Notes under the pieces: generated by a model
Databases searched by the model: none
What the model was told of the DNA's origin: nothing
Seen by the model: only the letters and a program-made list of their open reading frames with translations
Translations under genes and position numbers: made by a program
Virus record (IMG/VR): IMGVR_UViG_3300045988_131144
Coordinates: 14,352 to 78,351 of that record
DNA from: a virus
Direction: 5' to 3' (one strand)
Length of the DNA: 64,000 nucleotides
Shown here: in pieces, positions 1 through 64,000 of the stretch
How the letters are laid out: every line of letters begins with the position of its first letter
Position numbering within the stretch: the first letter of the stretch is position 1

Positions 1-4
1 ATTT

Positions 5-238
5 GTGATGCTGGCAATCATGTCCATCTACGTCAGTATCGTTGAGGAACGTTTCGAGAAGATGAAAGAACTCGCCGAAGAATCCGCTTGGGCTGACAAA
101 GAGAAGGTCGAAGCCCTCGACGAGAAAAAGTATACTCCGCGCAAGCCCGAACACCTCGCGCCGGTCGACGCTGACTTCTTCATTATGCCCGATGGGACGA
201 AAATTCACAGAGCGAGCACCACGAAAAGACGCAGATAG
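5..238 (+). CDS. hypothetical protein (frame open to window edge, may be 5'-truncated)
   Basis: 77-aa ORF co-oriented with downstream genes; no recognisable motif. Confidence 0.35.
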   Translation: MMLAIMSIYVSIVEERFEKMKELAEESAWADKEKVEALDEKKYTPRKPEHLAPVDADFFIMPDGTKIHRASTTKRRR

Positions 239-362
239 CCGCCAGAGGTCACAGGAAGCCGTACAGCAGCGTTTCGGGCACTCGGTAATGAATTTACATG
301 TCCGAAGTCCAAACGCTGTCAAAGCGGTCACAAGCGGCCTTTAACGTAAAGGGAGTAGCGCG

Positions 363-581
363 ATGGTCGAAACAGAATACCCACCTCGGTGCTCAATGCG
401 GATGTTCGAGGGAGTGAGGACACAATACCCTCTTTTCCGAGAGAATGGCCGCGCCCTGTACTGGACAATCGAACATCATGCAGAGGTGAGCCTTGGGGAC
501 TATGAGGTAGTGAAGAAAGACAAAAGCTATTATTTCCAGCAGCTTGGCAAGGCTGTTGAGTTTTTCAATCAGGAGGGATAA
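363..581 (+). CDS. hypothetical protein
   Basis: 72-aa ORF, co-oriented, tightly followed by next ORF. Confidence 0.4.
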   Translation: MVETEYPPRCSMRMFEGVRTQYPLFRENGRALYWTIEHHAEVSLGDYEVVKKDKSYYFQQLGKAVEFFNQEG

Positions 582-584
582 ACA

Positions 585-794
585 ATGCTCAGAGTAACTG
601 ATGACTTTGAAATACTGATACAAGGCGGGTCAACTGACCTTCTTACACAGTACGGCACTCTGACCGCAAACATGTACAGAAGTTTCATCGAAAACGATGT
701 AGGCAAGCCAGCAGAAGTCATGCTGATGCTGACAAAGGCGCTGGTAGCGGGCATAGAAGCTGCGCAGAAAGGCGGTGAAACCGATGGAAATTAA
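585..794 (+). CDS. hypothetical protein
   Basis: 69-aa ORF with GGAGGG RBS just upstream (about 573-578). Confidence 0.45.
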   Translation: MLRVTDDFEILIQGGSTDLLTQYGTLTANMYRSFIENDVGKPAEVMLMLTKALVAGIEAAQKGGETDGN

Positions 795-1134
795 GGACAG
801 CGGCGAAAGAACAGAGTTTGGAACCGGCGCTGTGCGCGATATGCACACTGGGAAAGGTAAAATGGATCTTCTGCCTTGGGCGGCAATCATGGAAGTCTCC
901 AAGCACTGTGAACAGGGGGCCTTGAAATACGGTGAGCACAACGTTGATCGCGGCATCCCCCTTTCATCGCTTTGTGACTCCGGAGCAAGGCATTTGGCAA
1001 AGTTCTTCGACGGTTGGGACGACGAGCCGCACCTTACCGCCGCCGTTTGGAATCTCCTATGGGCGCTGGAAATGAAACTCAAGCGTCCGGATATGTGCGA
1101 TATACCTTGGAGGGCTGAAAATGATAAAAATTGA
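775..1134 (+). CDS. dATP/dGTP diphosphohydrolase-like protein (DUF5664-like N-terminal domain)
   Basis: KDSGERTEFGTGAVRD...GKMDLLPW...GALKYGEHN...HLTAAVWNLLWALEM matches my memory of this phage family; GTG start at 775, alternative ATG at 784. Confidence 0.55.
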   Translation: MKPMEIKDSGERTEFGTGAVRDMHTGKGKMDLLPWAAIMEVSKHCEQGALKYGEHNVDRGIPLSSLCDSGARHLAKFFDGWDDEPHLTAAVWNLLWALEMKLKRPDMCDIPWRAENDKN

Positions 1135-2323
1135 GAATGTGGTGTTGCCTTCTTCCGAACAATGGAAGGCTATTATCATGGGTTGTAGAAATCCTAAAAA
1201 CTCTTGGGACAAGAGTGATAGCGAATTTAACAGGGAGGTAAAAACCTATTTCGATGAGAATGATGTGCCGTGCATAGACTTTAGAAAGTTCGTCATCGGT
1301 CCCGACGACCTGAAGCTTATGGTTAAACTTTGTAACGCCGGTACAGATCACGGGAAATTCATGCGGATGATTCCTGTTTACTTAGACATTACCGCGCCGC
1401 TTTACTGGTGGTCTGAATACGATACATACAAGGTTGGCACGGTTGCTAACTCTTGCTCGAAAATGCACAAACTTCTTTACAAACCATTTGAAATGTCTGA
1501 TTTCAGTTTTGACAAGCTACCCGGCTTTAAGAATGAAATCAAGCAGTTCAGGCCGGAAGTTGATGAAGAAGTGGAACTTTGGAAAAGGATCGACGCTGAC
1601 TATGATGTAAGCAATCAGGGGAGAGTAAGGCACGGAAAAAGAATCCTTTCGGGAAGCGTTCACAGCGACAATTATATTTTGGTTACGCTTCACGGTAAGC
1701 AAATTCCTATCCACCGCCTTGTTGCAGAAGCGTTTATCCCAAACTGCGAAAAGAAGCCGGAAGTAAATCACATTGACGGAAACAAAATGAATAATGCCGT
1801 TGACAACCTTGAATGGACTACAAGGGCTGAAAACCAAAAACACGCCGTTGACAACGGCTTACAGCCTAAACCAGCAAAAACCTATCAGGGAAAGTTTACG
1901 GCTGAACAGCGCGAGGAAATCAAGCATCTTTGGGATTCCGGAATGTTCAGCCGACGGCAGCTTTCAAAGAAATTCGGCGTTTCGCATACCTGCATAAACG
2001 ATATACTCAACGACAAATACAAGTATGCGGAATCCGTAAATGTATTTGAAGAAGTTGCAAGGCCAATAGTGGACACGCTGAACGAATTGCGCGATTCGTA
2101 TTTTGTTTGCGAAAACGAAGCAAGTAAAAAAGAGATTTGGTATTCAATCTTGCAGTTGCTTCCCGAAAGCTACAATCAGCGGCGCACGGTGCAGCTCAAC
2201 TATGCGGTACTGCGGAACATGTATCACGCGAGAAAGGGACATAAGCTCGATGAGTGGAGGAACTTCTGCGCATGGATGGAGACACTTCCCTACTCAAGGC
2301 TTATAACTTGGGATTTGACATGA
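1121..2323 (+). CDS. ThyX-like protein carrying an in-frame HNH (NUMOD4/HNH_3-type) homing-endonuclease module plus HTH
   Basis: Central NQGRVRH...IHRLVAEAF...EVNHIDGNKMNNAVDNLEWTTRAENQKH is an HNH_3 signature, followed by an FGVSHTCINDIL HTH. The flanks (ITAPLYWWSEYDTYKVG...; ...RRTVQLNYAVLRNMYHARKGHKLDEWR) resemble the N- and C-terminal parts of flavin-dependent thymidylate synthase. Confidence 0.55.
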   Translation: MIKIENVVLPSSEQWKAIIMGCRNPKNSWDKSDSEFNREVKTYFDENDVPCIDFRKFVIGPDDLKLMVKLCNAGTDHGKFMRMIPVYLDITAPLYWWSEYDTYKVGTVANSCSKMHKLLYKPFEMSDFSFDKLPGFKNEIKQFRPEVDEEVELWKRIDADYDVSNQGRVRHGKRILSGSVHSDNYILVTLHGKQIPIHRLVAEAFIPNCEKKPEVNHIDGNKMNNAVDNLEWTTRAENQKHAVDNGLQPKPAKTYQGKFTAEQREEIKHLWDSGMFSRRQLSKKFGVSHTCINDILNDKYKYAESVNVFEEVARPIVDTLNELRDSYFVCENEASKKEIWYSILQLLPESYNQRRTVQLNYAVLRNMYHARKGHKLDEWRNFCAWMETLPYSRLITWDLT

Positions 2324-2916
2324 GATACGACAGCCTTGAGGACATGCCCCCGGCGCTGCGGAAGCGCGTGGAAGAGCAGTTTGCAAGAGAACGGACGGCG
2401 GCGCAGATCAAGCAGCGATACGCACAGGGCGCTTCCGAGGTGAGCAAGAGCGCCGCTGCCGCCCTTGAAAAAGACGCGGAGGCGCTTCGCCAACTCAGCC
2501 GGGATATGGGCGCTTGGCAGGAGAAAAAGCCAAAGCGGAAGTACAACAACCAGCCGACCGAGCGACTTTTGTCAAACGGAGAGTGCATCAAGTTCGGCAG
2601 CAAGACCGAAGCGACATATTACGACGAACTGGTTCTGCGGGAGAAGCTTGGACAGGTACGAAAAATCCGCTTGCAGGTGGAATATTTGCTGAAACCGGCA
2701 TACACGGACGGCGAGACCGGGGAACGCATACCGCGAATAGCCTACTTTGCGGACTTCGTTTTCGAGGAGCTTCGTGAGGACGGGAACTGGACAACCCGTA
2801 TTGTGGACACCAAGGGCGGCGGACGAAAAGGTACCAGTACCAAGACTTTTGCCATAAAGCGGAAACTCATGGCAGACAAGGGCTACTTCATCGACACAAT
2901 CGAGCGGCGGAGGTGA
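2320..2916 (+). CDS. DUF1064-family protein (putative nuclease/resolvase-like)
   Basis: KYNNQPTE...FGSKTEATYYDELVLREKLGQVRKIRLQVEY...ADFVF pattern typical of DUF1064; ATG overlaps the upstream stop (ATGA). Confidence 0.6.
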   Translation: MRYDSLEDMPPALRKRVEEQFARERTAAQIKQRYAQGASEVSKSAAAALEKDAEALRQLSRDMGAWQEKKPKRKYNNQPTERLLSNGECIKFGSKTEATYYDELVLREKLGQVRKIRLQVEYLLKPAYTDGETGERIPRIAYFADFVFEELREDGNWTTRIVDTKGGGRKGTSTKTFAIKRKLMADKGYFIDTIERRR

Positions 2917-2920
2917 TTTT

Positions 2921-3067
2921 GTGACACCGGAAGAGTACACGGCATTTAAGCGCCGAGAGTACATGCGCAAGTATCAAGCCGAGTATTGGCGCAAAAATTC
3001 CGATAAAATCAAAACTCAACGCAGGAAACGACGGGATAAAAGGATTGGTGAAGAAGAAAAAGTTTAG
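2921..3067 (+). CDS. small basic hypothetical protein (48 aa, GTG start)
   Basis: Hand-translated MTPEEYTAFKRREYMRKYQAEYWRKNSDKIKTQRRKRRDKRIGEEEKV; GGAGGTG RBS 5 nt upstream; below ORF-track size cutoff. Confidence 0.3.
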   Translation: MTPEEYTAFKRREYMRKYQAEYWRKNSDKIKTQRRKRRDKRIGEEEKV

Positions 3068-3198
3068 ACTCTGTTGCCAAAGTTCCCTTTCCGTCATACC
3101 ATACAAGAGAACATAGAAAATTTCAGGCAGAGTGCTCAAGATAGATATAGCGTGGGCGGCTCTGCCTGTTTTTGATTTGCAGGAGAGGAGGGCGCGCC

Positions 3199-4203
3199 AT
3201 GGCGGACAATACAGTCGTGCAGCGGTGCTGTTTATGCGACAAAGAGCTGAACGATACAAACGCATGGACGCTGCCCGAACGCTTCGGAAAGCGTTACTCC
3301 CCCTACTGCATCAAGTGCCAGCCCAAGGTTTACGACCAGAGGGCAGCAACAGTAGGCTACAAGCTTGCAATGTTCCTTTGCGCGGCAGAGTTCAACATGC
3401 CGTATATGCCCGATCTCTTTAAGGCAGCGCAGAAGCTCCAGAATGACAAAACAAATCCATGGGCAGCATACACGGTGATCCTGTGTCAGAAAGGCTACCA
3501 CAAGGGCGAGAGATTCGTGCAGTTCGTCGACGGCGTGACTGATATCAAGAAAGCCTTTGACGGCAAATCAGAGACGCTGTATGTCGACGATGAAATGCTC
3601 TGCGCCGAGGATTACGTTGAGGGGCGTGTTGCGCAGGAAAAGAAATGGGGAAAAGGCCCCACGGATCACCCTTACACGCAGGAAGATTACGACAAGCTTG
3701 ACCGCATTTACTCGGCCATAGCAGATGGTCGCCCCGCAATAGGCCCCCAAACGCAGATGGCGATAGAGAAGATATCCCGTTGGACACTTGAACAGGATTA
3801 TTACTTTTACAACGGCGACCCGCAGAAAGCAAAACTGCTGGGCGACCTGATAAAAAGCGAGATGGAAAACGAACAGCTCCGCAAAAAGGACGAGCTGCCG
3901 CAAGACCTTGAAAAGCTTGACGGCATAGTGAGGGCGCTCGAAGCCAAGGGGCTGCTTGGACTGCCATTCCCGGAACTGCTGGCAAAACTCCATCCTGAGT
4001 ATCAGATGACAAAAGACGCGGCGGAGCAGATTCTCCTCGCAATTTACAACACAAGCGCGTGGAACGAGGGACGCGCAGAGGTGGCCAGCCTGCCGCCCTC
4101 GCTCCGGCTTGATGACGAGCTGGGCGAGTTCATGCAAGAGCCCGACGAGGTCGAAAAAGAGATTTACCGCAAGCTCGACCTTGTCCGCGGTGATGCGAAA
4201 TGA
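3199..4203 (+). CDS. putative terminase small subunit (by position only)
   Basis: ATG at 3199 behind a GGAGAGGAGGG RBS; N-terminal Cys4 zinc-ribbon-like motif; lies immediately upstream of and overlaps the large terminase. Confidence 0.35.
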   Translation: MADNTVVQRCCLCDKELNDTNAWTLPERFGKRYSPYCIKCQPKVYDQRAATVGYKLAMFLCAAEFNMPYMPDLFKAAQKLQNDKTNPWAAYTVILCQKGYHKGERFVQFVDGVTDIKKAFDGKSETLYVDDEMLCAEDYVEGRVAQEKKWGKGPTDHPYTQEDYDKLDRIYSAIADGRPAIGPQTQMAIEKISRWTLEQDYYFYNGDPQKAKLLGDLIKSEMENEQLRKKDELPQDLEKLDGIVRALEAKGLLGLPFPELLAKLHPEYQMTKDAAEQILLAIYNTSAWNEGRAEVASLPPSLRLDDELGEFMQEPDEVEKEIYRKLDLVRGDAK

Positions 4204-6005
4204 GGAAGGACTACGTTTACAGCCGCAGAAGCGGCGGTTTCATCAAAAAGCAGACCCGACAGGGTGTCAACTATGATGACTTCACCGACGAATGGTGGGC
4301 GCTCCTAATATCGTTTTTCCGGTATTATCCAGATTATCTGGAAGATATCACAGAGAATCCGAACTGCAAATATCACAACAGTCTGATAGGCCGCATAATG
4401 CGGCGAGCAATGGTACGTTACCGCATGGTGGACATCATAGGTTCGCGCGGAACAACCAAAACCAGCGCCGTGATAAGTTCGGCAAGCAATAAAGGCATCT
4501 TATACCCCGGTGAAGTCACAGCGTACTATGGCCCCTCCAATAAGCAGACAGCAAAGATCGCGTCGGAGGCGTGGCACGAATATCAGTACAACTACCCGTA
4601 TTTGGCGAAGCACTGGAACGTTAACAATGATTCGTCGGACACCTTCAAGATAAGCACGGCAGAGGGCAGCGCAGTCGAAGTCGCAATAGACCGAGGACGT
4701 AATACCCACTGTGTCATAGGCGAAGAGTGTGGTCAGGAGGACGGTTCGGTTCCGTTCAATTGGTCAGACTTCAATCAGGTGGTCAAGGCAACAAACCGTT
4801 TGCAGCACCTGATTGACGGCGTTCCGGATCCGTCTCACCAAGACCTTGCCGAGATATACATCACGTCGGCAAGCTCGAAAGAGAACCCCGCCTACAGCGT
4901 TTACATCAAGGCGCGCAAGAAAATGGCTGACGGTGAGAGCGCTTTTGCCTGTGCTATTCCTTGGCAAGTTCCGGTTTTGTGTCATGTAAGACCGTTTGAA
5001 TACTATGACGGGCTGCGAGACACGCTGACGAAAGAAGAGTTCATGCGCGAGTGCGAATCTAAATGCACCGGCAGTGTGGACAATCCCCTTCTTCGAGATC
5101 AGTATGTACAGGATGCCAAGACGCTGACCATTATGGAGGACAGGCATTGCGGCGACCCGAACGTGCGGTACTATATAGGCTACGACGTCTCGTACCGACA
5201 GAGAAATGGCAACGCGATGTGCGCCGAGGTAGTGTTGAAAACCTACGAGCAGCGCAGGAGTACCAGTTTTAAGAAAGACTGTGTTTATTTGACCGACCTC
5301 CCCCCGCTTGATGCGGAGCGGCAGGCGCGGAGAATAAAGAACCGTTGGGCGCAGTACCGTCTTGAGGGAGCGCCTGAACCAATCATCATTATTGACTCAT
5401 GGCAGTTCGGTGAGGCTGTTGTGCAGCAGCTCCATAGAGACCTTGGAGATGGGCTTCCGCCCCTCTGTACGGTCAACAATGACGACCGATACCTCGATTT
5501 GGTTCAGAAAAACGCAAAACCGTGTATTTATTCACTTTATGCAACACCGGGGCGCAGTGGCGCAGACCCCAACATCGACATGCTCGACTACCTCACACGA
5601 GAGTTTGAACATGGCAATGTGGGATTGCTCATAACCAACGTACATGAGGGTACACGGGCTTATAAAATGGCACACAACATCAAGGATGATACGCAGGATG
5701 TCAAAATCCAGCATCCGTACATCAAGACCAAGGAACTGTGCGACCAAATAGCTAACCTGCGCCGAAAGAAAACCGGCAGCGGTTGGACGCAGGAAGAGAT
5801 AAACAAGCACATCAACAAAGACTTGTGGTCGGCAATGATGTACGCCGCGAGGCCGATAAAGCTTGACGAGGATGCTTTCGTAGCGTCGCAGAACCGGCGC
5901 AAGAGTAGCTATCAGGAAGCGGCTGAACATCTCGACAGTGAGATAACATACGCGCCGGTGAGGACGCGGAGCGTCAGACGCCTTGGCCGAGGAGCAATAG
6001 TTTGA
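4200..6005 (+). CDS. terL: terminase large subunit
   Basis: 601 aa; Walker-A-like GSRGTTKTS and acidic IGEECGQED; located upstream of the portal-sized ORF. Confidence 0.7.
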   Translation: MRKDYVYSRRSGGFIKKQTRQGVNYDDFTDEWWALLISFFRYYPDYLEDITENPNCKYHNSLIGRIMRRAMVRYRMVDIIGSRGTTKTSAVISSASNKGILYPGEVTAYYGPSNKQTAKIASEAWHEYQYNYPYLAKHWNVNNDSSDTFKISTAEGSAVEVAIDRGRNTHCVIGEECGQEDGSVPFNWSDFNQVVKATNRLQHLIDGVPDPSHQDLAEIYITSASSKENPAYSVYIKARKKMADGESAFACAIPWQVPVLCHVRPFEYYDGLRDTLTKEEFMRECESKCTGSVDNPLLRDQYVQDAKTLTIMEDRHCGDPNVRYYIGYDVSYRQRNGNAMCAEVVLKTYEQRRSTSFKKDCVYLTDLPPLDAERQARRIKNRWAQYRLEGAPEPIIIIDSWQFGEAVVQQLHRDLGDGLPPLCTVNNDDRYLDLVQKNAKPCIYSLYATPGRSGADPNIDMLDYLTREFEHGNVGLLITNVHEGTRAYKMAHNIKDDTQDVKIQHPYIKTKELCDQIANLRRKKTGSGWTQEEINKHINKDLWSAMMYAARPIKLDEDAFVASQNRRKSSYQEAAEHLDSEITYAPVRTRSVRRLGRGAIV

Positions 6006-6379
6006 TGGATATTACGAAAAACAAACTGTGGGCGCTTCCCACGACTGATAAGAACCTGAAATTGCAGGAAACATTCAGCCATTTCTACTCTGACGCAGAC
6101 CATATACTGATAATTTCTTCCGATAAGCCAAAGGGCGCGATAGAGGTCACGCCTGACCTCGAATACCTCCTGGCACAGTCCGATTGGCTGTGGATATGGA
6201 GCGAAAGTAACGCGGTCCGATGCGAGGAAGAACTAAAATACCGCAAAGAGCTTGACGATTACATGAAGGACTTTGAGAAGCGCTTCTTCGCAGAGCTCGA
6301 TAAAATGCAGAAAGGTGGAGCGGACATTGGAAATACAGCAGATGGGGCCGATGGAAGCTCCGGCAACAACGAGTTATAA
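6002..6379 (+). CDS. hypothetical protein
   Basis: 125-aa ORF overlapping the terL stop. Confidence 0.45.
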   Translation: MMDITKNKLWALPTTDKNLKLQETFSHFYSDADHILIISSDKPKGAIEVTPDLEYLLAQSDWLWIWSESNAVRCEEELKYRKELDDYMKDFEKRFFAELDKMQKGGADIGNTADGADGSSGNNEL

Positions 6380-8054
6380 GGCACTCGGAGAGATATTGCA
6401 GAAAGCCAACAGCATGTACGGCGGCATGGGAATGAGCGACTATTTCACCGCTTTCTCTGCTGCCGGTGGGCTTGGATTTCTGAATAACTGGCCGCAGATA
6501 CAGAACACCCGCGTAAAGGGCATAAACACGCGCCCTGCCGAGTTCACCAAAGATCAGATAAGCACAATGGTGCAGAACCCGGACGGCAGTGAAAAGAGCC
6601 TGAGAGCGGTGTCAGCGTCGCTTGCGTATAGCACCAAGACTTACGATCTGATCCTCAAGACCTATCCCGATACGCTTACCTATTCATGGTACGTATATCC
6701 CACGTACACCGATGCAGAGGTAAGCAAAAAGGATAAATTGCGCGACATGCTGCTGGCACAGCGGCTCGTTCAGACAGTGGGTGTAAAAGAAAAAGCCCAT
6801 GAACTGTGCGGCCTGTGCATGAAATATGGCAAAGTGTTCGTCACACCGCGTATTTCGGTCGACAAAAGCCACAACAAAATAAACTACGCTTTCTTGCAGG
6901 AACTCCCGATGGACTGGTGCAAAATCGTAGGTTACAACAATGGCCCCGGCAAATACACAGTGGCATTTAACCTGTTTTACTTCATGCGGCCGGGCAATGA
7001 CTGGCGTCAGTTCGGTGACCTTTTCGAGCCGTATATGCGGATTTTCGATGAGGTTGTCGTAAAAACGCCGGGGAAATACGTCTATAACACCATCGATACA
7101 GACAAATTCAAAGCCATTCACGCAAATGAGACAATAGGAAATCCCGAATGGGTAGCCGTAGGGCGGCAGTATTTCTACTGGGTAACGCTCCCTGCCGACA
7201 GGGTTTTCACCATCGAGGTAGATGATACCACTCCCCTCGTTATCCCGCCGAACACCGGCATGTTCGTGTCACTGACGCAGATACCTAATTACGAGGCGGC
7301 ACAGCTCGAAATAATCCTTAATCCGTTGACGTCTGTGCTGACTGGCTCGCTTGAAACTTATGACCCGAAGAGCGCAACGGATAACGACCCTATAAGGGTC
7401 TCGGACACGACGAGGAAGCTTTTTGAGTATCTGTGGTATCAGATGCTCAATAAGAACAACACGAGCGGCATAGGGCTTTACCTTGCGCCTGCGAAAGACT
7501 TGAAGCTTCAGACGATTTCTGACACCGTTGCGAACACGGACATAAGCTCGACGGCATATTCAGACCAGATTCTTAAAGCGGGTCTCCCCTCTCTCATTCC
7601 CACCACAAACGACCCAAAGGTCGGCGTGGCGCAGCTTTCAGCTTGGCTTGCGGCTTCTTATGCTAAGTTCATATATGGCAGCATGGAGCGGATTATGAAC
7701 TGGATGATAGAGAGCCTGAACTGCAAGACCCCGATGCGTTTCAAAATGTTCGGCGACATCTTCAAGATAGATGACGAAATTGAGAACGCACGCAAGGGCA
7801 TGACCAACGGCTGTCTCACCGATACGCTCAAATATGATGCGCTGTCCGGACACACGATACTTGATGATATTGCAATATCTGATTTTGTGGACGAAAGCGG
7901 CGTGATGGATAAGCGCAGACCGCTTGTGACATCGTATTCAGCCAAGCAGGATACCAGCGGACTTCCGCCGCAGGCAAAAAAGGAAATCTCCGAGGACGGG
8001 CGACCGGAAGAACGCGGCAGCATAAACAGCGAGACGCATGAGGAAGAGATATGA
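6342..8054 (+). CDS. putative portal protein (start uncertain)
   Basis: About 570 aa directly after terminase, acidic C-terminus; call rests on size and position; ORF is open from 6273. Confidence 0.5.
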   Translation: MGPMEAPATTSYKALGEILQKANSMYGGMGMSDYFTAFSAAGGLGFLNNWPQIQNTRVKGINTRPAEFTKDQISTMVQNPDGSEKSLRAVSASLAYSTKTYDLILKTYPDTLTYSWYVYPTYTDAEVSKKDKLRDMLLAQRLVQTVGVKEKAHELCGLCMKYGKVFVTPRISVDKSHNKINYAFLQELPMDWCKIVGYNNGPGKYTVAFNLFYFMRPGNDWRQFGDLFEPYMRIFDEVVVKTPGKYVYNTIDTDKFKAIHANETIGNPEWVAVGRQYFYWVTLPADRVFTIEVDDTTPLVIPPNTGMFVSLTQIPNYEAAQLEIILNPLTSVLTGSLETYDPKSATDNDPIRVSDTTRKLFEYLWYQMLNKNNTSGIGLYLAPAKDLKLQTISDTVANTDISSTAYSDQILKAGLPSLIPTTNDPKVGVAQLSAWLAASYAKFIYGSMERIMNWMIESLNCKTPMRFKMFGDIFKIDDEIENARKGMTNGCLTDTLKYDALSGHTILDDIAISDFVDESGVMDKRRPLVTSYSAKQDTSGLPPQAKKEISEDGRPEERGSINSETHEEEI

Positions 8055-8206
8055 AAGATCGTGCTCAAGAGAAACCGCCTGAGTTATCTGCCGAAATGAT
8101 AGCAATTATCAACCGACTGCTTCAAGAAGGCAAGCGGCTGGAAATTGCCGCGAAACCCAACGGGATTCACCTTTGGGAGATTAAAAACAAGAAAATAGAG
8201 ATGTAA
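8051..8206 (+). CDS. small hypothetical protein (51 aa)
   Basis: ATGA overlap with portal stop; hand-translated MKDRAQEKPPELSAEMIAIINRLLQEGKRLEIAAKPNGIHLWEIKNKKIEM. Confidence 0.35.
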   Translation: MKDRAQEKPPELSAEMIAIINRLLQEGKRLEIAAKPNGIHLWEIKNKKIEM

Positions 8207-8239
8207 GGAACCTCATGTAGGAGGTTCGACAAAGCCAAA

Positions 8240-8291
8240 GCAGGGCTATTAGCACGAAGAAATTCGTGTTGGTAGCCCTGCTTTTTTATTT
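8240..8291 (+). terminator. rho-independent terminator, preceded by a second hairpin at 8207-8227
   Basis: GCAGGGCTA...TAGCCCTGC stem followed by TTTTTTATTT; upstream GAACCTC/GAGGTTC hairpin. Confidence 0.6.
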
Positions 8292-8313
8292 CACCGCAAG
8301 GGAGGAATGAGAC

Positions 8314-8841
8314 TTGAGAGACTTTTACGCCGCATATCGGGAGGACAGATATTCCTTCCTTTATGAACCGATGCGCAGAGCTATGAGCGCGATGGGAAAT
8401 GCCATGTGGAGTTTCGCGGCGATAAAAGAACAGACATGGTACAGCGGCTATGCGGCGCTGACACGAGCCATTCACGCGCTTGAACACAAGCAGCCGGAGT
8501 ACATAGACCAGCTGAAAGACATCATGGCGAAACTCGGTTTGCCGCTGGTTTATCCGACAATCCCGGAAATGCAGGACAGTTTTTCTTCTGTGGAAGAGGT
8601 GCTGGATAAGTGTATCAACCTCATCGACGGCGTTAACGACGGGCTGTCCGAGGTCATCGAGGTTTGCGACAATGCCAATTTCGAGCCGCTGGCACGCTAT
8701 GCCGAGAACGTCCAGATGGAGAACTATCAGGACAGGCAGTGGCTGTGCGAGGCCAAGGCAATGGCGGAAAACGGCGGGATTAGCAGCACCAGTTTTGATA
8801 ACTGGCTCAACCGCACGCTCAACGTGCCGCAGAAAGAGTGA
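8314..8841 (+). CDS. hypothetical protein (head module)
   Basis: 175-aa ORF, TTG start behind GGAGGA RBS at 8301-8306. Confidence 0.5.
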   Translation: MRDFYAAYREDRYSFLYEPMRRAMSAMGNAMWSFAAIKEQTWYSGYAALTRAIHALEHKQPEYIDQLKDIMAKLGLPLVYPTIPEMQDSFSSVEEVLDKCINLIDGVNDGLSEVIEVCDNANFEPLARYAENVQMENYQDRQWLCEAKAMAENGGISSTSFDNWLNRTLNVPQKE

Positions 8842-8847
8842 TGTCTT

Positions 8848-10224
8848 ATGGCCAAGAACAGATACAAAGGCGCTGAAATAACGCGCACATCGCGAGGGCA
8901 GCTAAAAATTCTGTCCTCTGGCGATAGAAAACTCTACCGGGTCGAGCTGTGGATGCTGAACGACAAGGTGAACCGCAACAACTGGAAGTACATCAACCTC
9001 GCGGCGCACCTGCCTGAGTTCAAGGACATTCCCATTCTGACGGCCTATCTCCCAAGCGGGAAGATCGGCGATGGGCACAACTACGACCTCAAGAGAGACC
9101 CGAAAACGGGTGAAACCTACGCTTCTTTTACTGCCGCCGATGCCGAGAGGATAGTCGGCTGGATTCCGAAAGATGCGGATATCCGCTTAGAGCGGAAAGA
9201 AGACACAAGCTGGATAGTGGCCTCGGCATTTCTGTGGAAATGGTACGCACCGGAATTGGTTGACATGATCGCTCGGCAGGGGAACGGCATGGAAATCTCC
9301 ATAGAAACGCTGGTGACCAAAGAACATATGGAAGGCGACGTTGCGGTCGAAGAGGAATACGTAGTGCTCGGCGTCACCGTCCTTGGCGCGGGAGTTGCCC
9401 CGGCTGTAGCGGGTGCGACCATCCAGTCCCTCTCTGCGATGAGAAACAGCATGGAAAAGATGTGTCTCAAAGCTGCCTCATACGCAAAGGAAGCTACAGC
9501 CAAAACAACCACACACGACAAAGGAGTGAAAGAAAACATGATTGACAAAGCACGACTCAAGGCGCTGTCGGAGAAGTTCAACGGCTATACCGTGGTCGGC
9601 GCTTCGAGCGATCTGAAACTTCTGGCTCTTGTGAACGCGAACGGTGAGCCTTTTACCTACTCCGTCGAGGAGAGCGACAAGGGCAACATCATTCCTGACC
9701 GAATAATGAGAGCCAACGCCTACGTTTCCTACAAGATAGGCGAATCCGAAGTTCAGGCGAGTCTCGATGCCTTTATGGGCGAGGCTGAAATCCGCTACAA
9801 CGCCGCAACTGAGCAGGCGCAGGCCGACGCAAAGACCATCAAGCACCTTTCAGAGCAGCTTGACGCGATGAAGGGCAAGGAGGACAAGCGCCGCCTGAAC
9901 GCCGCAAAGACTGCCCTTGAGGACGAGTTCAAGCAGTGCAACGGCGCGGAGGGCAAGTTCGACAGCGAAATCCTCAAAGACCTCAAGGCGAGGGTTGAGA
10001 ACGGCGATTTCACCGCTCGTGAGGACGCTGACGGCAACTGGATCGGCGAAGCGGAAGTACGCATGAGTGTCAAGGCGCTGTGCATGGACGAGCAGAAGAA
10101 GCTCGACGAAGCAGCTGCCAAAGCAAGCGAGAAGCACTACTTCAACTTCAACAACATCAAAGGCAACTCTGGCGGCAGTCCGCGCACTTTCGGCGAGCTT
10201 TTCAAGGGCGACGCTCACGAATAA
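8848..10224 (+). CDS. putative prohead protease/scaffolding fusion protein
   Basis: 458 aa; globular N-terminal domain followed by a long charged coiled-coil C-terminus (EQAQADAKTIKHLSEQLDAMKGKEDKRRL...); lies before the capsid gene. Confidence 0.4.
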   Translation: MAKNRYKGAEITRTSRGQLKILSSGDRKLYRVELWMLNDKVNRNNWKYINLAAHLPEFKDIPILTAYLPSGKIGDGHNYDLKRDPKTGETYASFTAADAERIVGWIPKDADIRLERKEDTSWIVASAFLWKWYAPELVDMIARQGNGMEISIETLVTKEHMEGDVAVEEEYVVLGVTVLGAGVAPAVAGATIQSLSAMRNSMEKMCLKAASYAKEATAKTTTHDKGVKENMIDKARLKALSEKFNGYTVVGASSDLKLLALVNANGEPFTYSVEESDKGNIIPDRIMRANAYVSYKIGESEVQASLDAFMGEAEIRYNAATEQAQADAKTIKHLSEQLDAMKGKEDKRRLNAAKTALEDEFKQCNGAEGKFDSEILKDLKARVENGDFTAREDADGNWIGEAEVRMSVKALCMDEQKKLDEAAAKASEKHYFNFNNIKGNSGGSPRTFGELFKGDAHE

Positions 10225-10245
10225 TGAAAAAGGAGTGACAAAATA

Positions 10246-10806
10246 ATGGCTTTTACTGAGAAAACCGCATTCCTTCCGAGAATGTGGAATAACCGCAACG
10301 ACGACCTGCAGAACATCGCGGGTAAGTTCGGCAGCCTCTCCGGCACGACCTTCACCCCCGCTGACTGCTCCGCAGGCTTCATCTGCAATAAGGGCGCACA
10401 CATGGCGACCGGCGGCTACCAGATGACCGCAGCCGCAGACGGCACTAAGGACGTTTACTTCTGCAATCCCGGTGACGTACAGCGCGGCACGATCGGCAAC
10501 GGTCTTTACGCAGAGGGGATCAACACTCTCGGCCTTGGCATCCCGTCCGGTGTACTGGACACCTTCTCCAAGGCGATCCCCGGGGAGACCTACGCTTTCG
10601 GCGAAGGCAACTTCTCCACCGCCGTAGACGCTACGACCAACATCTACGCCACCATCGTAAACGGACTGCTCGTCGGCACCAATGCCGCCCCCGCAGCCGG
10701 TTCTGGCATCTACTTTGAGCTCGATACGGGGCTCGGCATCGACGCCTGGACTGAGTCCAACTATAACGCGGGCAGCAGATTCAACATGCTGTGCCGCAAA
10801 GCATAA
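10246..10806 (+). CDS. hypothetical head protein (possible decoration protein)
   Basis: 186-aa Gly/Ala/Thr-rich ORF immediately upstream of the capsid-sized ORF. Confidence 0.4.
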   Translation: MAFTEKTAFLPRMWNNRNDDLQNIAGKFGSLSGTTFTPADCSAGFICNKGAHMATGGYQMTAAADGTKDVYFCNPGDVQRGTIGNGLYAEGINTLGLGIPSGVLDTFSKAIPGETYAFGEGNFSTAVDATTNIYATIVNGLLVGTNAAPAAGSGIYFELDTGLGIDAWTESNYNAGSRFNMLCRKA

Positions 10807-10826
10807 GGAAGGGAGGACGCACAACA

Positions 10827-12062
10827 ATGAATGAACTGCTGAAGTTTAACTCTGCCCTCGGCAACCTGACCAGCAAGCCGCTGTCGGGCGACGAGTACGC
10901 AGACCTTGTTACCCGCGGTAGGATTCTCGCTCTCGAGAAGGCTGGACGAGAGAAGAACAGAGCGCTCTCCGCCGCTGGTAAGCCCACGGAGGACTTTGCG
11001 TTTGCCTGCAACAGCGCAAAGGCTTTCGAGGAGCAGTGCCGCGAGTGGACTGATGACGTACTGTATTTTGCCGCTTCCAAGGCAAATTCCGTTGTCGGCA
11101 AGTCTACTGACCGCAATGATCGCAGCACTTTTGCCAATATGTCTCTCGCCACCGACCCCATCTTCCTCAAGGTCATGGCAACCATCATCGGGGCTACCTA
11201 CTACCCCGTAACTCCTGCCCTCATTTCCCCGCTGGTGGGTGAAATGGTTTCCGTGGAGACCACTCCCAAGGGCAAGACCAAGACCATCAACGTGACTTCC
11301 AACGCTGTGTTCCAGTACAGAGACACCTCTTGGACTGCTTTGCGCAGCGTGCCGCAGGATCAGCTCTACGGCAACACTATCACGCTCAACCCCAAGCCTT
11401 TTGCCACTCGCGGCGTTATCAACTTCTACCAGATGATTGGCAACGAGGGCAACCTCGTCGATACCGTCGCCGCAATGGCTGGCGGCTATGCGGCCTACAT
11501 CATGCAGAAGTTCACTACCGCCTTCACTGAGGTTGCGGGCAACACCAAGTATGTCCCCTCCGCTCTGAAAGCCACCAGCTACACGAGCAACAACTGGGCG
11601 ACCGTCTGCCAGAACGTTGCAAAGGCTAACCGTGTTCGCCGCGATCAGCTCATCGGCTACGGTGATTTCATGGCGCTGCGCAATGTCATCCCCGATACCA
11701 CCGGGCTTGCCAGCGCGATCATGTACCAGCTCGGCGATCAGTACTTCCGCAACGGCTACATAACCTCCAAGGATGGCGTGCTTCTCTACGAGATTCAGCC
11801 CACCTCCACGCCGGAGTCCATCAACACTACCCTGACCAGCATCTTCCCGACCGACATGATCATCATCGCTGCCCGCGCAAACGAGCGCTATGCACCTATG
11901 GTCATGTGCTTCGAGGAGGGCGCTGACACTCAGATCACCCTCACTCCGGGCGAGGACACCATCGCAACCGGCAGAATCGAGCTTCTGCAGGTCGACAGCG
12001 TCGATATCGCCCCCGTCCTGGCAAGCCGTATAGGCATCATCTCTGGCGTCACCAGCGCCTGA
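10827..12062 (+). CDS. putative major capsid protein
   Basis: 411 aa; ATG at 10827 behind a GGAAGGGAGGA RBS; size and position after the scaffold-like gene. Confidence 0.5.
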   Translation: MNELLKFNSALGNLTSKPLSGDEYADLVTRGRILALEKAGREKNRALSAAGKPTEDFAFACNSAKAFEEQCREWTDDVLYFAASKANSVVGKSTDRNDRSTFANMSLATDPIFLKVMATIIGATYYPVTPALISPLVGEMVSVETTPKGKTKTINVTSNAVFQYRDTSWTALRSVPQDQLYGNTITLNPKPFATRGVINFYQMIGNEGNLVDTVAAMAGGYAAYIMQKFTTAFTEVAGNTKYVPSALKATSYTSNNWATVCQNVAKANRVRRDQLIGYGDFMALRNVIPDTTGLASAIMYQLGDQYFRNGYITSKDGVLLYEIQPTSTPESINTTLTSIFPTDMIIIAARANERYAPMVMCFEEGADTQITLTPGEDTIATGRIELLQVDSVDIAPVLASRIGIISGVTSA

Positions 12063-12129
12063 TAATCCGCAAGCAGAGGAGGGACAACCTCCCTCCTCTG
12101 TCATCTGCCATGAAAGGAGAAATTGAGAG

Positions 12130-12777
12130 ATGGCAATGAGCGAAGAGCAGAAAAGAAAAATGGCCGAGGGCAGGAAGAAGAAAGCGGCTGAAAAGGCTGC
12201 TGAAGCTGCCAAGCCGAAGGAAGCGGAGAAGCCCGTAGAGCCTGTTGTACAGGAGGTATATGTCACTCCCAACGAGAAGATGGTGCAGTGCATCTACATT
12301 GACAGCGTTATCCCGAACAACGAGATCATCATCGGCAATGGTCGAAAGATAAGTGGCAGCGGACGAGTGTTCTCTGTTCCTCTAAGCGAGTTTGAGAGCA
12401 CGTTCATCACACCGCTGATAGCAAAACTCATCAAAACCCGAAGAATCATAGTGCTGGACGGCCTGACCGACGAGCAGAGAAGCCTTTATGACTGCGAGTA
12501 CGCCGAAAATGAAGTCATCCGCCGCGAGGGTGTTTTTGATTTCTTCTTCAAGAAAGAGATCCCCGAAGCCGCAGAGATATTCGGCAGCCTGTGCGCGGAG
12601 CATCAGGAGCTTGTAGCGGCGCGCTTCATGGATGCCTATCTGAACGATGGCAGCCCCCTCAAGCGGTATGTAAGCCGTGCCAGAGTCGTAGCGCTCAACA
12701 ATATATCTAAGGAAAAACACAACGGCGAGGGCATTTTCAAGCCCATGCTCGAAGCGCTGAATGCAGAAGATGTCTAA
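12130..12777 (+). CDS. hypothetical protein with Lys/Ala/Glu-rich N-terminus
   Basis: 215-aa ORF, AAAGGAG RBS. Confidence 0.5.
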   Translation: MAMSEEQKRKMAEGRKKKAAEKAAEAAKPKEAEKPVEPVVQEVYVTPNEKMVQCIYIDSVIPNNEIIIGNGRKISGSGRVFSVPLSEFESTFITPLIAKLIKTRRIIVLDGLTDEQRSLYDCEYAENEVIRREGVFDFFFKKEIPEAAEIFGSLCAEHQELVAARFMDAYLNDGSPLKRYVSRARVVALNNISKEKHNGEGIFKPMLEALNAEDV

Positions 12778-12795
12778 TCAGGAGGATGTTCCCAA

Positions 12796-13242
12796 ATGAA
12801 TGAAGTGGTCATTGCGATACTTGGCGGCAGCGCCGGGGCAGCCATTATAAATGGCGCATTCAAGCTTATTGAATTAGCGGCAAACAGAAAGGCGCAGAAA
12901 GCTGATAAAGCCGAAGCCAAGGCGGACAATGACAAGCTTCAGGATAGCGACATCGCAGAAATCAAAGAGGCCATTAAGTCCATCGGAGAGAAAATTAGCG
13001 AACTCGAAAAAAAAATCGCGGACGTGATGGCAGGCGAAAAGGAGTCCTTGGGCGACCGGGTCAAGCATCTGTGTGAGAAGTACGTCGAGCAGGGCTTCGT
13101 TTGGATGGATGACCTCGCAGACTTGAAGCGCATGCACGAAGTATACCACACCACCCTCAAAGGGAACGGCTTTTACGACGATGTCATGGCTAAAGTTGGG
13201 GACCTCCCAATCAGAGTAAAAGAAAGGAAGATACCAAAATGA
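12796..13242 (+). CDS. membrane-anchored coiled-coil protein
   Basis: N-terminal hydrophobic helix VVIAILGGSAGAAIINGAF followed by a charged coiled coil. Confidence 0.5.
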   Translation: MNEVVIAILGGSAGAAIINGAFKLIELAANRKAQKADKAEAKADNDKLQDSDIAEIKEAIKSIGEKISELEKKIADVMAGEKESLGDRVKHLCEKYVEQGFVWMDDLADLKRMHEVYHTTLKGNGFYDDVMAKVGDLPIRVKERKIPK

Positions 13243-13670
13243 TAGAAAACATGACCAATGCAGCAGTGGAAATTGCTGCCAATCTCATTACCCAGCTTGC
13301 GATCATAGCCCTGACCACCGCATTTGCGTGGCTCACGGCCAAGATAGGAAAGAACAAGCACCTTGAGAACATCAACGCCGCCAAGGATGAGCTGAAAGAT
13401 GCCGCCATCCAGACCGTAGGTGAACTGAATCAGCTCTTTGTTTCCGCTTGGAAAGAGACTCAGGGAGGCAAGCTCACGGAAGAGCAGGTTGTAAAACTCG
13501 GCGCAGAACTTGTTAATTTGACCCTTAAGAAGATGAGCGGCAGCGCAATAAAAGTCCTTGAAGCTGCCAGCATCGACCTTGAGACCTACATACACGGCGC
13601 AGCTGAGGACTGGATTGGAACCCTCAAAGGCAACGGCGTAGAGGTTGGCGTCATCACCGGCATTAAGTAA
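13239..13670 (+). CDS. LL-H-type holin-like membrane protein
   Basis: One N-terminal TM (ITQLAIIALTTAFAWLTA) plus a long amphipathic tail; this architecture resembles LL-H family holins. Confidence 0.35.
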   Translation: MIENMTNAAVEIAANLITQLAIIALTTAFAWLTAKIGKNKHLENINAAKDELKDAAIQTVGELNQLFVSAWKETQGGKLTEEQVVKLGAELVNLTLKKMSGSAIKVLEAASIDLETYIHGAAEDWIGTLKGNGVEVGVITGIK

Positions 13671-13701
13671 ATGAATTTTCCGAAAGCGAGGTGAGTTTTG
13701 A

Positions 13702-14391
13702 ATGAGCACAGCATGGGAACCAATCGAAACGCAGGCGATGACCTACATAAAAAACGATTTGTCCCTTGATTGGGACATGAAGAACCGCCTCGCTGTTTTC
13801 TACAACCGCATGGCGGCGTACATGGATTGGGCTATTCCCCTTTTCAACCGTCCGCCTGAAATGCTGCTGAAACTGCGAGACGTTACCGCACCGGATTTTG
13901 AGGATGTCGACTACACCCCCACGGCAGAGCAGGAAGCACCCGTGACGATACAAACAGGACTCACCGGCTTCGACATCTGCTCATGCGGACTTATGGGCAA
14001 AGATCAGTTTGGAAATGTGACCTACTCCCCTGTTTCCTGTGTTTACTCCGCTGAGACCGGCGACGTTGTTGTGAACATCGACCTATCCCCGGACGATACA
14101 TTGTCCATCAACTTTTATAAAAGCGGCGAGTTTGCCGCAGACCTCAGCCGGACGGAGCAGACCATACTCGCCTATGCGATATACGCGGCGTGGGAGCACC
14201 GCTTCGACAACAACGCCATAGAGCGCACATCCAAGATACGCGACAGCTCTTTCACGACGATAAGCGAGGCTTCACAGACGAACGCCAACACCGCGCGGCA
14301 GAAAGAGGTCATGCAGCAGTTCTACGGCATGCTCCGCCACTACGAGGAGAACAGAAACTACATAGCAACTGTTCTCAGCACAAATCTTTGA
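13702..14391 (+). CDS. hypothetical structural protein
   Basis: 229-aa ORF in the head-tail joining region. Confidence 0.5.
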   Translation: MSTAWEPIETQAMTYIKNDLSLDWDMKNRLAVFYNRMAAYMDWAIPLFNRPPEMLLKLRDVTAPDFEDVDYTPTAEQEAPVTIQTGLTGFDICSCGLMGKDQFGNVTYSPVSCVYSAETGDVVVNIDLSPDDTLSINFYKSGEFAADLSRTEQTILAYAIYAAWEHRFDNNAIERTSKIRDSSFTTISEASQTNANTARQKEVMQQFYGMLRHYEENRNYIATVLSTNL

Positions 14392-14407
14392 TAAGAGGAG
14401 GCGGGGC

Positions 14408-15721
14408 ATGAATCTGAACAAACTGGCGCGAAACGCCGGGATGGTCGGCGGATGCGACTACGCCCCGCTGACAAACGAGTGGATGCACTCGCAGGGGCTG
14501 CAAAAGCAGTATTTCACCCATCCGACGCAGGCTAATGCCGTAGACGTTGGTGATCTCGCAGACAATGTATTCAACACAGCATGTCAGGGAGTAGATACAT
14601 CCAAAGACTGGTACGAATACACGCCCATCCAGATCCGCTCGACCTTTGCATCTTCCTCCGCCACGGGCGAATTGCAGCCGGACGACTGGCAGCGTATCTA
14701 TATCATCCAACCCGCAGGACTGACTTATATCCCCATCGGCTCTTACATGCAATATGCCAACAACTGGTGGATCGTCTACAAGCCCAACAACATGGGGCTT
14801 GGAATAGGTCAGGCTGTTGTGCGGCGCTGCAACGCCGTCATTAATGTCCTCGACTACTACGGCAACGTCATTTCTATCCCCATGAGCTACGCCAAGATGG
14901 GCACTCTCGGCAACGCAAGCCATGCAACGGAGAACAGTATCACAGCGAAGAACTATATCTCCTGCGTGTGTCAGCTCAACAAATACTCCAAGAGCTTTGT
15001 TGAGAACACACGGCTCCTGCTGGGCAATATGTCCTACGCAATGCGAGGCGTGAACAACTTCACGCGCGAATTTACGAACGAAGCCGACAGCGTACATATC
15101 ATCACATTCACGATAGAGCTGACAGAGCCGCTGCCGCAGGACGACTTTGAACGCGGAGTAGCTGACGGGCTTGCGTTCAACTGGCAGATCTCCGTGACCG
15201 CAGACAAGAGCATGAACGCCGGTTCAACACAAACATTGGCCGTAAAAAGCATCAGGAACGGCGAGAGCGTTGTTTCTACTGCCGAGAACCCCATTACCTA
15301 TGTATTTACATCATCTGACACAAACGTGCTCACAGTGGATGAAAACGGGCTTGTAAAGGCTGTTGGAGAAGGCTCTGCGACAGTAACCGTTACGCTTGCT
15401 CAAAATCCGGACGTTGCGCAGACCGTGGACATCACTGTTGCCGCTGTTGGCGAAGGCTACGTCGCCTTTACCAGCACTCCCCTGACAGCGCTTCACTCTC
15501 TTGAAACTGCCGAGATAAGCGCAGTTTGGTTCGAGAACGGTACTGCAACAGACGATGTTGTCACTTTCAGTTTTTCGGGAGCTGATGAGGACGCATACAG
15601 CGCAGACGTGCGCGGCAATAAGGCAACACTCACCTGCTACGGGCTTTCAGATAAGCCACTGATAGTGACAGCCACGCGCGAAGACAGTACCGCTCAAATG
15701 AGCATAGAACTTTTGGATTGA
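14408..15721 (+). CDS. structural protein with C-terminal Ig-like (Big_2-type) repeats
   Basis: C-terminal TVDENGLVKAVGEGSATVTVTL and a second Ig-like repeat. Confidence 0.55.
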   Translation: MNLNKLARNAGMVGGCDYAPLTNEWMHSQGLQKQYFTHPTQANAVDVGDLADNVFNTACQGVDTSKDWYEYTPIQIRSTFASSSATGELQPDDWQRIYIIQPAGLTYIPIGSYMQYANNWWIVYKPNNMGLGIGQAVVRRCNAVINVLDYYGNVISIPMSYAKMGTLGNASHATENSITAKNYISCVCQLNKYSKSFVENTRLLLGNMSYAMRGVNNFTREFTNEADSVHIITFTIELTEPLPQDDFERGVADGLAFNWQISVTADKSMNAGSTQTLAVKSIRNGESVVSTAENPITYVFTSSDTNVLTVDENGLVKAVGEGSATVTVTLAQNPDVAQTVDITVAAVGEGYVAFTSTPLTALHSLETAEISAVWFENGTATDDVVTFSFSGADEDAYSADVRGNKATLTCYGLSDKPLIVTATREDSTAQMSIELLD

Positions 15722-15732
15722 GGTGAAATCCC

Positions 15733-16017
15733 ATGAAGTACGAATGTACCCACGCTCGCGAGGCAGACGGCATCCCTTACATAATCTGTGACCAAGAACC
15801 AATGCCCTCCGCCGTGGATAAACAGAATCTGTATCATTCGCTTTGCCCCTATCAGCGTTTTTGTGGGCAGAAAAGATGCGCAGTGCTGCTCCCTGAATGG
15901 GTGCGTTGCAAGAAAAACGCCGCTGATAAGCCGCAGGAGAGCGCAGGGAAGCCGGTAGTCGCTAAAGCGGGCGCGGATACCCTCGCAAAGAAAAGCGTGC
16001 AGAAACGCCGCAAATAA
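15733..16017 (+). CDS. Cys-rich small protein with Lys-rich tail
   Basis: 94-aa ORF. Confidence 0.45.
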   Translation: MKYECTHAREADGIPYIICDQEPMPSAVDKQNLYHSLCPYQRFCGQKRCAVLLPEWVRCKKNAADKPQESAGKPVVAKAGADTLAKKSVQKRRK

Positions 16018-16043
16018 GCTTTAACGCCAAAGGAAAAGGAGAA

Positions 16044-16637
16044 ATGACGATGGCGATCACGATAACAGAAGAAATGCTGAGAAATGCTGACGACTATCTC
16101 AGCTTGGCGCAGAAAGAGGGCATGGCAAAGTATTTTGCCATCGCTTGTGTTGAGGAAACGAAATCTGTTGGCGGGGATATGCTCCCGCCGCTGCTGAAAG
16201 AGCGCTTCGGCTTGAAGCAACAGTACCTTATGGGCGTCCTCGCCCAGCTTTATCTTCATCAGGATTTTGAAAAGCAGAAAGTTTCGTACATTGATGGCAA
16301 AAAGACTGCCGGTGTTCTCGATGCCTGCATGAGCGAGGAAGCCTACGACGAGTGGGCGCAGAGCCATGTTTTCTCGCAAATGAACCGCTTTGTGCGCCGC
16401 CATGACAACGATCTTTCGGACAAGGCTTATGAAATTATGAACGATTTCAAGACGTTCTCCATGATGCTTAATGACAGCATACATGCGTTGATAGAGCAGA
16501 ACAACGACCCTGTGGGGCGTGTAGTGAAAGTTCTGTCCGCGGCTATCACGCCGGAGGTCACTCAAGAAATCCTCGCGCAGTTGGAGGAGGTCAAAGGCAT
16601 GGCAGAGCAGATTCAGGAGGAGAAAGAAAATGCCTGA
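16044..16637 (+). CDS. hypothetical structural protein
   Basis: 197-aa ORF. Confidence 0.5.
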   Translation: MTMAITITEEMLRNADDYLSLAQKEGMAKYFAIACVEETKSVGGDMLPPLLKERFGLKQQYLMGVLAQLYLHQDFEKQKVSYIDGKKTAGVLDACMSEEAYDEWAQSHVFSQMNRFVRRHDNDLSDKAYEIMNDFKTFSMMLNDSIHALIEQNNDPVGRVVKVLSAAITPEVTQEILAQLEEVKGMAEQIQEEKENA

Positions 16638-17292
16638 CTGGATAGGCGCGCTGCCCTCCACAGATAGTCCCTACTACCCCTATACGAAGGTTGTAGCGGG
16701 CAACACGATGGAAGGAGCCGAAGAGATCCCGTACAGGTTGATGAAATACCTGATGGACTTGCCGTCGCGCGGCTATACGCCGCCCTCTGATAACAGTTTT
16801 CCGAGGGCGAGGCTCAAGAAGCTTCTGTATTGGGACGGCGCAAAGCCGCTTGAACAGCCGCTTCCGACGCCGCAGCAAATCAAGGCGATTCAATTTGACC
16901 CACTGCACCCAGCAGACCCTCCTGATGCAGAACGCGGATACAGAATCTTCCCACAGGAACTCGTCAGGCAGAGTCAGGATACGGCGCAGAGCGTTTTGAG
17001 AATCTATCTCGGCCCCGCAAACCGCATCCAACAGAAAAACACCTACGTTTTTCGACAGACCATCATCTATTGCATCATGTGCAACTACGGCATTGAAGCA
17101 AACATGCAGGTGATGGGAAATTCAAGGTCTTACGCCATAGTACAGGCGATTCTTGAAGCCACTGAAGGTGTGAACTTCGGCGGGGTCGGCTCGCTGAACA
17201 CCTACCAGATCACGAAGTTCGACGATGAGCGTGTGAACACCGGCTACAAGATTTATCAGTACATCGACTGGAACGGCGATGACAACATCTAA
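16630..17292 (+). CDS. hypothetical structural protein
   Basis: 220-aa ORF overlapping the upstream stop. Confidence 0.5.
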   Translation: MPDWIGALPSTDSPYYPYTKVVAGNTMEGAEEIPYRLMKYLMDLPSRGYTPPSDNSFPRARLKKLLYWDGAKPLEQPLPTPQQIKAIQFDPLHPADPPDAERGYRIFPQELVRQSQDTAQSVLRIYLGPANRIQQKNTYVFRQTIIYCIMCNYGIEANMQVMGNSRSYAIVQAILEATEGVNFGGVGSLNTYQITKFDDERVNTGYKIYQYIDWNGDDNI

Positions 17293-17316
17293 AGGCATAC
17301 ACGCCGAGGAGAAAAT

Positions 17317-18114
17317 ATGCAAGGCGTTAATAAATATGCAAATGAAGTCCGAGAAAACAAAGAAATCGAGTTTAACGGACTGACATTTTACCCGCTGACG
17401 GTGCGCGACTTTCCCCTGTATCGAAGCGCAGCCGCCGCATTTGAACTTATGCAATCCTCATTGCCGCCAAAGTTTGCCCGCCTGTCATGGTGTCAGTGCC
17501 TTGACGAAATGGACAAGCTCGGCAACGGCAGTCCTTTCTTGGAACCAGTTCTCAATGTTGTAGCAAAAGCGTTGAGGCTCGAAAGAATCAAACTGCCTGA
17601 CGGCGCATACGGGTATCAGCTTTCCACCCTGCGGAAAGAGGGCACTCTTATGGGAATTTACATCAGGGAGCACGAAACTGTTCTGACCATCCAGATGATG
17701 GATGAGGTACGGCAGATAATTGCCGCCCAAAACGACTATCAGCTTCCGGACGAAAAATGGAACCCGGAACTGGTCGCGGCAGAGCAGTACCTAAACAGCC
17801 AAAATATGCCGAAGCTCGATATTGAGATCGAGGCGTGGGTCTATTCCGTAGCCGCGAATGTGGGAAAAGATGCGGACGAGCTATGGGATTGGCCGATACG
17901 CAAATTCAGAGGATTTGACAGAGCAATCGACAGAACCCTCGGTTACCAAATCTACACGTTGGCTCAAGCGGTCGGGCTCACGAAGTTTGAAAAAGGCGCG
18001 CCTTATCCGACGTGGAAATTCGACAGGATTTCGGAGCTGCCTGCCGGATTCAAGACACTGACACAGCTCGAAGCCAAGGCAAAGGGGCAACTCCCTGAGC
18101 CGATGTCACAATAA
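17317..18114 (+). CDS. hypothetical structural protein
   Basis: 265-aa ORF. Confidence 0.5.
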   Translation: MQGVNKYANEVRENKEIEFNGLTFYPLTVRDFPLYRSAAAAFELMQSSLPPKFARLSWCQCLDEMDKLGNGSPFLEPVLNVVAKALRLERIKLPDGAYGYQLSTLRKEGTLMGIYIREHETVLTIQMMDEVRQIIAAQNDYQLPDEKWNPELVAAEQYLNSQNMPKLDIEIEAWVYSVAANVGKDADELWDWPIRKFRGFDRAIDRTLGYQIYTLAQAVGLTKFEKGAPYPTWKFDRISELPAGFKTLTQLEAKAKGQLPEPMSQ

Positions 18115-18130
18115 CAAGGAGTGATACATA

Positions 18131-19255
18131 ATGTATTCTTTCAACCCTCAGTATGAGTTTTCCAAGGGAATCGTGTACTTTGAGGCGTTCGATGTCGCTA
18201 CCGACGATCTTGTCGGCTTCTCCAAGTACGTAACCGACTTTTCTCCCGCGGGCAGCATGAATGACGGCGCAGTTGAAGGCGGCCCCGGCAACATGCTTAT
18301 CATCAACATTCCCGACACCTCCCGTCTGACCTTCACGGCCAAGACCGCCGATTCCGCGCTGAACAACATGGCGCTGACTATCGGCCAGAGCCTGACCGGC
18401 AACGGCGTCGTTGAGACCTCGAGGCCCGTTGTAGCAAGCGGTGCGGCGCTGACCATAACCGGTGCTGTGGCTCCCCTTGGCGGTCAGAACGGAGCTGTGG
18501 CCTACATTCTCGGCTCTACCGGCAATGACAAGGACACGGTGGCAGCAAACAGCGGCAAGGCTTACAAGGTTGGCAGCGACGGTACCATTCAGGGATTCAC
18601 CGCTGTTTCCGGCAACACCTACTGCGTGAAGTATTTCGTGCAGAACAGCTCCGCCCTGCAGCTCGCAGTTCCTGCGCTGTTCCAGCCGAAAGTCGTCCGC
18701 GTTCACTTTGCGGTCAACATTTACGCCAAGAACGGCGGCGGCGATGCGAAGAACTCTTCCCTCTTCAAGATTCGCCACTACTACATCCCCTACTACTTCT
18801 TCACCGGCGCACTGTCCGACACCATCAACCAGACCACTCCTGGTTCTGTTGACCTGTCCGGCAACTGCCTGACCGCTGATGAAGTCGGCACCGATGTCTG
18901 CGCAAGCAACGCCATGCCAAACTACTGCTACATCGTTGACGAGTTCGTCTCCGGAACTTCCACCGGTTCCGTCGAGGGCATCTACTTCGTCGGCGCTGGC
19001 GCAGGTGTCTCTGTGGCAAACGGCGAGACCACCGAGCTTGTCGCCAAGTACGACGTTGCCGGTACGCTCACCAACATCTCTGACATGAGCGAGGTCACCT
19101 TCTCTACCGCAGCAGAGGCAACTGCGAAGTTCAACGACCCGCACTCTCCTGTGCTGACCGGCGTAGTTGCTGGCACTACCACGGCCACTGTCACCGTGAC
19201 CAACAGCATTTCCAAGGTGACTTACACCGACACCATCCCCGTAACCGTCACCTAA
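18131..19255 (+). CDS. putative major tail protein with C-terminal Ig-like domain
   Basis: 374 aa; C-terminal TGVVAGTTTATVTVTNSISKVTYTDTIPVTV is Ig-like; lies upstream of the tape measure. Confidence 0.5.
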   Translation: MYSFNPQYEFSKGIVYFEAFDVATDDLVGFSKYVTDFSPAGSMNDGAVEGGPGNMLIINIPDTSRLTFTAKTADSALNNMALTIGQSLTGNGVVETSRPVVASGAALTITGAVAPLGGQNGAVAYILGSTGNDKDTVAANSGKAYKVGSDGTIQGFTAVSGNTYCVKYFVQNSSALQLAVPALFQPKVVRVHFAVNIYAKNGGGDAKNSSLFKIRHYYIPYYFFTGALSDTINQTTPGSVDLSGNCLTADEVGTDVCASNAMPNYCYIVDEFVSGTSTGSVEGIYFVGAGAGVSVANGETTELVAKYDVAGTLTNISDMSEVTFSTAAEATAKFNDPHSPVLTGVVAGTTTATVTVTNSISKVTYTDTIPVTVT

Positions 19256-19264
19256 ACCAAAACA

Positions 19265-19290
19265 AAGCCCCCGGCGCAAGTCGGGGGCTT
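19265..19290 (-). terminator. hairpin whose U-tract lies on the minus strand
   Basis: AAGCCCCCG/CGGGGGCTT stem. Read on the minus strand it is followed by TTTGTTTTGG; read on the plus strand there is no T-run. Confidence 0.45.
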
Positions 19291-19350
19291 ATCCAAGACA
19301 GATGAATGATTCTTTCAACAAGGGCTTATTCCTGTGTTTTGGAGGGCAAT

Positions 19351-19779
19351 ATGAGCGTCTTACAAGATTATTTGCAGATTCGCGGATTGATAGATTCGGC
19401 CATTGAAAATGCACTAAGAGACAGCGTTGCTGATGGGCTAAAAGAAGCAATACAGAAAAAGGCAAAAGAAAATGTCTACAGCTACCCCGCGTCTCCCTCC
19501 GCAATGTACAAGCGGCGCGAAGAAAATGGAGGCCTCATTGATGACACGACCATGCTGACCACCGTCGATGGATTGACACTGACACTGGAAAACACAGCAG
19601 AGCCGCAGAACGCCGACGGCATTGATCTCACCCCAATCGTCGAGGAGGGCGATCCTGCTTGGCATCAGCCCTTTGCTCGTCCCTTTATGGATGAAGCGCG
19701 AGACGAATACGTGGACGATGGAAAAGCCGACAGCGACATTGCAAAAGAACTAAAAGCTATGGGATTTACGGTTTCTTAG
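19351..19779 (+). CDS. hypothetical tail-module protein
   Basis: ATG at 19351 behind a GGAGGG RBS; acidic 142-aa product; ORF is open from 19306. Confidence 0.5.
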   Translation: MSVLQDYLQIRGLIDSAIENALRDSVADGLKEAIQKKAKENVYSYPASPSAMYKRREENGGLIDDTTMLTTVDGLTLTLENTAEPQNADGIDLTPIVEEGDPAWHQPFARPFMDEARDEYVDDGKADSDIAKELKAMGFTVS

Positions 19780-19933
19780 GCGGATTTGCAGGCTTTGGAG
19801 AGGATTTTTTCTTGGCTTTTGAGGACTTATCAGTTCGCAGCATGGCAGCAAGCGCCCACTGCTGGCCGAGAGACATACCTCCTTGACCTTGTGCGAAGGC
19901 TTGAGCAGCCATCTGGGATTCATCCCAATTCAT
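19766..19933 (-). CDS. antisense-oriented small protein (55 aa) with Lys/Pro-rich tail
   Basis: Hand-translated MNWDESQMAAQAFAQGQGGMSLGQQWALAAMLRTDKSSKAKKKSSPKPANPPKKP; GGGAG RBS 9 nt upstream; own promoter. Confidence 0.4.
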   Translation of the reverse strand: MNWDESQMAAQAFAQGQGGMSLGQQWALAAMLRTDKSSKAKKKSSPKPANPPKKP

Positions 19934-19946
19934 GATATCAACTCCC

Positions 19947-19975
19947 TTCTATATAGATTATACACTATGCGCCGT
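19947..19975 (-). promoter_or_regulatory. sigma-A-type promoter TTGCAA-N17-TATAAT on the minus strand
   Basis: Minus strand reads TTGCAA CATAACGGCGCATAGTG TATAAT; -10 at 19947-19952, -35 at 19970-19975. Confidence 0.55.
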
Positions 19976-20002
19976 TATGTTGCAAGCGGAGGTTAACACT
20001 GA

Positions 20003-23000
20003 ATGAGCACAATAGTACAGATACAAGTAAATGTAAATGACGCAAAAGCGATAGCCTCGCTTACCAACATAGAGAACATCGGCAAAAGACTGAGCAGCAC
20101 ACCGATAGAGATAAAGGTCAACGCCGGGGCTGTTGACAAAGTCTCAAAGTCGGTTATCCAACTGGCAAAAGAGCAGACCAAACAGGCTACTGCAAGCGCA
20201 AAGCAGGCAGCGGCAGAAGCTAAAGTTCAGGTCGCGCAGGAAAAAACGAAGCAAACTTCTAACAGACTTGCCGCACAGCAAGAGAAAACCGCGCAGTCGG
20301 CCAACAGATTGGCCACTGGGCAGACCAAAGCCGCATCCGCAACGCAAAAAGCGGGCACCGAGGCGCAGAAAACTTCGGCGCTGACCGACCTGCTGGGAGA
20401 CAGCCTTGGTCGTATCGTTGCCAAACAGGCCGCATGGCAACTCATAGGCAACGGAATAGCCGGAGTAAAGAACGCCTTCGTTGATGCCCTCGACACAATG
20501 AAAGAGGTCGACAGTGAGCTTGCGACCGTGCGCAAGGTCACCGGCATGACCAAGGACGAGATGGATGCTCTTGGCGAATCGGCGTACTCCACCGCATCTA
20601 AGTACGGCGTTGCAGCAAACGAGTACCTCCAGAACGTTTCTACTTTCGCCCGTGCAGGTTACAAAGAAGCCGCACAGGGTCTTGGCGAGTTGGCCATAAA
20701 GACGCAGCTCGTCGGCGACACGGATCAGGAGACAGCATCGCAGTTTCTCCTTTCGGCTGATGCAGCGTGGAAATATCACGGCAATGTTGAAAAGCTTTCC
20801 CTCGCGCTGGATGAAGCCAATACCATAGACAACAACTATGCAACATCCATCCAGAAAATAGCTGAAGGCTTGCCCATTGTTGCAAATGTGGCCTCAATGG
20901 CTGGAATGTCCATGGAAGAAACCATGGCCATGCTCGGCACGATCACCGCCACTACGCAGGAGAGCGGTACAAAGGCGGCAACTGCGGCCAGAGCGCTTAT
21001 TCTCAATATTCTGGGCGATACTACTACCGAAATTTCGGATGGCGTGACAGCAACCGAGGAATCCGTACAGTCTCTTAGCGGCATACTCCAGAAGTACGCC
21101 CCCGATGTTGTCGCGGCGGCAGAGGCCACAGGGAAGCTTATAAACCCGATGGAAGCCATCGAAGCACTGTCAAAGGCGGCCAAGGATGGACTTATCTCCG
21201 AAGCAGATTTGATGCAGATGGTCTCTGCCCTCGGCGGAAAACTCCGCACGAACCAGCTCCTTGCGATCCTTGAAAACTTTGATATGTACAAAAGCATGTT
21301 GGCTGATATGGGCGTCGCTGCGGGCAGCGCCGATCAGGAAGTCAGCGTCATGCTCGATACTTGGGACGCGAAGGCAAATATTCTCAATAACACATGGACT
21401 GAATTTATTGCCCACATGGCCGATACCTCAGCCATCAAGGGCGGCCTCGACGTTATTACCGGGCTTGTTAAAGTTCTTGACAGCGACTTTGGGCACTTGG
21501 TAATAACTGCAACGGCGGCGACAACAGCAGTAGCGCTGCTGGGCAAAGCTTTTTCGGCCATAAACGGTTCAGCGCTCATCTCCACATTGAAAGGTATGAC
21601 GAAGAGCGCTGCGGACTTCAAGGCGGGGTGGTCGTTACTTACAGAGGGGTTACGAGCAAACCCATTCACTGTTGTGACGGCGGCTATTACAACGCTGATA
21701 GTAGGGATAAACTTAGCCGTTGATGCCACAGAACGTGCCTATGACAAGATTATAGACCGTGGGAAGGAAGCAAAAAGCGAAGCTGAGAATATTTCCGGAC
21801 TTTACTCTGAATACACAGCGGCGGCAAGTGCCGTAGATGGCACTGCAGAAGCTGACAAGCGCCTGGAACAAGCATCCAAAGACCTCGCCAAAGCCCTTGG
21901 AGCGGAACAGGGAGAAGTAGACGGCCTTGCCAACAGTTACGAAAAACTAACTCAGGATAAGCTAGAAGCCCTTTCGGAAGACGCAGCCGCGGCCGTAATG
22001 GCTGCGGAATATAAGCTTACGGATCCAGCACTTAATAAGGGTGGCATATTCGGTGAAATGCCCTCGGGGCTGCTGATGGCGTTGGGAAAAGAGACCGGCG
22101 AGATTGTGACGACGGCGGAACAGTATTCCGCGGCCTATGAAAAGCTTCGCTCTATACGGTCTCAAATGCTGAAAGATGACGAGAAGACCACCAAAATTAA
22201 TGGCAAAACTTTCCGGTATGACCAAATTGAAAAAGCAATCGAAAGCCTTAAGCCACGGGTAGAAGCTTACAATGACGCCTTAGCCGATCAGCAGGATATA
22301 TTAGACATCATTGAAGGAAAGAGCACCGATACCTCCGATTCTGTTGGGGATTCGTTTGAGGAAGTAAAGAGCTCGGTCGACGCAGCGACAGAAGCTTTAC
22401 AGAGATACAACGCCGAACTTGACGGGCTGGCTGACAAAGAAGCCAACGCAAATGCGATGCAGACAGCCTTCAACAACGCCATGAAGGACTTTCAGGCAGG
22501 CAAAGTCAGCTCGGCATACGTCAAGTCTTTCTACGACCAGTTTATCCCCGACGATATAAAAGAGCAGTTTGGGTATAGCGTCGCCGATGCCATGGAATGG
22601 GCGATGAGCGACAGCAACCTCGGCAAAATATTCAACAGCGGCGATATGTTTGGTGCATTTTATGATGTCATCAATGAAGCCGCGCAGGGTGGCTCACTCG
22701 ACGGAATCGTCTCGTTCGATGACAGCGGGGCGATCACAGCGATCTCCTCCTATAAGGAACTCGCAGAACAACTCGGAATAACCGAGGGGATGGCGCAGGC
22801 TCTCGCTCAGGGACTCAGTGTCTACATGGACGGTGTCTTCTACACAGGAGAGGAAGCCTCCAATATCGTATCACAGTTGGGTGACAAACTCGGTGAGGGT
22901 TCGCATTCTCTCTCAGACTATGCGTCTGCACTCTCTCAAATCACGGGACAGACGACCGTCGAGGGACTTCTCAGCGTATTTGAGGGGCTGGAACGAGCAG

Positions 23001-24652
23001 GAGCTGTCAATTGGGCAGATAAACTCGGTGTAGGTTCCGCTGAGGAAGCCCGTAGTCAAATAATCTCGACAATCGAGGCGCTTCTCGGAGAGACAGACGA
23101 CGCCAAAGCCAAAGCTAAGGATCCTGTTACGTTTGATGTTGACGCGGAGATTGATGAGGCAAACGCAAAGCTTGCTCAATTAGACGAGAAGAAAAAAACC
23201 GCCTCCGGTTCGGTGGATGTGCCGGTAACCGTCCCTGGCGCGGCAGAGGCCGAGCAACAGCTTGGCGATGTTAAGCAAGCGAAGGATGACGCAAGCGGAG
23301 ACGTGGAGTCTGGCGTGGATGCGTCGGGAGCAGCAGAAGCGGCGAGCGAACTGCGTGACGTTGGCGATGCCGCAAACGAAATCCCCGATTCCAAGCAGAT
23401 ACACGTTTCCGTTAGAGACAACGCAAGCGGCGTACTCAATGTAATCTATTCACGCCTTGCCTCGATTCGGAGCAAAACCGTCACGATCACCACAATAGAG
23501 AAAAAATACAAGCAAACAGCAAGCGGTGCCCTCATCCCAACTAATGCGGGCGGCACTCAAAATTCTCCCGGTGGTCGCGCGGTGGTCAACGACGGTGCGC
23601 CAGTTAATGGCAGTTCGGCAGAACTTATCGTGGACAACGGCGATGCCTATATTGCCAATGGCGGCAAAATGGCCATTGTCGACCTGTCCCCCGGTGCCAA
23701 AGTCTACACCGCAAAGCAAACCCAAGATATGCTTACCGGCGAGAAAGAAGAAATTCCGATGCACGCAGGCGGCACAGGGCTTGTAAGACCCGGCGGCAAT
23801 GGTGGTGTCTACGGCGGCGACCACAGCGGCGGAACTGGCGTCGGCGGCAGCACAGCCAGCAACACCGAAGAAGATGATCCGCTAAAAAAAGAAGTCAGTG
23901 AAAAGCTCGACAACATAGACAAGCAGATTGAGCTTGCCCGGAACCGGAATGACCGAGCCAAAGAACAGGCTTTGCAGGAGCAGGCCGCAAAGATGGTTCG
24001 AGATTTCGTGCAACAGTACCTCAACAAGGGATACAGCAACACATCAAACGAAGTTCTTGATCTTCTGAACCGCGGTTACGGCTACTCTGATGACCTTATG
24101 GGCGAGTTGGTCGACTCATTGGAGGCTCTTACCGATTCGACCAACGCAGCCAATAAGCTTGCAGAGAAGCAACAGGCGGTTGAAAAGGCACGGCAGGAGC
24201 TTGAAAACACCAAGAAACAGCGCACGGTCAGAATCTACAATCCAGTCACCGGACAGTGGGAATGGGTGGCAAAAGCCGATGACATCCTCAAGGCTCAAGA
24301 GAATCTGGCAGAGGCAGAGAAAGATTATCAGGATGCCAAAATCGAGCAGGAACTTGATGCGATCAAGAACGGCAATATCGGTGATATTGGTGACCTGACC
24401 ATGAGTCCGGCGTTGCGAGAGTTGATATCCAATGCAAGCGACGAAGAGCAGAAGCGCATTGCCGATATTCTGCACGCCATTTCAGGCGGTGCAAAGAACA
24501 CCACCGATACCACCGGCGAGAGCATCTTCCGCAGCACCGACAGTCACGACGTATACTACCAGTTCGGTGATTTGAAGCTCTCTGAAGCCGAGGCGAAAAA
24601 CATGACCGTCAAGGAGCTTGCCGAAAAGCTCAAGACTTTGAAGCTCACTTAA
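20003..24652 (+). CDS. tail tape measure protein
   Basis: 1549 aa, the largest ORF; Ala/Gln/Lys-rich coiled coils and central hydrophobic segments; canonical position. Confidence 0.85.
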   Translation: MSTIVQIQVNVNDAKAIASLTNIENIGKRLSSTPIEIKVNAGAVDKVSKSVIQLAKEQTKQATASAKQAAAEAKVQVAQEKTKQTSNRLAAQQEKTAQSANRLATGQTKAASATQKAGTEAQKTSALTDLLGDSLGRIVAKQAAWQLIGNGIAGVKNAFVDALDTMKEVDSELATVRKVTGMTKDEMDALGESAYSTASKYGVAANEYLQNVSTFARAGYKEAAQGLGELAIKTQLVGDTDQETASQFLLSADAAWKYHGNVEKLSLALDEANTIDNNYATSIQKIAEGLPIVANVASMAGMSMEETMAMLGTITATTQESGTKAATAARALILNILGDTTTEISDGVTATEESVQSLSGILQKYAPDVVAAAEATGKLINPMEAIEALSKAAKDGLISEADLMQMVSALGGKLRTNQLLAILENFDMYKSMLADMGVAAGSADQEVSVMLDTWDAKANILNNTWTEFIAHMADTSAIKGGLDVITGLVKVLDSDFGHLVITATAATTAVALLGKAFSAINGSALISTLKGMTKSAADFKAGWSLLTEGLRANPFTVVTAAITTLIVGINLAVDATERAYDKIIDRGKEAKSEAENISGLYSEYTAAASAVDGTAEADKRLEQASKDLAKALGAEQGEVDGLANSYEKLTQDKLEALSEDAAAAVMAAEYKLTDPALNKGGIFGEMPSGLLMALGKETGEIVTTAEQYSAAYEKLRSIRSQMLKDDEKTTKINGKTFRYDQIEKAIESLKPRVEAYNDALADQQDILDIIEGKSTDTSDSVGDSFEEVKSSVDAATEALQRYNAELDGLADKEANANAMQTAFNNAMKDFQAGKVSSAYVKSFYDQFIPDDIKEQFGYSVADAMEWAMSDSNLGKIFNSGDMFGAFYDVINEAAQGGSLDGIVSFDDSGAITAISSYKELAEQLGITEGMAQALAQGLSVYMDGVFYTGEEASNIVSQLGDKLGEGSHSLSDYASALSQITGQTTVEGLLSVFEGLERAGAVNWADKLGVGSAEEARSQIISTIEALLGETDDAKAKAKDPVTFDVDAEIDEANAKLAQLDEKKKTASGSVDVPVTVPGAAEAEQQLGDVKQAKDDASGDVESGVDASGAAEAASELRDVGDAANEIPDSKQIHVSVRDNASGVLNVIYSRLASIRSKTVTITTIEKKYKQTASGALIPTNAGGTQNSPGGRAVVNDGAPVNGSSAELIVDNGDAYIANGGKMAIVDLSPGAKVYTAKQTQDMLTGEKEEIPMHAGGTGLVRPGGNGGVYGGDHSGGTGVGGSTASNTEEDDPLKKEVSEKLDNIDKQIELARNRNDRAKEQALQEQAAKMVRDFVQQYLNKGYSNTSNEVLDLLNRGYGYSDDLMGELVDSLEALTDSTNAANKLAEKQQAVEKARQELENTKKQRTVRIYNPVTGQWEWVAKADDILKAQENLAEAEKDYQDAKIEQELDAIKNGNIGDIGDLTMSPALRELISNASDEEQKRIADILHAISGGAKNTTDTTGESIFRSTDSHDVYYQFGDLKLSEAEAKNMTVKELAEKLKTLKLT

Positions 24653-24667
24653 ACGGGAGGCGGAAAT

Positions 24668-24946
24668 ATGCTCGAAGGAATCATAGAATTTTGGAACGCA
24701 CTAAAACCCAAGGTAGATCAGGCCGTGACCGAGAGAACTGGGAACTGCCTGCGCGTGGACAGGTTCGACGTCGTCGCCGCTCCAAGTAACGGGAAGATAT
24801 CTGTGCGTCAGCCATACGGGCGCACGATATCTATCCCGTACTGCGAAGAAGTCGCAACCGCCACAGCCGGAGACACAGTGCTTGTCATCTGGTGGGGAAG
24901 CCTGTCGACCGGCAAAGCATGGTGTTTCGGCGACGGGCCGAAGTGA
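24668..24946 (+). CDS. hypothetical tail protein
   Basis: 92-aa ORF after the tape measure. Confidence 0.45.
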   Translation: MLEGIIEFWNALKPKVDQAVTERTGNCLRVDRFDVVAAPSNGKISVRQPYGRTISIPYCEEVATATAGDTVLVIWWGSLSTGKAWCFGDGPK

Positions 24947-24962
24947 TGGGAGGTGAGAAGCT

Positions 24963-26603
24963 TTGCTTTTTCAGCCGTCAAATATAAGCCCTGATGAAAT
25001 AAACAGCAGCGGTACAGTAGACCTGACGCAGCCGCTGGACATAAGCTGGCAGGTCAACGGCGACTCGCCTATGCTGGCTTACCAAATAGTTTTTTACGCA
25101 AACGACTCCTCATCCACTCAAAAGTACGACACGGGCAAGGTTCTGCTGACCACTCCGTTCTGGGGCGTAAACTACGCGGGGGAGACTCAATTCTATACCG
25201 TAACCATCCCCAAAGCGACGCTCAGCGCCAACGGAATTACAAACGGCGCGGAGTACAAGTTCATCATAACCCAGTGGTGGAGCGGCGCGGACTCCGTCAC
25301 GCAGTCTACGGCGTCGCTCTTTCTCGGCAGAAGCGATCCGACCGTAGCCATATCCTATATAAGCAGTCCGTTAACGGGCTATTCCGGGACATTTACCGGA
25401 ACATACACTCAGGCACAGGGAGACGCTCTCGCATGGGTACGGTGGCGCATATGCGAAGTTGACAGCGAAGGCAACCGAGGAGACGCGTTTGTGGACACCG
25501 GCAAAATATATGGAACCGGTGAGTTAAGGGTAGACTATTCCGGATTCCTCAACGACACCAGTTACAGCATCATCCTTGATGTTCAGACGGTAAACGGCGT
25601 TGATGCGTCAAGCGGCTGGGTAGACTTCCATGTTGAATACGAGGTATCCGAAGATTCGGTCGGCAGTGCAAGCGCCTGTCAGACCTCGGACGGAAGCGTA
25701 CTGGTAACTTGGGCGCAGATAGAAACGACTCAAGGTTACGACATCTATCGCAGAACGACCGGACAGAGCAATCTTGAAAAGATAGTGACTGTAGGGCGGA
25801 CAGTCGGGGAGATTCGAGATTGGAGTGCGTGTTCCGGGCAGGAATATACATATTATGTTTTCCCCACAGGCCCATTGGCATACCTCACTGCTGCAATCGT
25901 CACCAACGCCGTGAAAGTGCAGTTCTGGATGTGGAATATCATAGAAGCCACTCCCAATGCAGACGGCACATATACCGCTGTGGCAAGCTACTTCTTCCGC
26001 TTTGGCAGCGGCGGTGTGGCTGAGGGACAGTTCTCCAACAACAACTCCCCTACCCTGCAGAAGAACTTCACCCGATACCCAACGCGGCAGCCAGAAACGC
26101 CTAATTACCTTACCGGCAGCGTCGGCGGTTATATTGGCAAGATAGGCAAGGATGCAACATACTCGGACACCTTGGCTCAGGCGCGGGCACTGAGGAATCT
26201 CTCGACATCTGAAAACACCTTATTCCTGCGTGACCCCAAGGGGCATTTCCTCAACATCCATACCAATCAGCCAGTCACGGTAAGCGTAGACCATAAGAGC
26301 GTGACCATGCCGCAGACCGTGACGGTAAGTTGGGTAGAAGTCGGAGATGCGACCGGGCTTAAGATAATCAACTCGCCCGAAGCGACGTTCTGGCCGAGTG
26401 ACGCCATCATATTCACTAGCATAAAGGTCGACCCGTCGACGGGGCGCCTTATATGGACTACCGAAGACGATTATGAGCTTGGCTCCGTACTTAGTCTCAA
26501 AAACGGAAGACTCATTCAGACAACGACTGACGGTTTTACCGTTGCTGGACTCGAAATCATTGACGGCAACACCCTTCAGGCGACTTCTAACGTGGGAGGG
26601 TGA
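24963..26603 (+). CDS. putative distal tail protein
   Basis: 546 aa, TTG start behind a GGGAGGTGAG RBS; call rests on position after the tape measure. Confidence 0.4.
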   Translation: MLFQPSNISPDEINSSGTVDLTQPLDISWQVNGDSPMLAYQIVFYANDSSSTQKYDTGKVLLTTPFWGVNYAGETQFYTVTIPKATLSANGITNGAEYKFIITQWWSGADSVTQSTASLFLGRSDPTVAISYISSPLTGYSGTFTGTYTQAQGDALAWVRWRICEVDSEGNRGDAFVDTGKIYGTGELRVDYSGFLNDTSYSIILDVQTVNGVDASSGWVDFHVEYEVSEDSVGSASACQTSDGSVLVTWAQIETTQGYDIYRRTTGQSNLEKIVTVGRTVGEIRDWSACSGQEYTYYVFPTGPLAYLTAAIVTNAVKVQFWMWNIIEATPNADGTYTAVASYFFRFGSGGVAEGQFSNNNSPTLQKNFTRYPTRQPETPNYLTGSVGGYIGKIGKDATYSDTLAQARALRNLSTSENTLFLRDPKGHFLNIHTNQPVTVSVDHKSVTMPQTVTVSWVEVGDATGLKIINSPEATFWPSDAIIFTSIKVDPSTGRLIWTTEDDYELGSVLSLKNGRLIQTTTDGFTVAGLEIIDGNTLQATSNVGG

Positions 26604-26610
26604 GCGCAGA

Positions 26611-27885
26611 ATGTATAGCAAAAACTGGCAGCAATACCTTTCCACGTTAAAGACCGACTTCACAAAACTGGCAAAGCTTGAGTTCCTGCAGCCAAACGGA
26701 AGCGTTGCCTTCGCTCTGGATAATCAGGTGGCGAACAAACGTTCTAAAGCCTTTATTCAAGAAGGTGACATTACTGTGAACTTACAGAATGGCAGCCGCA
26801 GGCAGGTAAACATCTCCCTTGCAAACCTCGATGGAGCTTATGATTATGCGCTCAACAAGATATGGTTCGGGCAGCAGATCAGGCTCTCCGAGGGGCTGAT
26901 ACTTCCGGACGGTACAGACTTCTATATCCCACAGGGAGTGTTCCTTGTGGAGAATCCGGAAGAGGCTTTCGAGCCGGGACTTCGGCAGGCCTCATATCAG
27001 CTGACCGACAAATGGGCAGCAATCGACGGAACACTTGGCGGCAACCTTGAGGGCGCTTACGGCGTGAATGCTGGAACCAACATCTTTGCCGCCATAGCTT
27101 CCCTGCTCAGGCTCAACCGCTTTGATATGTCTGGAACGACGGGCGCGCCCATAGATGCAGTTGCTCCACTCTTTACAAGCTATTACAACGACAAAACGCA
27201 GACGCTTACCGACGGCACAAGTGTGAGTTTGATAACCGCGCCTTACGACTATCTCAGTTCTGAGACAGGAAATATCGGTGAGGTCATCCTCGGACTTGGC
27301 GAGATGCTGGCCGCGTGGGTCGGCTATAACCCGACCGGACGGCTGACCGTCGACCCGTCACAGGATGACATCCTTGACACGTCAAAACCTGTCCTATGGG
27401 ACTTCTCAATGGGCAAGCAGCTGATGGGCATCCGGTACGCGCCGAAGCCCGCCGAGGTATACAACGACGTCATTGTAGTTGGCGCGACGAACAACGAAAG
27501 CCTTACCGCCCGTGGCAGAGCGCAGAACCGCGACATTTCCTCTGACACCTGCATTAGCCGCATAGGGCTGAAAACCAAGCGACTTTCAATGAAGGACTAT
27601 TACTCAGATGAAATGTGTCAGGCGTATGCCGAATGGCAGCTCAAGCGTTATGCCGTGCTGGGCAAGACTGTGACCTTGACCACGACGCAGATGTTCCACA
27701 TTGTGGAAAACCAGATCATAACCATACGGCGAGAGGACAAGCCCGGATCGCCCACCGAGAGGCATCTTGTACAGGGCTTCACAAGGCCGATAGGGCAGAC
27801 GGGAACCATGACCATAAACGCAGTTTCAGTCAACGACTTCCCCATTGCTACAGCCGTCATAGACGATGAAAGAATAGGAGCGTGA
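26611..27885 (+). CDS. putative tail tip/baseplate protein
   Basis: ATG at 26611 behind a GGGAGGGTGAG RBS; 424 aa; position. Confidence 0.4.
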   Translation: MYSKNWQQYLSTLKTDFTKLAKLEFLQPNGSVAFALDNQVANKRSKAFIQEGDITVNLQNGSRRQVNISLANLDGAYDYALNKIWFGQQIRLSEGLILPDGTDFYIPQGVFLVENPEEAFEPGLRQASYQLTDKWAAIDGTLGGNLEGAYGVNAGTNIFAAIASLLRLNRFDMSGTTGAPIDAVAPLFTSYYNDKTQTLTDGTSVSLITAPYDYLSSETGNIGEVILGLGEMLAAWVGYNPTGRLTVDPSQDDILDTSKPVLWDFSMGKQLMGIRYAPKPAEVYNDVIVVGATNNESLTARGRAQNRDISSDTCISRIGLKTKRLSMKDYYSDEMCQAYAEWQLKRYAVLGKTVTLTTTQMFHIVENQIITIRREDKPGSPTERHLVQGFTRPIGQTGTMTINAVSVNDFPIATAVIDDERIGA

Positions 27886-27891
27886 TAAGAG

Positions 27892-28491
27892 ATGGCACAA
27901 TACGACCTCGGTAAAGTATCAATCAGACCACGCGGCGCATATGCCGCAAATACCAACTACGAGTTTCTTGACAGTGTGCAGAACCTTGGCGGCTCGTGGC
28001 TGGCGCTTGCTGCAAGTAAGGATGTTCAGCCCGGGGTCACCGCAGGGTGGCAAAATTACTGGATGATGATAACACGGGGCATCAAAACCATCGTCGGCAG
28101 CAGCCCCGCAGATGGTCAAACCAAAATCACGATAACGTTCACGGACGACACAACTGCTTCGTTTACCTATAATAATGAAGTACTTGCGGACGGTAGTGTG
28201 ACGTATCAGAAGCTTGCATCAGATGCTGTTAAATTGCAGTTCCTTAACACCGCAATCGCCACGGCATCCTTTGTCTCTAACAGTACATATCAGGATTATC
28301 CTTACAGGGCATCTGTGGGCCTCACTGGTGTTTTGGCAAGCATGACACCGGAAATCATCTTTTCGCTTACAGATGCCACGAGTGGGAATTTTGCACCCGT
28401 AGCAGAGTGCTATAACGGCGGTATATATCTGTATGCGGCGTCTGCGCCTGATGCAGCCGTCACGATACCTACAATTATCTGTTGGAGGTGA
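27892..28491 (+). CDS. hypothetical tail protein
   Basis: 199-aa ORF. Confidence 0.45.
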   Translation: MAQYDLGKVSIRPRGAYAANTNYEFLDSVQNLGGSWLALAASKDVQPGVTAGWQNYWMMITRGIKTIVGSSPADGQTKITITFTDDTTASFTYNNEVLADGSVTYQKLASDAVKLQFLNTAIATASFVSNSTYQDYPYRASVGLTGVLASMTPEIIFSLTDATSGNFAPVAECYNGGIYLYAASAPDAAVTIPTIICWR

Positions 28492-28499
28492 GTATCTAA

Positions 28500-29444
28500 A
28501 TGGCAATAGGAAAAACAAACGCAGGAGGCAGCAGTGGTTCCGGTGGTACTCTTACAGTTACCGGCATTGCAGGCGACATCGTGACCGTCAGTAAAGACGG
28601 GAAAACCTATACCCGGACATTCAATAGCAGCGGTGTTGCAGTCTTCAAGGGTCTTTCAACCGGTACATGGACTGTTACCATGACAAACAGTGCGGGCCAG
28701 ACCGCGACACGAATTGTCGAGATTACGGCTGATTATACACTTACAATAGCATATTTCTCTGCAACTATCTCCATTACTTACCCAGCACAGAGCACCTGTG
28801 TAATTAAAAACAGTTCCGGAGTACAGGTAGCAAGCGACACTAACGCTGGCACGAGCGCAAAGACGTGGACAGCAACAGTAGGCGCAACTGGGACGTATAC
28901 TATTACTGCGACAGCGACGGATGGCAGCGGCAAGACGAAGTCTACTACAGTATCTATTACTACTGATGGACAAAGTGAGAGCGTGACGCTGACGTATGAG
29001 TTGATCCTCTTTGACGGCGGCGACAATACAGGTGTTACGGGCGGTTGGAAAGGAACGAACGTTACACCAACCGTGTCTAACGTGTTGTCTTTTAGTATAA
29101 CAAACACAGACGCAACGTTCCCTAAAGCTGCCAGTGTTTATACGGAGAATAAAATTGACCTCTCAAAATACAACAAACTGACAGTAATAAAATCTGAGGC
29201 TAACGGTTGGTATATTGGAGTAGCCGAAAACAAGTTCTCATGGAGCACTTATCCTCCGGGTGTTGCCGACATAGGTTTTATTGCTTATGCTAACTTGCAC
29301 ACCAGTGATGCTCGTATTGAACTTGATATTAGCGGAATAAACACGGAATGTTATGTGGCGACATATGAAATGCTCGGTTCCATAAATCCCGAAGTGGGGG
29401 CAAAAAGTAGTTCTGCCACACTTACTAATATCACGCTTAGTTAA
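28500..29444 (+). CDS. putative tail fibre / receptor-binding protein with Ig-like repeats
   Basis: Gly-rich N-terminus, then repeated TWTVT.../TWTATVGATGTYTITATATDGSGKT beta-rich repeats. Confidence 0.4.
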   Translation: MAIGKTNAGGSSGSGGTLTVTGIAGDIVTVSKDGKTYTRTFNSSGVAVFKGLSTGTWTVTMTNSAGQTATRIVEITADYTLTIAYFSATISITYPAQSTCVIKNSSGVQVASDTNAGTSAKTWTATVGATGTYTITATATDGSGKTKSTTVSITTDGQSESVTLTYELILFDGGDNTGVTGGWKGTNVTPTVSNVLSFSITNTDATFPKAASVYTENKIDLSKYNKLTVIKSEANGWYIGVAENKFSWSTYPPGVADIGFIAYANLHTSDARIELDISGINTECYVATYEMLGSINPEVGAKSSSATLTNITLS

Positions 29445-29456
29445 GGGAGACAGGAG

Positions 29457-29747
29457 ATGAAAATTTATATTGATAATGAATACAAGTGCCATGTCTCTAA
29501 TGACGGTAATATGCGCGAATTTGACTTGCCCTTTTTCGCCGGCAAGTGCGCAGAGTTTGTAGAGGGGTACCGCTATGTGCCGAGCGGCGAGACGTGGACA
29601 CGTGGGGATGGTCAGGCGTTCAGCGGGGAGATGATAGCCCCATGGAAACTATACACCCAGCTTTACAAAGCGCAGTTAGAATATGAGGTAGCGCGATATG
29701 AAGCTGCTTTGTCAGAAATCGAGACTGCGTTGGAGGTACAGAAATGA
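29457..29747 (+). CDS. hypothetical protein
   Basis: 96-aa ORF. Confidence 0.45.
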   Translation: MKIYIDNEYKCHVSNDGNMREFDLPFFAGKCAEFVEGYRYVPSGETWTRGDGQAFSGEMIAPWKLYTQLYKAQLEYEVARYEAALSEIETALEVQK

Positions 29748-29881
29748 CGATAGAAGAACGGAAGAATGCCATCCTTGTCAAAATCACCGAGATAAAGCAG
29801 GGTGGAACTGATGAGGAAAAGCAGGACATGAAAGCCGCATTGGATTTACTTGGTGTAGTCAATGAGGAGGAAGCAACATGA
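29744..29881 (+). CDS. small hypothetical protein (45 aa)
   Basis: ATGA overlaps at both ends; MTIEERKNAILVKITEIKQGGTDEEKQDMKAALDLLGVVNEEEAT. Confidence 0.3.
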   Translation: MTIEERKNAILVKITEIKQGGTDEEKQDMKAALDLLGVVNEEEAT

Positions 29882-30312
29882 GTTATCTTAATGGAGCTAA
29901 AAAGCTTCGCGCGGCGATGGACACCGCGGGGAATGCCCTCTCGGATGCGCAGGCGCGCACCTGCAAGCTTATCTATCAGCAGTGGTCCAATCTCATAGGC
30001 ACAACCGCAACGCCGGGACAGCGCTTCCTGTACGGTGATACGCTATACAGAGTTCGCACCGATGCGTCGGAGCACACCTTCAGCTCCGAGTGGGTGCCGG
30101 GCGTGCCGACCGCCGCACTCTACGAGGCTATAGACGAAGAGCACAGCGGCACGATTGACGATCCTATCCCGTTCACTCAGCCGATGCAGATTTACAATGG
30201 CAAGTATTACAGTCAGAACGGTAAGGTCTATCTCTGCACCCGCGACAGCGGTCAGCCGCTCGCGTACGACCTCGTCGAACTGGTAGGACTCTATGTAACG
30301 GAGGTAAGTTAA
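29878..30312 (+). CDS. hypothetical protein
   Basis: 144-aa ORF upstream of the endolysin; no TM segment seen. Confidence 0.45.
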   Translation: MSYLNGAKKLRAAMDTAGNALSDAQARTCKLIYQQWSNLIGTTATPGQRFLYGDTLYRVRTDASEHTFSSEWVPGVPTAALYEAIDEEHSGTIDDPIPFTQPMQIYNGKYYSQNGKVYLCTRDSGQPLAYDLVELVGLYVTEVS

Positions 30313-31019
30313 TGGGAATCATCGACAATGCCGTGGACCGCGCGCTTGAGATCGCGGCGGACAACAGCCACGGCTATGACCAGGCCAACCGCTGGGGGCC
30401 TGATTATGATTGTAGTAGCCTTGTGATAGACTGTTTTAAGCACGCTGGACTTCCCCTCAGTTGCACGTACACCGGAAACATGCGCAGCGACATGATGCGC
30501 TGCGGCTTCGAGGACGTGACGGGCAGCGTTGACCTCGGCACAGGCGCGGGACTTGAGCGAGGGGATGTGCTCCTGAACCACGTCCATCATACCGCCCTGT
30601 ATATCGGCGGCGGTCAGCTCGTGCAGGCGAGCGTCAACGAGTACGGCACTACGACCGGAGGGCAGACCGGTGACCAGACCGGGCGCGAGATATACATTCG
30701 TAGCTATTATAATTATCCTTGGGATGTAGTCCTTAGATATAATGGAAGTGCTGAAAATATAGCTCCATCAAGCCCTGAAATGCCTAAGCTTAATCGTAAT
30801 ATTACGGTATCTTTGCCTGAGATACAGAATGGTGATATAGATGTTTCTGTCGCTATGCTTCAGGCGGCGTTAAAGTATAAGGGCTACAATCCAAGATGGG
30901 TTGATGGCGAGTTTGGCGCTCAGACCGGAGCCGCACTTAAAGCTTTTCAGTCCGACCACGGCTTAGACGCTGACGCGATCTGCGGAAAAGCGACATGGAA
31001 TGAGATAACCAAAGCGTAA
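30312..31019 (+). CDS. endolysin: NlpC/P60-like peptidase plus PG_binding_1 domain
   Basis: Catalytic-Cys context YDCSSLV and His context HHTALYIGGG; C-terminal LQAALKYKGYNPRWVDGEFGAQTGAALKAFQSDHGL peptidoglycan-binding repeat. Confidence 0.75.
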   Translation: MGIIDNAVDRALEIAADNSHGYDQANRWGPDYDCSSLVIDCFKHAGLPLSCTYTGNMRSDMMRCGFEDVTGSVDLGTGAGLERGDVLLNHVHHTALYIGGGQLVQASVNEYGTTTGGQTGDQTGREIYIRSYYNYPWDVVLRYNGSAENIAPSSPEMPKLNRNITVSLPEIQNGDIDVSVAMLQAALKYKGYNPRWVDGEFGAQTGAALKAFQSDHGLDADAICGKATWNEITKA

Positions 31020-31029
31020 GCATGCACAC

Positions 31030-31068
31030 AAAGCCCCCAGAGCGTCCAAGCGGCGTTCTGAGGGCTTT
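31030..31068. terminator. bidirectional hairpin between the convergent endolysin and integrase genes
   Basis: AAAGCCCCCAGA...TCTGAGGGCTTT, 12-bp stem with one mismatch. Confidence 0.5.
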
Positions 31069-31092
31069 GCCATATTTAATTCATCGCCGCAA

Positions 31093-32049
31093 TCAAACGG
31101 CTACCGTAGGGCTTGTGACGGCGTTTTCAAGCACATTGCCGATACTGGCTGCGAGTTTGGCGGGATGGAGACGCTGGGCGTATATCGCCGTTACCTTGGT
31201 GTCAGCGTGGCCGAGTACGCCGCTTATATCGTCGACCGCAACACCAGCTTCAAGCGCGGCGGATGCAAAGCCGTGACGCAGAGCATGAGAGCGGCAGGCG
31301 CTTTCTTCACCTATCACGGACTTGGTATACCCATTTATTAGTTCGGAGAGCTGGGTACGCTCCAAGGGCTTCCACTCCCCTGTTTTGCGGCTGACGCAAC
31401 CAAACAGCGGCGCATTGTCATCGGCAGAGTCCGGACGTATACCGGAGGCGAGGTAGTTTTTCACAGCAGTCTGAGCCGCGGCAGAGAACGGAACCATGCG
31501 GGGCTTATCGCCCTTGGTGACGCGGAGCATTATGCAGCCATTCGCCCAATCGAGGTCAGCCGGGGTAAGAGAACGAAGCTCGGAGTTGCGCGCGCCAGAG
31601 AGAAGCATAAGCGTGACCTCCGCCTGTTCCCTTGCCCATGTGGCCATCTTCTTGCCGTATATGGGGCGTTCGGCGGAAATAAGGGAATGTATCTGCTCAA
31701 CGCTCAGAACGTGCTCATACGGCTTCTTCTTGGCTCTGGTGACCTTTCCCTTGGGCGGCATGGCATCGTCGAACACAAACGCCTCGGTATAGCCGTATCT
31801 GGCCGCGAACTCGGAGATCTGACGGAGCTGCCCCATGTAGAGACTTGCTGTGGTGATAGCGTCGTGGGCGATGTCCGAACGGAACTTCATTACCGCGGTG
31901 GCGGTCACGTCCGCAAAACCGTGGCGCGCCATGCTCTCGCGGAAGAGTCGGAACGTCCGGGAATAACCGGTGACTGTCTGCGCCGACAACTCGTTATTGC
32001 GCATATTCTCTATATATGCCGCACATGCGGCGTCGTATTTCTCAAACAT
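31093..32049 (-). CDS. int: tyrosine recombinase / phage integrase
   Basis: GARNSELRSL (Arg), HALRHGFAS (H-x-x-R), LGHADTKVTAIYAQ (His, Tyr) catalytic signature. Confidence 0.85.
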   Translation of the reverse strand: MFEKYDAACAAYIENMRNNELSAQTVTGYSRTFRLFRESMARHGFADVTATAVMKFRSDIAHDAITTASLYMGQLRQISEFAARYGYTEAFVFDDAMPPKGKVTRAKKKPYEHVLSVEQIHSLISAERPIYGKKMATWAREQAEVTLMLLSGARNSELRSLTPADLDWANGCIMLRVTKGDKPRMVPFSAAAQTAVKNYLASGIRPDSADDNAPLFGCVSRKTGEWKPLERTQLSELINGYTKSVIGEESACRSHALRHGFASAALEAGVAVDDISGVLGHADTKVTAIYAQRLHPAKLAASIGNVLENAVTSPTVAV

Positions 32050-32236
32050 GGGGCGGTTCTCCTTCTTTCAAATCAACTTCCAACTTCCGAATCCCGCGCC
32101 TTGCAGCTTCCATCTGCGTGACATTTTCCTGCCTACAGTAGCGTTCAAGAATATCTTTCGTCCTTGCATCCATTTTCACGGCAATACGGAAGGGCTTCGG
32201 GTTATCGGTCGGTCGGCCTCTTTTCTTCTCGGCCAA
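32042..32236 (-). CDS. small ribbon-helix-helix-like DNA-binding protein (possible excisionase or int regulator)
   Basis: 64 aa, TTG start behind AAGGAGGGAG; RIAVKMDARTKDILERYCRQENVTQMEAARRGI fits a beta-strand plus two-helix RHH pattern; overlaps the int start. Confidence 0.5.
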   Translation of the reverse strand: MAEKKRGRPTDNPKPFRIAVKMDARTKDILERYCRQENVTQMEAARRGIRKLEVDLKEGEPPHV

Positions 32237-32265
32237 TTTTCTCCCTCCTTTTTTAGGTCACCCTT

Positions 32266-32294
32266 ATTATAATTTAAGGTTACCCAAATGTCAA
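32266..32294 (-). promoter_or_regulatory. consensus promoter TTGACA-N17-TATAAT for the RHH-int operon
   Basis: Minus strand reads TTGACA TTTGGGTAACCTTAAAT TATAAT; the -10 is flanked by direct repeats GGGTAACCT / GGGTGACCT. Confidence 0.6.
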
Positions 32295-32315
32295 TACCTG
32301 TTACGTAATATTTTT

Positions 32316-32337
32316 ACGCCCCGTTTTTACGGGGCGT
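32316..32337. terminator. hairpin downstream of the membrane-protein gene
   Basis: ACGCCCCG TTTTTA CGGGGCGT, 8-bp stem; weak T-tract. Confidence 0.4.
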
Positions 32338-32347
32338 TTGAGCCTAA

Positions 32348-33178
32348 TCAAAGGAATCTTCCTTTAAGTTCTGCATTGTAAGCGTCCATAGCATCGCAGA
32401 ATTTTACTGTCCACAGTTCTACCGATAGTTCATCAACGTTGACATTATAGGTGGCTTCCATCTTCAAATCGTCGTGCATTACTTCTGCCCCGAAAAGATT
32501 GCTCGTACTAAAAGTAATAGTCACATTGCAGTAGTAAACCTCCCTGTCGGCCAGTTCCTTTCTCGACAAAGAATCCGACGTTATCGAATAACGATGGTAC
32601 GACTGCGGGCTCATAATGTATTTGTCTTTCAGCGTCTCCTCAACATCGAACATTGACGAAAAAGCAGCATAATACATTAAGCACGTCTGTTTTTGCTCAC
32701 GTGTCATGAGAGGGCTGTACTCAACAATCTCGGCGTATATGTCGTCCAAGTCAGAAGAGTCTACCGTACTTCGCGTAGAAATACTCTCCACAACCGCCGC
32801 CGCTTTCAGTGTTCCCACTTGTTCAACAGCTTCCAAGAGCATGTCAGTATTCGCGATACGATTCCGCACATCATCTGTGGTACTTTCATACTGCGCGTAA
32901 ACATCCATGATAATGTCATATTCGTCAGCGGTATAGTCAGTACACGCAGCAACTATCGACGCATCAAGCGTGCTTGCCTCCTTTGCCAGCTTTATTCTCG
33001 GCACAAACACGATTGCAAATGCTGCGATCAGGAGCACAACGGCTCCTCCAATGATGCACCAAGTTTTCACTTTCTTTTTCGGTTTGCTCGCATCTCTGTT
33101 CAGTTCGTCCAGCACGTTGTCAGGTTGAAGCTTAGTGTCTACCCCCGCTTCGCGATTGTCTGCAGAACATTCTTTCAT
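32348..33178 (-). CDS. single-pass membrane protein (moron; function unknown)
   Basis: 276 aa; TM WCIIGGAVVLLIAAFAIVFV after a charged N-terminus; own promoter-like element and flanking hairpins. Confidence 0.55.
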   Translation of the reverse strand: MKECSADNREAGVDTKLQPDNVLDELNRDASKPKKKVKTWCIIGGAVVLLIAAFAIVFVPRIKLAKEASTLDASIVAACTDYTADEYDIIMDVYAQYESTTDDVRNRIANTDMLLEAVEQVGTLKAAAVVESISTRSTVDSSDLDDIYAEIVEYSPLMTREQKQTCLMYYAAFSSMFDVEETLKDKYIMSPQSYHRYSITSDSLSRKELADREVYYCNVTITFSTSNLFGAEVMHDDLKMEATYNVNVDELSVELWTVKFCDAMDAYNAELKGRFL

Positions 33179-33219
33179 CTCATTTACCTCTCATATTTAT
33201 TTTCGGTTAGGATATTTAT

Positions 33220-33248
33220 AGTGTATCATAGGAACTTAGATAGTTCAA
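33220..33248 (-). promoter_or_regulatory. candidate promoter TTGAAC-N17-TACACT
   Basis: Minus strand reads TTGAAC TATCTAAGTTCCTATGA TACACT, about 42 nt upstream of the ATG at 33178. Confidence 0.35.
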
Positions 33249-33252
33249 CAAG

Positions 33253-33282
33253 AAAAGCTCCACATTGAACCGTGGAGCTTTT
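33253..33282. terminator. bidirectional rho-independent terminator
   Basis: AAAAGCTCCAC attgaacc GTGGAGCTTTT. Confidence 0.55.
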
Positions 33283-33286
33283 GTAG

Positions 33287-33598
33287 TTATTTGTGTGTCG
33301 TCGCATCCTCCGCGCATTTGCGGAGGAATGAGTAAGCATCGGGAGCGACAAGCGTGTTTGCGTACAGTTCCTCGTCAGGATCGTCCGCAAGGCGCACTGA
33401 AACATCATAGGTGCCAAGGAAGCAGAGGCCGGTCTGCCGCTCTGCGGCCTCCCTAAGCGCCGCAGAAACAGATTCTGCAAATATGGTAGAATCCCGGCAA
33501 CTATAACGTCCTGCCTCATAAGAAAGAGGTAATGCGCTGACACACTTAAGTGCCACAATGTACCTGTTTTTAACCGTCTGCGTTTTTAAGTTCTCCAT
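33287..33598 (-). CDS. hypothetical protein
   Basis: ATG at 33598 behind a GGGAGGA RBS (MENLKTQTVKNRY...); the longer ORF-track version overlaps SSB. Confidence 0.45.
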   Translation of the reverse strand: MENLKTQTVKNRYIVALKCVSALPLSYEAGRYSCRDSTIFAESVSAALREAAERQTGLCFLGTYDVSVRLADDPDEELYANTLVAPDAYSFLRKCAEDATTHK

Positions 33599-34001
33599 GC
33601 TCGATAAGTCCTCCCTCGTCAAATCCTTCATAATAAAATTCCTCGCTGCCCGCTTCGCCTTTCTTCGGAACCTCAACAAGCGGATCGCGCAGATGGTCGA
33701 AGCGCACTCTCGTGACTGTGGGGCGTGTCTGCGTAACTTTCCGCCCGTCGAAATTGTAAGAAACCGACTTGAGCTGATACTCCACAATGACAGTCTGCCC
33801 CTTTTTGAGATACTGCGTGACGACCTCGCTCATGCGCCCGTAGGCCACGAATGAGGGGAAATCGTAGGTAGATTTACCGTGAGGGCGAAAGTCGCGCTCA
33901 CAGGCAAGAGTGAACTGCGCATAGGGCTTGCCGTCCACCGTGCCGTATTTCTGGATAGGGTCGCCGGTGAGATAGCCCATTATGCGTCCATCGTTCAGCA
34001 T
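33570..34001 (-). CDS. ssb: single-stranded DNA-binding protein
   Basis: OB-fold pattern RIMGYLTGDPIQKYGTVDGKPYAQFTLACERDF...; acidic C-terminal tail EEFYYEGFDEGG. Confidence 0.7.
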   Translation of the reverse strand: MLNDGRIMGYLTGDPIQKYGTVDGKPYAQFTLACERDFRPHGKSTYDFPSFVAYGRMSEVVTQYLKKGQTVIVEYQLKSVSYNFDGRKVTQTRPTVTRVRFDHLRDPLVEVPKKGEAGSEEFYYEGFDEGGLIEHGELKNADG

Positions 34002-34288
34002 ACCTCCACCACCAGTTTCAGTTTATTCTCATAATAGACGGCGCACTCGCGGCTTGCACCGCCGCCGAAGATGCTGACGGGTATCATCCTGCCGTCGATA
34101 TTGCCGAAGCTGAAAGCGCAGCCCTGCGCGCCCTCAGTAAAGGCGACAGGCTCTTTGAATTCCATGTCCTTGATATTGGGCACGAGCGAAAGCGACGTGG
34201 TGTCGATGCGCATAGACTGCGGCGCTATCTTGATGGCCGTACCGTTATTGAAACGGATGTGATGTTCGGATATCTTTTCGATTTTCAT
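33995..34288 (-). CDS. hypothetical protein
   Basis: 97-aa ORF, translationally coupled. Confidence 0.5.
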   Translation of the reverse strand: MKIEKISEHHIRFNNGTAIKIAPQSMRIDTTSLSLVPNIKDMEFKEPVAFTEGAQGCAFSFGNIDGRMIPVSIFGGGASRECAVYYENKLKLVVEVC

Positions 34289-34593
34289 TACTTATCTGCT
34301 CCCCTTTCTCTTCTGTCTCTATACGGTTTACACAGCGTGTACTTCCAGCCGTGCGGTACTTTTTCGAGTTTGCACCAGCCGTCGTAGAAATACCTCATAT
34401 CGCCGAAGTATTTACCGCCGGGTGCGATGTTATTATACCATGTGTCGTAGTCCGGGTAAATGCCGGAATTGATATTTGCACGACAGTATTCAAGAACCTT
34501 TTCGGGATCCCGCTCCTGCGTGTAAATTTTCACTATCTTATAGTGATCGCCGCCGTACTCGCGCTGACCGGCGAATAGTTTCTTGTGGTACAT
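34288..34593 (-). CDS. hypothetical protein
   Basis: 101-aa ORF. Confidence 0.5.
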   Translation of the reverse strand: MYHKKLFAGQREYGGDHYKIVKIYTQERDPEKVLEYCRANINSGIYPDYDTWYNNIAPGGKYFGDMRYFYDGWCKLEKVPHGWKYTLCKPYRDRRERGADK

Positions 34594-34609
34594 TCTTGTA
34601 TTCTTCCTC

Positions 34610-34885
34610 CTATCTGAATTTTACAGTCACGTCGTATTCCTGCTTGAGCGCGTTCTTGACGTCCGCGAATGAAATGTCTCCGGAATTGAGCTGGGCGCAG
34701 TAGAAATCCACCTCTTTGGCAAGGCGCTCTATCTCATCATCAGGAAAACCGTGCTTGTCCTTGAGGATGAAGAGCATCATGGTAGAAATGAAATTCGCGC
34801 CCTCTGCGTGGCCGAGAGCAAGCGCACGGTCAACGTCCTGCTGAGTGCGCGGAATACTGCGGGGAGATTTCTTTCTTGACATCAT
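34610..34885 (-). CDS. hypothetical protein
   Basis: 91-aa ORF. Confidence 0.5.
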   Translation of the reverse strand: MMSRKKSPRSIPRTQQDVDRALALGHAEGANFISTMMLFILKDKHGFPDDEIERLAKEVDFYCAQLNSGDISFADVKNALKQEYDVTVKFR

Positions 34886-35127
34886 TCCCTCCTATCCTCA
34901 GTCGTGAATGTTATCTTGCTGCCATTGGGGAACTCGAAATTGAGCCTGCATCCGAAGAAGTCCGCCGCACCGATAAGATCGGACACGGAGAAACTGTCCT
35001 TCTGAAACTTATTACTCAAGGCTTGTGGGGAAATACTCAAGGCTTCGGCCAGCTCTCTATGCGTCGTGCCAGTGAGCGCAAGCAAAGCCTTGACCTTTGT
35101 ACCGATCAAATCTGCATCACTCCTCAA
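34882..35127 (-). CDS. XRE-family helix-turn-helix protein
   Basis: KALLALTGTTHRELAEALSISPQALSNKFQ matches the Cro/C1-type HTH pattern. Confidence 0.65.
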   Translation of the reverse strand: MRSDADLIGTKVKALLALTGTTHRELAEALSISPQALSNKFQKDSFSVSDLIGAADFFGCRLNFEFPNGSKITFTTEDRRE

Positions 35128-35183
35128 ATTAAATCAAATGAAATTGCGCATTAAAGAAACGGCAAAGTGGATTAAAGCGTTTA

Positions 35184-35459
35184 TCATTTTCGCGAGGTCA
35201 CGAAAATGGTCGTCTCATCGGCCTTTTTCGAGCGGTCTGCACAGTCAGCCCAGAACGTGGCGGCGGATTGCGGAGTGACAAATGCAACAGGCGTTCGGTG
35301 CTTCAAACTGCCGCAGATCACGCCGAAGAGCGTCTTTGCGATGCCTCGCGTTGGGAAGGTCATGGAGGTTATATGCGCCTCTGCGCCGCACCGAGGGCAG
35401 CGGCAGAGAGATACGCCCTCCGGCGTCGGGATGGTCTCAGGGGCGGGTCTATTCCTCAT
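35184..35459 (-). CDS. zinc-ribbon protein, weakly Lar-like
   Basis: ATG at 35459 behind AAGGAGG; CRCPRCGAEAHI...VAFVTPQSAATFWADCA. Confidence 0.4.
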   Translation of the reverse strand: MRNRPAPETIPTPEGVSLCRCPRCGAEAHITSMTFPTRGIAKTLFGVICGSLKHRTPVAFVTPQSAATFWADCADRSKKADETTIFVTSRK

Positions 35460-35919
35460 GGCCGCCTCCTTTTTTCTCCCAATGGCTGCCATTATCGCAG
35501 TCGATGCAGGGCTCCACATTGTCTAAGTCGAAATCGTACTTACACGTACCACAGCGAAATCCTGTATGAGGGAGTTGCAACTGCTCAAAATAGAACACTA
35601 TCGGCTTTTCCATCTCTATGACGTTTCTGTAGGCAATGCCGACCTTGTAGATGTAATTCTCTCGGAGCTTCTTCGGAATCTCCTGTATGTATCGTCTGAA
35701 AGTCTCTAAGGTATTTGCGCGCTTGTAGTGGTTACACATCCTGCAGGACGGCATGAGGTTTGATATATCGTCGGTTCCCTCGCCCTCCGCGTTGTATGCA
35801 CGCCGAGGGCGCAAGTGGTCGACCTGCATATCCTTGTAGGCGATTGCCCTGCCGCAGTATGCACAGTGCCCGTTGTATTTGTGATATACGGTCTCACGGG
35901 TTTTTTTACTTATTGCCAT
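35449..35919 (-). CDS. HNH endonuclease
   Basis: HCAYCG...VDHLRP...NLMPSCRMCNHYK. Confidence 0.75.
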   Translation of the reverse strand: MAISKKTRETVYHKYNGHCAYCGRAIAYKDMQVDHLRPRRAYNAEGEGTDDISNLMPSCRMCNHYKRANTLETFRRYIQEIPKKLRENYIYKVGIAYRNVIEMEKPIVFYFEQLQLPHTGFRCGTCKYDFDLDNVEPCIDCDNGSHWEKKGGGHEE

Positions 35920-36170
35920 TACAGCACCTCCACCGGTTCTTTAAGCCACTCCAGACGACACTCGGCGCACGTCGGTTTAAGGCAGGCTTCGCCTTTAAGA
36001 ACCGGACAAATTATGGCGAATTCCGCCAGCTCTTCATCAGACATATTTCTGATCTTGTCCGCGCGAGTGAATACCACGTCTGGGCACTCCCGCCTTCTTG
36101 CGTCTTGGCAAGCTTTCCCGCCGTAGTTCAGCAGGCAGCCAGACACACGGCATCTATCACAAAGTTTCAT
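35919..36170 (-). CDS. Cys-rich hypothetical protein
   Basis: 83-aa ORF. Confidence 0.45.
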   Translation of the reverse strand: MKLCDRCRVSGCLLNYGGKACQDARRRECPDVVFTRADKIRNMSDEELAEFAIICPVLKGEACLKPTCAECRLEWLKEPVEVL

Positions 36171-36365
36171 TCAAAGTCCCCTCTCCCAAATTTCCCGGTA
36201 GATTCGGAAATATTCTCGAAGTGGTGAGGGAAACAATCTCCTCTCCATCTCCGACATGAGTAATTGCTCCGCTTGGCGTTTGGAGATACGATTTTTCTCC
36301 TTCGGCGGGAGCCTGCCCTCTTTAGCCGCAATCGCAACTGGGTTTGTTTTATGCTGACCCATCAT
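36171..36365 (-). CDS. hypothetical protein
   Basis: ATGATG start at 36365 behind GGAGGG. Confidence 0.4.
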   Translation of the reverse strand: MMGQHKTNPVAIAAKEGRLPPKEKNRISKRQAEQLLMSEMERRLFPSPLREYFRIYREIWERGL

Positions 36366-36540
36366 CTGCCCTCCTGTTCCATGCTTCAACTGCATCAGCT
36401 CTTGACCTTTTTTCTTTGGTGCAATAACTACACCTTGGGCAAGAAACGCGATATGTAATTTGATCGCCCTGAAAATGGCCGTATGGTATCAACCTGCCGC
36501 GGGTATAGCCGCATTTTTTGCAAGGTTTCAACTCATTCAT
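36349..36540 (-). CDS. Lar-family (restriction alleviation)-like zinc-ribbon protein
   Basis: MNELKPCKKCG...SCPRCSYC...ADAVEAWNRRA; AGGAG RBS. Confidence 0.6.
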   Translation of the reverse strand: MNELKPCKKCGYTRGRLIPYGHFQGDQITYRVSCPRCSYCTKEKRSRADAVEAWNRRADDGSA

Positions 36541-36742
36541 TGTCAAATCTCCTATTCCAGCCCTCTGCGGCGTCTGCAAGCGACACCGCATCAAGCAGTA
36601 TTGGTTCCATTATGTAGCAGTGCCAGCCGTCCTCAGACTTTGCGTGACGGATTTTGAAGGCGTGGTCAAAGGAACCATAGCTCAACGTCACGGGCTTTCC
36701 GCAGAACGGACAAGGTTTAAGTTTGTTCATTGGCTTCGACAT
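36533..36742 (-). CDS. Lar-family-like zinc-ribbon protein
   Basis: LKPCPFCGK...SLADAAEGWNRR. Confidence 0.65.
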   Translation of the reverse strand: MSKPMNKLKPCPFCGKPVTLSYGSFDHAFKIRHAKSEDGWHCYIMEPILLDAVSLADAAEGWNRRFDNE

Positions 36743-37151
36743 CCTTTCTCGGTCTGAGTTTCCAGCAAAGGAAATAACTTTCTCTTGTCATATAAAGTTC
36801 GTACTTTTTCAGCATCTCATATAGTCCATCAATGCAGTACCAGTTGTCCGCATTGCACACATGCTCCTCCCGATCCCAATTCTCACAACCGGGACAAACA
36901 AAGTGAGAACAGACCTCGTGACATGCTGCCTGAAACGCTTCATCCGTCATCCCATCATCTGGGTCAACATATTCCCAAAGTTCACTGACAAGAAAGTCGC
37001 ACTTTTCATGGGAAAACCAGTCATAAATACACCCCTCACATTTAAGCACGTCATATCTGTACTTTCCTCCCGGCTCTATATACTCGTTACAATAAGAACA
37101 CGTATGACGCTTCCGGGCTTTTCTCCACTGTGTTTTCAATATGTCAGGCAT
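36717..37151 (-). CDS. Cys-rich hypothetical protein
   Basis: ATG at 37151 (MPDILKTQW...); multiple CxxC pairs. Confidence 0.5.
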   Translation of the reverse strand: MPDILKTQWRKARKRHTCSYCNEYIEPGGKYRYDVLKCEGCIYDWFSHEKCDFLVSELWEYVDPDDGMTDEAFQAACHEVCSHFVCPGCENWDREEHVCNADNWYCIDGLYEMLKKYELYMTRESYFLCWKLRPRKDVEANEQT

Positions 37152-37608
37152 TGCTGTCACCTCCGTCCATTCTCGCGCCGCAGTTGGGGCAGTAATGTCC
37201 AAGCGTAAATTCGGAAAACACGGTTCTGCAAGCGGAACACCTTTTGTTTTCGTACTCTGGTATCGGAATCCATCGTCCATGCGCCACATCCTCGAACTGT
37301 TTGAGGTGTTCGCGCAGTTCCGCGCATACCCATGCCGCCTGATAGAGAAGCGCTAAAACGCCCTCTATGCTGTCGGTTCCATCGACCAGCCACTCTGCCA
37401 TAGTAAACGAAATATCGCTATCAGACATAGTTTCTGGAAATGCGGCGTATTTCGTATGTCTACGCACAATCTTTCGTATCAAATCAAACAGGGTTATGTC
37501 CGCACCGTTCTCTCCGTATCCACGCACCCACGTTTCCTTGTCTTTGACGTAGAACAGATTTAGTGCCGTTTGGGTATTGTTTTTCGGGGTATCAGTTGTA
37601 AGCCTCAT
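37144..37608 (-). CDS. hypothetical protein with C-terminal zinc ribbon (family B)
   Basis: C-terminal RCSACRT...YCPNCGARMDGGDSNA, paralogous to the C-terminus of 37853-38206. Confidence 0.5.
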   Translation of the reverse strand: MRLTTDTPKNNTQTALNLFYVKDKETWVRGYGENGADITLFDLIRKIVRRHTKYAAFPETMSDSDISFTMAEWLVDGTDSIEGVLALLYQAAWVCAELREHLKQFEDVAHGRWIPIPEYENKRCSACRTVFSEFTLGHYCPNCGARMDGGDSNA

Positions 37609-37869
37609 TTAGTTCTCCTTTCTCACTCCACCGCTGCAAAAGAAATCGTCCTCCACAGGGATGCAACCGTAGAACGCGCCCATCGGCTCCGAGCAGAATC
37701 TCTTTCCGAACTCTGTAAGTCCGCTCCTCTTACAGTCTTTGCAACGCACCACTGTTACAGCGTAGCCTTTCAGCCGCTCTAACGCTCTTTCGCAGGTAGG
37801 GCACAAATCTTGCGGCGTGACAGACCCGAACCACGCTCCGCACGCTTTACAATCAGGCATTGTCATCAC
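37609..37869 (-). CDS. Cys-rich protein (RCKDC...FCSxG family A)
   Basis: VVRCKDCKRS...FFCSGGVRKE. Confidence 0.5.
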   Translation of the reverse strand: MMTMPDCKACGAWFGSVTPQDLCPTCERALERLKGYAVTVVRCKDCKRSGLTEFGKRFCSEPMGAFYGCIPVEDDFFCSGGVRKEN

Positions 37870-38206
37870 CTACGCCCATTCTCGCACCACACATTGGACA
37901 AAAAGGCGTTTCTTCCCACGGTTCGGTCTCGTAATCATACTCGACTTCGTCCGGTTCCTCCCATCCACAACGGGTACACCGTCCATCCAGCCAGCGCGCA
38001 GGTGCCACTTGTACATATCCCTTCTGAATCGCCATGCGCTTAAACTCGCTCTCAGTAGGTTCGTGAATCACCTCGACCTCGGCAGCGGGAATATTATCCA
38101 GCACGCACATTGCGTCGTCCTTTATCAAGAATCGCGGATCATGCAAATTTGTTGCCCACTCACACAACCCGCGCTTTGCATCCTCTCGCTTGATGCAGTC
38201 AGACAT
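37853..38206 (-). CDS. hypothetical protein with C-terminal zinc ribbon (family B)
   Basis: RCTRCGW...FCPMCGARMGVGDDNA. Confidence 0.5.
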   Translation of the reverse strand: MSDCIKREDAKRGLCEWATNLHDPRFLIKDDAMCVLDNIPAAEVEVIHEPTESEFKRMAIQKGYVQVAPARWLDGRCTRCGWEEPDEVEYDYETEPWEETPFCPMCGARMGVGDDNA

Positions 38207-38585
38207 TTTTCAAAACCTCCATATCATATCCGCTTCGGATAAACTCAAGTGTTTTCTGGTGGTGAACAGCGTTACCAAGCCGTTGATAGATAATCGCCAT
38301 ATCCTCTGGGGTGAACGACGTTCCGAGGAACGAATTGATACCCTGTCGGTGGTATTCATGTACCTCTCTGTTTCTTTTTTCGGTGTGATAGTGCATGCTC
38401 TTGTATGCGTCTCGTGACAGCCACTCTAACACCTTGGCTTTCATAGCTTCCTCCGACGCACAGTTATCAAGCCGGAAGTAGGAGTTTACGCGCGGATTGC
38501 GGTCAGCTACAAACTCCAACTGGACGTTTATCAGGGAATTAGGGAAAGCCCTTAACAGTCTTTGCACAACAGATAGGTCAATCAT
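38199..38585 (-). CDS. hypothetical protein
   Basis: 128-aa ORF. Confidence 0.5.
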   Translation of the reverse strand: MIDLSVVQRLLRAFPNSLINVQLEFVADRNPRVNSYFRLDNCASEEAMKAKVLEWLSRDAYKSMHYHTEKRNREVHEYHRQGINSFLGTSFTPEDMAIIYQRLGNAVHHQKTLEFIRSGYDMEVLKNV

Positions 38586-38953
38586 TTAGATGCTCCCTCC
38601 TTGTTAACCAACCAGTCACAGCGCGTAACTATATACCAGCAAGAGCCGTAGTCCTCTATGCGATCGCCGGTTCGCGTAAGACCATTGTCGTGCGCGACAG
38701 CAAGTATCGCTTGAAGCAGCGCCGCTTTCCGGTCGAAGTAATCTTTTGCCGCTGTGGGTATATTCCACGTTGGCAGGAAAATCACATACGGGATATCGCT
38801 CCAAAACGAACTGAGATCATATTCGACATCTTTGATATCCGGCAATGCCATCAGCTCCGCATGAAGTTTTTCCATCTGCTCCCCTATGCCAAAGGCTTTC
38901 ATCGTCTTTATATCACGTTCACAGAATCCCACTGTTGTCAGCTCCTTCCTCAT
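38582..38953 (-). CDS. hypothetical protein
   Basis: 123-aa ORF. Confidence 0.5.
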   Translation of the reverse strand: MRKELTTVGFCERDIKTMKAFGIGEQMEKLHAELMALPDIKDVEYDLSSFWSDIPYVIFLPTWNIPTAAKDYFDRKAALLQAILAVAHDNGLTRTGDRIEDYGSCWYIVTRCDWLVNKEGASK

Positions 38954-40905
38954 GTCGCAGCGCTCAAAAGCGGCTGGGTCAGTTGCACGGCCTCAATAAT
39001 ATATTTCGACGGATTGACCATCACTTTTTCGTACTCCTCCGCGCCCTGAAACTCGTCTATGACGGTCTTTTCCTCAGCAGACATATCTGAATAGTGCTTG
39101 CGCCCGTAGCTCGGTGGGAGCCAACTGCGCTCTCTGGCGGCATAGATATTCAGGCGGTCGATAAGCGGCGCGGCCTCCGGCTTAAACTTGATGTGACATG
39201 TGCCCTTTTTATAGAACTTCGCCGTGAACCATGTGAGGTCAACGACCGTCTCGCCCGCCGCGATAGCGTGCTTTACCCACGCGGAAACATTGCGCTTCTC
39301 TGTAGTCTCGCCTCGGTCGAGGTAATTCAGCGCTCGTTCCAGGTCACTCAGTTCTCCATAGACCGTATACGCGTTCAATTCCCTCTCGTTTTTCCAGCCG
39401 CTGGAACTGCAAAATCCGTTTATTGGGAGGATGACTTTCGTGCCGACCTTGTGGGCTTTATTCGTCGCCCAGCCGTTATAGTAGTGAATATTCTTCTGGC
39501 ACTCCGGGAACCATGAATACTGCGCGGAGAATTTTTCAAAGAGAGCGTCTATACTCTCCTTCACACCATCCACGAGCTGCGCGTTGAGGTCATAGTAGAC
39601 CTGCTGGAGGTTAAAGAGGTTGAAATCATAGCCGCAGAGCTTATCGACCATTGCGGTGTAGTCCTTCTGCATCTTCGAGGTCATACGGGATGTAAACTCC
39701 GGCTTGTTGAGCAGACCGCGCCAGTACTTCATGCGCAGGGCTTTCATGTACCGCTCTATACCAGACGTGCCAACAGTCTGGAACTCACTGCCGTTTATGT
39801 TGATGGATATAAGCGGCTTTATGTAGCTTTTAGATGCGTCCAAGTCGTCCATCATATAGGGCATAAGTGCGTTGTATTCTTCTATGAGCTTCCTGCCAAG
39901 CTGCGCTTCAAAGTCAAAGGACTGTATCATCTGCTCCGCCCAAGAGCCGTACACCATGGCATCGGGTTCTGGCTCGTTATTGTGCAGCTCTTCGGCCTGC
40001 GCTTTTTTGAGGTTTTCAAAGATAGTTGAGGTCTTGCGCTGCGCGGGAATATTCACATAGATTATGGCTGCTTCAACATCGGTTCTGCGCTGCGCGTGCT
40101 TGAATGCGTCACGGACAAACTCTATCTTTGCGCCGCTCTCCGCGAGTTTCTGCTTGAGAACTTTGCGGCGGTTGGTATACGGATTCCTTATCGTCTCGGC
40201 GTTGAGCAGACATACAATTTGACCGCCGTCAGCCTGAATCTCCAACGCTTTCAAAAGATGCTCGTCACCGTTTGAAAATGGCGGGTTCATTATGATGAGG
40301 TCATAGTGCTTATGCGAATGGAAAGTAAGGAAGTCGTCGCTTATGACTCTGTAGTTCTTCCCGCGCAGCAGGGCGATGAGGTTAGCATCATGCTCTATCA
40401 TATCCACGGAGTCCATATCAAAATCGCTTCCGTATCGGCGGCTTTTGTTGGCAAACTTTATGTACAGCTCGGCAAGATCACCTTTTCCCGCTGACGGCTC
40501 CAAGACTGTACAGATTTCGTCGGGCTCCTTTATATTTCCGAACATCTTTCCAGCAAGCGCGCTGGGTGTGGGGAAAAATTCAGCGTTCGGATCGGCAAGG
40601 TACGAAACGATGTCTGTACCGGTTTCGGGGACTTCTTTATATTTCTCGGCAATTAACTGTTTTGCCTCAAAGAGAGTGTTCGCATTCCCACAATAGCCGC
40701 CATCCACCAGACTAACGCCGTAATATATACCGCGCCTGCCGTAGTTATCACGGTACTGGTTTATCTCTCCAACTTTCCCGCGGGTCGTGTAGACCGCCCA
40801 ATGCAGCCTTCCGTTCGGCCACATCTCGCAGAAGTCACGATCATAGCCGCGAAGCTGCAAGCGCTGTTCAAAGTAAAAATGCAATGTGCTGTAATACTTC
40901 TTCAT
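38950..40905 (-). CDS. N6-adenine DNA methyltransferase (gamma-class, NPPF) with large C-terminal domain
   Basis: Motif I VLEPSAGKGDLA and motif IV IIMNPPFS; ATG at 40905 behind AGGGAGGA; no adjacent restriction endonuclease recognised. Confidence 0.75.
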   Translation of the reverse strand: MKKYYSTLHFYFEQRLQLRGYDRDFCEMWPNGRLHWAVYTTRGKVGEINQYRDNYGRRGIYYGVSLVDGGYCGNANTLFEAKQLIAEKYKEVPETGTDIVSYLADPNAEFFPTPSALAGKMFGNIKEPDEICTVLEPSAGKGDLAELYIKFANKSRRYGSDFDMDSVDMIEHDANLIALLRGKNYRVISDDFLTFHSHKHYDLIIMNPPFSNGDEHLLKALEIQADGGQIVCLLNAETIRNPYTNRRKVLKQKLAESGAKIEFVRDAFKHAQRRTDVEAAIIYVNIPAQRKTSTIFENLKKAQAEELHNNEPEPDAMVYGSWAEQMIQSFDFEAQLGRKLIEEYNALMPYMMDDLDASKSYIKPLISININGSEFQTVGTSGIERYMKALRMKYWRGLLNKPEFTSRMTSKMQKDYTAMVDKLCGYDFNLFNLQQVYYDLNAQLVDGVKESIDALFEKFSAQYSWFPECQKNIHYYNGWATNKAHKVGTKVILPINGFCSSSGWKNERELNAYTVYGELSDLERALNYLDRGETTEKRNVSAWVKHAIAAGETVVDLTWFTAKFYKKGTCHIKFKPEAAPLIDRLNIYAARERSWLPPSYGRKHYSDMSAEEKTVIDEFQGAEEYEKVMVNPSKYIIEAVQLTQPLLSAAT

Positions 40906-40933
40906 GTGTTCCTCCCTGTTTCTGTGTGGTTCC

Positions 40934-41638
40934 CTATATGCTTTTTCCAAACATGGCCGCAATTTTCTTCCTGCCCTCGACCGTCACGAGCGTCTGTGCG
41001 CCTGTTTTCTCGCCATTAACGTATTCCTTGAGGGTGAAGTAGCCTTTATTGGTCTCGGCGTAGGGCCTGAGCTGCTGTTTCTTATCCCTGTAAAGATAGC
41101 CCGCGGCGATGAGGTTTCGTATCATTTCGCGCTCCCCGATGTGCAGTTCTTTGGCGGTCTCTCGGAATGAAAGATCGTTCCCTCGGTCTATGAGCGCGTT
41201 GAAGTAACTGACCTTCGGCGCGTCTCTGCGGCTGTTCGCCAGCAAGCCCCGGAAGAGCTGCTTTGTGGCTTCGTCAGCGCCCGGAATGTAGGTGTTGATG
41301 AAAAGCTCGTCGTTAGCCACGTAGCCGCCGGTGCGTCTTATAGTCGGAATGATTTCATCAGCAACAAGCGCCTGAAACTTCTCGGCGGTTTCGTTCTTTG
41401 CTTTCATCGCGAGGCGGTAGAAGATGTTTTCGGGGATGTAATCACCCGTGGTACACTTCTGTTCCACACCCAAATCTGACAGATACCCGCGAACGCGCGT
41501 CCAGTTGACGACTTCATTTCCGCTGTCGGCTTTCTTCACAAATCCCAGCCCGCGTGCAACCGCTTCGAGGTCGAGGTATGCCGTGCCGTCTTTTTCGTAG
41601 CAGCTAACGCCGCTGATGTTCATAATTTCGTTTGACAT
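40934..41638 (-). CDS. phage antirepressor (KilAC/ANT-type C-terminal domain)
   Basis: N-terminal ...LDLEAVARGLGF...; C-terminal SFRETAKELHIGEREMIRNLIAAGYLYRDKK... Confidence 0.65.
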   Translation of the reverse strand: MSNEIMNISGVSCYEKDGTAYLDLEAVARGLGFVKKADSGNEVVNWTRVRGYLSDLGVEQKCTTGDYIPENIFYRLAMKAKNETAEKFQALVADEIIPTIRRTGGYVANDELFINTYIPGADEATKQLFRGLLANSRRDAPKVSYFNALIDRGNDLSFRETAKELHIGEREMIRNLIAAGYLYRDKKQQLRPYAETNKGYFTLKEYVNGEKTGAQTLVTVEGRKKIAAMFGKSI

Positions 41639-41676
41639 TTGCTATCTTCCTTTCTGATTCTTTGTAGTTCTTCTGA

Positions 41677-41711
41677 GGTGTTGGGATGGTAGCACCCGTG
41701 TCAAGCGCAAA
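41677..41711 (-). promoter_or_regulatory. conserved element copy A (GCGCTTGACACGGGTGCTACCATCCCAACACC)
   Basis: 34/35 identical to 58846-58880 and related to 59040-59071; ends 38 nt upstream of the antirepressor ATG. Confidence 0.5.
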
Positions 41712-41796
41712 ATCGGTGTTTCTCTCGGTTTCGATGTCAAATACGCAGATTTTTGTATTGTATTCATAATGCTTTGCCAATCTACGCGGCAAATTT

Positions 41797-41960
41797 TGTG
41801 CAGTTCTCCCCACGTAGTCGGGTAATTCTCTGTGGCTCTCCTCGACCTTGTGGGGTGATTCTGTACAGATCCCCCGACGTAGTGACCTAATGTTGTACAG
41901 CCCTCCCGGAGGACGTTTTGGGAACGTAGTGACCTGTTTCTGTGCAGTTCCCCTAACAAG
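41797..41960. repeat. iteron-like composite direct repeats
   Basis: Plus-strand TGTRCAG at 41797, 41862, 41894, 41941; ACGTAGTGACCT at 41877 and 41924, with partial ACGTAGTCG at 41812. Confidence 0.55.
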
Positions 41961-42096
41961 CTTTTGGCGGTGATATGGTGTAGAAATAGAGCAACTGAAC
42001 ATCCATATTAAATGTGGCAGCGGTGAAATCCCGCCAGTTGTCGAACTCGCCTTCGTGCAACTCGCCCTCACACAGCCATTCGGCATAAATCTTCAT
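41953..42096 (-). CDS. possible small protein (47 aa)
   Basis: Hand-translated MKIYAEWLCEGELHEGEFDNWRDFTAATFNMDVQLLYFYTISPPKAC; weak RBS. Confidence 0.3.
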   Translation of the reverse strand: MKIYAEWLCEGELHEGEFDNWRDFTAATFNMDVQLLYFYTISPPKAC

Positions 42097-42105
42097 CTCT
42101 GTGTC

Positions 42106-42528
42106 TTACATCTCCTTTATCAGTTTTATAAAGCCCTGCTGCTTGAGGTTCTTGAGCCAAATGTGTAGGAACTCGTCAAGGCTCACGCGCAGACGCTGAG
42201 AGTACATCATCTGGCCGTTAACTTCCTTGTAAACTTCGTCGTAGCTCCCGGTATAGTCATTGCGGAAAAGAACGGGTTCAATAGTCTGTTCGGTCTCATC
42301 GACCGCAAACTCGATCTCAGGATCAGCCATAAGATCGCCGTTCTGCTCGGAGTAATGCGCGATGTAGTACACGGGGCGACCTTTATAGTCCGAGAAGTAG
42401 AGGAACTCGGCGGCAAGGCGCGTGTACGGTTCATTCTCCACACTGATATGAAAGTCGTGTCGAGAAAGCGCCTCCAAGATGGGGCGCAAGTCCTGATAGT
42501 TCTGCTTTGCGTGTTTCAGTTCGGTCAT
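42106..42528 (-). CDS. hypothetical protein (resembles the DUF6908-type family of Firmicutes mobile elements)
   Basis: ATG at 42528 behind GGGAGGA; ...QNGDLMADPEIEF... motif recalled from that family. Confidence 0.45.
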   Translation of the reverse strand: MTELKHAKQNYQDLRPILEALSRHDFHISVENEPYTRLAAEFLYFSDYKGRPVYYIAHYSEQNGDLMADPEIEFAVDETEQTIEPVLFRNDYTGSYDEVYKEVNGQMMYSQRLRVSLDEFLHIWLKNLKQQGFIKLIKEM

Positions 42529-42552
42529 GTTCGTAAATCCTCCCAAGTATTT

Positions 42553-42680
42553 TGCGGGCGCGTGTTCACACAAACCCCCGCAGTTTTTCTATTGGCCGTG
42601 TTCAGGGGCGCGGAAACTTCCCAGTAAAATCCCGCGGGCGTGTTCAGCACCCCCAAGACTTCCGCGCGCCCTGTTCACAT
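42553..42680. repeat. four spaced (G/C)TGTTCA repeats in a GC-rich non-coding gap
   Basis: GTGTTCA at 42562, 42598, 42640 and CTGTTCA at 42671, with CGCGG/CCGCG stems around them. Confidence 0.45.
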
Positions 42681-42948
42681 TTCGGGACGCGGTCGCTCGC
42701 CTCTGCCCCGTTCGGTGATCCTGCCGGACACGTCCGGCGGCGGGTGCAATCTGTTTTCTTCGGGGAGGTGCACCAGCTCCCCACGGCCTTACATCAGCAC
42801 CCCGGCAGGCTGACCGCCGTTTATAGCGATGGGCGCGCGTCCTCGTATCTCTCGCCGGGTTTAATCCTGTTTTCTTGCCCATGAGCGCCCGCCATATAGG
42901 CGGCTGGACTTGCACCAGCGGCGGCGGATGCCGTCGGCCTTGCGGGCT

Positions 42949-43830
42949 TCACGCGGCGATTATGGCCGCGCGTATTTGCTCGATGATCTCATATATTTTA
43001 GTACTGCCGGTGCCGCTGTTGCGCTTGTAATAGCGCACAGAGTACCGCGGCGCACCCTCGATAATGGTAATGCTGCATTGTGCAAAGCTATTGAGGATCC
43101 AGCCGCGAGTGCGCAAGGGAATTTTCACGCCGTGCGCGTCGGCTATCTCTACCAATAAAGCGCCGTCTTTTATCAAACCGCCGCGGGTAAAAATCTCCTC
43201 GGCCTTCTTTATCTCTTGCCGGTGCTGCTCTTCCTGCTCTGCTCTTTCCTTTGCTTCCTGCTCTTCACGTTCACGGCGGGCGGCTTCTTCTCTCGCTTCT
43301 CCATCGGCGCGCAGTTTTGCGGACAGCTCCGCGCACTTGCCAAGCTCCCCGAGTACAGCCGCGCCGACGAAGTCGGCGAACGTGCCGCCGTTGTCGCGGG
43401 CGTCGGTGTAATTACGAACGCGAACGCGCAGACGATCCCGGATATAATCCGCTTGCCGTGCAGGGTCTGAGCCGTACCGAAGTATTACGGGTTCTTCCTG
43501 CGCTCGCAGCGCGTCCGTGTTTTCGGTTCTCCGCCAAACTCGCGCCCGTTCCTCCTGCGTGCCGTATAGTTCCACGCAAGCCGGGAAAAAGCCCAGAACA
43601 TCGGTAAATTTATAATCTGTCATCCGCAGCGGCACTAAATAGTTGTTGATCTCGACATAAAGAAAATACCTGTCGCGCTCATTGGCGGGGTATTGGTTTT
43701 TCTCTGTACATGTCCAAAGCTTGTACGACTCCGCGCCGTTGCTGACCTCGCGCACAAAATCCGCGCGGCAGTTTTTGCCCTCGCGGTTATACATGCCGTT
43801 AATAAAAAGGGGCTTTTTTAATGTGCTCAT
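42949..43830 (-). CDS. hypothetical protein with central Glu/Arg-rich coiled coil
   Basis: 293-aa ORF. Confidence 0.5.
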   Translation of the reverse strand: MSTLKKPLFINGMYNREGKNCRADFVREVSNGAESYKLWTCTEKNQYPANERDRYFLYVEINNYLVPLRMTDYKFTDVLGFFPACVELYGTQEERARVWRRTENTDALRAQEEPVILRYGSDPARQADYIRDRLRVRVRNYTDARDNGGTFADFVGAAVLGELGKCAELSAKLRADGEAREEAARREREEQEAKERAEQEEQHRQEIKKAEEIFTRGGLIKDGALLVEIADAHGVKIPLRTRGWILNSFAQCSITIIEGAPRYSVRYYKRNSGTGSTKIYEIIEQIRAAIIAA

Positions 43831-43927
43831 GTGGTAATACCTCCGTATTTTTTAGGCTCAAAGCCTGTAAAAACGCCTTGCAATCAAGACGCTTTTACAG
43901 ACTGCCGGGAAAAGCCCCGGCAAACTG

Positions 43928-44086
43928 TTAATAGAGATAGTACCAGACAATAAATTTTGATTCTTTGCCGTCTGCGCTGCTCCATGGGGTGTACCAGGCT
44001 TTCCGCCGCTGCTTGCGGCGCTGTTCAACGAAATTTTTTGCCTGCTCTTCCGTGTCGACAAAATGGAATGTTGATTGATGTAACAT
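43928..44086 (-). CDS. small hypothetical protein (52 aa)
   Basis: GAGGAGGA RBS; MLHQSTFHFVDTEEQAKNFVEQRRKQRRKAWYTPWSSADGKESKFIVWYYLY. Confidence 0.4.
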   Translation of the reverse strand: MLHQSTFHFVDTEEQAKNFVEQRRKQRRKAWYTPWSSADGKESKFIVWYYLY

Positions 44087-44099
44087 TGTCAAATCCTCC

Positions 44100-44453
44100 T
44101 CAAATAAAATACATAGTCCCGTCCAGCTCGACGGCGACGGCCTCTTGCTTTAGCTCGTCTCGCATGCGGACGGCAAAATTAACAACATCGTCCAGGTGTT
44201 CATCAAGTGCAGACTGCGCAGCATAGGCGAACACGGCGTTGTTATCTTCGGCAATAAGCCCGTGCGCCTCGCTCATCCAATAGCCGCGGACGGGCGTTGA
44301 CGTTGCGCCACCGAAGCACTCAGACAGCAGCGCGGCGGCCTCGGTCACGTATGCGCTTGTATCTCCTGCTGTGCTCGCGTCAACGGTTCCGGGAACGTAA
44401 ACCGTTATTTTGTGGCTGAGGCTGAAAGAGTTTTTCAAGATATTATTATTCAT
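44100..44453 (-). CDS. hypothetical protein (first gene of the leftward early operon)
   Basis: 117-aa ORF immediately downstream of the promoter at 44497-44525. Confidence 0.5.
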   Translation of the reverse strand: MNNNILKNSFSLSHKITVYVPGTVDASTAGDTSAYVTEAAALLSECFGGATSTPVRGYWMSEAHGLIAEDNNAVFAYAAQSALDEHLDDVVNFAVRMRDELKQEAVAVELDGTMYFI

Positions 44454-44496
44454 GTTCTGACCTCCTGCGCCCGTCTGGGCTTGTCTGACTGTATGT

Positions 44497-44525
44497 ATTA
44501 TACAGTACGGTTAACAGTATTGCAA
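44497..44525 (-). promoter_or_regulatory. promoter TTGCAA-N17-TATAAT with embedded GTTAAC operator half-site
   Basis: Minus strand reads TTGCAA TACTGTTAACCGTACTG TATAAT. Confidence 0.6.
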
Positions 44526-44574
44526 TATGTTATCTTGCACAAGGTTAACCGTACTTTTTTGTGCGAATTGTATA

Positions 44575-44603
44575 TTGTTAACCGTGCGCACATTGGTTAT
44601 AAT
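44575..44603 (+). promoter_or_regulatory. promoter TTGTTA-N17-TATAAT overlapping a GTTAACCG site
   Basis: TTGTTA ACCGTGCGCACATTGGT TATAAT, 20 nt upstream of the TTG start at 44624. Confidence 0.55.
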
Positions 44604-44623
44604 AAATATGGGGAGGTGATATT

Positions 44624-44857
44624 TTGCCCGTACCAAAAGGCGATAAAAAAAGCGATGCCCGCCGAGCCTCGCAAAATAAATATGATCTCAAAAATTTAGC
44701 CGTGCTTGCCTGCAAAGTGCGAAAACCCGAGGCCGAAGCGTTCCGGGCACTTTGCGAGGTGCACGGACTGACAGTCAACGCGGCCTTGTCTGACTATGTG
44801 CACAACAGTTTAGACGGGTGCGCGCTGCTGGAAAGTTTGACAACCGCGGAAAAATAA
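44624..44857 (+). CDS. RHH-like small DNA-binding protein (candidate switch regulator)
   Basis: TTG start behind GGGGAGGTGA; LAVLACKVRKPEAEAFRALCEVHGLTVNAALSDYV fits strand-helix-helix. Confidence 0.45.
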   Translation: MPVPKGDKKSDARRASQNKYDLKNLAVLACKVRKPEAEAFRALCEVHGLTVNAALSDYVHNSLDGCALLESLTTAEK

Positions 44858-44871
44858 AAGGGGGTACAATA

Positions 44872-45024
44872 ATGCCAACTGAAAAGGAAATGAAAGAAGC
44901 CCGGAAAGCTATAGCGTATGATCTGATAAACATCATAGACGAGAAGCCCGAGCAAGAAACGTATACCGCCGAAGAAATAAAGAAAATAATTAAAATCTAT
45001 GTCAGCACGGCAAATCAGGACTAA
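44872..45024 (+). CDS. small hypothetical protein (50 aa)
   Basis: ATG at 44872 behind AAGGGGG. Confidence 0.4.
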   Translation: MPTEKEMKEARKAIAYDLINIIDEKPEQETYTAEEIKKIIKIYVSTANQD

Positions 45025-45054
45025 AACCACTTAAGGATCATACAGAAAAACAAG

Positions 45055-45090
45055 AGAGCAGACCGAAAAACAACGGCCTGCTCTTTTTGT
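45055..45090 (+). terminator. rho-independent terminator
   Basis: AGAGCAGACCG aaaaacaa CGGCCTGCTCT followed by TTTTTGT. Confidence 0.55.
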
Positions 45091-45136
45091 ATGCTTTGTA
45101 CGGTTTACCGTGCTTATTTTTGTGCATTATTGCGGC

Positions 45137-45165
45137 TTGCAACACTGTTAACCGTACTGTATAAT
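45137..45165 (+). promoter_or_regulatory. promoter TTGCAA-N17-TATAAT, inverted copy of 44497-44525
   Basis: TTGCAA CACTGTTAACCGTACTG TATAAT. Confidence 0.6.
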
Positions 45166-45218
45166 AACACCCGTAAACAAGAATATCTGACAGATCAGAT
45201 ATTAACGGAGGTAAAAAA

Positions 45219-45374
45219 ATGAGAAAATATCGCGATTTAATAGAAATCGGGTTTGATACCCGCGAAGAGCTCGACCAATTTCTAAAGACGATCGAGGACG
45301 ACAACAACTTGACCGACCGGCAGTATTACAATCTACGTCACGAAGCTATCAACAAATTTTACGAGGAGGAGTAA
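45219..45374 (+). CDS. small hypothetical protein (51 aa)
   Basis: GGAGG RBS; MRKYRDLIEIGFDTREELDQFLKTIEDDNNLTDRQYYNLRHEAINKFYEEE. Confidence 0.4.
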   Translation: MRKYRDLIEIGFDTREELDQFLKTIEDDNNLTDRQYYNLRHEAINKFYEEE

Positions 45375-45377
45375 AAA

Positions 45378-46379
45378 ATGAAATATTTCGCACAGTGCAA
45401 AAACCTTGAGGAGCTCAAGAAGGAATTTAGACGGATGGCCATGCTTCACCACCCCGACCGCGGCGGCGACGTCGAGACCATGAAAGAGATCAATAACGAG
45501 TATGACATGATGTTTCCCGTGCTCAAGGCCAAGACAGCCGCGCAGAGCACCGAAACCGCCCAGAGCACCCGCAGCGAGTTTTACACCGCGAACGGCTGGA
45601 AGGGCGAACGGTACGAAGCCGGGCGCAGCCTCAAGGAGATAGCGCAGCTTGTACGCGCCTACATCAAGGAATTTTTCCCGGACTACCGTTTCAGCGTCCG
45701 CACGGCCTACGCTTCCATGTGCCAGGAACTTCACGTTGACATGAAAGAAGCTCCCGCGGAGATCTTCAAGACCTACGAGGAAATGACAGACGATGATATT
45801 TCCGAGTGTTGGCGGAAGGCCACCCGCAACAGTGTATGGACCCTCAACAGCTGGAACAAGGCCGAGGAGAAAGCCGAATTTGAAAGAATTTGGAGCAAGT
45901 ACGGCGCATTTTATAGATGCCTGACCGACAAGACCCGCGCGACGGTGAAGGCCGTTGACGAGTATGTGAACAGCTTCAATTATGACGATTGTGATAGCAT
46001 GATAGATTATTTCGACGTCAACTTTTATTACTTCGGATGCCTGCAGAGCCCCGGCGCCGTGAAAGTCGTCCCCCGCGCTCCAAGAGCCGAGAAGCGCCCC
46101 GCCAAGGCCGAGAGCGAAGCCCCGGCACCGGCACCGGCAGACAAGGCCGAGAAGCCCGAACAGATAGCCCCGGCGAAGCTCGCAGCGCTCCGCGTTGAGT
46201 TTAATACAGAGCATGACGGGATCGAGGTTTATTTTACTTCTAAGCCCTCTCAGGAAACGCGCGACGCGCTCAAGGCCGCGGGGTATCGTTGGCATAGCGT
46301 TAAAAAATGCTGGTTCGCCAAACGCACCGAGGCGCATTTACAGGCACTCAAAAGGATTGAGGACGAAGCCGCAGCGTAA
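45378..46379 (+). CDS. J-domain (DnaJ-like) protein
   Basis: N-terminal LKKEFRRMAMLHHPDRGGD with the HPD tripeptide; C-terminal GIEVYFTSKPSQETRDALKAAGYRWHSVKKCWFA motif. Confidence 0.75.
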   Translation: MKYFAQCKNLEELKKEFRRMAMLHHPDRGGDVETMKEINNEYDMMFPVLKAKTAAQSTETAQSTRSEFYTANGWKGERYEAGRSLKEIAQLVRAYIKEFFPDYRFSVRTAYASMCQELHVDMKEAPAEIFKTYEEMTDDDISECWRKATRNSVWTLNSWNKAEEKAEFERIWSKYGAFYRCLTDKTRATVKAVDEYVNSFNYDDCDSMIDYFDVNFYYFGCLQSPGAVKVVPRAPRAEKRPAKAESEAPAPAPADKAEKPEQIAPAKLAALRVEFNTEHDGIEVYFTSKPSQETRDALKAAGYRWHSVKKCWFAKRTEAHLQALKRIEDEAAA

Positions 46380-46417
46380 ACCCCGCCCCATACATCACAA
46401 TGCAATATAAAGCCCCT

Positions 46418-46447
46418 GAGACGGTCAGAAATGGCCGTCTTTTTTAT
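46418..46447 (+). terminator. rho-independent terminator
   Basis: AGACGG tcagaaatgg CCGTCT followed by TTTTTTATT. Confidence 0.6.
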
Positions 46448-46495
46448 TGCCTTTATGCAGATGTCGACCGGGGACACGATCCGCGCCCATGCCCT

Positions 46496-47045
46496 TTAAT
46501 ATATATTATTTATATTATATATATTATATCCAAGATGTAATATATACTGTGTGTATAGGTATATATTAATAACCTATGTAATATTGGAATATACAGCCGT
46601 TCCCGCCCAGAACGCCGAGCACCAGGAGCGCCCCCGCACAAGCTCACCAAATCCCGAACCAGACGCGAGGAACGCACCCAGAAGCCCACACAAGCGCCAT
46701 ATATCGCCCCCCCTATTCTTATAGACCATACCCCGCCCCAGCCGAGCACACGACGCACGACGGAGCTTTACACAGTCGTACAGCTCCCCACACCCTTTTA
46801 TATATAAATATCTAAGATATATATTATATATACTTGAGATTTATAATATATGTGTGTATATAATGTGTATATATATCTCTATAGGTATATATAAAATAAG
46901 CGCTGCCAAGAAGAGAGCGAACCGCACACAGAAAGAATATACACACACAGCCAAAGCAAGGAGCAGAGCAATACCACAAAGAAGAGAGAGAGCACCGCCA
47001 AGAGAAGCAAGGACACAGCAACACCCAACACAACATGTTGCTGAC
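46496..47045. repeat. two tandem modules, each a TA-repeat block followed by a T-poor CA/GA-rich block
   Basis: TA blocks at 46496-46595 and 46796-46898 share ...GATNTAATATATNNTGTGTGTATA...TAGGTATATAT...; T-poor blocks at 46596-46795 and 46899-47030. Confidence 0.55.
46834..46864 (+). promoter_or_regulatory. candidate promoter TTGAGA-N17/19-TATA(T/A)(A/T) in TA block 2
   Basis: TTGAGA at 46834; TATATA at 46857 or TATAAT at 46859. Confidence 0.3.
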
Positions 47046-47265
47046 TGTCGAACCATTTTAATACAGTTCTTCAGACGGGGGAGAGTCACCAACTCGCGCT
47101 TGTTCACGATTTCGGGAACATTTGCGAGATTTTGCGAGTTTTCAAAAGCTCCGCGAAAACCGACGTCAGCCCCGCCGAAGTCGTCCAGCTCTGGTCATTT
47201 GTGTAATAATGACCAGAGATAGCTCCCCGCCCCCACTTGCAAAACCGCACGGGGGCTTGATTTTT
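46870..47265 (+). ncRNA. candidate non-coding transcript of about 400 nt (hypothetical)
   Basis: Bounded by the candidate promoter and the terminator-like hairpin at 47229-47265. Contains a T-poor tract, CAACATGTTG palindrome, TTTGCGAG x2 and an 11-bp perfect hairpin at 47189-47218. Confidence 0.2.
47229..47265 (+). terminator. terminator-like hairpin
   Basis: GCCCCC (16-nt loop) GGGGGC followed by TTGATTTTT. Confidence 0.4.
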
Positions 47266-47688
47266 CAAGGTTTTCTGGTGGCAGTCCCATTCCCTCACTC
47301 ATTCACTTCCTCCTTCCAACCATCCCAGTTTCCATCCCCTCCCCCTACTTTAAAATCGAATTTAAGATTTCAAAAGGTTCTCCGGGCGAAACTGCTATTT
47401 ATAGGCCAAATCCCCCTGTTCAATTATAATTTGGTTGAAATTCAGATAATTATTCGCTCTGGTTTTGCGTTATTCGCGCCTGTCGTGCTCTCTGGCACGC
47501 TTTACGCGTCTCGGTGGTGTAGTTTCATTCCTAAATATTAAAAGCGTTTTTAAGGCCGTTCTCGTGCGTTTTAAGGCACATGATTTTCGAGCGGTTTTCA
47601 GCCCGCTCTCGGATAATAGTCGGGTCAGGCTCAGCAGAGTTTCGCCTGCCGGTCGAGTCTGGTCGAGATAGCGACCGGCTTGGAGCAT

Positions 47689-47720
47689 AAAAAAGAGGCC
47701 ACCTCCGTAGAGATGACCTC
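47689..47720 (-). terminator. rho-independent terminator of the SPFH operon
   Basis: Minus strand reads GAGGUCAUC ucuacg GAGGUGGCCUC (with G-U pairs) followed by UUUUUUAU. Confidence 0.55.
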
Positions 47721-47759
47721 ATCAATTTTTAATCTATAACTGCCGCTGGTTACGTAGAC

Positions 47760-48614
47760 TCACTTAGACACAACAACGCTATCCGCTCCGGTTACTGTTA
47801 CCCATCCATGCTTCAAGCGTGCTTCTGCCTCCGTCATCTGGATAAGCTCCGGGGTAATGGATTCTGAAATGATCCTGTTTGCGTCTGCCTGCGCCTGTGC
47901 CTCTATGACCTCGATATCCGCAGCGGTCTGAGCCTTAACCTTGTCTGTTTCTGCCTGCGCAAGCGCCGTAGACTTCTCAAGCTCTGCTATTTCCGCATCC
48001 TGCTTTGCCTGTTCCTTTGCCTTGATCTTTTCCTGCAAGCCTGTATCGAGCTCGACATCAATAATGAGTGCGCTGGTAATCTGCATGCCATATTCATCAG
48101 ACAATTTTTCATTGAGATACTCGGTGAGAGCTTTGTTGACCTCTGACTTCTTGTCACTGTAAATGTCCATGACGGAGAACTTCGGCGTGACCTCTTTCAC
48201 ATAGGCGATAATGCTGTTCTGTATGTACGTTTCGACGAGCTGCTCACCGTCCATGCCATTGAACCGAGTGTAAATGTCTATCACACGGTCTGCCTTGAAA
48301 CTGTAATTGACCGTCAGGTTGATTTTTACCATGCCGCCGTTAGCGGGAGCGTCGATAGACCAATCCGCGTGTTCTTTGGCGTTGTAATCTGCTGGGTCGT
48401 TTGAAAACACTATCTGCTGCTGTGACACTGGGAACTGCTTCACGCGCTCTGTGAACCCTATCCAGTGCCAGCCGGGAGATAGCGTTTCGTTCTTCACACC
48501 TTTTGAGGTGTAAACAACACCAACGTTGCCTACGCTCACACGCTCAAGACATGATATACATGAGACTGCAACTATCAAAGCCAAAACTACCGCTATAATT
48601 CTTGTTTTTCTCAT
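47760..48614 (-). CDS. SPFH/Band-7 (prohibitin-like) membrane protein
   Basis: N-terminal TM IIAVVLALIVAVSCISC; SPFH-like core (VGVVYTSKG...PGWHWIGFTERVKQFP...); C-terminal Ala/Glu/Gln coiled coil. Confidence 0.7.
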   Translation of the reverse strand: MRKTRIIAVVLALIVAVSCISCLERVSVGNVGVVYTSKGVKNETLSPGWHWIGFTERVKQFPVSQQQIVFSNDPADYNAKEHADWSIDAPANGGMVKINLTVNYSFKADRVIDIYTRFNGMDGEQLVETYIQNSIIAYVKEVTPKFSVMDIYSDKKSEVNKALTEYLNEKLSDEYGMQITSALIIDVELDTGLQEKIKAKEQAKQDAEIAELEKSTALAQAETDKVKAQTAADIEVIEAQAQADANRIISESITPELIQMTEAEARLKHGWVTVTGADSVVVSK

Positions 48615-48700
48615 TTTTTCTTATTTCCTCCTAAAATGTCAAAAATTATGATAAACGCAACCGCGAATATCGCTGAACCAACAAAAAGAATTTCTCTCAC
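48611..48700 (-). CDS. 29-aa hydrophobic micropeptide coupled to the SPFH gene
   Basis: GTG start; VREILFVGSAIFAVAFIIIFDILGGNKKK; its TGA overlaps the SPFH ATG. Confidence 0.35.
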   Translation of the reverse strand: MREILFVGSAIFAVAFIIIFDILGGNKKK

Positions 48701-48713
48701 TTGGTGCCCCCTG

Positions 48714-49568
48714 TTACTCGCTATAATCTAATTCACCGGCCAACACATCAGGAAGAATGGCGGTAGCAATTCGTCTCCCGCATCTTGGACAACGGAACGG
48801 ATCAAATCCCCACAAGCGTACCATGCCCTCCGATTCCTTCTTACACGACAACGATGCGAGTGTGAACCCACAGTGTTCGCATACCGGCTTGAACTTCATG
48901 GTCGTTGTATCTGACTCTTCGCCGAGGAAGGTTCCTTCAAGCAAATCCGTCGAGTGGTCAACCTCCGCAAACCGCACCAGTTCGGCCATTGCGTCGTAGG
49001 CTTCGCAAGAAGTATCGAAGAGCATACCTCCCATCACCCCGTTTGTGTCGTCTGTGCACAAGAGGCACTCGCCCCAACCATCGTGGTGGATGCCGTAGCT
49101 CAGACCGCTCCACGGGTCTGATTCGTATGCACAGCCGAGCTCACCATGATAGTTTCCCTCGTCATCATGCACGCCGATGTGCAGTTTCTCCTTGCCGCAG
49201 AACGGACACCTATACATCTTCGGCGTCCCGTTGAGAGCGCACACGATGCCGTAACAGTACACCTCGCCCTCCTCCATGATCTTGAACTCTGCGTGTGGCA
49301 GCTCGGTCTCGTATGCCCATGAGCAGTCTCTCCCTTCGGGGCACCACACTGCTTTGATGGGCAGGGAACGTCCTTCTCCACGCTTGAGCACACCGCCCTC
49401 GAAACAGTCGCACTCTCCGTCTATTGCGCCCCTCAACTCTGCGAGGTCGTCGGATGCGCCGAACACGACGAGGAAATCCAGATTTTCTGCGAGGATTGCT
49501 TCATCTTCTGTTATCTCATTACCATACTGCCGCCCATCAAGTTTCGCGGCAAATTCTTCAACTGTCAT
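48714..49568 (-). CDS. Cys-rich protein with an internal Lar-like zinc ribbon
   Basis: 284 aa; central MYRCPFCGKEKLHIG...; C-terminal CEHCG...RCPRCG. Confidence 0.5.
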   Translation of the reverse strand: MTVEEFAAKLDGRQYGNEITEDEAILAENLDFLVVFGASDDLAELRGAIDGECDCFEGGVLKRGEGRSLPIKAVWCPEGRDCSWAYETELPHAEFKIMEEGEVYCYGIVCALNGTPKMYRCPFCGKEKLHIGVHDDEGNYHGELGCAYESDPWSGLSYGIHHDGWGECLLCTDDTNGVMGGMLFDTSCEAYDAMAELVRFAEVDHSTDLLEGTFLGEESDTTTMKFKPVCEHCGFTLASLSCKKESEGMVRLWGFDPFRCPRCGRRIATAILPDVLAGELDYSE

Positions 49569-50209
49569 TTCTTGTCCACCTCGTCTATAAAGGTCGCCGC
49601 TTCATCTGCGACGTGCAGGAAGAACGCCAGCGGATTGCGTCGGAAAGTATCTCCTGCGGCTCTGGCTTCACCCTCCTGCCATGAACTCATGTGATAGCGG
49701 ATTGCGGTCGCTTCGTCTACTGACAGAGACATGAACTGCTGGAGAATGAAAACGCTCTTTTCTCCGTGGCCGAAAATGAACTTCTCGTCAATATCGTAAG
49801 CCTGTACTGTCTCCCAAATGAAATCTCCACCCGCGTCGTGCTTCACTGTCCACTTCTCCGCAGCGGCAACCTTTTCAGGATCGTATGTTTTCTGGTTGCG
49901 GCAGTTCGGCTTGTACATGTTGGCCTTGCAGAGATCATGGAAAAGCGCGACTATTGCGATGGTTTCTTCGGTATATGGGCAGCTATCGCCATATTCCTCG
50001 CGCAGAAATCTGCACAGTCTATCATACACATTCAAACTGTGTTCGCACAGTCCGCCAGGTACTGCGAGGTGATGGCGCGAACTCGCCGGGGCTTCAAAGA
50101 AGTCCGAGTGCAGGTCAAGCCACGCTATCAGACCGGTCGTGTTGTCGCGTGTGATGTTTTCCGTGACGATATTGACAAATTCTTCCTTGTTTCTCTCGAT
50201 GTTAATCAT
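49565..50209 (-). CDS. HD-domain phosphohydrolase
   Basis: SSRHHLAVPGGLCEHS ... ALFHDLCK ... GHGEKS metal-ligand pattern. Confidence 0.7.
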   Translation of the reverse strand: MINIERNKEEFVNIVTENITRDNTTGLIAWLDLHSDFFEAPASSRHHLAVPGGLCEHSLNVYDRLCRFLREEYGDSCPYTEETIAIVALFHDLCKANMYKPNCRNQKTYDPEKVAAAEKWTVKHDAGGDFIWETVQAYDIDEKFIFGHGEKSVFILQQFMSLSVDEATAIRYHMSSWQEGEARAAGDTFRRNPLAFFLHVADEAATFIDEVDKK

Positions 50210-50215
50210 TTTACT

Positions 50216-50428
50216 TTACTCCCTCTTCAGTACAGTTGCCGGTTTCGCATAGATAGTGTTCCTACCTGGCGTTATCCCAATTTCTCGTAATTCCTTGGCC
50301 GACAACGTGTGAGTGGATGTGAACACGATAGTCGCTGTCGTCCGATTCAGGCAAGCGACACATTCACATACGTGCTGACCGCTCGATTCATTTACCCTAA
50401 ACGGGCAGTTGCTGGCGTAGCACTCCAT
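50216..50428 (-). CDS. Cys-rich small protein
   Basis: 70-aa ORF. Confidence 0.45.
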   Translation of the reverse strand: MECYASNCPFRVNESSGQHVCECVACLNRTTATIVFTSTHTLSAKELREIGITPGRNTIYAKPATVLKRE

Positions 50429-50778
50429 TATTCAACCTCTTTCAACCAGAACTCACGGCGGCAATTATTGCAGTCTTTGGTGCCGCATTGCGAGCACTGG
50501 CCGTTTTCGTCTCTAAAGCTTGCGACGAAACGCCTAGGGCAAATATCCACAAATCCATCATCAGTCATCAGAACTTCCGGCCATTGTTTTAAAAATTCGC
50601 TCTGTCTGGTTTTTGGTGGGTGTGCCTCAAGCCACTTCTCAACGATGACAACCGCCTCTTTCGGGCTTTCCTGACACCATACTGCGCACGACGCATTTTT
50701 GCTAAGTGGGCAGCCATCGCACCGATAATAAGCCTTGCACATCTGATTCTTTGCTTTCAAAAATTCAACTGCGTCCAT
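50428..50778 (-). CDS. Cys-rich hypothetical protein
   Basis: 116-aa ORF, ATGA-type coupling. Confidence 0.5.
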   Translation of the reverse strand: MDAVEFLKAKNQMCKAYYRCDGCPLSKNASCAVWCQESPKEAVVIVEKWLEAHPPKTRQSEFLKQWPEVLMTDDGFVDICPRRFVASFRDENGQCSQCGTKDCNNCRREFWLKEVE

Positions 50779-51080
50779 TATTTACCCTCCATTTCCCGCC
50801 GCAGCGCTGCCCCCATCTTTACCATCTCTTCCAGCGTTGGAGCATGTTTGCACACGAAACTGCTATGGAAGAAACAGTTTGCGCACAAGACCCCTCCCAT
50901 AAACACCCAGCACCGATTACTCAACGCTCGGCAGTCCTCCTTGAGGTTGGCATTTTCTTCTTCCAGAGAGTCCACCTTTTCCCGATACTGCTTTTTCAGC
51001 TTGGACAGCTCCGCCTTGAGCCTTTTATTTTCCTCGGTCGCGTCCGAGGACATTTTGTTGCGAAATTCATTTAAGTCCAT
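50778..51080 (-). CDS. coiled-coil hypothetical protein
   Basis: ATG at 51080 (MDLNEFRNK...) behind AAAGGA. Confidence 0.45.
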   Translation of the reverse strand: MDLNEFRNKMSSDATEENKRLKAELSKLKKQYREKVDSLEEENANLKEDCRALSNRCWVFMGGVLCANCFFHSSFVCKHAPTLEEMVKMGAALRREMEGK

Positions 51081-51339
51081 TTGTTTTCCTTTCTCCGCAG
51101 CTGCAAAAGTCGTTCGGGAACACCACAGAACCTTTGCTGTCACATATCAAGCAGTAAGAACTGTAGCTACCTTCATAGCTGAATAGCTTCTTGCTGTATT
51201 TGCAGTCCTTGCAGCGGGTCACTTCCACGACATCAGCCGCAGGTACAGTACATATAGGGCAGGATTCTTTATCGCAGTGTTCATTGGGGCTATGGCAGCG
51301 ATTCTTGCAGTAATCTTCCTTGTCTATGCACTCAGTCAT
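51067..51339 (-). CDS. Cys-rich protein (RCKDC...FCSxG family A)
   Basis: ATG at 51339 behind GGAGGAG; VTRCKDCKYS...DFCSCGERK. Confidence 0.5.
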   Translation of the reverse strand: MTECIDKEDYCKNRCHSPNEHCDKESCPICTVPAADVVEVTRCKDCKYSKKLFSYEGSYSSYCLICDSKGSVVFPNDFCSCGERKTNGLK

Positions 51340-51424
51340 TGCTTCTCCTCCATTCTGAGCATCCGCCGTTGTTCTTCCACACGCAGCGGTCACATTTGCC
51401 GTAGCACTTTTTATGTTCAGCCAT
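51332..51424 (-). CDS. possible 30-aa Cys-rich peptide
   Basis: MAEHKKCYGKCDRCVWKNNGGCSEWRRSND; overlaps the next start. Confidence 0.3.
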   Translation of the reverse strand: MAEHKKCYGKCDRCVWKNNGGCSEWRRSND

Positions 51425-51429
51425 TGTTA

Positions 51430-51600
51430 TTACCTCTCTGTGGAACGGACTATTTTGAAGCGGCAGCAAATGCGATTTACAGTGTACGCAACACCATATC
51501 GGAAATCCATGTCGGTTCCGGCAGCATCGCCAGTGCGATAGTCCGCATAAATCTCTTCAAGGATTTTCCGCAATTTTTTCTTTGTGATAAGTCCGAACAT
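51430..51600 (-). CDS. small hypothetical protein (56 aa)
   Basis: GGAGGT RBS; MFGLITKKKLRKILEEIYADYRTGDAAGTDMDFRYGVAYTVNRICCRFKIVRSTER. Confidence 0.35.
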   Translation of the reverse strand: MFGLITKKKLRKILEEIYADYRTGDAAGTDMDFRYGVAYTVNRICCRFKIVRSTER

Positions 51601-51609
51601 TTTTACCTC

Positions 51610-51858
51610 CTATTCGTCGCTCTTTTTCGTTCCGAGCGAGCAAAAATCATTACACCTTGTTGTGACGGTTCCGAATCGTTCACACTTGCCGTAGTCTCGG
51701 TTGACCTGTGTATGTCTTTGCCAAAACTGGCAGTCTTTGCACCTCACCACTTTCACAGCATCCACTGCTGGAATTTTCTCTAATGCTTCAGCGGCAAGCC
51801 ATGCACATCGTACTGCTTTCATAGCCACTCTACGTTCTATGAGATCATCCATTCCCAT
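51610..51858 (-). CDS. Cys-rich protein (RCKDC...FCSxG family A)
   Basis: VVRCKDCQFW...DFCSLGTKK. Confidence 0.5.
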   Translation of the reverse strand: MGMDDLIERRVAMKAVRCAWLAAEALEKIPAVDAVKVVRCKDCQFWQRHTQVNRDYGKCERFGTVTTRCNDFCSLGTKKSDE

Positions 51859-52045
51859 TAGGCATCACCTCATCTTTTTTCGGGCACAGTACAAACGAGA
51901 AATTCTCGTCGCAAGCATCACACTGCATCTGAAGCAGGTCGCACGTACACAGCAGATCATCAATGCTCATGTCTTTTACATGGAAATGTTGGCATTTCTT
52001 ATCCCAGCAGTCTTTCGGAAATCTATCGTTCATCAGATGTATCAT
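51845..52045 (-). CDS. Cys-rich small protein
   Basis: 66-aa ORF. Confidence 0.45.
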   Translation of the reverse strand: MIHLMNDRFPKDCWDKKCQHFHVKDMSIDDLLCTCDLLQMQCDACDENFSFVLCPKKDEVMPNGNG

Positions 52046-52196
52046 CCCTTTCTCTCGGAAACGCTATGATCGCACCTTCGTACAATTTGCTCCTGTCAAC
52101 TTCGCAACTGTCAAGGAGTATTTCCCGAAGCCTTCCACGTACAATAGCTACGCTGGCGGCTATCACGTCGTCGGGAATATCAAGTGTTATTTTCAT
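52023..52196 (-). CDS. small hypothetical protein (57 aa)
   Basis: Hand-translated MKITLDIPDDVIAASVAIVRGRLREILLDSCEVDRSKLYEGAIIAFPRERDDTSDER. Confidence 0.3.
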   Translation of the reverse strand: MKITLDIPDDVIAASVAIVRGRLREILLDSCEVDRSKLYEGAIIAFPRERDDTSDER

Positions 52197-52208
52197 TTCT
52201 GTTCCCCG

Positions 52209-52817
52209 TCACCACCCGTAAAAGAGCACGGTTTTTGTTTCCCAGTCTATGGACTTATACAGCCTGACCAACTCGAAAATCTGGTGTTCATATTGATATG
52301 AATCGCTTATGGATTCATGCGTTTCATCAAGGTCAATAGCGCCGAGTCTCTCCCACCATTTAAGTCTTTCGTGGATAAAGTCGCGTATTTTATCTATGCT
52401 CTTGATGTCATCCCGCTCTATGGAAAAACCTCCCGGAAGAAATTGCTTTCCGCCGTCCACAAGTAAGTTTTTATACGCCTCTATGATTTTGCGCTTGTAT
52501 ATCTCGATAGCTTCAAGCACACCGGGCTTACCAACGACATACGGATCATAGTCCGAAACGTCCTCCTGAACTTCTTTGTCTGTAAACAGCGGTTCGCCTT
52601 TGCTATAAATCCGGTCTGCCGTATTGTCCCAATACAGTTTCCCAAATTCAAAGATTTCCTTTTTGTCAAGAAACTTGTTGTCGTTAAAAGAGAACCAGCC
52701 GTCCCCGCCTTCTACGCCCTCTGATTTTGCATAGTTACAAAGCTCACTCATAGTCATGTTTCTGATCGCTTCGCACTTGCTTTTATCAATAAGATAAAAA
52801 TAATGCCTATATCCCAT
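52209..52817 (-). CDS. hypothetical protein
   Basis: 202-aa ORF. Confidence 0.5.
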   Translation of the reverse strand: MGYRHYFYLIDKSKCEAIRNMTMSELCNYAKSEGVEGGDGWFSFNDNKFLDKKEIFEFGKLYWDNTADRIYSKGEPLFTDKEVQEDVSDYDPYVVGKPGVLEAIEIYKRKIIEAYKNLLVDGGKQFLPGGFSIERDDIKSIDKIRDFIHERLKWWERLGAIDLDETHESISDSYQYEHQIFELVRLYKSIDWETKTVLFYGW

Positions 52818-53094
52818 TTTCGTTGTCCTTTCTAAACATCACTACCCGAACCACATCATCGATCTGCACTTCCGTGTCCTCAAAGGGGAACTGGCCGCAA
52901 TGCGGGCAGGCAATAGTGTCATGCACTTCGTCGAGACCGAGCTCGCCGCCAACCCAAAGAGGTGTGGTATCAACTATCACAGCGCCGTTATCCTTTTCCA
53001 CAAAGGAATGTTTTGTGATCGTGTTTCCACCGTCAAAATTCTCCATCACAAGCTCTATTGCAGTGAGCTCACGACCGCACTTTTCACACTTCAT
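52807..53094 (-). CDS. zinc-ribbon hypothetical protein (start uncertain)
   Basis: MKCEKCGREL...ACPHCGQ; ATGA coupling at 53091-53094; ORF is open to 53211. Confidence 0.4.
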   Translation of the reverse strand: MKCEKCGRELTAIELVMENFDGGNTITKHSFVEKDNGAVIVDTTPLWVGGELGLDEVHDTIACPHCGQFPFEDTEVQIDDVVRVVMFRKDNENGI

Positions 53095-53282
53095 TTTCTT
53101 TGCTCTCCCATCTGCCCCCACAAATCCTTCAACGCAAGTTCCCTCAAGACTTTGTCCGAATATGCCGGACATCTGTTTTGGGGTTCGACCCACTGTGAGA
53201 ATCTTGTGCACCTGATCTTGTCGTCAATTTTTCTTTTTGGATTCGCGTACTCACAGTGTCGGCACTGTACTTTGTACGTCAT
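53091..53282 (-). CDS. Cys-rich small protein
   Basis: ATG at 53282 behind GGAGGTGA; MTYKVQCRHCEYANP... Confidence 0.45.
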   Translation of the reverse strand: MTYKVQCRHCEYANPKRKIDDKIRCTRFSQWVEPQNRCPAYSDKVLRELALKDLWGQMGEQRK

Positions 53283-53299
53283 CGCGTTCTCACCTCCGG

Positions 53300-53707
53300 T
53301 CATCCATAAAGCCCAAGACTCACAAACAGTCTCTTGGCTTCCTCGTCATACGCCTTATAATCCGGGTACTTATCCAGAATGTCAGCGTATTTGCACCGCT
53401 TCTGTCCGCCGCATGCCTTGCGGTCTTTGCAATATACGCATCCGTATTTCTTCTGCGAGTCCGGATTAACACCTACATATCCTTCCGAGCCGCCCAAGCC
53501 CTCGCGCGAGCCTTTTCGCACCTTGGTACAGCCGCAGTTTCTGACTCGTCCTGTGCGGATATCATAGCCACGGCGGACAAAGGTTTTCCCGCATATCCGG
53601 CAGCGGCAATTGAAATACGCCCCCAGAGTTCCGCCAGAGCGCTTTTCGTTGTAACTCAGGACTTCTACGTCGTGGAATGTTTGCCCTGATATGTCGATGA
53701 TTTTCAT
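53300..53707 (-). CDS. Cys-rich hypothetical protein
   Basis: 135-aa ORF. Confidence 0.5.
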   Translation of the reverse strand: MKIIDISGQTFHDVEVLSYNEKRSGGTLGAYFNCRCRICGKTFVRRGYDIRTGRVRNCGCTKVRKGSREGLGGSEGYVGVNPDSQKKYGCVYCKDRKACGGQKRCKYADILDKYPDYKAYDEEAKRLFVSLGLYG

Positions 53708-53922
53708 GTTGTCTCCTCTATTGTCTCAAGCAAAGCAATCAGCCCAAAGAACGACCGCGGGTTTATCCCGGTCTTTTCCTTTGCCGCTGTCAAATGAAAT
53801 TCCACTGTGGAGTTGTTCATGTTCAGCGCTCTGGCCGTAGCTGTGGCGTTCATATTGTTTTCGGCATAAGTGCAAATTACGCGCTTGCACTTCTCGGTTA
53901 ATGGCCGTTGGCTTTTGTCCAT
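53704..53922 (-). CDS. LuxR/GerE-type HTH small regulator
   Basis: LTEKCKRVICTYAENNMNATATARALNMNNSTVEFHLTAAKEKTG. Confidence 0.5.
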   Translation of the reverse strand: MDKSQRPLTEKCKRVICTYAENNMNATATARALNMNNSTVEFHLTAAKEKTGINPRSFFGLIALLETIEETT

Positions 53923-53955
53923 TCGGCTTCCCTCCCCTCTGCATAATGCGAATAT

Positions 53956-54168
53956 TTATTCATCCGGTAGAAATTCCGCGGGGCATATCATATTTGTCTC
54001 TATCAGGAACGCCAATTTGAACTGTGATACTGTAAATATTCCCTCTTTCACGAGAAATTCTACGCCGTGTTTCAGCGCTTCTCCATCAATCACGGTTCCT
54101 TGCGGATAGGAGACATACTGCACGACAAAGCGCTTTACCGCTTCAAATTGTTCGCTCGAAGCCCACAC
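53956..54168 (-). CDS. hypothetical protein
   Basis: 70-aa ORF. Confidence 0.45.
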   Translation of the reverse strand: MWASSEQFEAVKRFVVQYVSYPQGTVIDGEALKHGVEFLVKEGIFTVSQFKLAFLIETNMICPAEFLPDE

Positions 54169-54481
54169 GGTAATCCCTCACCTCCGACATGTCTACAACG
54201 CTCAACCTTGCTTGGTAATGGAAATCACCAGAACCGTCCTGCCGGAATCTCCACTCTATGAAACGGCTAAGCTCCTTGGATGTAACGAGCTTTTCTATAA
54301 AGTCCCGCTTGGTGATCTCATTTATAATATCTTCGCCGAAGGTTTCCACCTGTTCGCGTGAATATATCCTTGAAACTACGAACGTTTCAGGACGCAAATT
54401 GATCTGAACAACTTTAGGCGGCGGCAGTTGCTCTGTATACCCGCCCAGTTTGCGTATGATCCAGCTCTTAAATTTGTTCAT
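54143..54481 (-). CDS. hypothetical protein
   Basis: 112-aa ORF. Confidence 0.45.
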   Translation of the reverse strand: MNKFKSWIIRKLGGYTEQLPPPKVVQINLRPETFVVSRIYSREQVETFGEDIINEITKRDFIEKLVTSKELSRFIEWRFRQDGSGDFHYQARLSVVDMSEVRDYRVGFERTI

Positions 54482-55181
54482 CGTTCATTCTCCCTTCCAT
54501 CACGAAAAGACTTTGCTGTGCCGTATATTCGTTGAAGCGCTCTTCTTGAAGCTTGAAATACGTTGGGTCTATTTCGCAGCCCACGAAATCAAGTCCTGCG
54601 TCATAGGCCGCGATTCGGCTGCTCCCGCTTCCGAGATGCGTGTCGAGGATTCGGTCTCCGGCGTACGCGTAGTTTTTGAAAATCCACTTATAGAGTGCTA
54701 TCGGCTTCTGGGTTGGATGGTAGCGCTTCTCGTTCAGTTTTTTGTTACCCTGCATGGTAGCGCCCTCTTCAATGCTCTTGCCCTGCAGCATTCCGTTCCA
54801 CATAAAGCGGACTATCCTGACGCTGGTGAAGAGATCTGTCGCGGCCAGCTCGCAGTCGGAGAAACTGCTTGAGGAATTGCACTTATCCCACACGATTCGT
54901 CCGGGTGTAAACGGGTAACGAAAGTAATTGCATCCCCACACTATGTAATGCTTGGCTACTCGCTGAAGCTCTGCAAAATACTCGACGCCGGGTATATCCC
55001 ACTGTGGGGATATGGGATAATCTCGATGGACACCGATTTTGCTGACACGGCTGCCGTAATAGCCACGCCTTTCCGGTCCTGAGAAATACGGTGGATCCAC
55101 AACTGCGAGGTCGAACGCCTTGTCAGGCACTCTGCGCATGTACTCCATGCAGTCGCAGTTGACTACTATGCTTTCGCTCAT
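54468..55181 (-). CDS. DNA methyltransferase, N6_N4 (beta-class, DPPY)
   Basis: LAVVDPPYFSG near the N-terminus; DTHLGSGSSRIAA SAM-binding motif near the C-terminus. Confidence 0.75.
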   Translation of the reverse strand: MSESIVVNCDCMEYMRRVPDKAFDLAVVDPPYFSGPERRGYYGSRVSKIGVHRDYPISPQWDIPGVEYFAELQRVAKHYIVWGCNYFRYPFTPGRIVWDKCNSSSSFSDCELAATDLFTSVRIVRFMWNGMLQGKSIEEGATMQGNKKLNEKRYHPTQKPIALYKWIFKNYAYAGDRILDTHLGSGSSRIAAYDAGLDFVGCEIDPTYFKLQEERFNEYTAQQSLFVMEGRMNDEQI

Positions 55182-55193
55182 TTCATCACTCCC

Positions 55194-55724
55194 TTATACT
55201 TCATCTCCCCATGCATCCCAGCCGGGGAATCGTTCTCTCGCAAATATCTCTATGCGCGGCTCATAGCTCACCAGTTCTATCATACGGCGCATTTCTTCGG
55301 GCTTGCAGCTATGCACAGTTTTGGGGGCATAGAATCCCGTTTTTCCCTGACAGCGTTTACCTTCGGGAGAAACTTTGTAAGGCAAACGCTTCTTCGTCGT
55401 TGCAAATATGCAATGTTCAGTCAGTCCTCTGTAATACTGTCCCAAGCCTTGCTGATTCTTCATCCACGTTACCGTTGTCACGTACTCGAATCCCCACGCC
55501 TTCACACATTCAATGGCGGCGGGTAGATAATTGTTTGTCGCCCAGCAGTATAAGTGGCACCCGTCAGTGGCTGCGAGCTGCATAACCGGGAGCGCCTTAA
55601 TTTCGGCAACTGACATTAAACTGTAGTGCTTGTCTGCGCCGCGCTTGATTTTGCCGCCCCCCCGCTCTGGCCACGGCGGGTCTATGTAGATTGTGCGATA
55701 CTTGCCGCTTGGAAAATCGCTCAT
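55194..55724 (-). CDS. MT-A70-family adenine methyltransferase (DPPW)
   Basis: IYIDPPWPERGGG; CHLYCWATNNYL. Confidence 0.7.
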   Translation of the reverse strand: MSDFPSGKYRTIYIDPPWPERGGGKIKRGADKHYSLMSVAEIKALPVMQLAATDGCHLYCWATNNYLPAAIECVKAWGFEYVTTVTWMKNQQGLGQYYRGLTEHCIFATTKKRLPYKVSPEGKRCQGKTGFYAPKTVHSCKPEEMRRMIELVSYEPRIEIFARERFPGWDAWGDEV

Positions 55725-55915
55725 ACGCCCTCCTTGATTTTGAAAAACTGACAGCCGCGGCCTTTATCGCAGTCGTTGGCGCAGAACCGGCATGGATTCG
55801 CATCGAGCACCAACAGTTTGATGATCCTGCACAGCCGTTCTATCTCGCGCCTCTGGTTCTGAATAATCATGTCTTTAGGTGTCATATTTTGCCGTCCACC
55901 TTTCCAAAGCGTCAC
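55721..55915 (-). CDS. hypothetical protein
   Basis: 64-aa ORF. Confidence 0.4.
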   Translation of the reverse strand: MTLWKGGRQNMTPKDMIIQNQRREIERLCRIIKLLVLDANPCRFCANDCDKGRGCQFFKIKEGV

Positions 55916-56090
55916 GATTCCATACCCGAGCTGCTTTTATCTTCCTCTTGTACCAAGGTCGCTGCGCTCCAGCTCCACAAACCGGGCAAATGTATCGGTA
56001 ACGATTTTTGTGAAACTGCAGCACAGGACTGGCTTCTTCCCCACACTCACACACTAAGAAAATGATATTCATACACCACTTCCTATTCAT
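55875..56090 (-). CDS. zinc-ribbon protein, Lar-like C-terminus
   Basis: CECG...CPVCG...AARVWNRDA; alternative ATG at 56072. Confidence 0.4.
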   Translation of the reverse strand: MNRKWCMNIIFLVCECGEEASPVLQFHKNRYRYICPVCGAGAQRPWYKRKIKAARVWNRDALERWTAKYDT

Positions 56091-56544
56091 CGTCGGAAAA
56101 CTTGTCCAGCGTCACGACGCGGATAATACCCGCATTGGCAATCATCCTGCGGCAGATAGGGCAAGGCTCCGGGGCTTCGAGAGGTTCCCATATAATGTTT
56201 GTTATCTCTCCGCCGCGCCCCAATGCCATCCGCGCCCATTCTCCGTATAGATACATCGTCGAGCCAAGCATTTCGCTTCTGGAAGCCGATATAATAGCGT
56301 TCTGCTCCGCATGGACACTATGGCAATCGGAGTAGTCCCCGCTGTTGCTGGGCTTGTCCAGACGCTTACATAAGCCTATATCGCAGCAATTAGGCTCGCC
56401 GCGCACAGAACCGTTGTAGCCCGTGGCGATTATCTCGTCGTTCTTCACAATAACTGCGCCATACCGGCGTTTGAGGCAGGTGCTCCTCTGCGATACGGCT
56501 TGAGCTATTTCAAGGTAGTAGGCATCTTTTGAGATTCGTTTCAT
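56083..56544 (-). CDS. dCMP deaminase (ComEB-like)
   Basis: CHSVHAEQNAI and PCPICRRMI zinc-ligand motifs; ATG at 56544 behind GGAGGA. Confidence 0.8.
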   Translation of the reverse strand: MKRISKDAYYLEIAQAVSQRSTCLKRRYGAVIVKNDEIIATGYNGSVRGEPNCCDIGLCKRLDKPSNSGDYSDCHSVHAEQNAIISASRSEMLGSTMYLYGEWARMALGRGGEITNIIWEPLEAPEPCPICRRMIANAGIIRVVTLDKFSDDE

Positions 56545-57059
56545 TCTGCATCCTCCACGTAACACCAGCTTTGCGGGGCACGCGTCAAATAGCGCTCCTT
56601 ATTGACATACCACGTATACGGCTGAACTTTTTCAAGGACAAGCGGCTTGACAAATGAGGTCAGTTCTCGCGGTGAATCATAAATTTTTAGATTGGAAATG
56701 CGCCAGCCGTACATCGGTGACTGCACTGCATACGCCGCCGCATCACACGCGCTCAAGCAAGCCGCTTTGTAAAACTTTTCATCGTGGCCGAACGTGTGAT
56801 CTTCAATAATCTGATTGCAAAGAAATTCCCCTATGACTTTGCCGCTCCCACATTTATCAAACGCGTTATGGCTGTGATCGTCCACATAAGAATATCTCGG
56901 CCCTGTCCAAAACTGCTTTTTTGCGTCTCTCGTGCAGTAGATGTATACCTTGAATGGCGTTTCCAGCTTTGGGCGCGATTTCCGCACCTCGATTGACTTA
57001 TCTCTGCTCGCGATCTTCACGCACCAGTCTGGGCGTATGCTGATTAAAACTGCTTTCAT
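56541..57059 (-). CDS. ASCH-domain protein
   Basis: MKAVLISIRPDWCVKIASRDKSIEVRKSRP... fits the ASCH N-terminal pattern. Confidence 0.55.
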   Translation of the reverse strand: MKAVLISIRPDWCVKIASRDKSIEVRKSRPKLETPFKVYIYCTRDAKKQFWTGPRYSYVDDHSHNAFDKCGSGKVIGEFLCNQIIEDHTFGHDEKFYKAACLSACDAAAYAVQSPMYGWRISNLKIYDSPRELTSFVKPLVLEKVQPYTWYVNKERYLTRAPQSWCYVEDAE

Positions 57060-57071
57060 CAGTTCACCTCC

Positions 57072-58796
57072 TTACACTGCTACGGCAGACGCCAACTCGG
57101 TCATCGTCGTAAGCGCCTTGCGGTTCCACTCCGGCAGATTCGCCATCACAACGGCTGTTGCCATCGGCGGACACACGGCGTTGCCGCAGCGCGCGACCTG
57201 TTGTGATTTTGGATAGTCGTTTCCTTTATAGTCCTTGTCGATTATGTAGTCCGGAGGGAAACCCATTGCGGCGTACAACTCACGCGGGGTCAGCATACGA
57301 AGCCCAATGTCGGAAATGAAGTACCATGTGTCTCGGATATTAAGCAAAAGGACTTCATCTTCGGAAAGACTGTACCCACAATGTTTATTGAGAAGCACGC
57401 GAATTTCCGGCCAGTATTTCAGATCCGCATCGGGTGTATATTGCACTACCCTTGTCTGCACTTCCGCAAATTCTCCGATAGAAGCTGTAATAGTGCGGAG
57501 AGGTCGGTCTACACTTTGGCCTTTATCTTGCCCCTTAAACTCTGCGATGTGTACCGCTGTGAGAGCTTCGCGGTCCCGTGACGTCACCGTGTGCATCGGG
57601 ATTCTTACATCAAGAGGACGACCAGTGCTGAAATACTCGACAAGGTGCGCTGTTGTAAGACCGTATCTGTTGGATGCGTCGACTGTTGGAAGCGGAGTCT
57701 CTACGCCGTTCGCGCGCACATTTTCGCTTTGTTCGGTGTGATATTGGATAAGAGACGGGGAAACAAGCATCTGATTCTCTGCGGTTGTTACTGTATGTAC
57801 TGGCTCCGCGGCAGAGCCGCCAACGCTGTTTGTTGTATTGGATACTGTTATGGGTGTCAGTAACGGCCTACACAGGTTTTCTTTCCCCGTTCCTACCACA
57901 GTCGGAACCGGAGCCTCAATGTCATGTACCCTGGGTGCCTGCCCTTTGCGCTCACCATAGCCTGTTGGCACAATAAATGGCTTACCGCTTTTGATCGTGA
58001 ACTTATCAACTCCACGTATCACTCTGCGCATGGTGTTATCCGCCAAAGGCCTGACAGCTTTTACACCATATTGTTCTTGTATCTCTGTCTTGGTCGCGAA
58101 TACAGACGGGCAAGGAAGCGACCAGTCTATGATTTCCGCCGCCGATCTCCACGGTTTGTACTTGCCGCTCTTCACTTCTGCATTGTCCGCGGGTGCATGT
58201 GTGCGTTCAGGCCACACAATAGGCCGTCCATCGCATCGGGCTATCAACACGAACCTTTTTCTACTCGTAGGCGCGCCATAGTCCGCGGCAATCAAAACCC
58301 GAAACTCAACAGTATATCCAAGGTCTTTCAGCTGGCCGAGCCACTTCTGAAAAGTGCAGCCTGCTTTTTTCTTCACCGGCTTGCCTTTCCTTACCGGTCC
58401 CCATGTTTGAAACTCTTCAACGTTTTCGAGTATGATAACGCGCGGCTTAACGGTTCCAGCCCAGCGGAGAACTATCCACGCAAGTCCGCGGATATTGCGG
58501 TCAACGAGCGCCGCGCCCTTCGCCTTGCTAAAGTGCTTGCAATCAGGCGAAAACCACGCCAGCCCAACAGGACGCCCCGCGCATACCTTTTCTGGGTCTA
58601 CGTCCCAAATGGAAGCTTGGAGATGTTCGGTATATGGATGATTGGTCTTGTGCATCAGGATTGCGGCAGGATCATGGTTAATGGCTATTGTAACCGGACG
58701 GCCTGTTGCGAGTTCTATTCCAGTGGAAGCACCACCTCCCCCGGCAAAGTTGTCCACTATAATCTCATCAAGCATGGACACTTGTGCTCTATTCAT
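57072..58796 (-). CDS. dcm: DNA (cytosine-5) methyltransferase
   Basis: Motif I DNFAGGGGAS, motif IV FSPDCKHFS, motif VI ENVEEF, motif X CGNAVCPPM. ATG at 58796 (alternative 58775); the ORF-track N-terminal extension is rejected. Confidence 0.8.
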   Translation of the reverse strand: MNRAQVSMLDEIIVDNFAGGGGASTGIELATGRPVTIAINHDPAAILMHKTNHPYTEHLQASIWDVDPEKVCAGRPVGLAWFSPDCKHFSKAKGAALVDRNIRGLAWIVLRWAGTVKPRVIILENVEEFQTWGPVRKGKPVKKKAGCTFQKWLGQLKDLGYTVEFRVLIAADYGAPTSRKRFVLIARCDGRPIVWPERTHAPADNAEVKSGKYKPWRSAAEIIDWSLPCPSVFATKTEIQEQYGVKAVRPLADNTMRRVIRGVDKFTIKSGKPFIVPTGYGERKGQAPRVHDIEAPVPTVVGTGKENLCRPLLTPITVSNTTNSVGGSAAEPVHTVTTAENQMLVSPSLIQYHTEQSENVRANGVETPLPTVDASNRYGLTTAHLVEYFSTGRPLDVRIPMHTVTSRDREALTAVHIAEFKGQDKGQSVDRPLRTITASIGEFAEVQTRVVQYTPDADLKYWPEIRVLLNKHCGYSLSEDEVLLLNIRDTWYFISDIGLRMLTPRELYAAMGFPPDYIIDKDYKGNDYPKSQQVARCGNAVCPPMATAVVMANLPEWNRKALTTMTELASAVAV

Positions 58797-58845
58797 TCCG
58801 ATATTGATTCCTCCTTCATACCAGCGCAAGTGCGTCTGGCTCTTT

Positions 58846-58880
58846 GGTGCTGGGATGGTAGCACCCGTGTCAAGCGCAAA
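58846..58880 (-). promoter_or_regulatory. conserved element copy B
   Basis: Minus strand reads TTTGCGCTTGACACGGGTGCTACCATCCCAGCACC; ends 49 nt upstream of the dcm ATG. Confidence 0.5.
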
Positions 58881-58952
58881 CGAACCAGATGGCGCAGAAC
58901 TGCGACGTTGTTTTGTGCAAGTATCACAAAATTTCAAGCTTAATGAACGTAG

Positions 58953-58989
58953 AAAAGCAGCCATTTCAATTTGAAAAGGCTGCTTTTTT
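58953..58989. terminator. bidirectional terminator-like hairpin between divergent elements B and C
   Basis: AAAAGCAGCC (15-nt loop) GGCTGCTTTT followed by TT. Confidence 0.5.
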
Positions 58990-59039
58990 CGTATACCTAT
59001 ACAAATTTTGATGTTTTGGCGATTCCCAAGCACAAAAAC

Positions 59040-59071
59040 GCGCTTGACACGCCGTGTATCATCCTTGCACC
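59040..59071 (+). promoter_or_regulatory. conserved element copy C
   Basis: GCGCTTGACACGCCGTGTATCATCCTTGCACC; ends 16 nt upstream of the ATG at 59088. Confidence 0.5.
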
Positions 59072-59087
59072 GAAAAAGAAAGGGGCG

Positions 59088-59300
59088 ATGCCTATGCAGG
59101 GAGCCGAGCTTAAAGCCGCGGCAGTCGGCATACTCACATATCTGGCGATAACGAACGAGGAGACCACTCGGCACAGCGGAGAGGACGGTGAAATCATGGA
59201 GTTTGACGCGACATATGATCCAGCCACGTTCAAACTGGCGATGCGGTATCTCGCGCGGATGGACATGGAAGAAACGGAGGTGAGGCTCAGTGGACATTGA
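59088..59300 (+). CDS. hypothetical protein (70 aa)
   Basis: MPMQGAELKAAAVGILTYL...; first ORF after element C. Confidence 0.4.
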   Translation: MPMQGAELKAAAVGILTYLAITNEETTRHSGEDGEIMEFDATYDPATFKLAMRYLARMDMEETEVRLSGH

Positions 59301-59856
59301 CAGTATTGTTGCGATTATGAAAGGAATCGGAATCATGATATTAGCGATTGCGTGCTGCGTGCAGGCAATACGCTTTCTTTTCAAAATATGTGACTGGATC
59401 GATTATGTGGAGAAAAAGGCAAATCACAAGTACATTCAGTGTTCCCCGAAAATACTTGAGATAATGTTGACCACTCTTCAATACAAAATTTATCCAATAA
59501 CTACAACGTCCATAGACTGGTCTGGCTTAGAGAAAAAGGAATGTTACGGTATAGAATGGATTCGGCAAGACTCCTATGGTAGGGAAAGCTCCATTCTCAT
59601 ATATGGCCGAACTCGGCGAGAACAAGAGGAGATGAACTCCATCGTTATAAAAGCCTTACAGAAGAAGCGAACCGCGGATGTGAACAAGAAAGTTCTCGCC
59701 AACGACGCAACTATTGAAGCGGCAAATCGAATGAAAGACGACATCCAACGTATCATCAGCGAAAATCTCCGCGCCGCGCAGGAAGCCGCGCGGAAAAATC
59801 AAGAGATTATAGACCGCCTATCGGGAACAAACTCTTCCCGTGGAGGCTCACCATGA
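59290..59856 (+). CDS. membrane-anchored hypothetical protein
   Basis: GTG start behind GGAGGTGAGG; TM GIGIMILAIACCVQAIRFLF. Confidence 0.5.
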   Translation: MDIDSIVAIMKGIGIMILAIACCVQAIRFLFKICDWIDYVEKKANHKYIQCSPKILEIMLTTLQYKIYPITTTSIDWSGLEKKECYGIEWIRQDSYGRESSILIYGRTRREQEEMNSIVIKALQKKRTADVNKKVLANDATIEAANRMKDDIQRIISENLRAAQEAARKNQEIIDRLSGTNSSRGGSP

Positions 59857-60371
59857 ACAGCCGGGACGATGCCGAGCGGCGTTACCTTGAGAATGAAAAA
59901 CTCATTTATGGCGCTTTGCATAAATATTTCCCGGCGCTCGCGTCTGATGAGGACATTCAGCAGATCGCGGGGATCGGTCTCTGGAAAGCCTGTTTGAACT
60001 ACGATGCGGATAAGTCGTGCTTCTCAACTGCCGCGTATAAATTCATCAAGACCGAAGTGCTGCAGGAACTACGAAAAAGGCGACGCCGAGGCAAAATCAC
60101 AACAATACCTTTCGCTGCATTGGTGTGCGATTTGACCGCTGAGGGTAAAGAAGAGCTGGATATCCTTGCCATTAGTCCGAGTCTTGATGACATCGACTGG
60201 TGCGACGCAGAAACGTTTTGGGCATCATTGACCGAACGCCAGCAGTTCATCGTCAAGGCGCGTATATCTGGGCTGATTGATGAGGAAATCGCCGCCGCAC
60301 TGGGTTTGTCTCGCACATTGATTATCCATGAAAAGAAAAACATTCGGCGAATAGCCGAGGAAACATTATGA
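59853..60371 (+). CDS. sigma-70-family (ECF-sized) RNA polymerase sigma factor
   Basis: Region 2-like IAGIGLWKACLNYD...FSTAAYKFIKTEV; region 4 HTH LTERQQFIVKARISGLIDEEIAAALGLSRTLIIHEKKNIRRI. Confidence 0.7.
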   Translation: MNSRDDAERRYLENEKLIYGALHKYFPALASDEDIQQIAGIGLWKACLNYDADKSCFSTAAYKFIKTEVLQELRKRRRRGKITTIPFAALVCDLTAEGKEELDILAISPSLDDIDWCDAETFWASLTERQQFIVKARISGLIDEEIAAALGLSRTLIIHEKKNIRRIAEETL

Positions 60372-60387
60372 ATGGAGGTAGCTAAAG

Positions 60388-60813
60388 ATGCCACTACTTA
60401 ACTATACCACGAAAGTGGATGTCTATACCACGATAGGTGCTATACAGGGGCAGCTTGTAAAGCACGGAGCAAAGAAGATCATGCAGGAATATGACGATGC
60501 CGGTCGCATAACGGCTCTATCTTTCCAGATAGACACGCCCAACGGGATGCGGGGCATAAAGCTTCCGTCTAATGCAGAGGCTGTTAGGCGTGTACTCGCG
60601 AAGCAGAAAGTCAAATGTGATGTTGAGCAGTCTGAACGAGTTGCGTGGCGCATTATCAAAGACTGGGTAGAAGCTCAAATGGCCATCCTCGAAAGCGAAA
60701 TGGTGCAGATGGATGAAATCTTTTTACCGTATATGCTCAACAGTAAAGGTCAGACAGTTTTTGAGGCATATCAGAGCCAGCAACTATGGCTCGGAGAGGG
60801 AGGAGAAAAATGA
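60388..60813 (+). CDS. hypothetical protein
   Basis: 141-aa ORF. Confidence 0.5.
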   Translation: MPLLNYTTKVDVYTTIGAIQGQLVKHGAKKIMQEYDDAGRITALSFQIDTPNGMRGIKLPSNAEAVRRVLAKQKVKCDVEQSERVAWRIIKDWVEAQMAILESEMVQMDEIFLPYMLNSKGQTVFEAYQSQQLWLGEGGEK

Positions 60814-61520
60814 GTAAACCAATTTATGTTCCAAAAGGAAAAGCCAAAGAATACGGCGACTATGCGATCAATATTTACACAGGATGCCCACATCGTTGCT
60901 TTTACTGCTTTGCCCCGAATGTGCTCCGCCGCGACAGAGAGACTTTTCACACAAATGTCAAGCCGCGAGAGAACATAGTCGAGGAAGTCCGAAAGCAGGT
61001 TGAACGTGAGCACATTACCGGACAACTCATTCATCTATGCTTCACCTGTGACCCATATCCCACGGGCTACGATTCGACACCGACACGTGAGGTTATCAAG
61101 ATTCTGAAAGAAAGCGGTAATCACGTACAGATACTCACTAAGGGTGACGGCTCAAGGGACTTCGACCTGCTTGATGAAGGAGATTGGTACGGCATTACTT
61201 ACGATGGCGCACCGCACGGCTTCTATACCCTTTCAGACATGATAGCAGACCTTGCCTCCGCAAGAATAGCGACCGGCTGCAATACGTGGGTATCGTGTGA
61301 ACCGGTCTTGGATGCCGATGCCGTCTTGAAGTTCATTGAAGAGTACCACACCATAATCGATAAAGTTAAAATAGGGAAACTCAATTATTTCCCGTCCAAT
61401 ATAGACTGGGCAGTTTTCGGCAGAGATGCTGAAGCCTTGTGCAAGAGCCTCGGCATTGACTACTACATAAAAGAGAGCCTACGCGCAGAAATGGAGGAAA
61501 AAAGTAATGATGTTAATTGA
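60810..61520 (+). CDS. radical SAM enzyme (CxxxCxxC; resembles the SPL / DNA-photolyase-like COG1533 type)
   Basis: INIYTGCPHRCFYCFAP near the N-terminus; ATG at 60810 behind GGGAGGAG. Confidence 0.6.
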   Translation: MSKPIYVPKGKAKEYGDYAINIYTGCPHRCFYCFAPNVLRRDRETFHTNVKPRENIVEEVRKQVEREHITGQLIHLCFTCDPYPTGYDSTPTREVIKILKESGNHVQILTKGDGSRDFDLLDEGDWYGITYDGAPHGFYTLSDMIADLASARIATGCNTWVSCEPVLDADAVLKFIEEYHTIIDKVKIGKLNYFPSNIDWAVFGRDAEALCKSLGIDYYIKESLRAEMEEKSNDVN

Positions 61521-61953
61521 CTACAGTCCCGAGAGAGATGGTGCTCCTCCCTACTCTTGGCTGAAACCATCAATCTTTAAGGACATTCTTTTCAAAAAGT
61601 ATATACGTCCTCAAGAACAGGAACGGCAACTCTCGTACCACGACTGGGTAAATTATAGCACGGAAAGGTGGGCTCTGCTTAACTCCAGAATAAATAACTC
61701 TGAGAATCAGGCAGATCAGTGTATATGGGTGCTTTCTCACATTAACTCCTTTAGTGCCGCCGACAGGGACATTATTGTGCGTTGCTTGGATTCTTTTGCC
61801 CATGACAATCTGAGTTTTTATTGTGATGTGGATCCCACGCTCCACCTGCGTCTTTTGTGTAGTGCTGACGAAATTCGGAACCTCCCTGCCAATGTGCAAT
61901 CTATCCATCTCGATGCAAGCTCAATGTGCTTTGCCGCCGCTTTGTTTGATTAA
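61507..61953 (+). CDS. hypothetical protein, paralog 1 of a tandem pair
   Basis: Shares SWL-P-I..D.L..KYI and ERWALLN-RINN-ENQ-D with the next ORF. Confidence 0.5.
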   Translation: MMLIDYSPERDGAPPYSWLKPSIFKDILFKKYIRPQEQERQLSYHDWVNYSTERWALLNSRINNSENQADQCIWVLSHINSFSAADRDIIVRCLDSFAHDNLSFYCDVDPTLHLRLLCSADEIRNLPANVQSIHLDASSMCFAAALFD

Positions 61954-61964
61954 GGAGTGAAGAA

Positions 61965-62561
61965 ATGAGTTATACAAGTCTTTGGATAATAGATAAGAAT
62001 TGGAGCGGCACAGAGCACCGCAAATATCCCAACTCATGGCTGATGCCTCCCATTGTTTGGGATGTTCTCATGCAGAAATATATTGGCACCAACGAACGCA
62101 ACGGGGTTGATTCCTATCTTGTATGGGTATGCGCCTGTTCCGACAAAGTACGCAACGAGCGCTGGGCGCTTCTCAACGGCAGGATTAACAACACTGAGAA
62201 TCAGACCGACAGAATAATGTGGGAGCTTGCGGGTCTCAGCGTTTTCAGCTCCAAGGATAAAGAGTTTGTGGCAAGCTGTATAGATGATTTTGTGAGAGAG
62301 AATCAAATCATCAATATTCAACTGCAAACACCGCCGGTCATCCAGCGTTTTTTTGCCATTGCTAACGATATTCGTAGCCTCCCTCGGAACGTCAAATACT
62401 TCGTTATCCACCCCAACAGCGTTGATGATTCCGTCGAGTGGTGGTTTCACCATAAACGCCTGTCCTCATGGGACAAGTTTGTTTGCGAGTTCACTCTGAT
62501 AGAGGGCAATAAGGTCGTCGGCTTTTCGACAAACCTTGAGATGTGCAAAGGAGACAACTGA
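61965..62561 (+). CDS. hypothetical protein, paralog 2 of a tandem pair
   Basis: ERWALLNGRINNTENQTDRIMWEL...; about 50 extra C-terminal residues. Confidence 0.5.
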   Translation: MSYTSLWIIDKNWSGTEHRKYPNSWLMPPIVWDVLMQKYIGTNERNGVDSYLVWVCACSDKVRNERWALLNGRINNTENQTDRIMWELAGLSVFSSKDKEFVASCIDDFVRENQIINIQLQTPPVIQRFFAIANDIRSLPRNVKYFVIHPNSVDDSVEWWFHHKRLSSWDKFVCEFTLIEGNKVVGFSTNLEMCKGDN

Positions 62562-62818
62562 TGGAACGATTAACTTTTGAAGGCAATTTCTGCGATATCG
62601 CACAGTGTCGAGCGATGCCGTGCCCCTATAACAATTCCTGCACCCAAAAACAGGTGTGGGAGCGCCTTAAAATGTATGAGGATATCGGCCTTCCGCCTGA
62701 CATAATCAAAGAATATAAAAAGTTTGAAGATGAACTCGTTTCCGACGGCTTGTCGTATGCAAAGTTTCTCAAAATGCTTAAAGAGCGTGAAAACAGCGGA
62801 AAGGACGAATGTAAATGA
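62561..62818 (+). CDS. hypothetical protein
   Basis: ATG at 62561 behind AAGGAG, overlaps the upstream TGA. Confidence 0.45.
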   Translation: MERLTFEGNFCDIAQCRAMPCPYNNSCTQKQVWERLKMYEDIGLPPDIIKEYKKFEDELVSDGLSYAKFLKMLKERENSGKDECK

Positions 62819-63192
62819 TTAACAGACTGCTTGACAAATTTATTAATAACGAAATGGAACGACACGGATTCGTTCTGACCGATGAGAACGGGTATGGCGC
62901 ATATTACGAGCGTCGGGACAAGCGCGGGTTTGACCATGTAATCTGCGTATTGCATAAAGCAAAGGGTAAGCCAATCGTGCAGAGTTATGACAAGAAAACA
63001 CATATCACCAAGGACAATTACTTCATTAACAGTGTATGCGGCTTTGAAGTTTCTCTTCTTCCCCTGCTATGGCTTAAAGCCAAAGTACTCGCTCACAAGT
63101 ATGGGTGGGAGAACTGGAATTGGGTAGGCCCTTCGGACAAAACAAAAAAAGAATTAAAGCGAATAAGGAGAGAAAGGAAGCACAACAGATGA
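62815..63192 (+). CDS. hypothetical protein
   Basis: 125-aa ORF. Confidence 0.5.
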   Translation: MINRLLDKFINNEMERHGFVLTDENGYGAYYERRDKRGFDHVICVLHKAKGKPIVQSYDKKTHITKDNYFINSVCGFEVSLLPLLWLKAKVLAHKYGWENWNWVGPSDKTKKELKRIRRERKHNR

Positions 63193-63401
63193 CTAAATCA
63201 AATCGCGCCGCACTTATATGCGGCTTGGCAGAAAGTCTGAAAGAGAGCGTTTCAGATTACGAGGATGCAGAAACGAGGGCTAATTGGAAACCCGTGGGCG
63301 GACAAGCCGTGACATTAGAGAACTCCTGCACTTCTATCGTCCGCAAGTGCAGGACGCTACGTGCTGAATTGAATGTGCTCATTCACGAGATGAAAGGCTG
63401 A
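63189..63401 (+). CDS. hypothetical protein
   Basis: ATGA coupling; MTKSNRAALICGLAESL... Confidence 0.4.
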   Translation: MTKSNRAALICGLAESLKESVSDYEDAETRANWKPVGGQAVTLENSCTSIVRKCRTLRAELNVLIHEMKG

Positions 63402-63406
63402 AAAAG

Positions 63407-63601
63407 ATGAAGCACGGAATTGGGAACGTAGTGAGGGTTAACGACTTGATGTACAAAGGGTGTGAGCCTCATTGGAAATGCGTAAAATGCGGGGACTGTG
63501 CACCATTCCACTGTTTTTCAAAGAAAGAGTTCGCCGAGCTCAAGTGCAAGCATAGCGTAAGCCATTCATTCAATCGACAGGAGGATAACCATTATGGCTG
63601 A
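63407..63601 (+). CDS. Cys-rich small protein
   Basis: 64-aa ORF. Confidence 0.4.
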   Translation: MKHGIGNVVRVNDLMYKGCEPHWKCVKCGDCAPFHCFSKKEFAELKCKHSVSHSFNRQEDNHYG

Positions 63602-63830
63602 ATTAAAACCGTGCCCGTTCTGCGGCGGTAAACTGAACTTTTACCGAGAGAACTATGTGAATCGTTTCGGAAAGCGCGTCATTGAGCAATACTGGATGCA
63701 CGATGATACAGATTGTGTCCTTAACGACATAAATCAACCTTTTGTTTTAGGGGCTGGAGATGCAAACCCGGAAACGGGTTATCCAGGAGAGTATGCTGAA
63801 AAATGGAACAGGAGGGCTGACAATGGCTGA
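63594..63830 (+). CDS. Lar-family-like zinc-ribbon protein
   Basis: MAELKPCPFCGG...AEKWNRRA. Confidence 0.65.
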   Translation: MAELKPCPFCGGKLNFYRENYVNRFGKRVIEQYWMHDDTDCVLNDINQPFVLGAGDANPETGYPGEYAEKWNRRADNG

Positions 63831-64000
63831 ATACAAAATCTGCTTTAGCGTGGCTGGGGCGTTCGGCGCTCAAATCAGCTTTGAGGCAAAACCCGGCGTA
63901 TCCTATGAGGACGCTGCGGCATCTATTGACAAGGAAAAGCTGGTCCGGTTGATGTGCCTCGACACCTTGGGCTACTCCGCAAAGGACATTGAGGTTATCA
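63823..64000 (+). CDS. hypothetical protein (3'-truncated by window end)
   Basis: MAEYKICFSVAGAFGAQISFEAK...; overlaps the upstream stop. Confidence 0.35.
   Translation, partial: MAEYKICFSVAGAFGAQISFEAKPGVSYEDAAASIDKEKLVRLMCLDTLGYSAKDIEVI

Follow-up and report, generated by a model that had tools for sequence, protein, structure and literature searches.

A 32-base element that recurs three times in the stretch of phage DNA analysed here (64,000 nucleotides, hereafter the window) stands at the head of three operons and is very probably the promoter of each; by chance no copy would be expected. The reading we favour, to which we attach a probability of about 0.45, is that the primary sigma factor of the host, sigma-A, would initiate from a partly extended -10 inside the element, with a class-specific box taking the place of the -35 hexamer. 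The three copies, here called A, B and C, appear to be paralogous copies of one cassette that is peculiar to a group of uncultured phages of human-gut Firmicutes, temperate and siphovirus-like. The copies themselves, their conservation, their placement relative to terminator and ORFs and the pattern of their variation are shown directly; which hexamer acts as the -10, where transcription starts and that a factor binds the conserved box are, throughout, what we infer from the sequence.

Three copies and the genes behind them

The copies lie as follows.

41677-41708, minus strand: copy A, pattern match with 0 mismatches
58846-58877, minus strand: copy B, pattern match with 0 mismatches
59040-59071, plus strand: copy C, pattern match with 2 mismatches

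The same pattern gave no match in any of 100 dinucleotide-preserving shuffles, and the window holds no fourth copy with six or fewer mismatches over the specified positions. Pattern scan and shuffles thus bear out the three occurrences reported in a preliminary description of this DNA, and its geometry, too, was confirmed on the sequence: A ends 38 nt before the ATG at 41638, B 49 nt before that at 58796 and C 16 nt before that at 59088 (downstream of C, a second ATG, at 59094, is better spaced), A and B agree at 34 of 35 positions if three upstream T's are counted, and B and C are inverted, that is divergent, about 160 nt apart. Domain and profile matches agree equally with the genes it had assigned to the three operons.

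40934-41638, minus strand: antirepressor (KilAC/Bro-N), downstream of copy A, by domain matches
38950-40962, minus strand: DUF4942/Dam-like methyltransferase, after the antirepressor, by domain matches
57072-58796, minus strand: C-5 cytosine DNA methyltransferase, first gene of the B operon (PF00145, 2.6e-27)
59088-59856, plus strand: two small ORFs, of 70 and 188 amino acids, between copy C and the sigma gene
59853-60371, plus strand: sigma-70-family factor of 172 amino acids with no regions other than 2 and 4, part of the C operon

The last of these had been named as a sigma factor, and matches Pfam Sigma70_r2 (3.5e-8), TIGR02937 (7e-12) and phrog_351 (1.7e-15). The 188-residue ORF ahead of it reads as having a hydrophobic N-terminal stretch and gave no anti-sigma match in domain and profile searches; in several relatives the two small ORFs are uncalled, or a single tiny ORF stands in their place. 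Every relative has C ahead of the sigma operon, and in some of them it directly adjoins the sigma gene itself. The close relatives examined likewise have copy A at this place upstream of the antirepressor gene; there it reads GCTA at positions 11-14 and keeps TG and TACCAT. The gene that follows B differs among relatives, with the B element and its 5' leader retained, which would be the behaviour of a portable promoter cassette.

The phage itself is temperate and siphovirus-like, and the window covers about 64 kb of it, with some 14 kb of the genome lying beyond. A packaging and structural block occupies the plus strand (terminase 4200-6005, portal 6273-8054, and a putative tape-measure ORF of 1549 amino acids at 20003-24652), a long minus-strand block of DNA-modification and accessory genes extends left from B, and a plus-strand accessory operon extends right from C. 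Dozens of related contigs of about 75-85 kb were recovered from IMG/VR and metagenome assemblies, one of them labelled human gut, and the group seems to be common in human-gut metagenomes; none of the contigs had a DNA-level match among GenBank phages. The terminase is SPbeta YonF-like, with its best match in a human faecal phage. Among GenBank phages, neither a DNA match to the region 57000-64000 nor a match to the sigma factor was found, and in representative bacterial genomes the sole match to the sigma factor, at 29%, lies in an uncultured Clostridia MAG. We place the host as a Firmicutes-type bacterium of the human gut, and no more finely. Textbook TTGACA-17-TATAAT promoters are also present in the phage, so that the host primary sigma should be of the usual Firmicutes kind.

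In the relatives examined, an integrase and a CI/Cro-type switch follow the sigma operon. The window encodes a tyrosine recombinase (31093-32049) and a small transcriptional-repressor-family protein (32042-32236, phrog_876) on the minus strand, behind a perfect TTGACA-17-TATAAT promoter (32294-32266) and directly after putative lysis genes; the integrase of the relatives is thus at a different place from this recombinase.

Within the collections scanned, the element is restricted to contigs of this sigma-encoding phage group, and 185,579 representative bacterial genomes contain no match to it. Single matches to a shorter version of the pattern, in nine unrelated viral contigs, were judged to be chance, for which a rough estimate of the expectation is about 20.

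Anatomy and promoter-like features of the element

The anatomy of the element was drawn from 28 distinct haplotypes, 15 of A or B type and 13 of C type, which are related by descent. Three blocks emerge, placed as follows in the window.

Copy C, plus strand: GCGCTTGACA (block 1) 59040-59049; TATCATCC 59057-59064; CACC 59068-59071; predicted start A 59069
Copy B, minus strand: block 1 58877-58868; TG 58863-58862; TACCATCC 58860-58853; predicted start A 58848
Copy A, minus strand: block 1 41708-41699; TG 41694-41693; TACCATCC 41691-41684; predicted start A 41679

Block 1, at positions 1-10, is near-invariant, with three single variants (C2T, G3A and A10G), and the TTGACA that it contains is kept in 27 of the 28 haplotypes, the sole loss being to TTGACG. 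Positions 11-14 and 17 are free; the CG after TTGACA, which the preliminary description had counted as part of the element, is not conserved in relatives. The A/B haplotypes read CGGGTGC, TGGGTGT, CGGGTGT, GCTATGC or GCCATGC across positions 11-17, with T15 and G16 kept in all 15. In block 2, TAYCATCC (18-25), T18, A19, C21, A22 and T23 never vary, either C or T stands at position 20, and positions 24 and 25 show one C-to-T change each. Positions 26-28 are variable, and block 3, CACC (29-32), is the loosest, with C or T at 29, A or G at 30 and C, A or T at 32. Here positions 29 and 30 are pyrimidine and purine in every haplotype, two substitutions preserving the pattern. The three copies cease to resemble one another after position 32, or +3 if the start is at position 30. 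Upstream of block 1, A and B have a T-tract, and most C copies have an A-tract.

The middle block had been overlooked. Its TAYCAT is a -10-like hexamer 7 bp past TTGACA, a gap exactly 10 bp, or one helical turn, below 17, and it matches TATAAT at four or five of six positions, including the critical A2 and T6. Its one variable base, position 20, is the third of the hexamer and falls among the less conserved positions of a sigma-70-type -10. All 15 A/B haplotypes carry TACCAT or TATCAT with TG one base upstream, and the A-type GCTATGC-TACCAT is a perfect Gram-positive TRTGn motif. C haplotypes have the better hexamer, TATCAT, in 12 of 13 cases; TG stands at -15/-14 in none of the 13 and at -14/-13 in 12, and one haplotype has TACCAT without a canonical TG.

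Several other interpretations of the element were set aside. An RNA hairpin (GGTGC/GCACC) would be out of register in C and is broken in relatives, with compensatory changes absent; a hairpin in the 5' leader of B (CCAGACGC...GCGCTGG) likewise shows uncompensated changes in relatives, and no match to Rfam reached threshold for the element as a structured RNA leader or known RNA family. Sigma-54 promoters have GG at -24 and GC at -12, 10 bp apart (TGGCAC-N5-TTGC). Read as TGACACG-N4, the element has GA in place of GG and lacks GC at -12, and its positions 11-12 vary.

That the element is a promoter is made very probable by its conservation and by its surroundings. The preliminary description had proposed searching related phages for the motif, and such a search finds it at the same three operon heads: every full-length related contig that could be counted has three copies, in the same three places. 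Across 35 distinct haplotypes of the B-C region, mean pairwise identity is 0.95 for the B element and 0.93 for the C element, as against 0.71-0.91 for the remaining intergenic DNA and 0.60-0.73 for adjacent coding DNA, so that the two elements are the most conserved segments of their region. Between them lies one further feature.

58953-58989, both strands: bidirectional intrinsic terminator between B and C, hairpin then T6

The terminator hairpin has a fold energy of -23.9 kcal/mol (z-score -7.2), and in relatives its stem is rewritten in compensatory fashion, from GCAGCC/GGCTGC to TCCGCC/GGCGGA or ACCGCC/GGCGGT, which argues that the terminator is real. If so, each promoter is confined to its own side: that of the sigma operon to the 98 nt from 58990 to the ATG at 59088, and that of the leftward operon to the DNA between 58952 and 58797. 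By sequence reading and scan the element is the sole promoter-like sequence in 58990-59087 and in 58952-58797, and by eye TATCAT is the sole good -10-like hexamer in the former. Read in this way, copy C must hold the promoter of the sigma operon. The terminator is placed where neither a B nor a C transcript would meet it, and could act on antisense read-through or on a short unannotated transcript.

Scans found no canonical sigma-70-type promoter near A, B or C. The hexamers 17 bp past TTGACA are ACACCT, GCACCA and GCACCG, the RCACCN of the preliminary description, and by eye no hexamer with A2 and T6 lies 15-19 bp past TTGACA at any of the three copies. The contrast drawn there with five other promoters having perfect TATAAT boxes needs a change of number: a scan for perfect TATAAT with at least four of six matches in the -35 hexamer gives nine sites, of which four are upstream of a same-strand gene on the ORF map.

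32294-32266, minus strand: perfect-TATAAT site upstream of a same-strand gene
44525-44497, minus strand: perfect-TATAAT site upstream of a same-strand gene
44575-44603, plus strand: perfect-TATAAT site upstream of a same-strand gene
45137-45165, plus strand: perfect-TATAAT site upstream of a same-strand gene

The sequence comparison supports the view that A, B and C form a promoter class apart from these canonical TTGACA-17-TATAAT promoters of the phage. This half of the earlier proposal stands; its other half, reading by the phage sigma, fares less well, the recognition helices of that sigma varying while the element is constant.

Candidate architectures and readers

A -35 and a -10 only 7 bp apart are unusable by one holoenzyme, and one of the two boxes must therefore have another reader or another role. 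In the architecture that we favour, TAYCAT of block 2 (18-23) would be the -10 hexamer, read by the host primary sigma, and in A and B the weaker TACCAT would be backed by the TG at -15/-14, as in the Gram-positive TRTGn -16 region. Transcription would start at the purine of position 30, the A of the conserved CA, 7 nt past the hexamer. At the normal distance upstream there would be no -35 hexamer; GCGCTTGACA would stand there instead, at about -29 to -20. This box would define the class and is most likely bound by a conserved trans-acting factor, a prediction under which the factor, host-encoded or a conserved phage protein, replaces the -35 contact or gates the promoter. Alternatively, RNA polymerase itself may read block 1.

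A comparison promoter before the packaging genes bears on the choice of hexamer.

3074-3102, plus strand: promoter before the packaging genes, TTGCCA (3074-3079)-17-TACCAT (3097-3102)

In relatives the hexamer of this promoter is TACCAT or TATCAT, matching the C/T polymorphism of the element, and its normal spacing argues that the phage group does use TAYCAT as a -10. About 20 nt beyond this promoter, putatively a late one, lies a long hairpin (stems 3124-3132 and 3160-3168) with a T5 run, directly before a terS-like gene at 3172, a layout like that of a promoter-terminator pair needing antitermination.

With TAYCAT as the -10, the leaders of the three operons are of ordinary length. With TTGACA as a -35, on the other hand, ACACCT, GCACCA and GCACCG would have to serve as the -10, hexamers unusable by any primary sigma; the -10 would fall in the least constrained block, and transcription of C would begin near 59079-59081, on or within the ribosome-binding site (59078-59085). 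Our preference for TAYCAT is nonetheless only moderate. It is unlikely that TTGACA in all three copies is unrelated to sigma region 4, which counts against the TAYCAT architecture, and the CC at positions 24-25, kept in 27 of the 28 haplotypes, is not explained by a plain sigma-A -10. The TG of the C type is one base too close for an extended -10, and the A-tract before most C copies fits an UP element if TTGACA is the -35. Nor is the TG of A and B decisive: since the haplotypes are related by descent, its invariance rests on few events, some 4-7 substitutions, for which the probability by chance is roughly 0.1-0.25.

The preliminary description had offered two interpretations, of which one was that the phage sigma reads the element and autoregulates its own operon in the manner of ECF sigmas. 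As phage-sigma promoters under positive autoregulation, the three copies would have GCGCTTGACA as an extended -35 and RCAC of block 3 as a short -10, with a start about 7 nt past position 33 and block 2 as a spacer element or operator. We consider this unlikely. C does lie directly before the sigma's own operon in every relative, where an autoregulated sigma promoter should be; the element occurs only on contigs of the sigma-encoding group and in none of the representative genomes; the distance between the centres of blocks 1 and 3 fits normal -35/-10 geometry; and SigN of the B. subtilis plasmid pBS32, which counts in favour of such a model, is said to drive its own gene. However, regions 2.4 and 4.2 of the sigma vary among relatives, with no matching variation in blocks 1-3. 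In relatives whose sigma identity ranges from 52 to 99%, two forms of region 2.4 occur (IKTEVLQELR and IANEV(L/R)MELR) and three of the recognition helix of region 4.2 (LSRTLIIHEKKNIRR, VSHATVIREKNIIRR and VCPSVVIREKQKIRQ), the latter differing, in a manual alignment, where E. coli sigma-70 and sigma-E contact bases. The forms of the two regions assort independently among otherwise similar phages (relatives P0001-P0038), and blocks 1 and 2 are essentially identical in phages carrying each helix type; by analogy with those two sigmas, the phage sigma is probably not the reader of block 1. Its use would also leave the invariance of block 2 without explanation, make the least constrained block the -10, put the start of C in the ribosome-binding site and raise a bootstrapping problem at first expression. 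The ECF comparison in particular is not borne out, the AAC (-35)/CGT (-10) motif, spaced about 16-17 bp, being absent in register from all 28 haplotypes, and the sigma being nearest to SigF, SigH and SigK, not to ECF sigmas, in profile searches and structural-database matches. A different use of the two boxes would let sigma read both, but not at once: region 4 on TTGACA would put region 2 over RCACC, unable to open DNA, and this jammed register would compete with productive binding via TGnTAYCAT, until a phage factor removed or remodelled region 4 or the phage sigma used blocks 1 and 3. Such an interleaved, dual-register promoter would give all three blocks a role and would suit a -35-like box exactly one helical turn closer (7 vs 17), and the neatness of a perfect TTGACA at that distance is too great to dismiss. 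AsiA of T4 and gp39 of the Thermus phage P23-45 are known examples of phage proteins by which region 4 is displaced and promoters independent of a -35 are favoured. The argument is nevertheless purely inferential, and if the phage sigma is the second reader it meets the same covariation problem; we regard as quite improbable both the dual register and the new promoter logic that it would imply, in which host RNA polymerase stays non-productive as long as no phage function has taken sigma region 4 away or put something else in its place. Were it true, one switch would serve three accessory operons, those of DNA modification, the antirepressor and the sigma factor.

The other earlier interpretation, a shared operator of a master regulator, would make the element a site for the immunity repressor or another such protein, with the real promoters elsewhere. 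Three copies at operon heads would suit an operator, as would extra TTGAC boxes, some 36 nt before A and others, in some relatives, close upstream of B (GCGCTTGACCgatttGCGCTTGACA), which hint at a DNA-binding protein. Yet the DNA before C has no space for another promoter, the element has no dyad symmetry, and it is identical in heteroimmune relatives, whose repressor genes and CI/Cro switch sequences differ, so that on the sequences compared the immunity repressor is probably not the reader of block 1. Nor is the small PucR/GerE-type HTH protein of the B operon (53704-53922) a good candidate for that role, or a help to the operator reading, having no detectable homologue in the loci of six relatives. 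An operator and nothing more thus seems to us very improbable. The inverted arrangement of B and C raises one further thought, that they are recombination sites of an invertible switch flanking 160 bp with the terminator; this we find scarcely credible. The inverted 35-nt arms are 74% complementary, and a tyrosine recombinase is encoded at 31093-32049, but a single orientation is found in 35 of 35 distinct haplotypes, the arms differ in their centres, and copy A lies 17 kb off in direct orientation, yet deletion has left no trace.

Two smaller observations concern the sigma gene and its kin. The mosaic of recognition helices suggests recombination, or diversifying selection on promoter specificity. 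Six distant homologues of the sigma (28-41% identity) have no similar element nearby; they sit inside co-directional operons or in unrelated contexts and give no comparative leverage.

Relation to known systems and neighbouring features

If the favoured architecture is right, the nearest likeness is to extended -10 promoters of sigma-A. The sequence of A and B is (T/G/C)(A/G)TG-n-TACCAT, neither A-11 nor T-7 varies, a pyrimidine-purine step lies at the normal start distance, and no -35 is present at 16-18 bp. Unlike that class, the C copies have no TG at -15/-14, and the element adds an invariant 10-bp box (-29 to -20) and CC at -6/-5. Promoters in which an activator box replaces the -35 near a -10 include the middle promoters of T4, with the MotA box at about -30, and the pho-box promoters of PhoB. 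These share with the element a sigma-70-type -10, a conserved asymmetric box in the place of the -35, and several copies per genome that define a temporal or regulatory class. The box of the element, however, is 7 bp from the -10 as opposed to about 10-13 bp, and it contains a perfect TTGACA; among the phage genes in the window, no protein of the MotA, AsiA or PhoB type was recognised.

A contact by RNA polymerase itself also has a precedent. With the RNA polymerase of Thermus aquaticus, a spacer Z-element at -22 to -18, which the beta' zipper contacts, is reported to substitute for the -35; the enzymes of E. coli and B. subtilis also gain promoter activity from it, and the described forms are AACCT, AACAT and AATGT (PMC3173786). 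With TAYCAT as the -10, the element would have an invariant ACA at -22 to -20, overlapping the place of the Z-element in -10/Z promoters. A short and loosely defined Z-element, on the other hand, leaves the invariant GCGCTT at -29 to -24 without explanation.

Self-activating sigma operons are known for ECF sigmas and for SigN of pBS32. As in these, a sigma gene on a mobile element has here a class-specific promoter directly upstream, and the same motif precedes other operons of that element. In contrast to ECF operons, the AAC/CGT motif is absent, and the domain and profile searches brought up no recognisable anti-sigma; unlike self-activating operons in general, the recognition helices vary and the motif is constant. 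Sporulation-like sigmas are known from Firmicutes phages, and some act on host genes (PMC9429907). The sigma of the C operon resembles them in being a small phage sigma with best matches to SigF, SigH and SigK, encoded in an accessory operon of a temperate Firmicutes phage, and differs in that its 172 residues lack region 3.

A class of three copies that heads a DNA-methylase block, an antirepressor and a sigma operon offers a handle on gene regulation in this phage group. Should both sigma-A-like boxes prove functional at 7 bp, the promoter design would be unusual; if not, the element would add to the promoter classes specific to phages in which an activator-type box replaces the -35.

The DNA around the copies has features of its own. 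Some relatives, namely L032 (9705-9735, minus strand), L155, L171 and L174, have a partial duplication of block 1 close upstream of B (gaTTTGACGGCGCTTGACCgatttGCGCTTGACA), giving three TTGAC boxes in about 30 bp. Also upstream of B, at 58911-58931, lies a partial palindrome, TTTTGTG-N7-CACAAAA, a candidate site for a separate regulator; its right half, TCACAAA(A/G)TTT, is conserved and its left half varies, and it is near-perfect over 19 bp in L032 and L155. Related boxes (GCACAAAATTT, and three repeats of CTGYACARAA...AGGTCACTACGT) occur upstream of A in the minus-strand reading of 41790-41950, within a 240-nt non-coding stretch, and the boxes upstream of A and B may together represent the site of a second shared regulator.

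Further into the accessory block, a self-cleaving ribozyme of the twister-sister family is predicted at 42872-42950 on the minus strand (Rfam RF02681; score 76.5 bits, gathering threshold 34). It shares 2 nt with the 3' end of the ORF 42949-43830 and lies upstream of a DUF6908 gene (42106-42573). Two inverted 47-nt copies of a canonical promoter with TTGCAA-17-TATAAT (44496-44542, minus strand; 45120-45166, plus strand) are 83% complementary; both have a TTGTGCA box upstream and a conserved spacer that is nearly palindromic (ACTGTTAACCGTACTG). The 577 bp between the two copies contain small ORFs, and the gene for a J-domain/LPD29 protein lies at 45378-46379. Beyond it, in the middle of the accessory block, the apparently non-coding, AT-rich stretch 46400-47100 contains tandem repeats of ATATATATT (3.4 copies) and a TA-rich run at 46799-46893.
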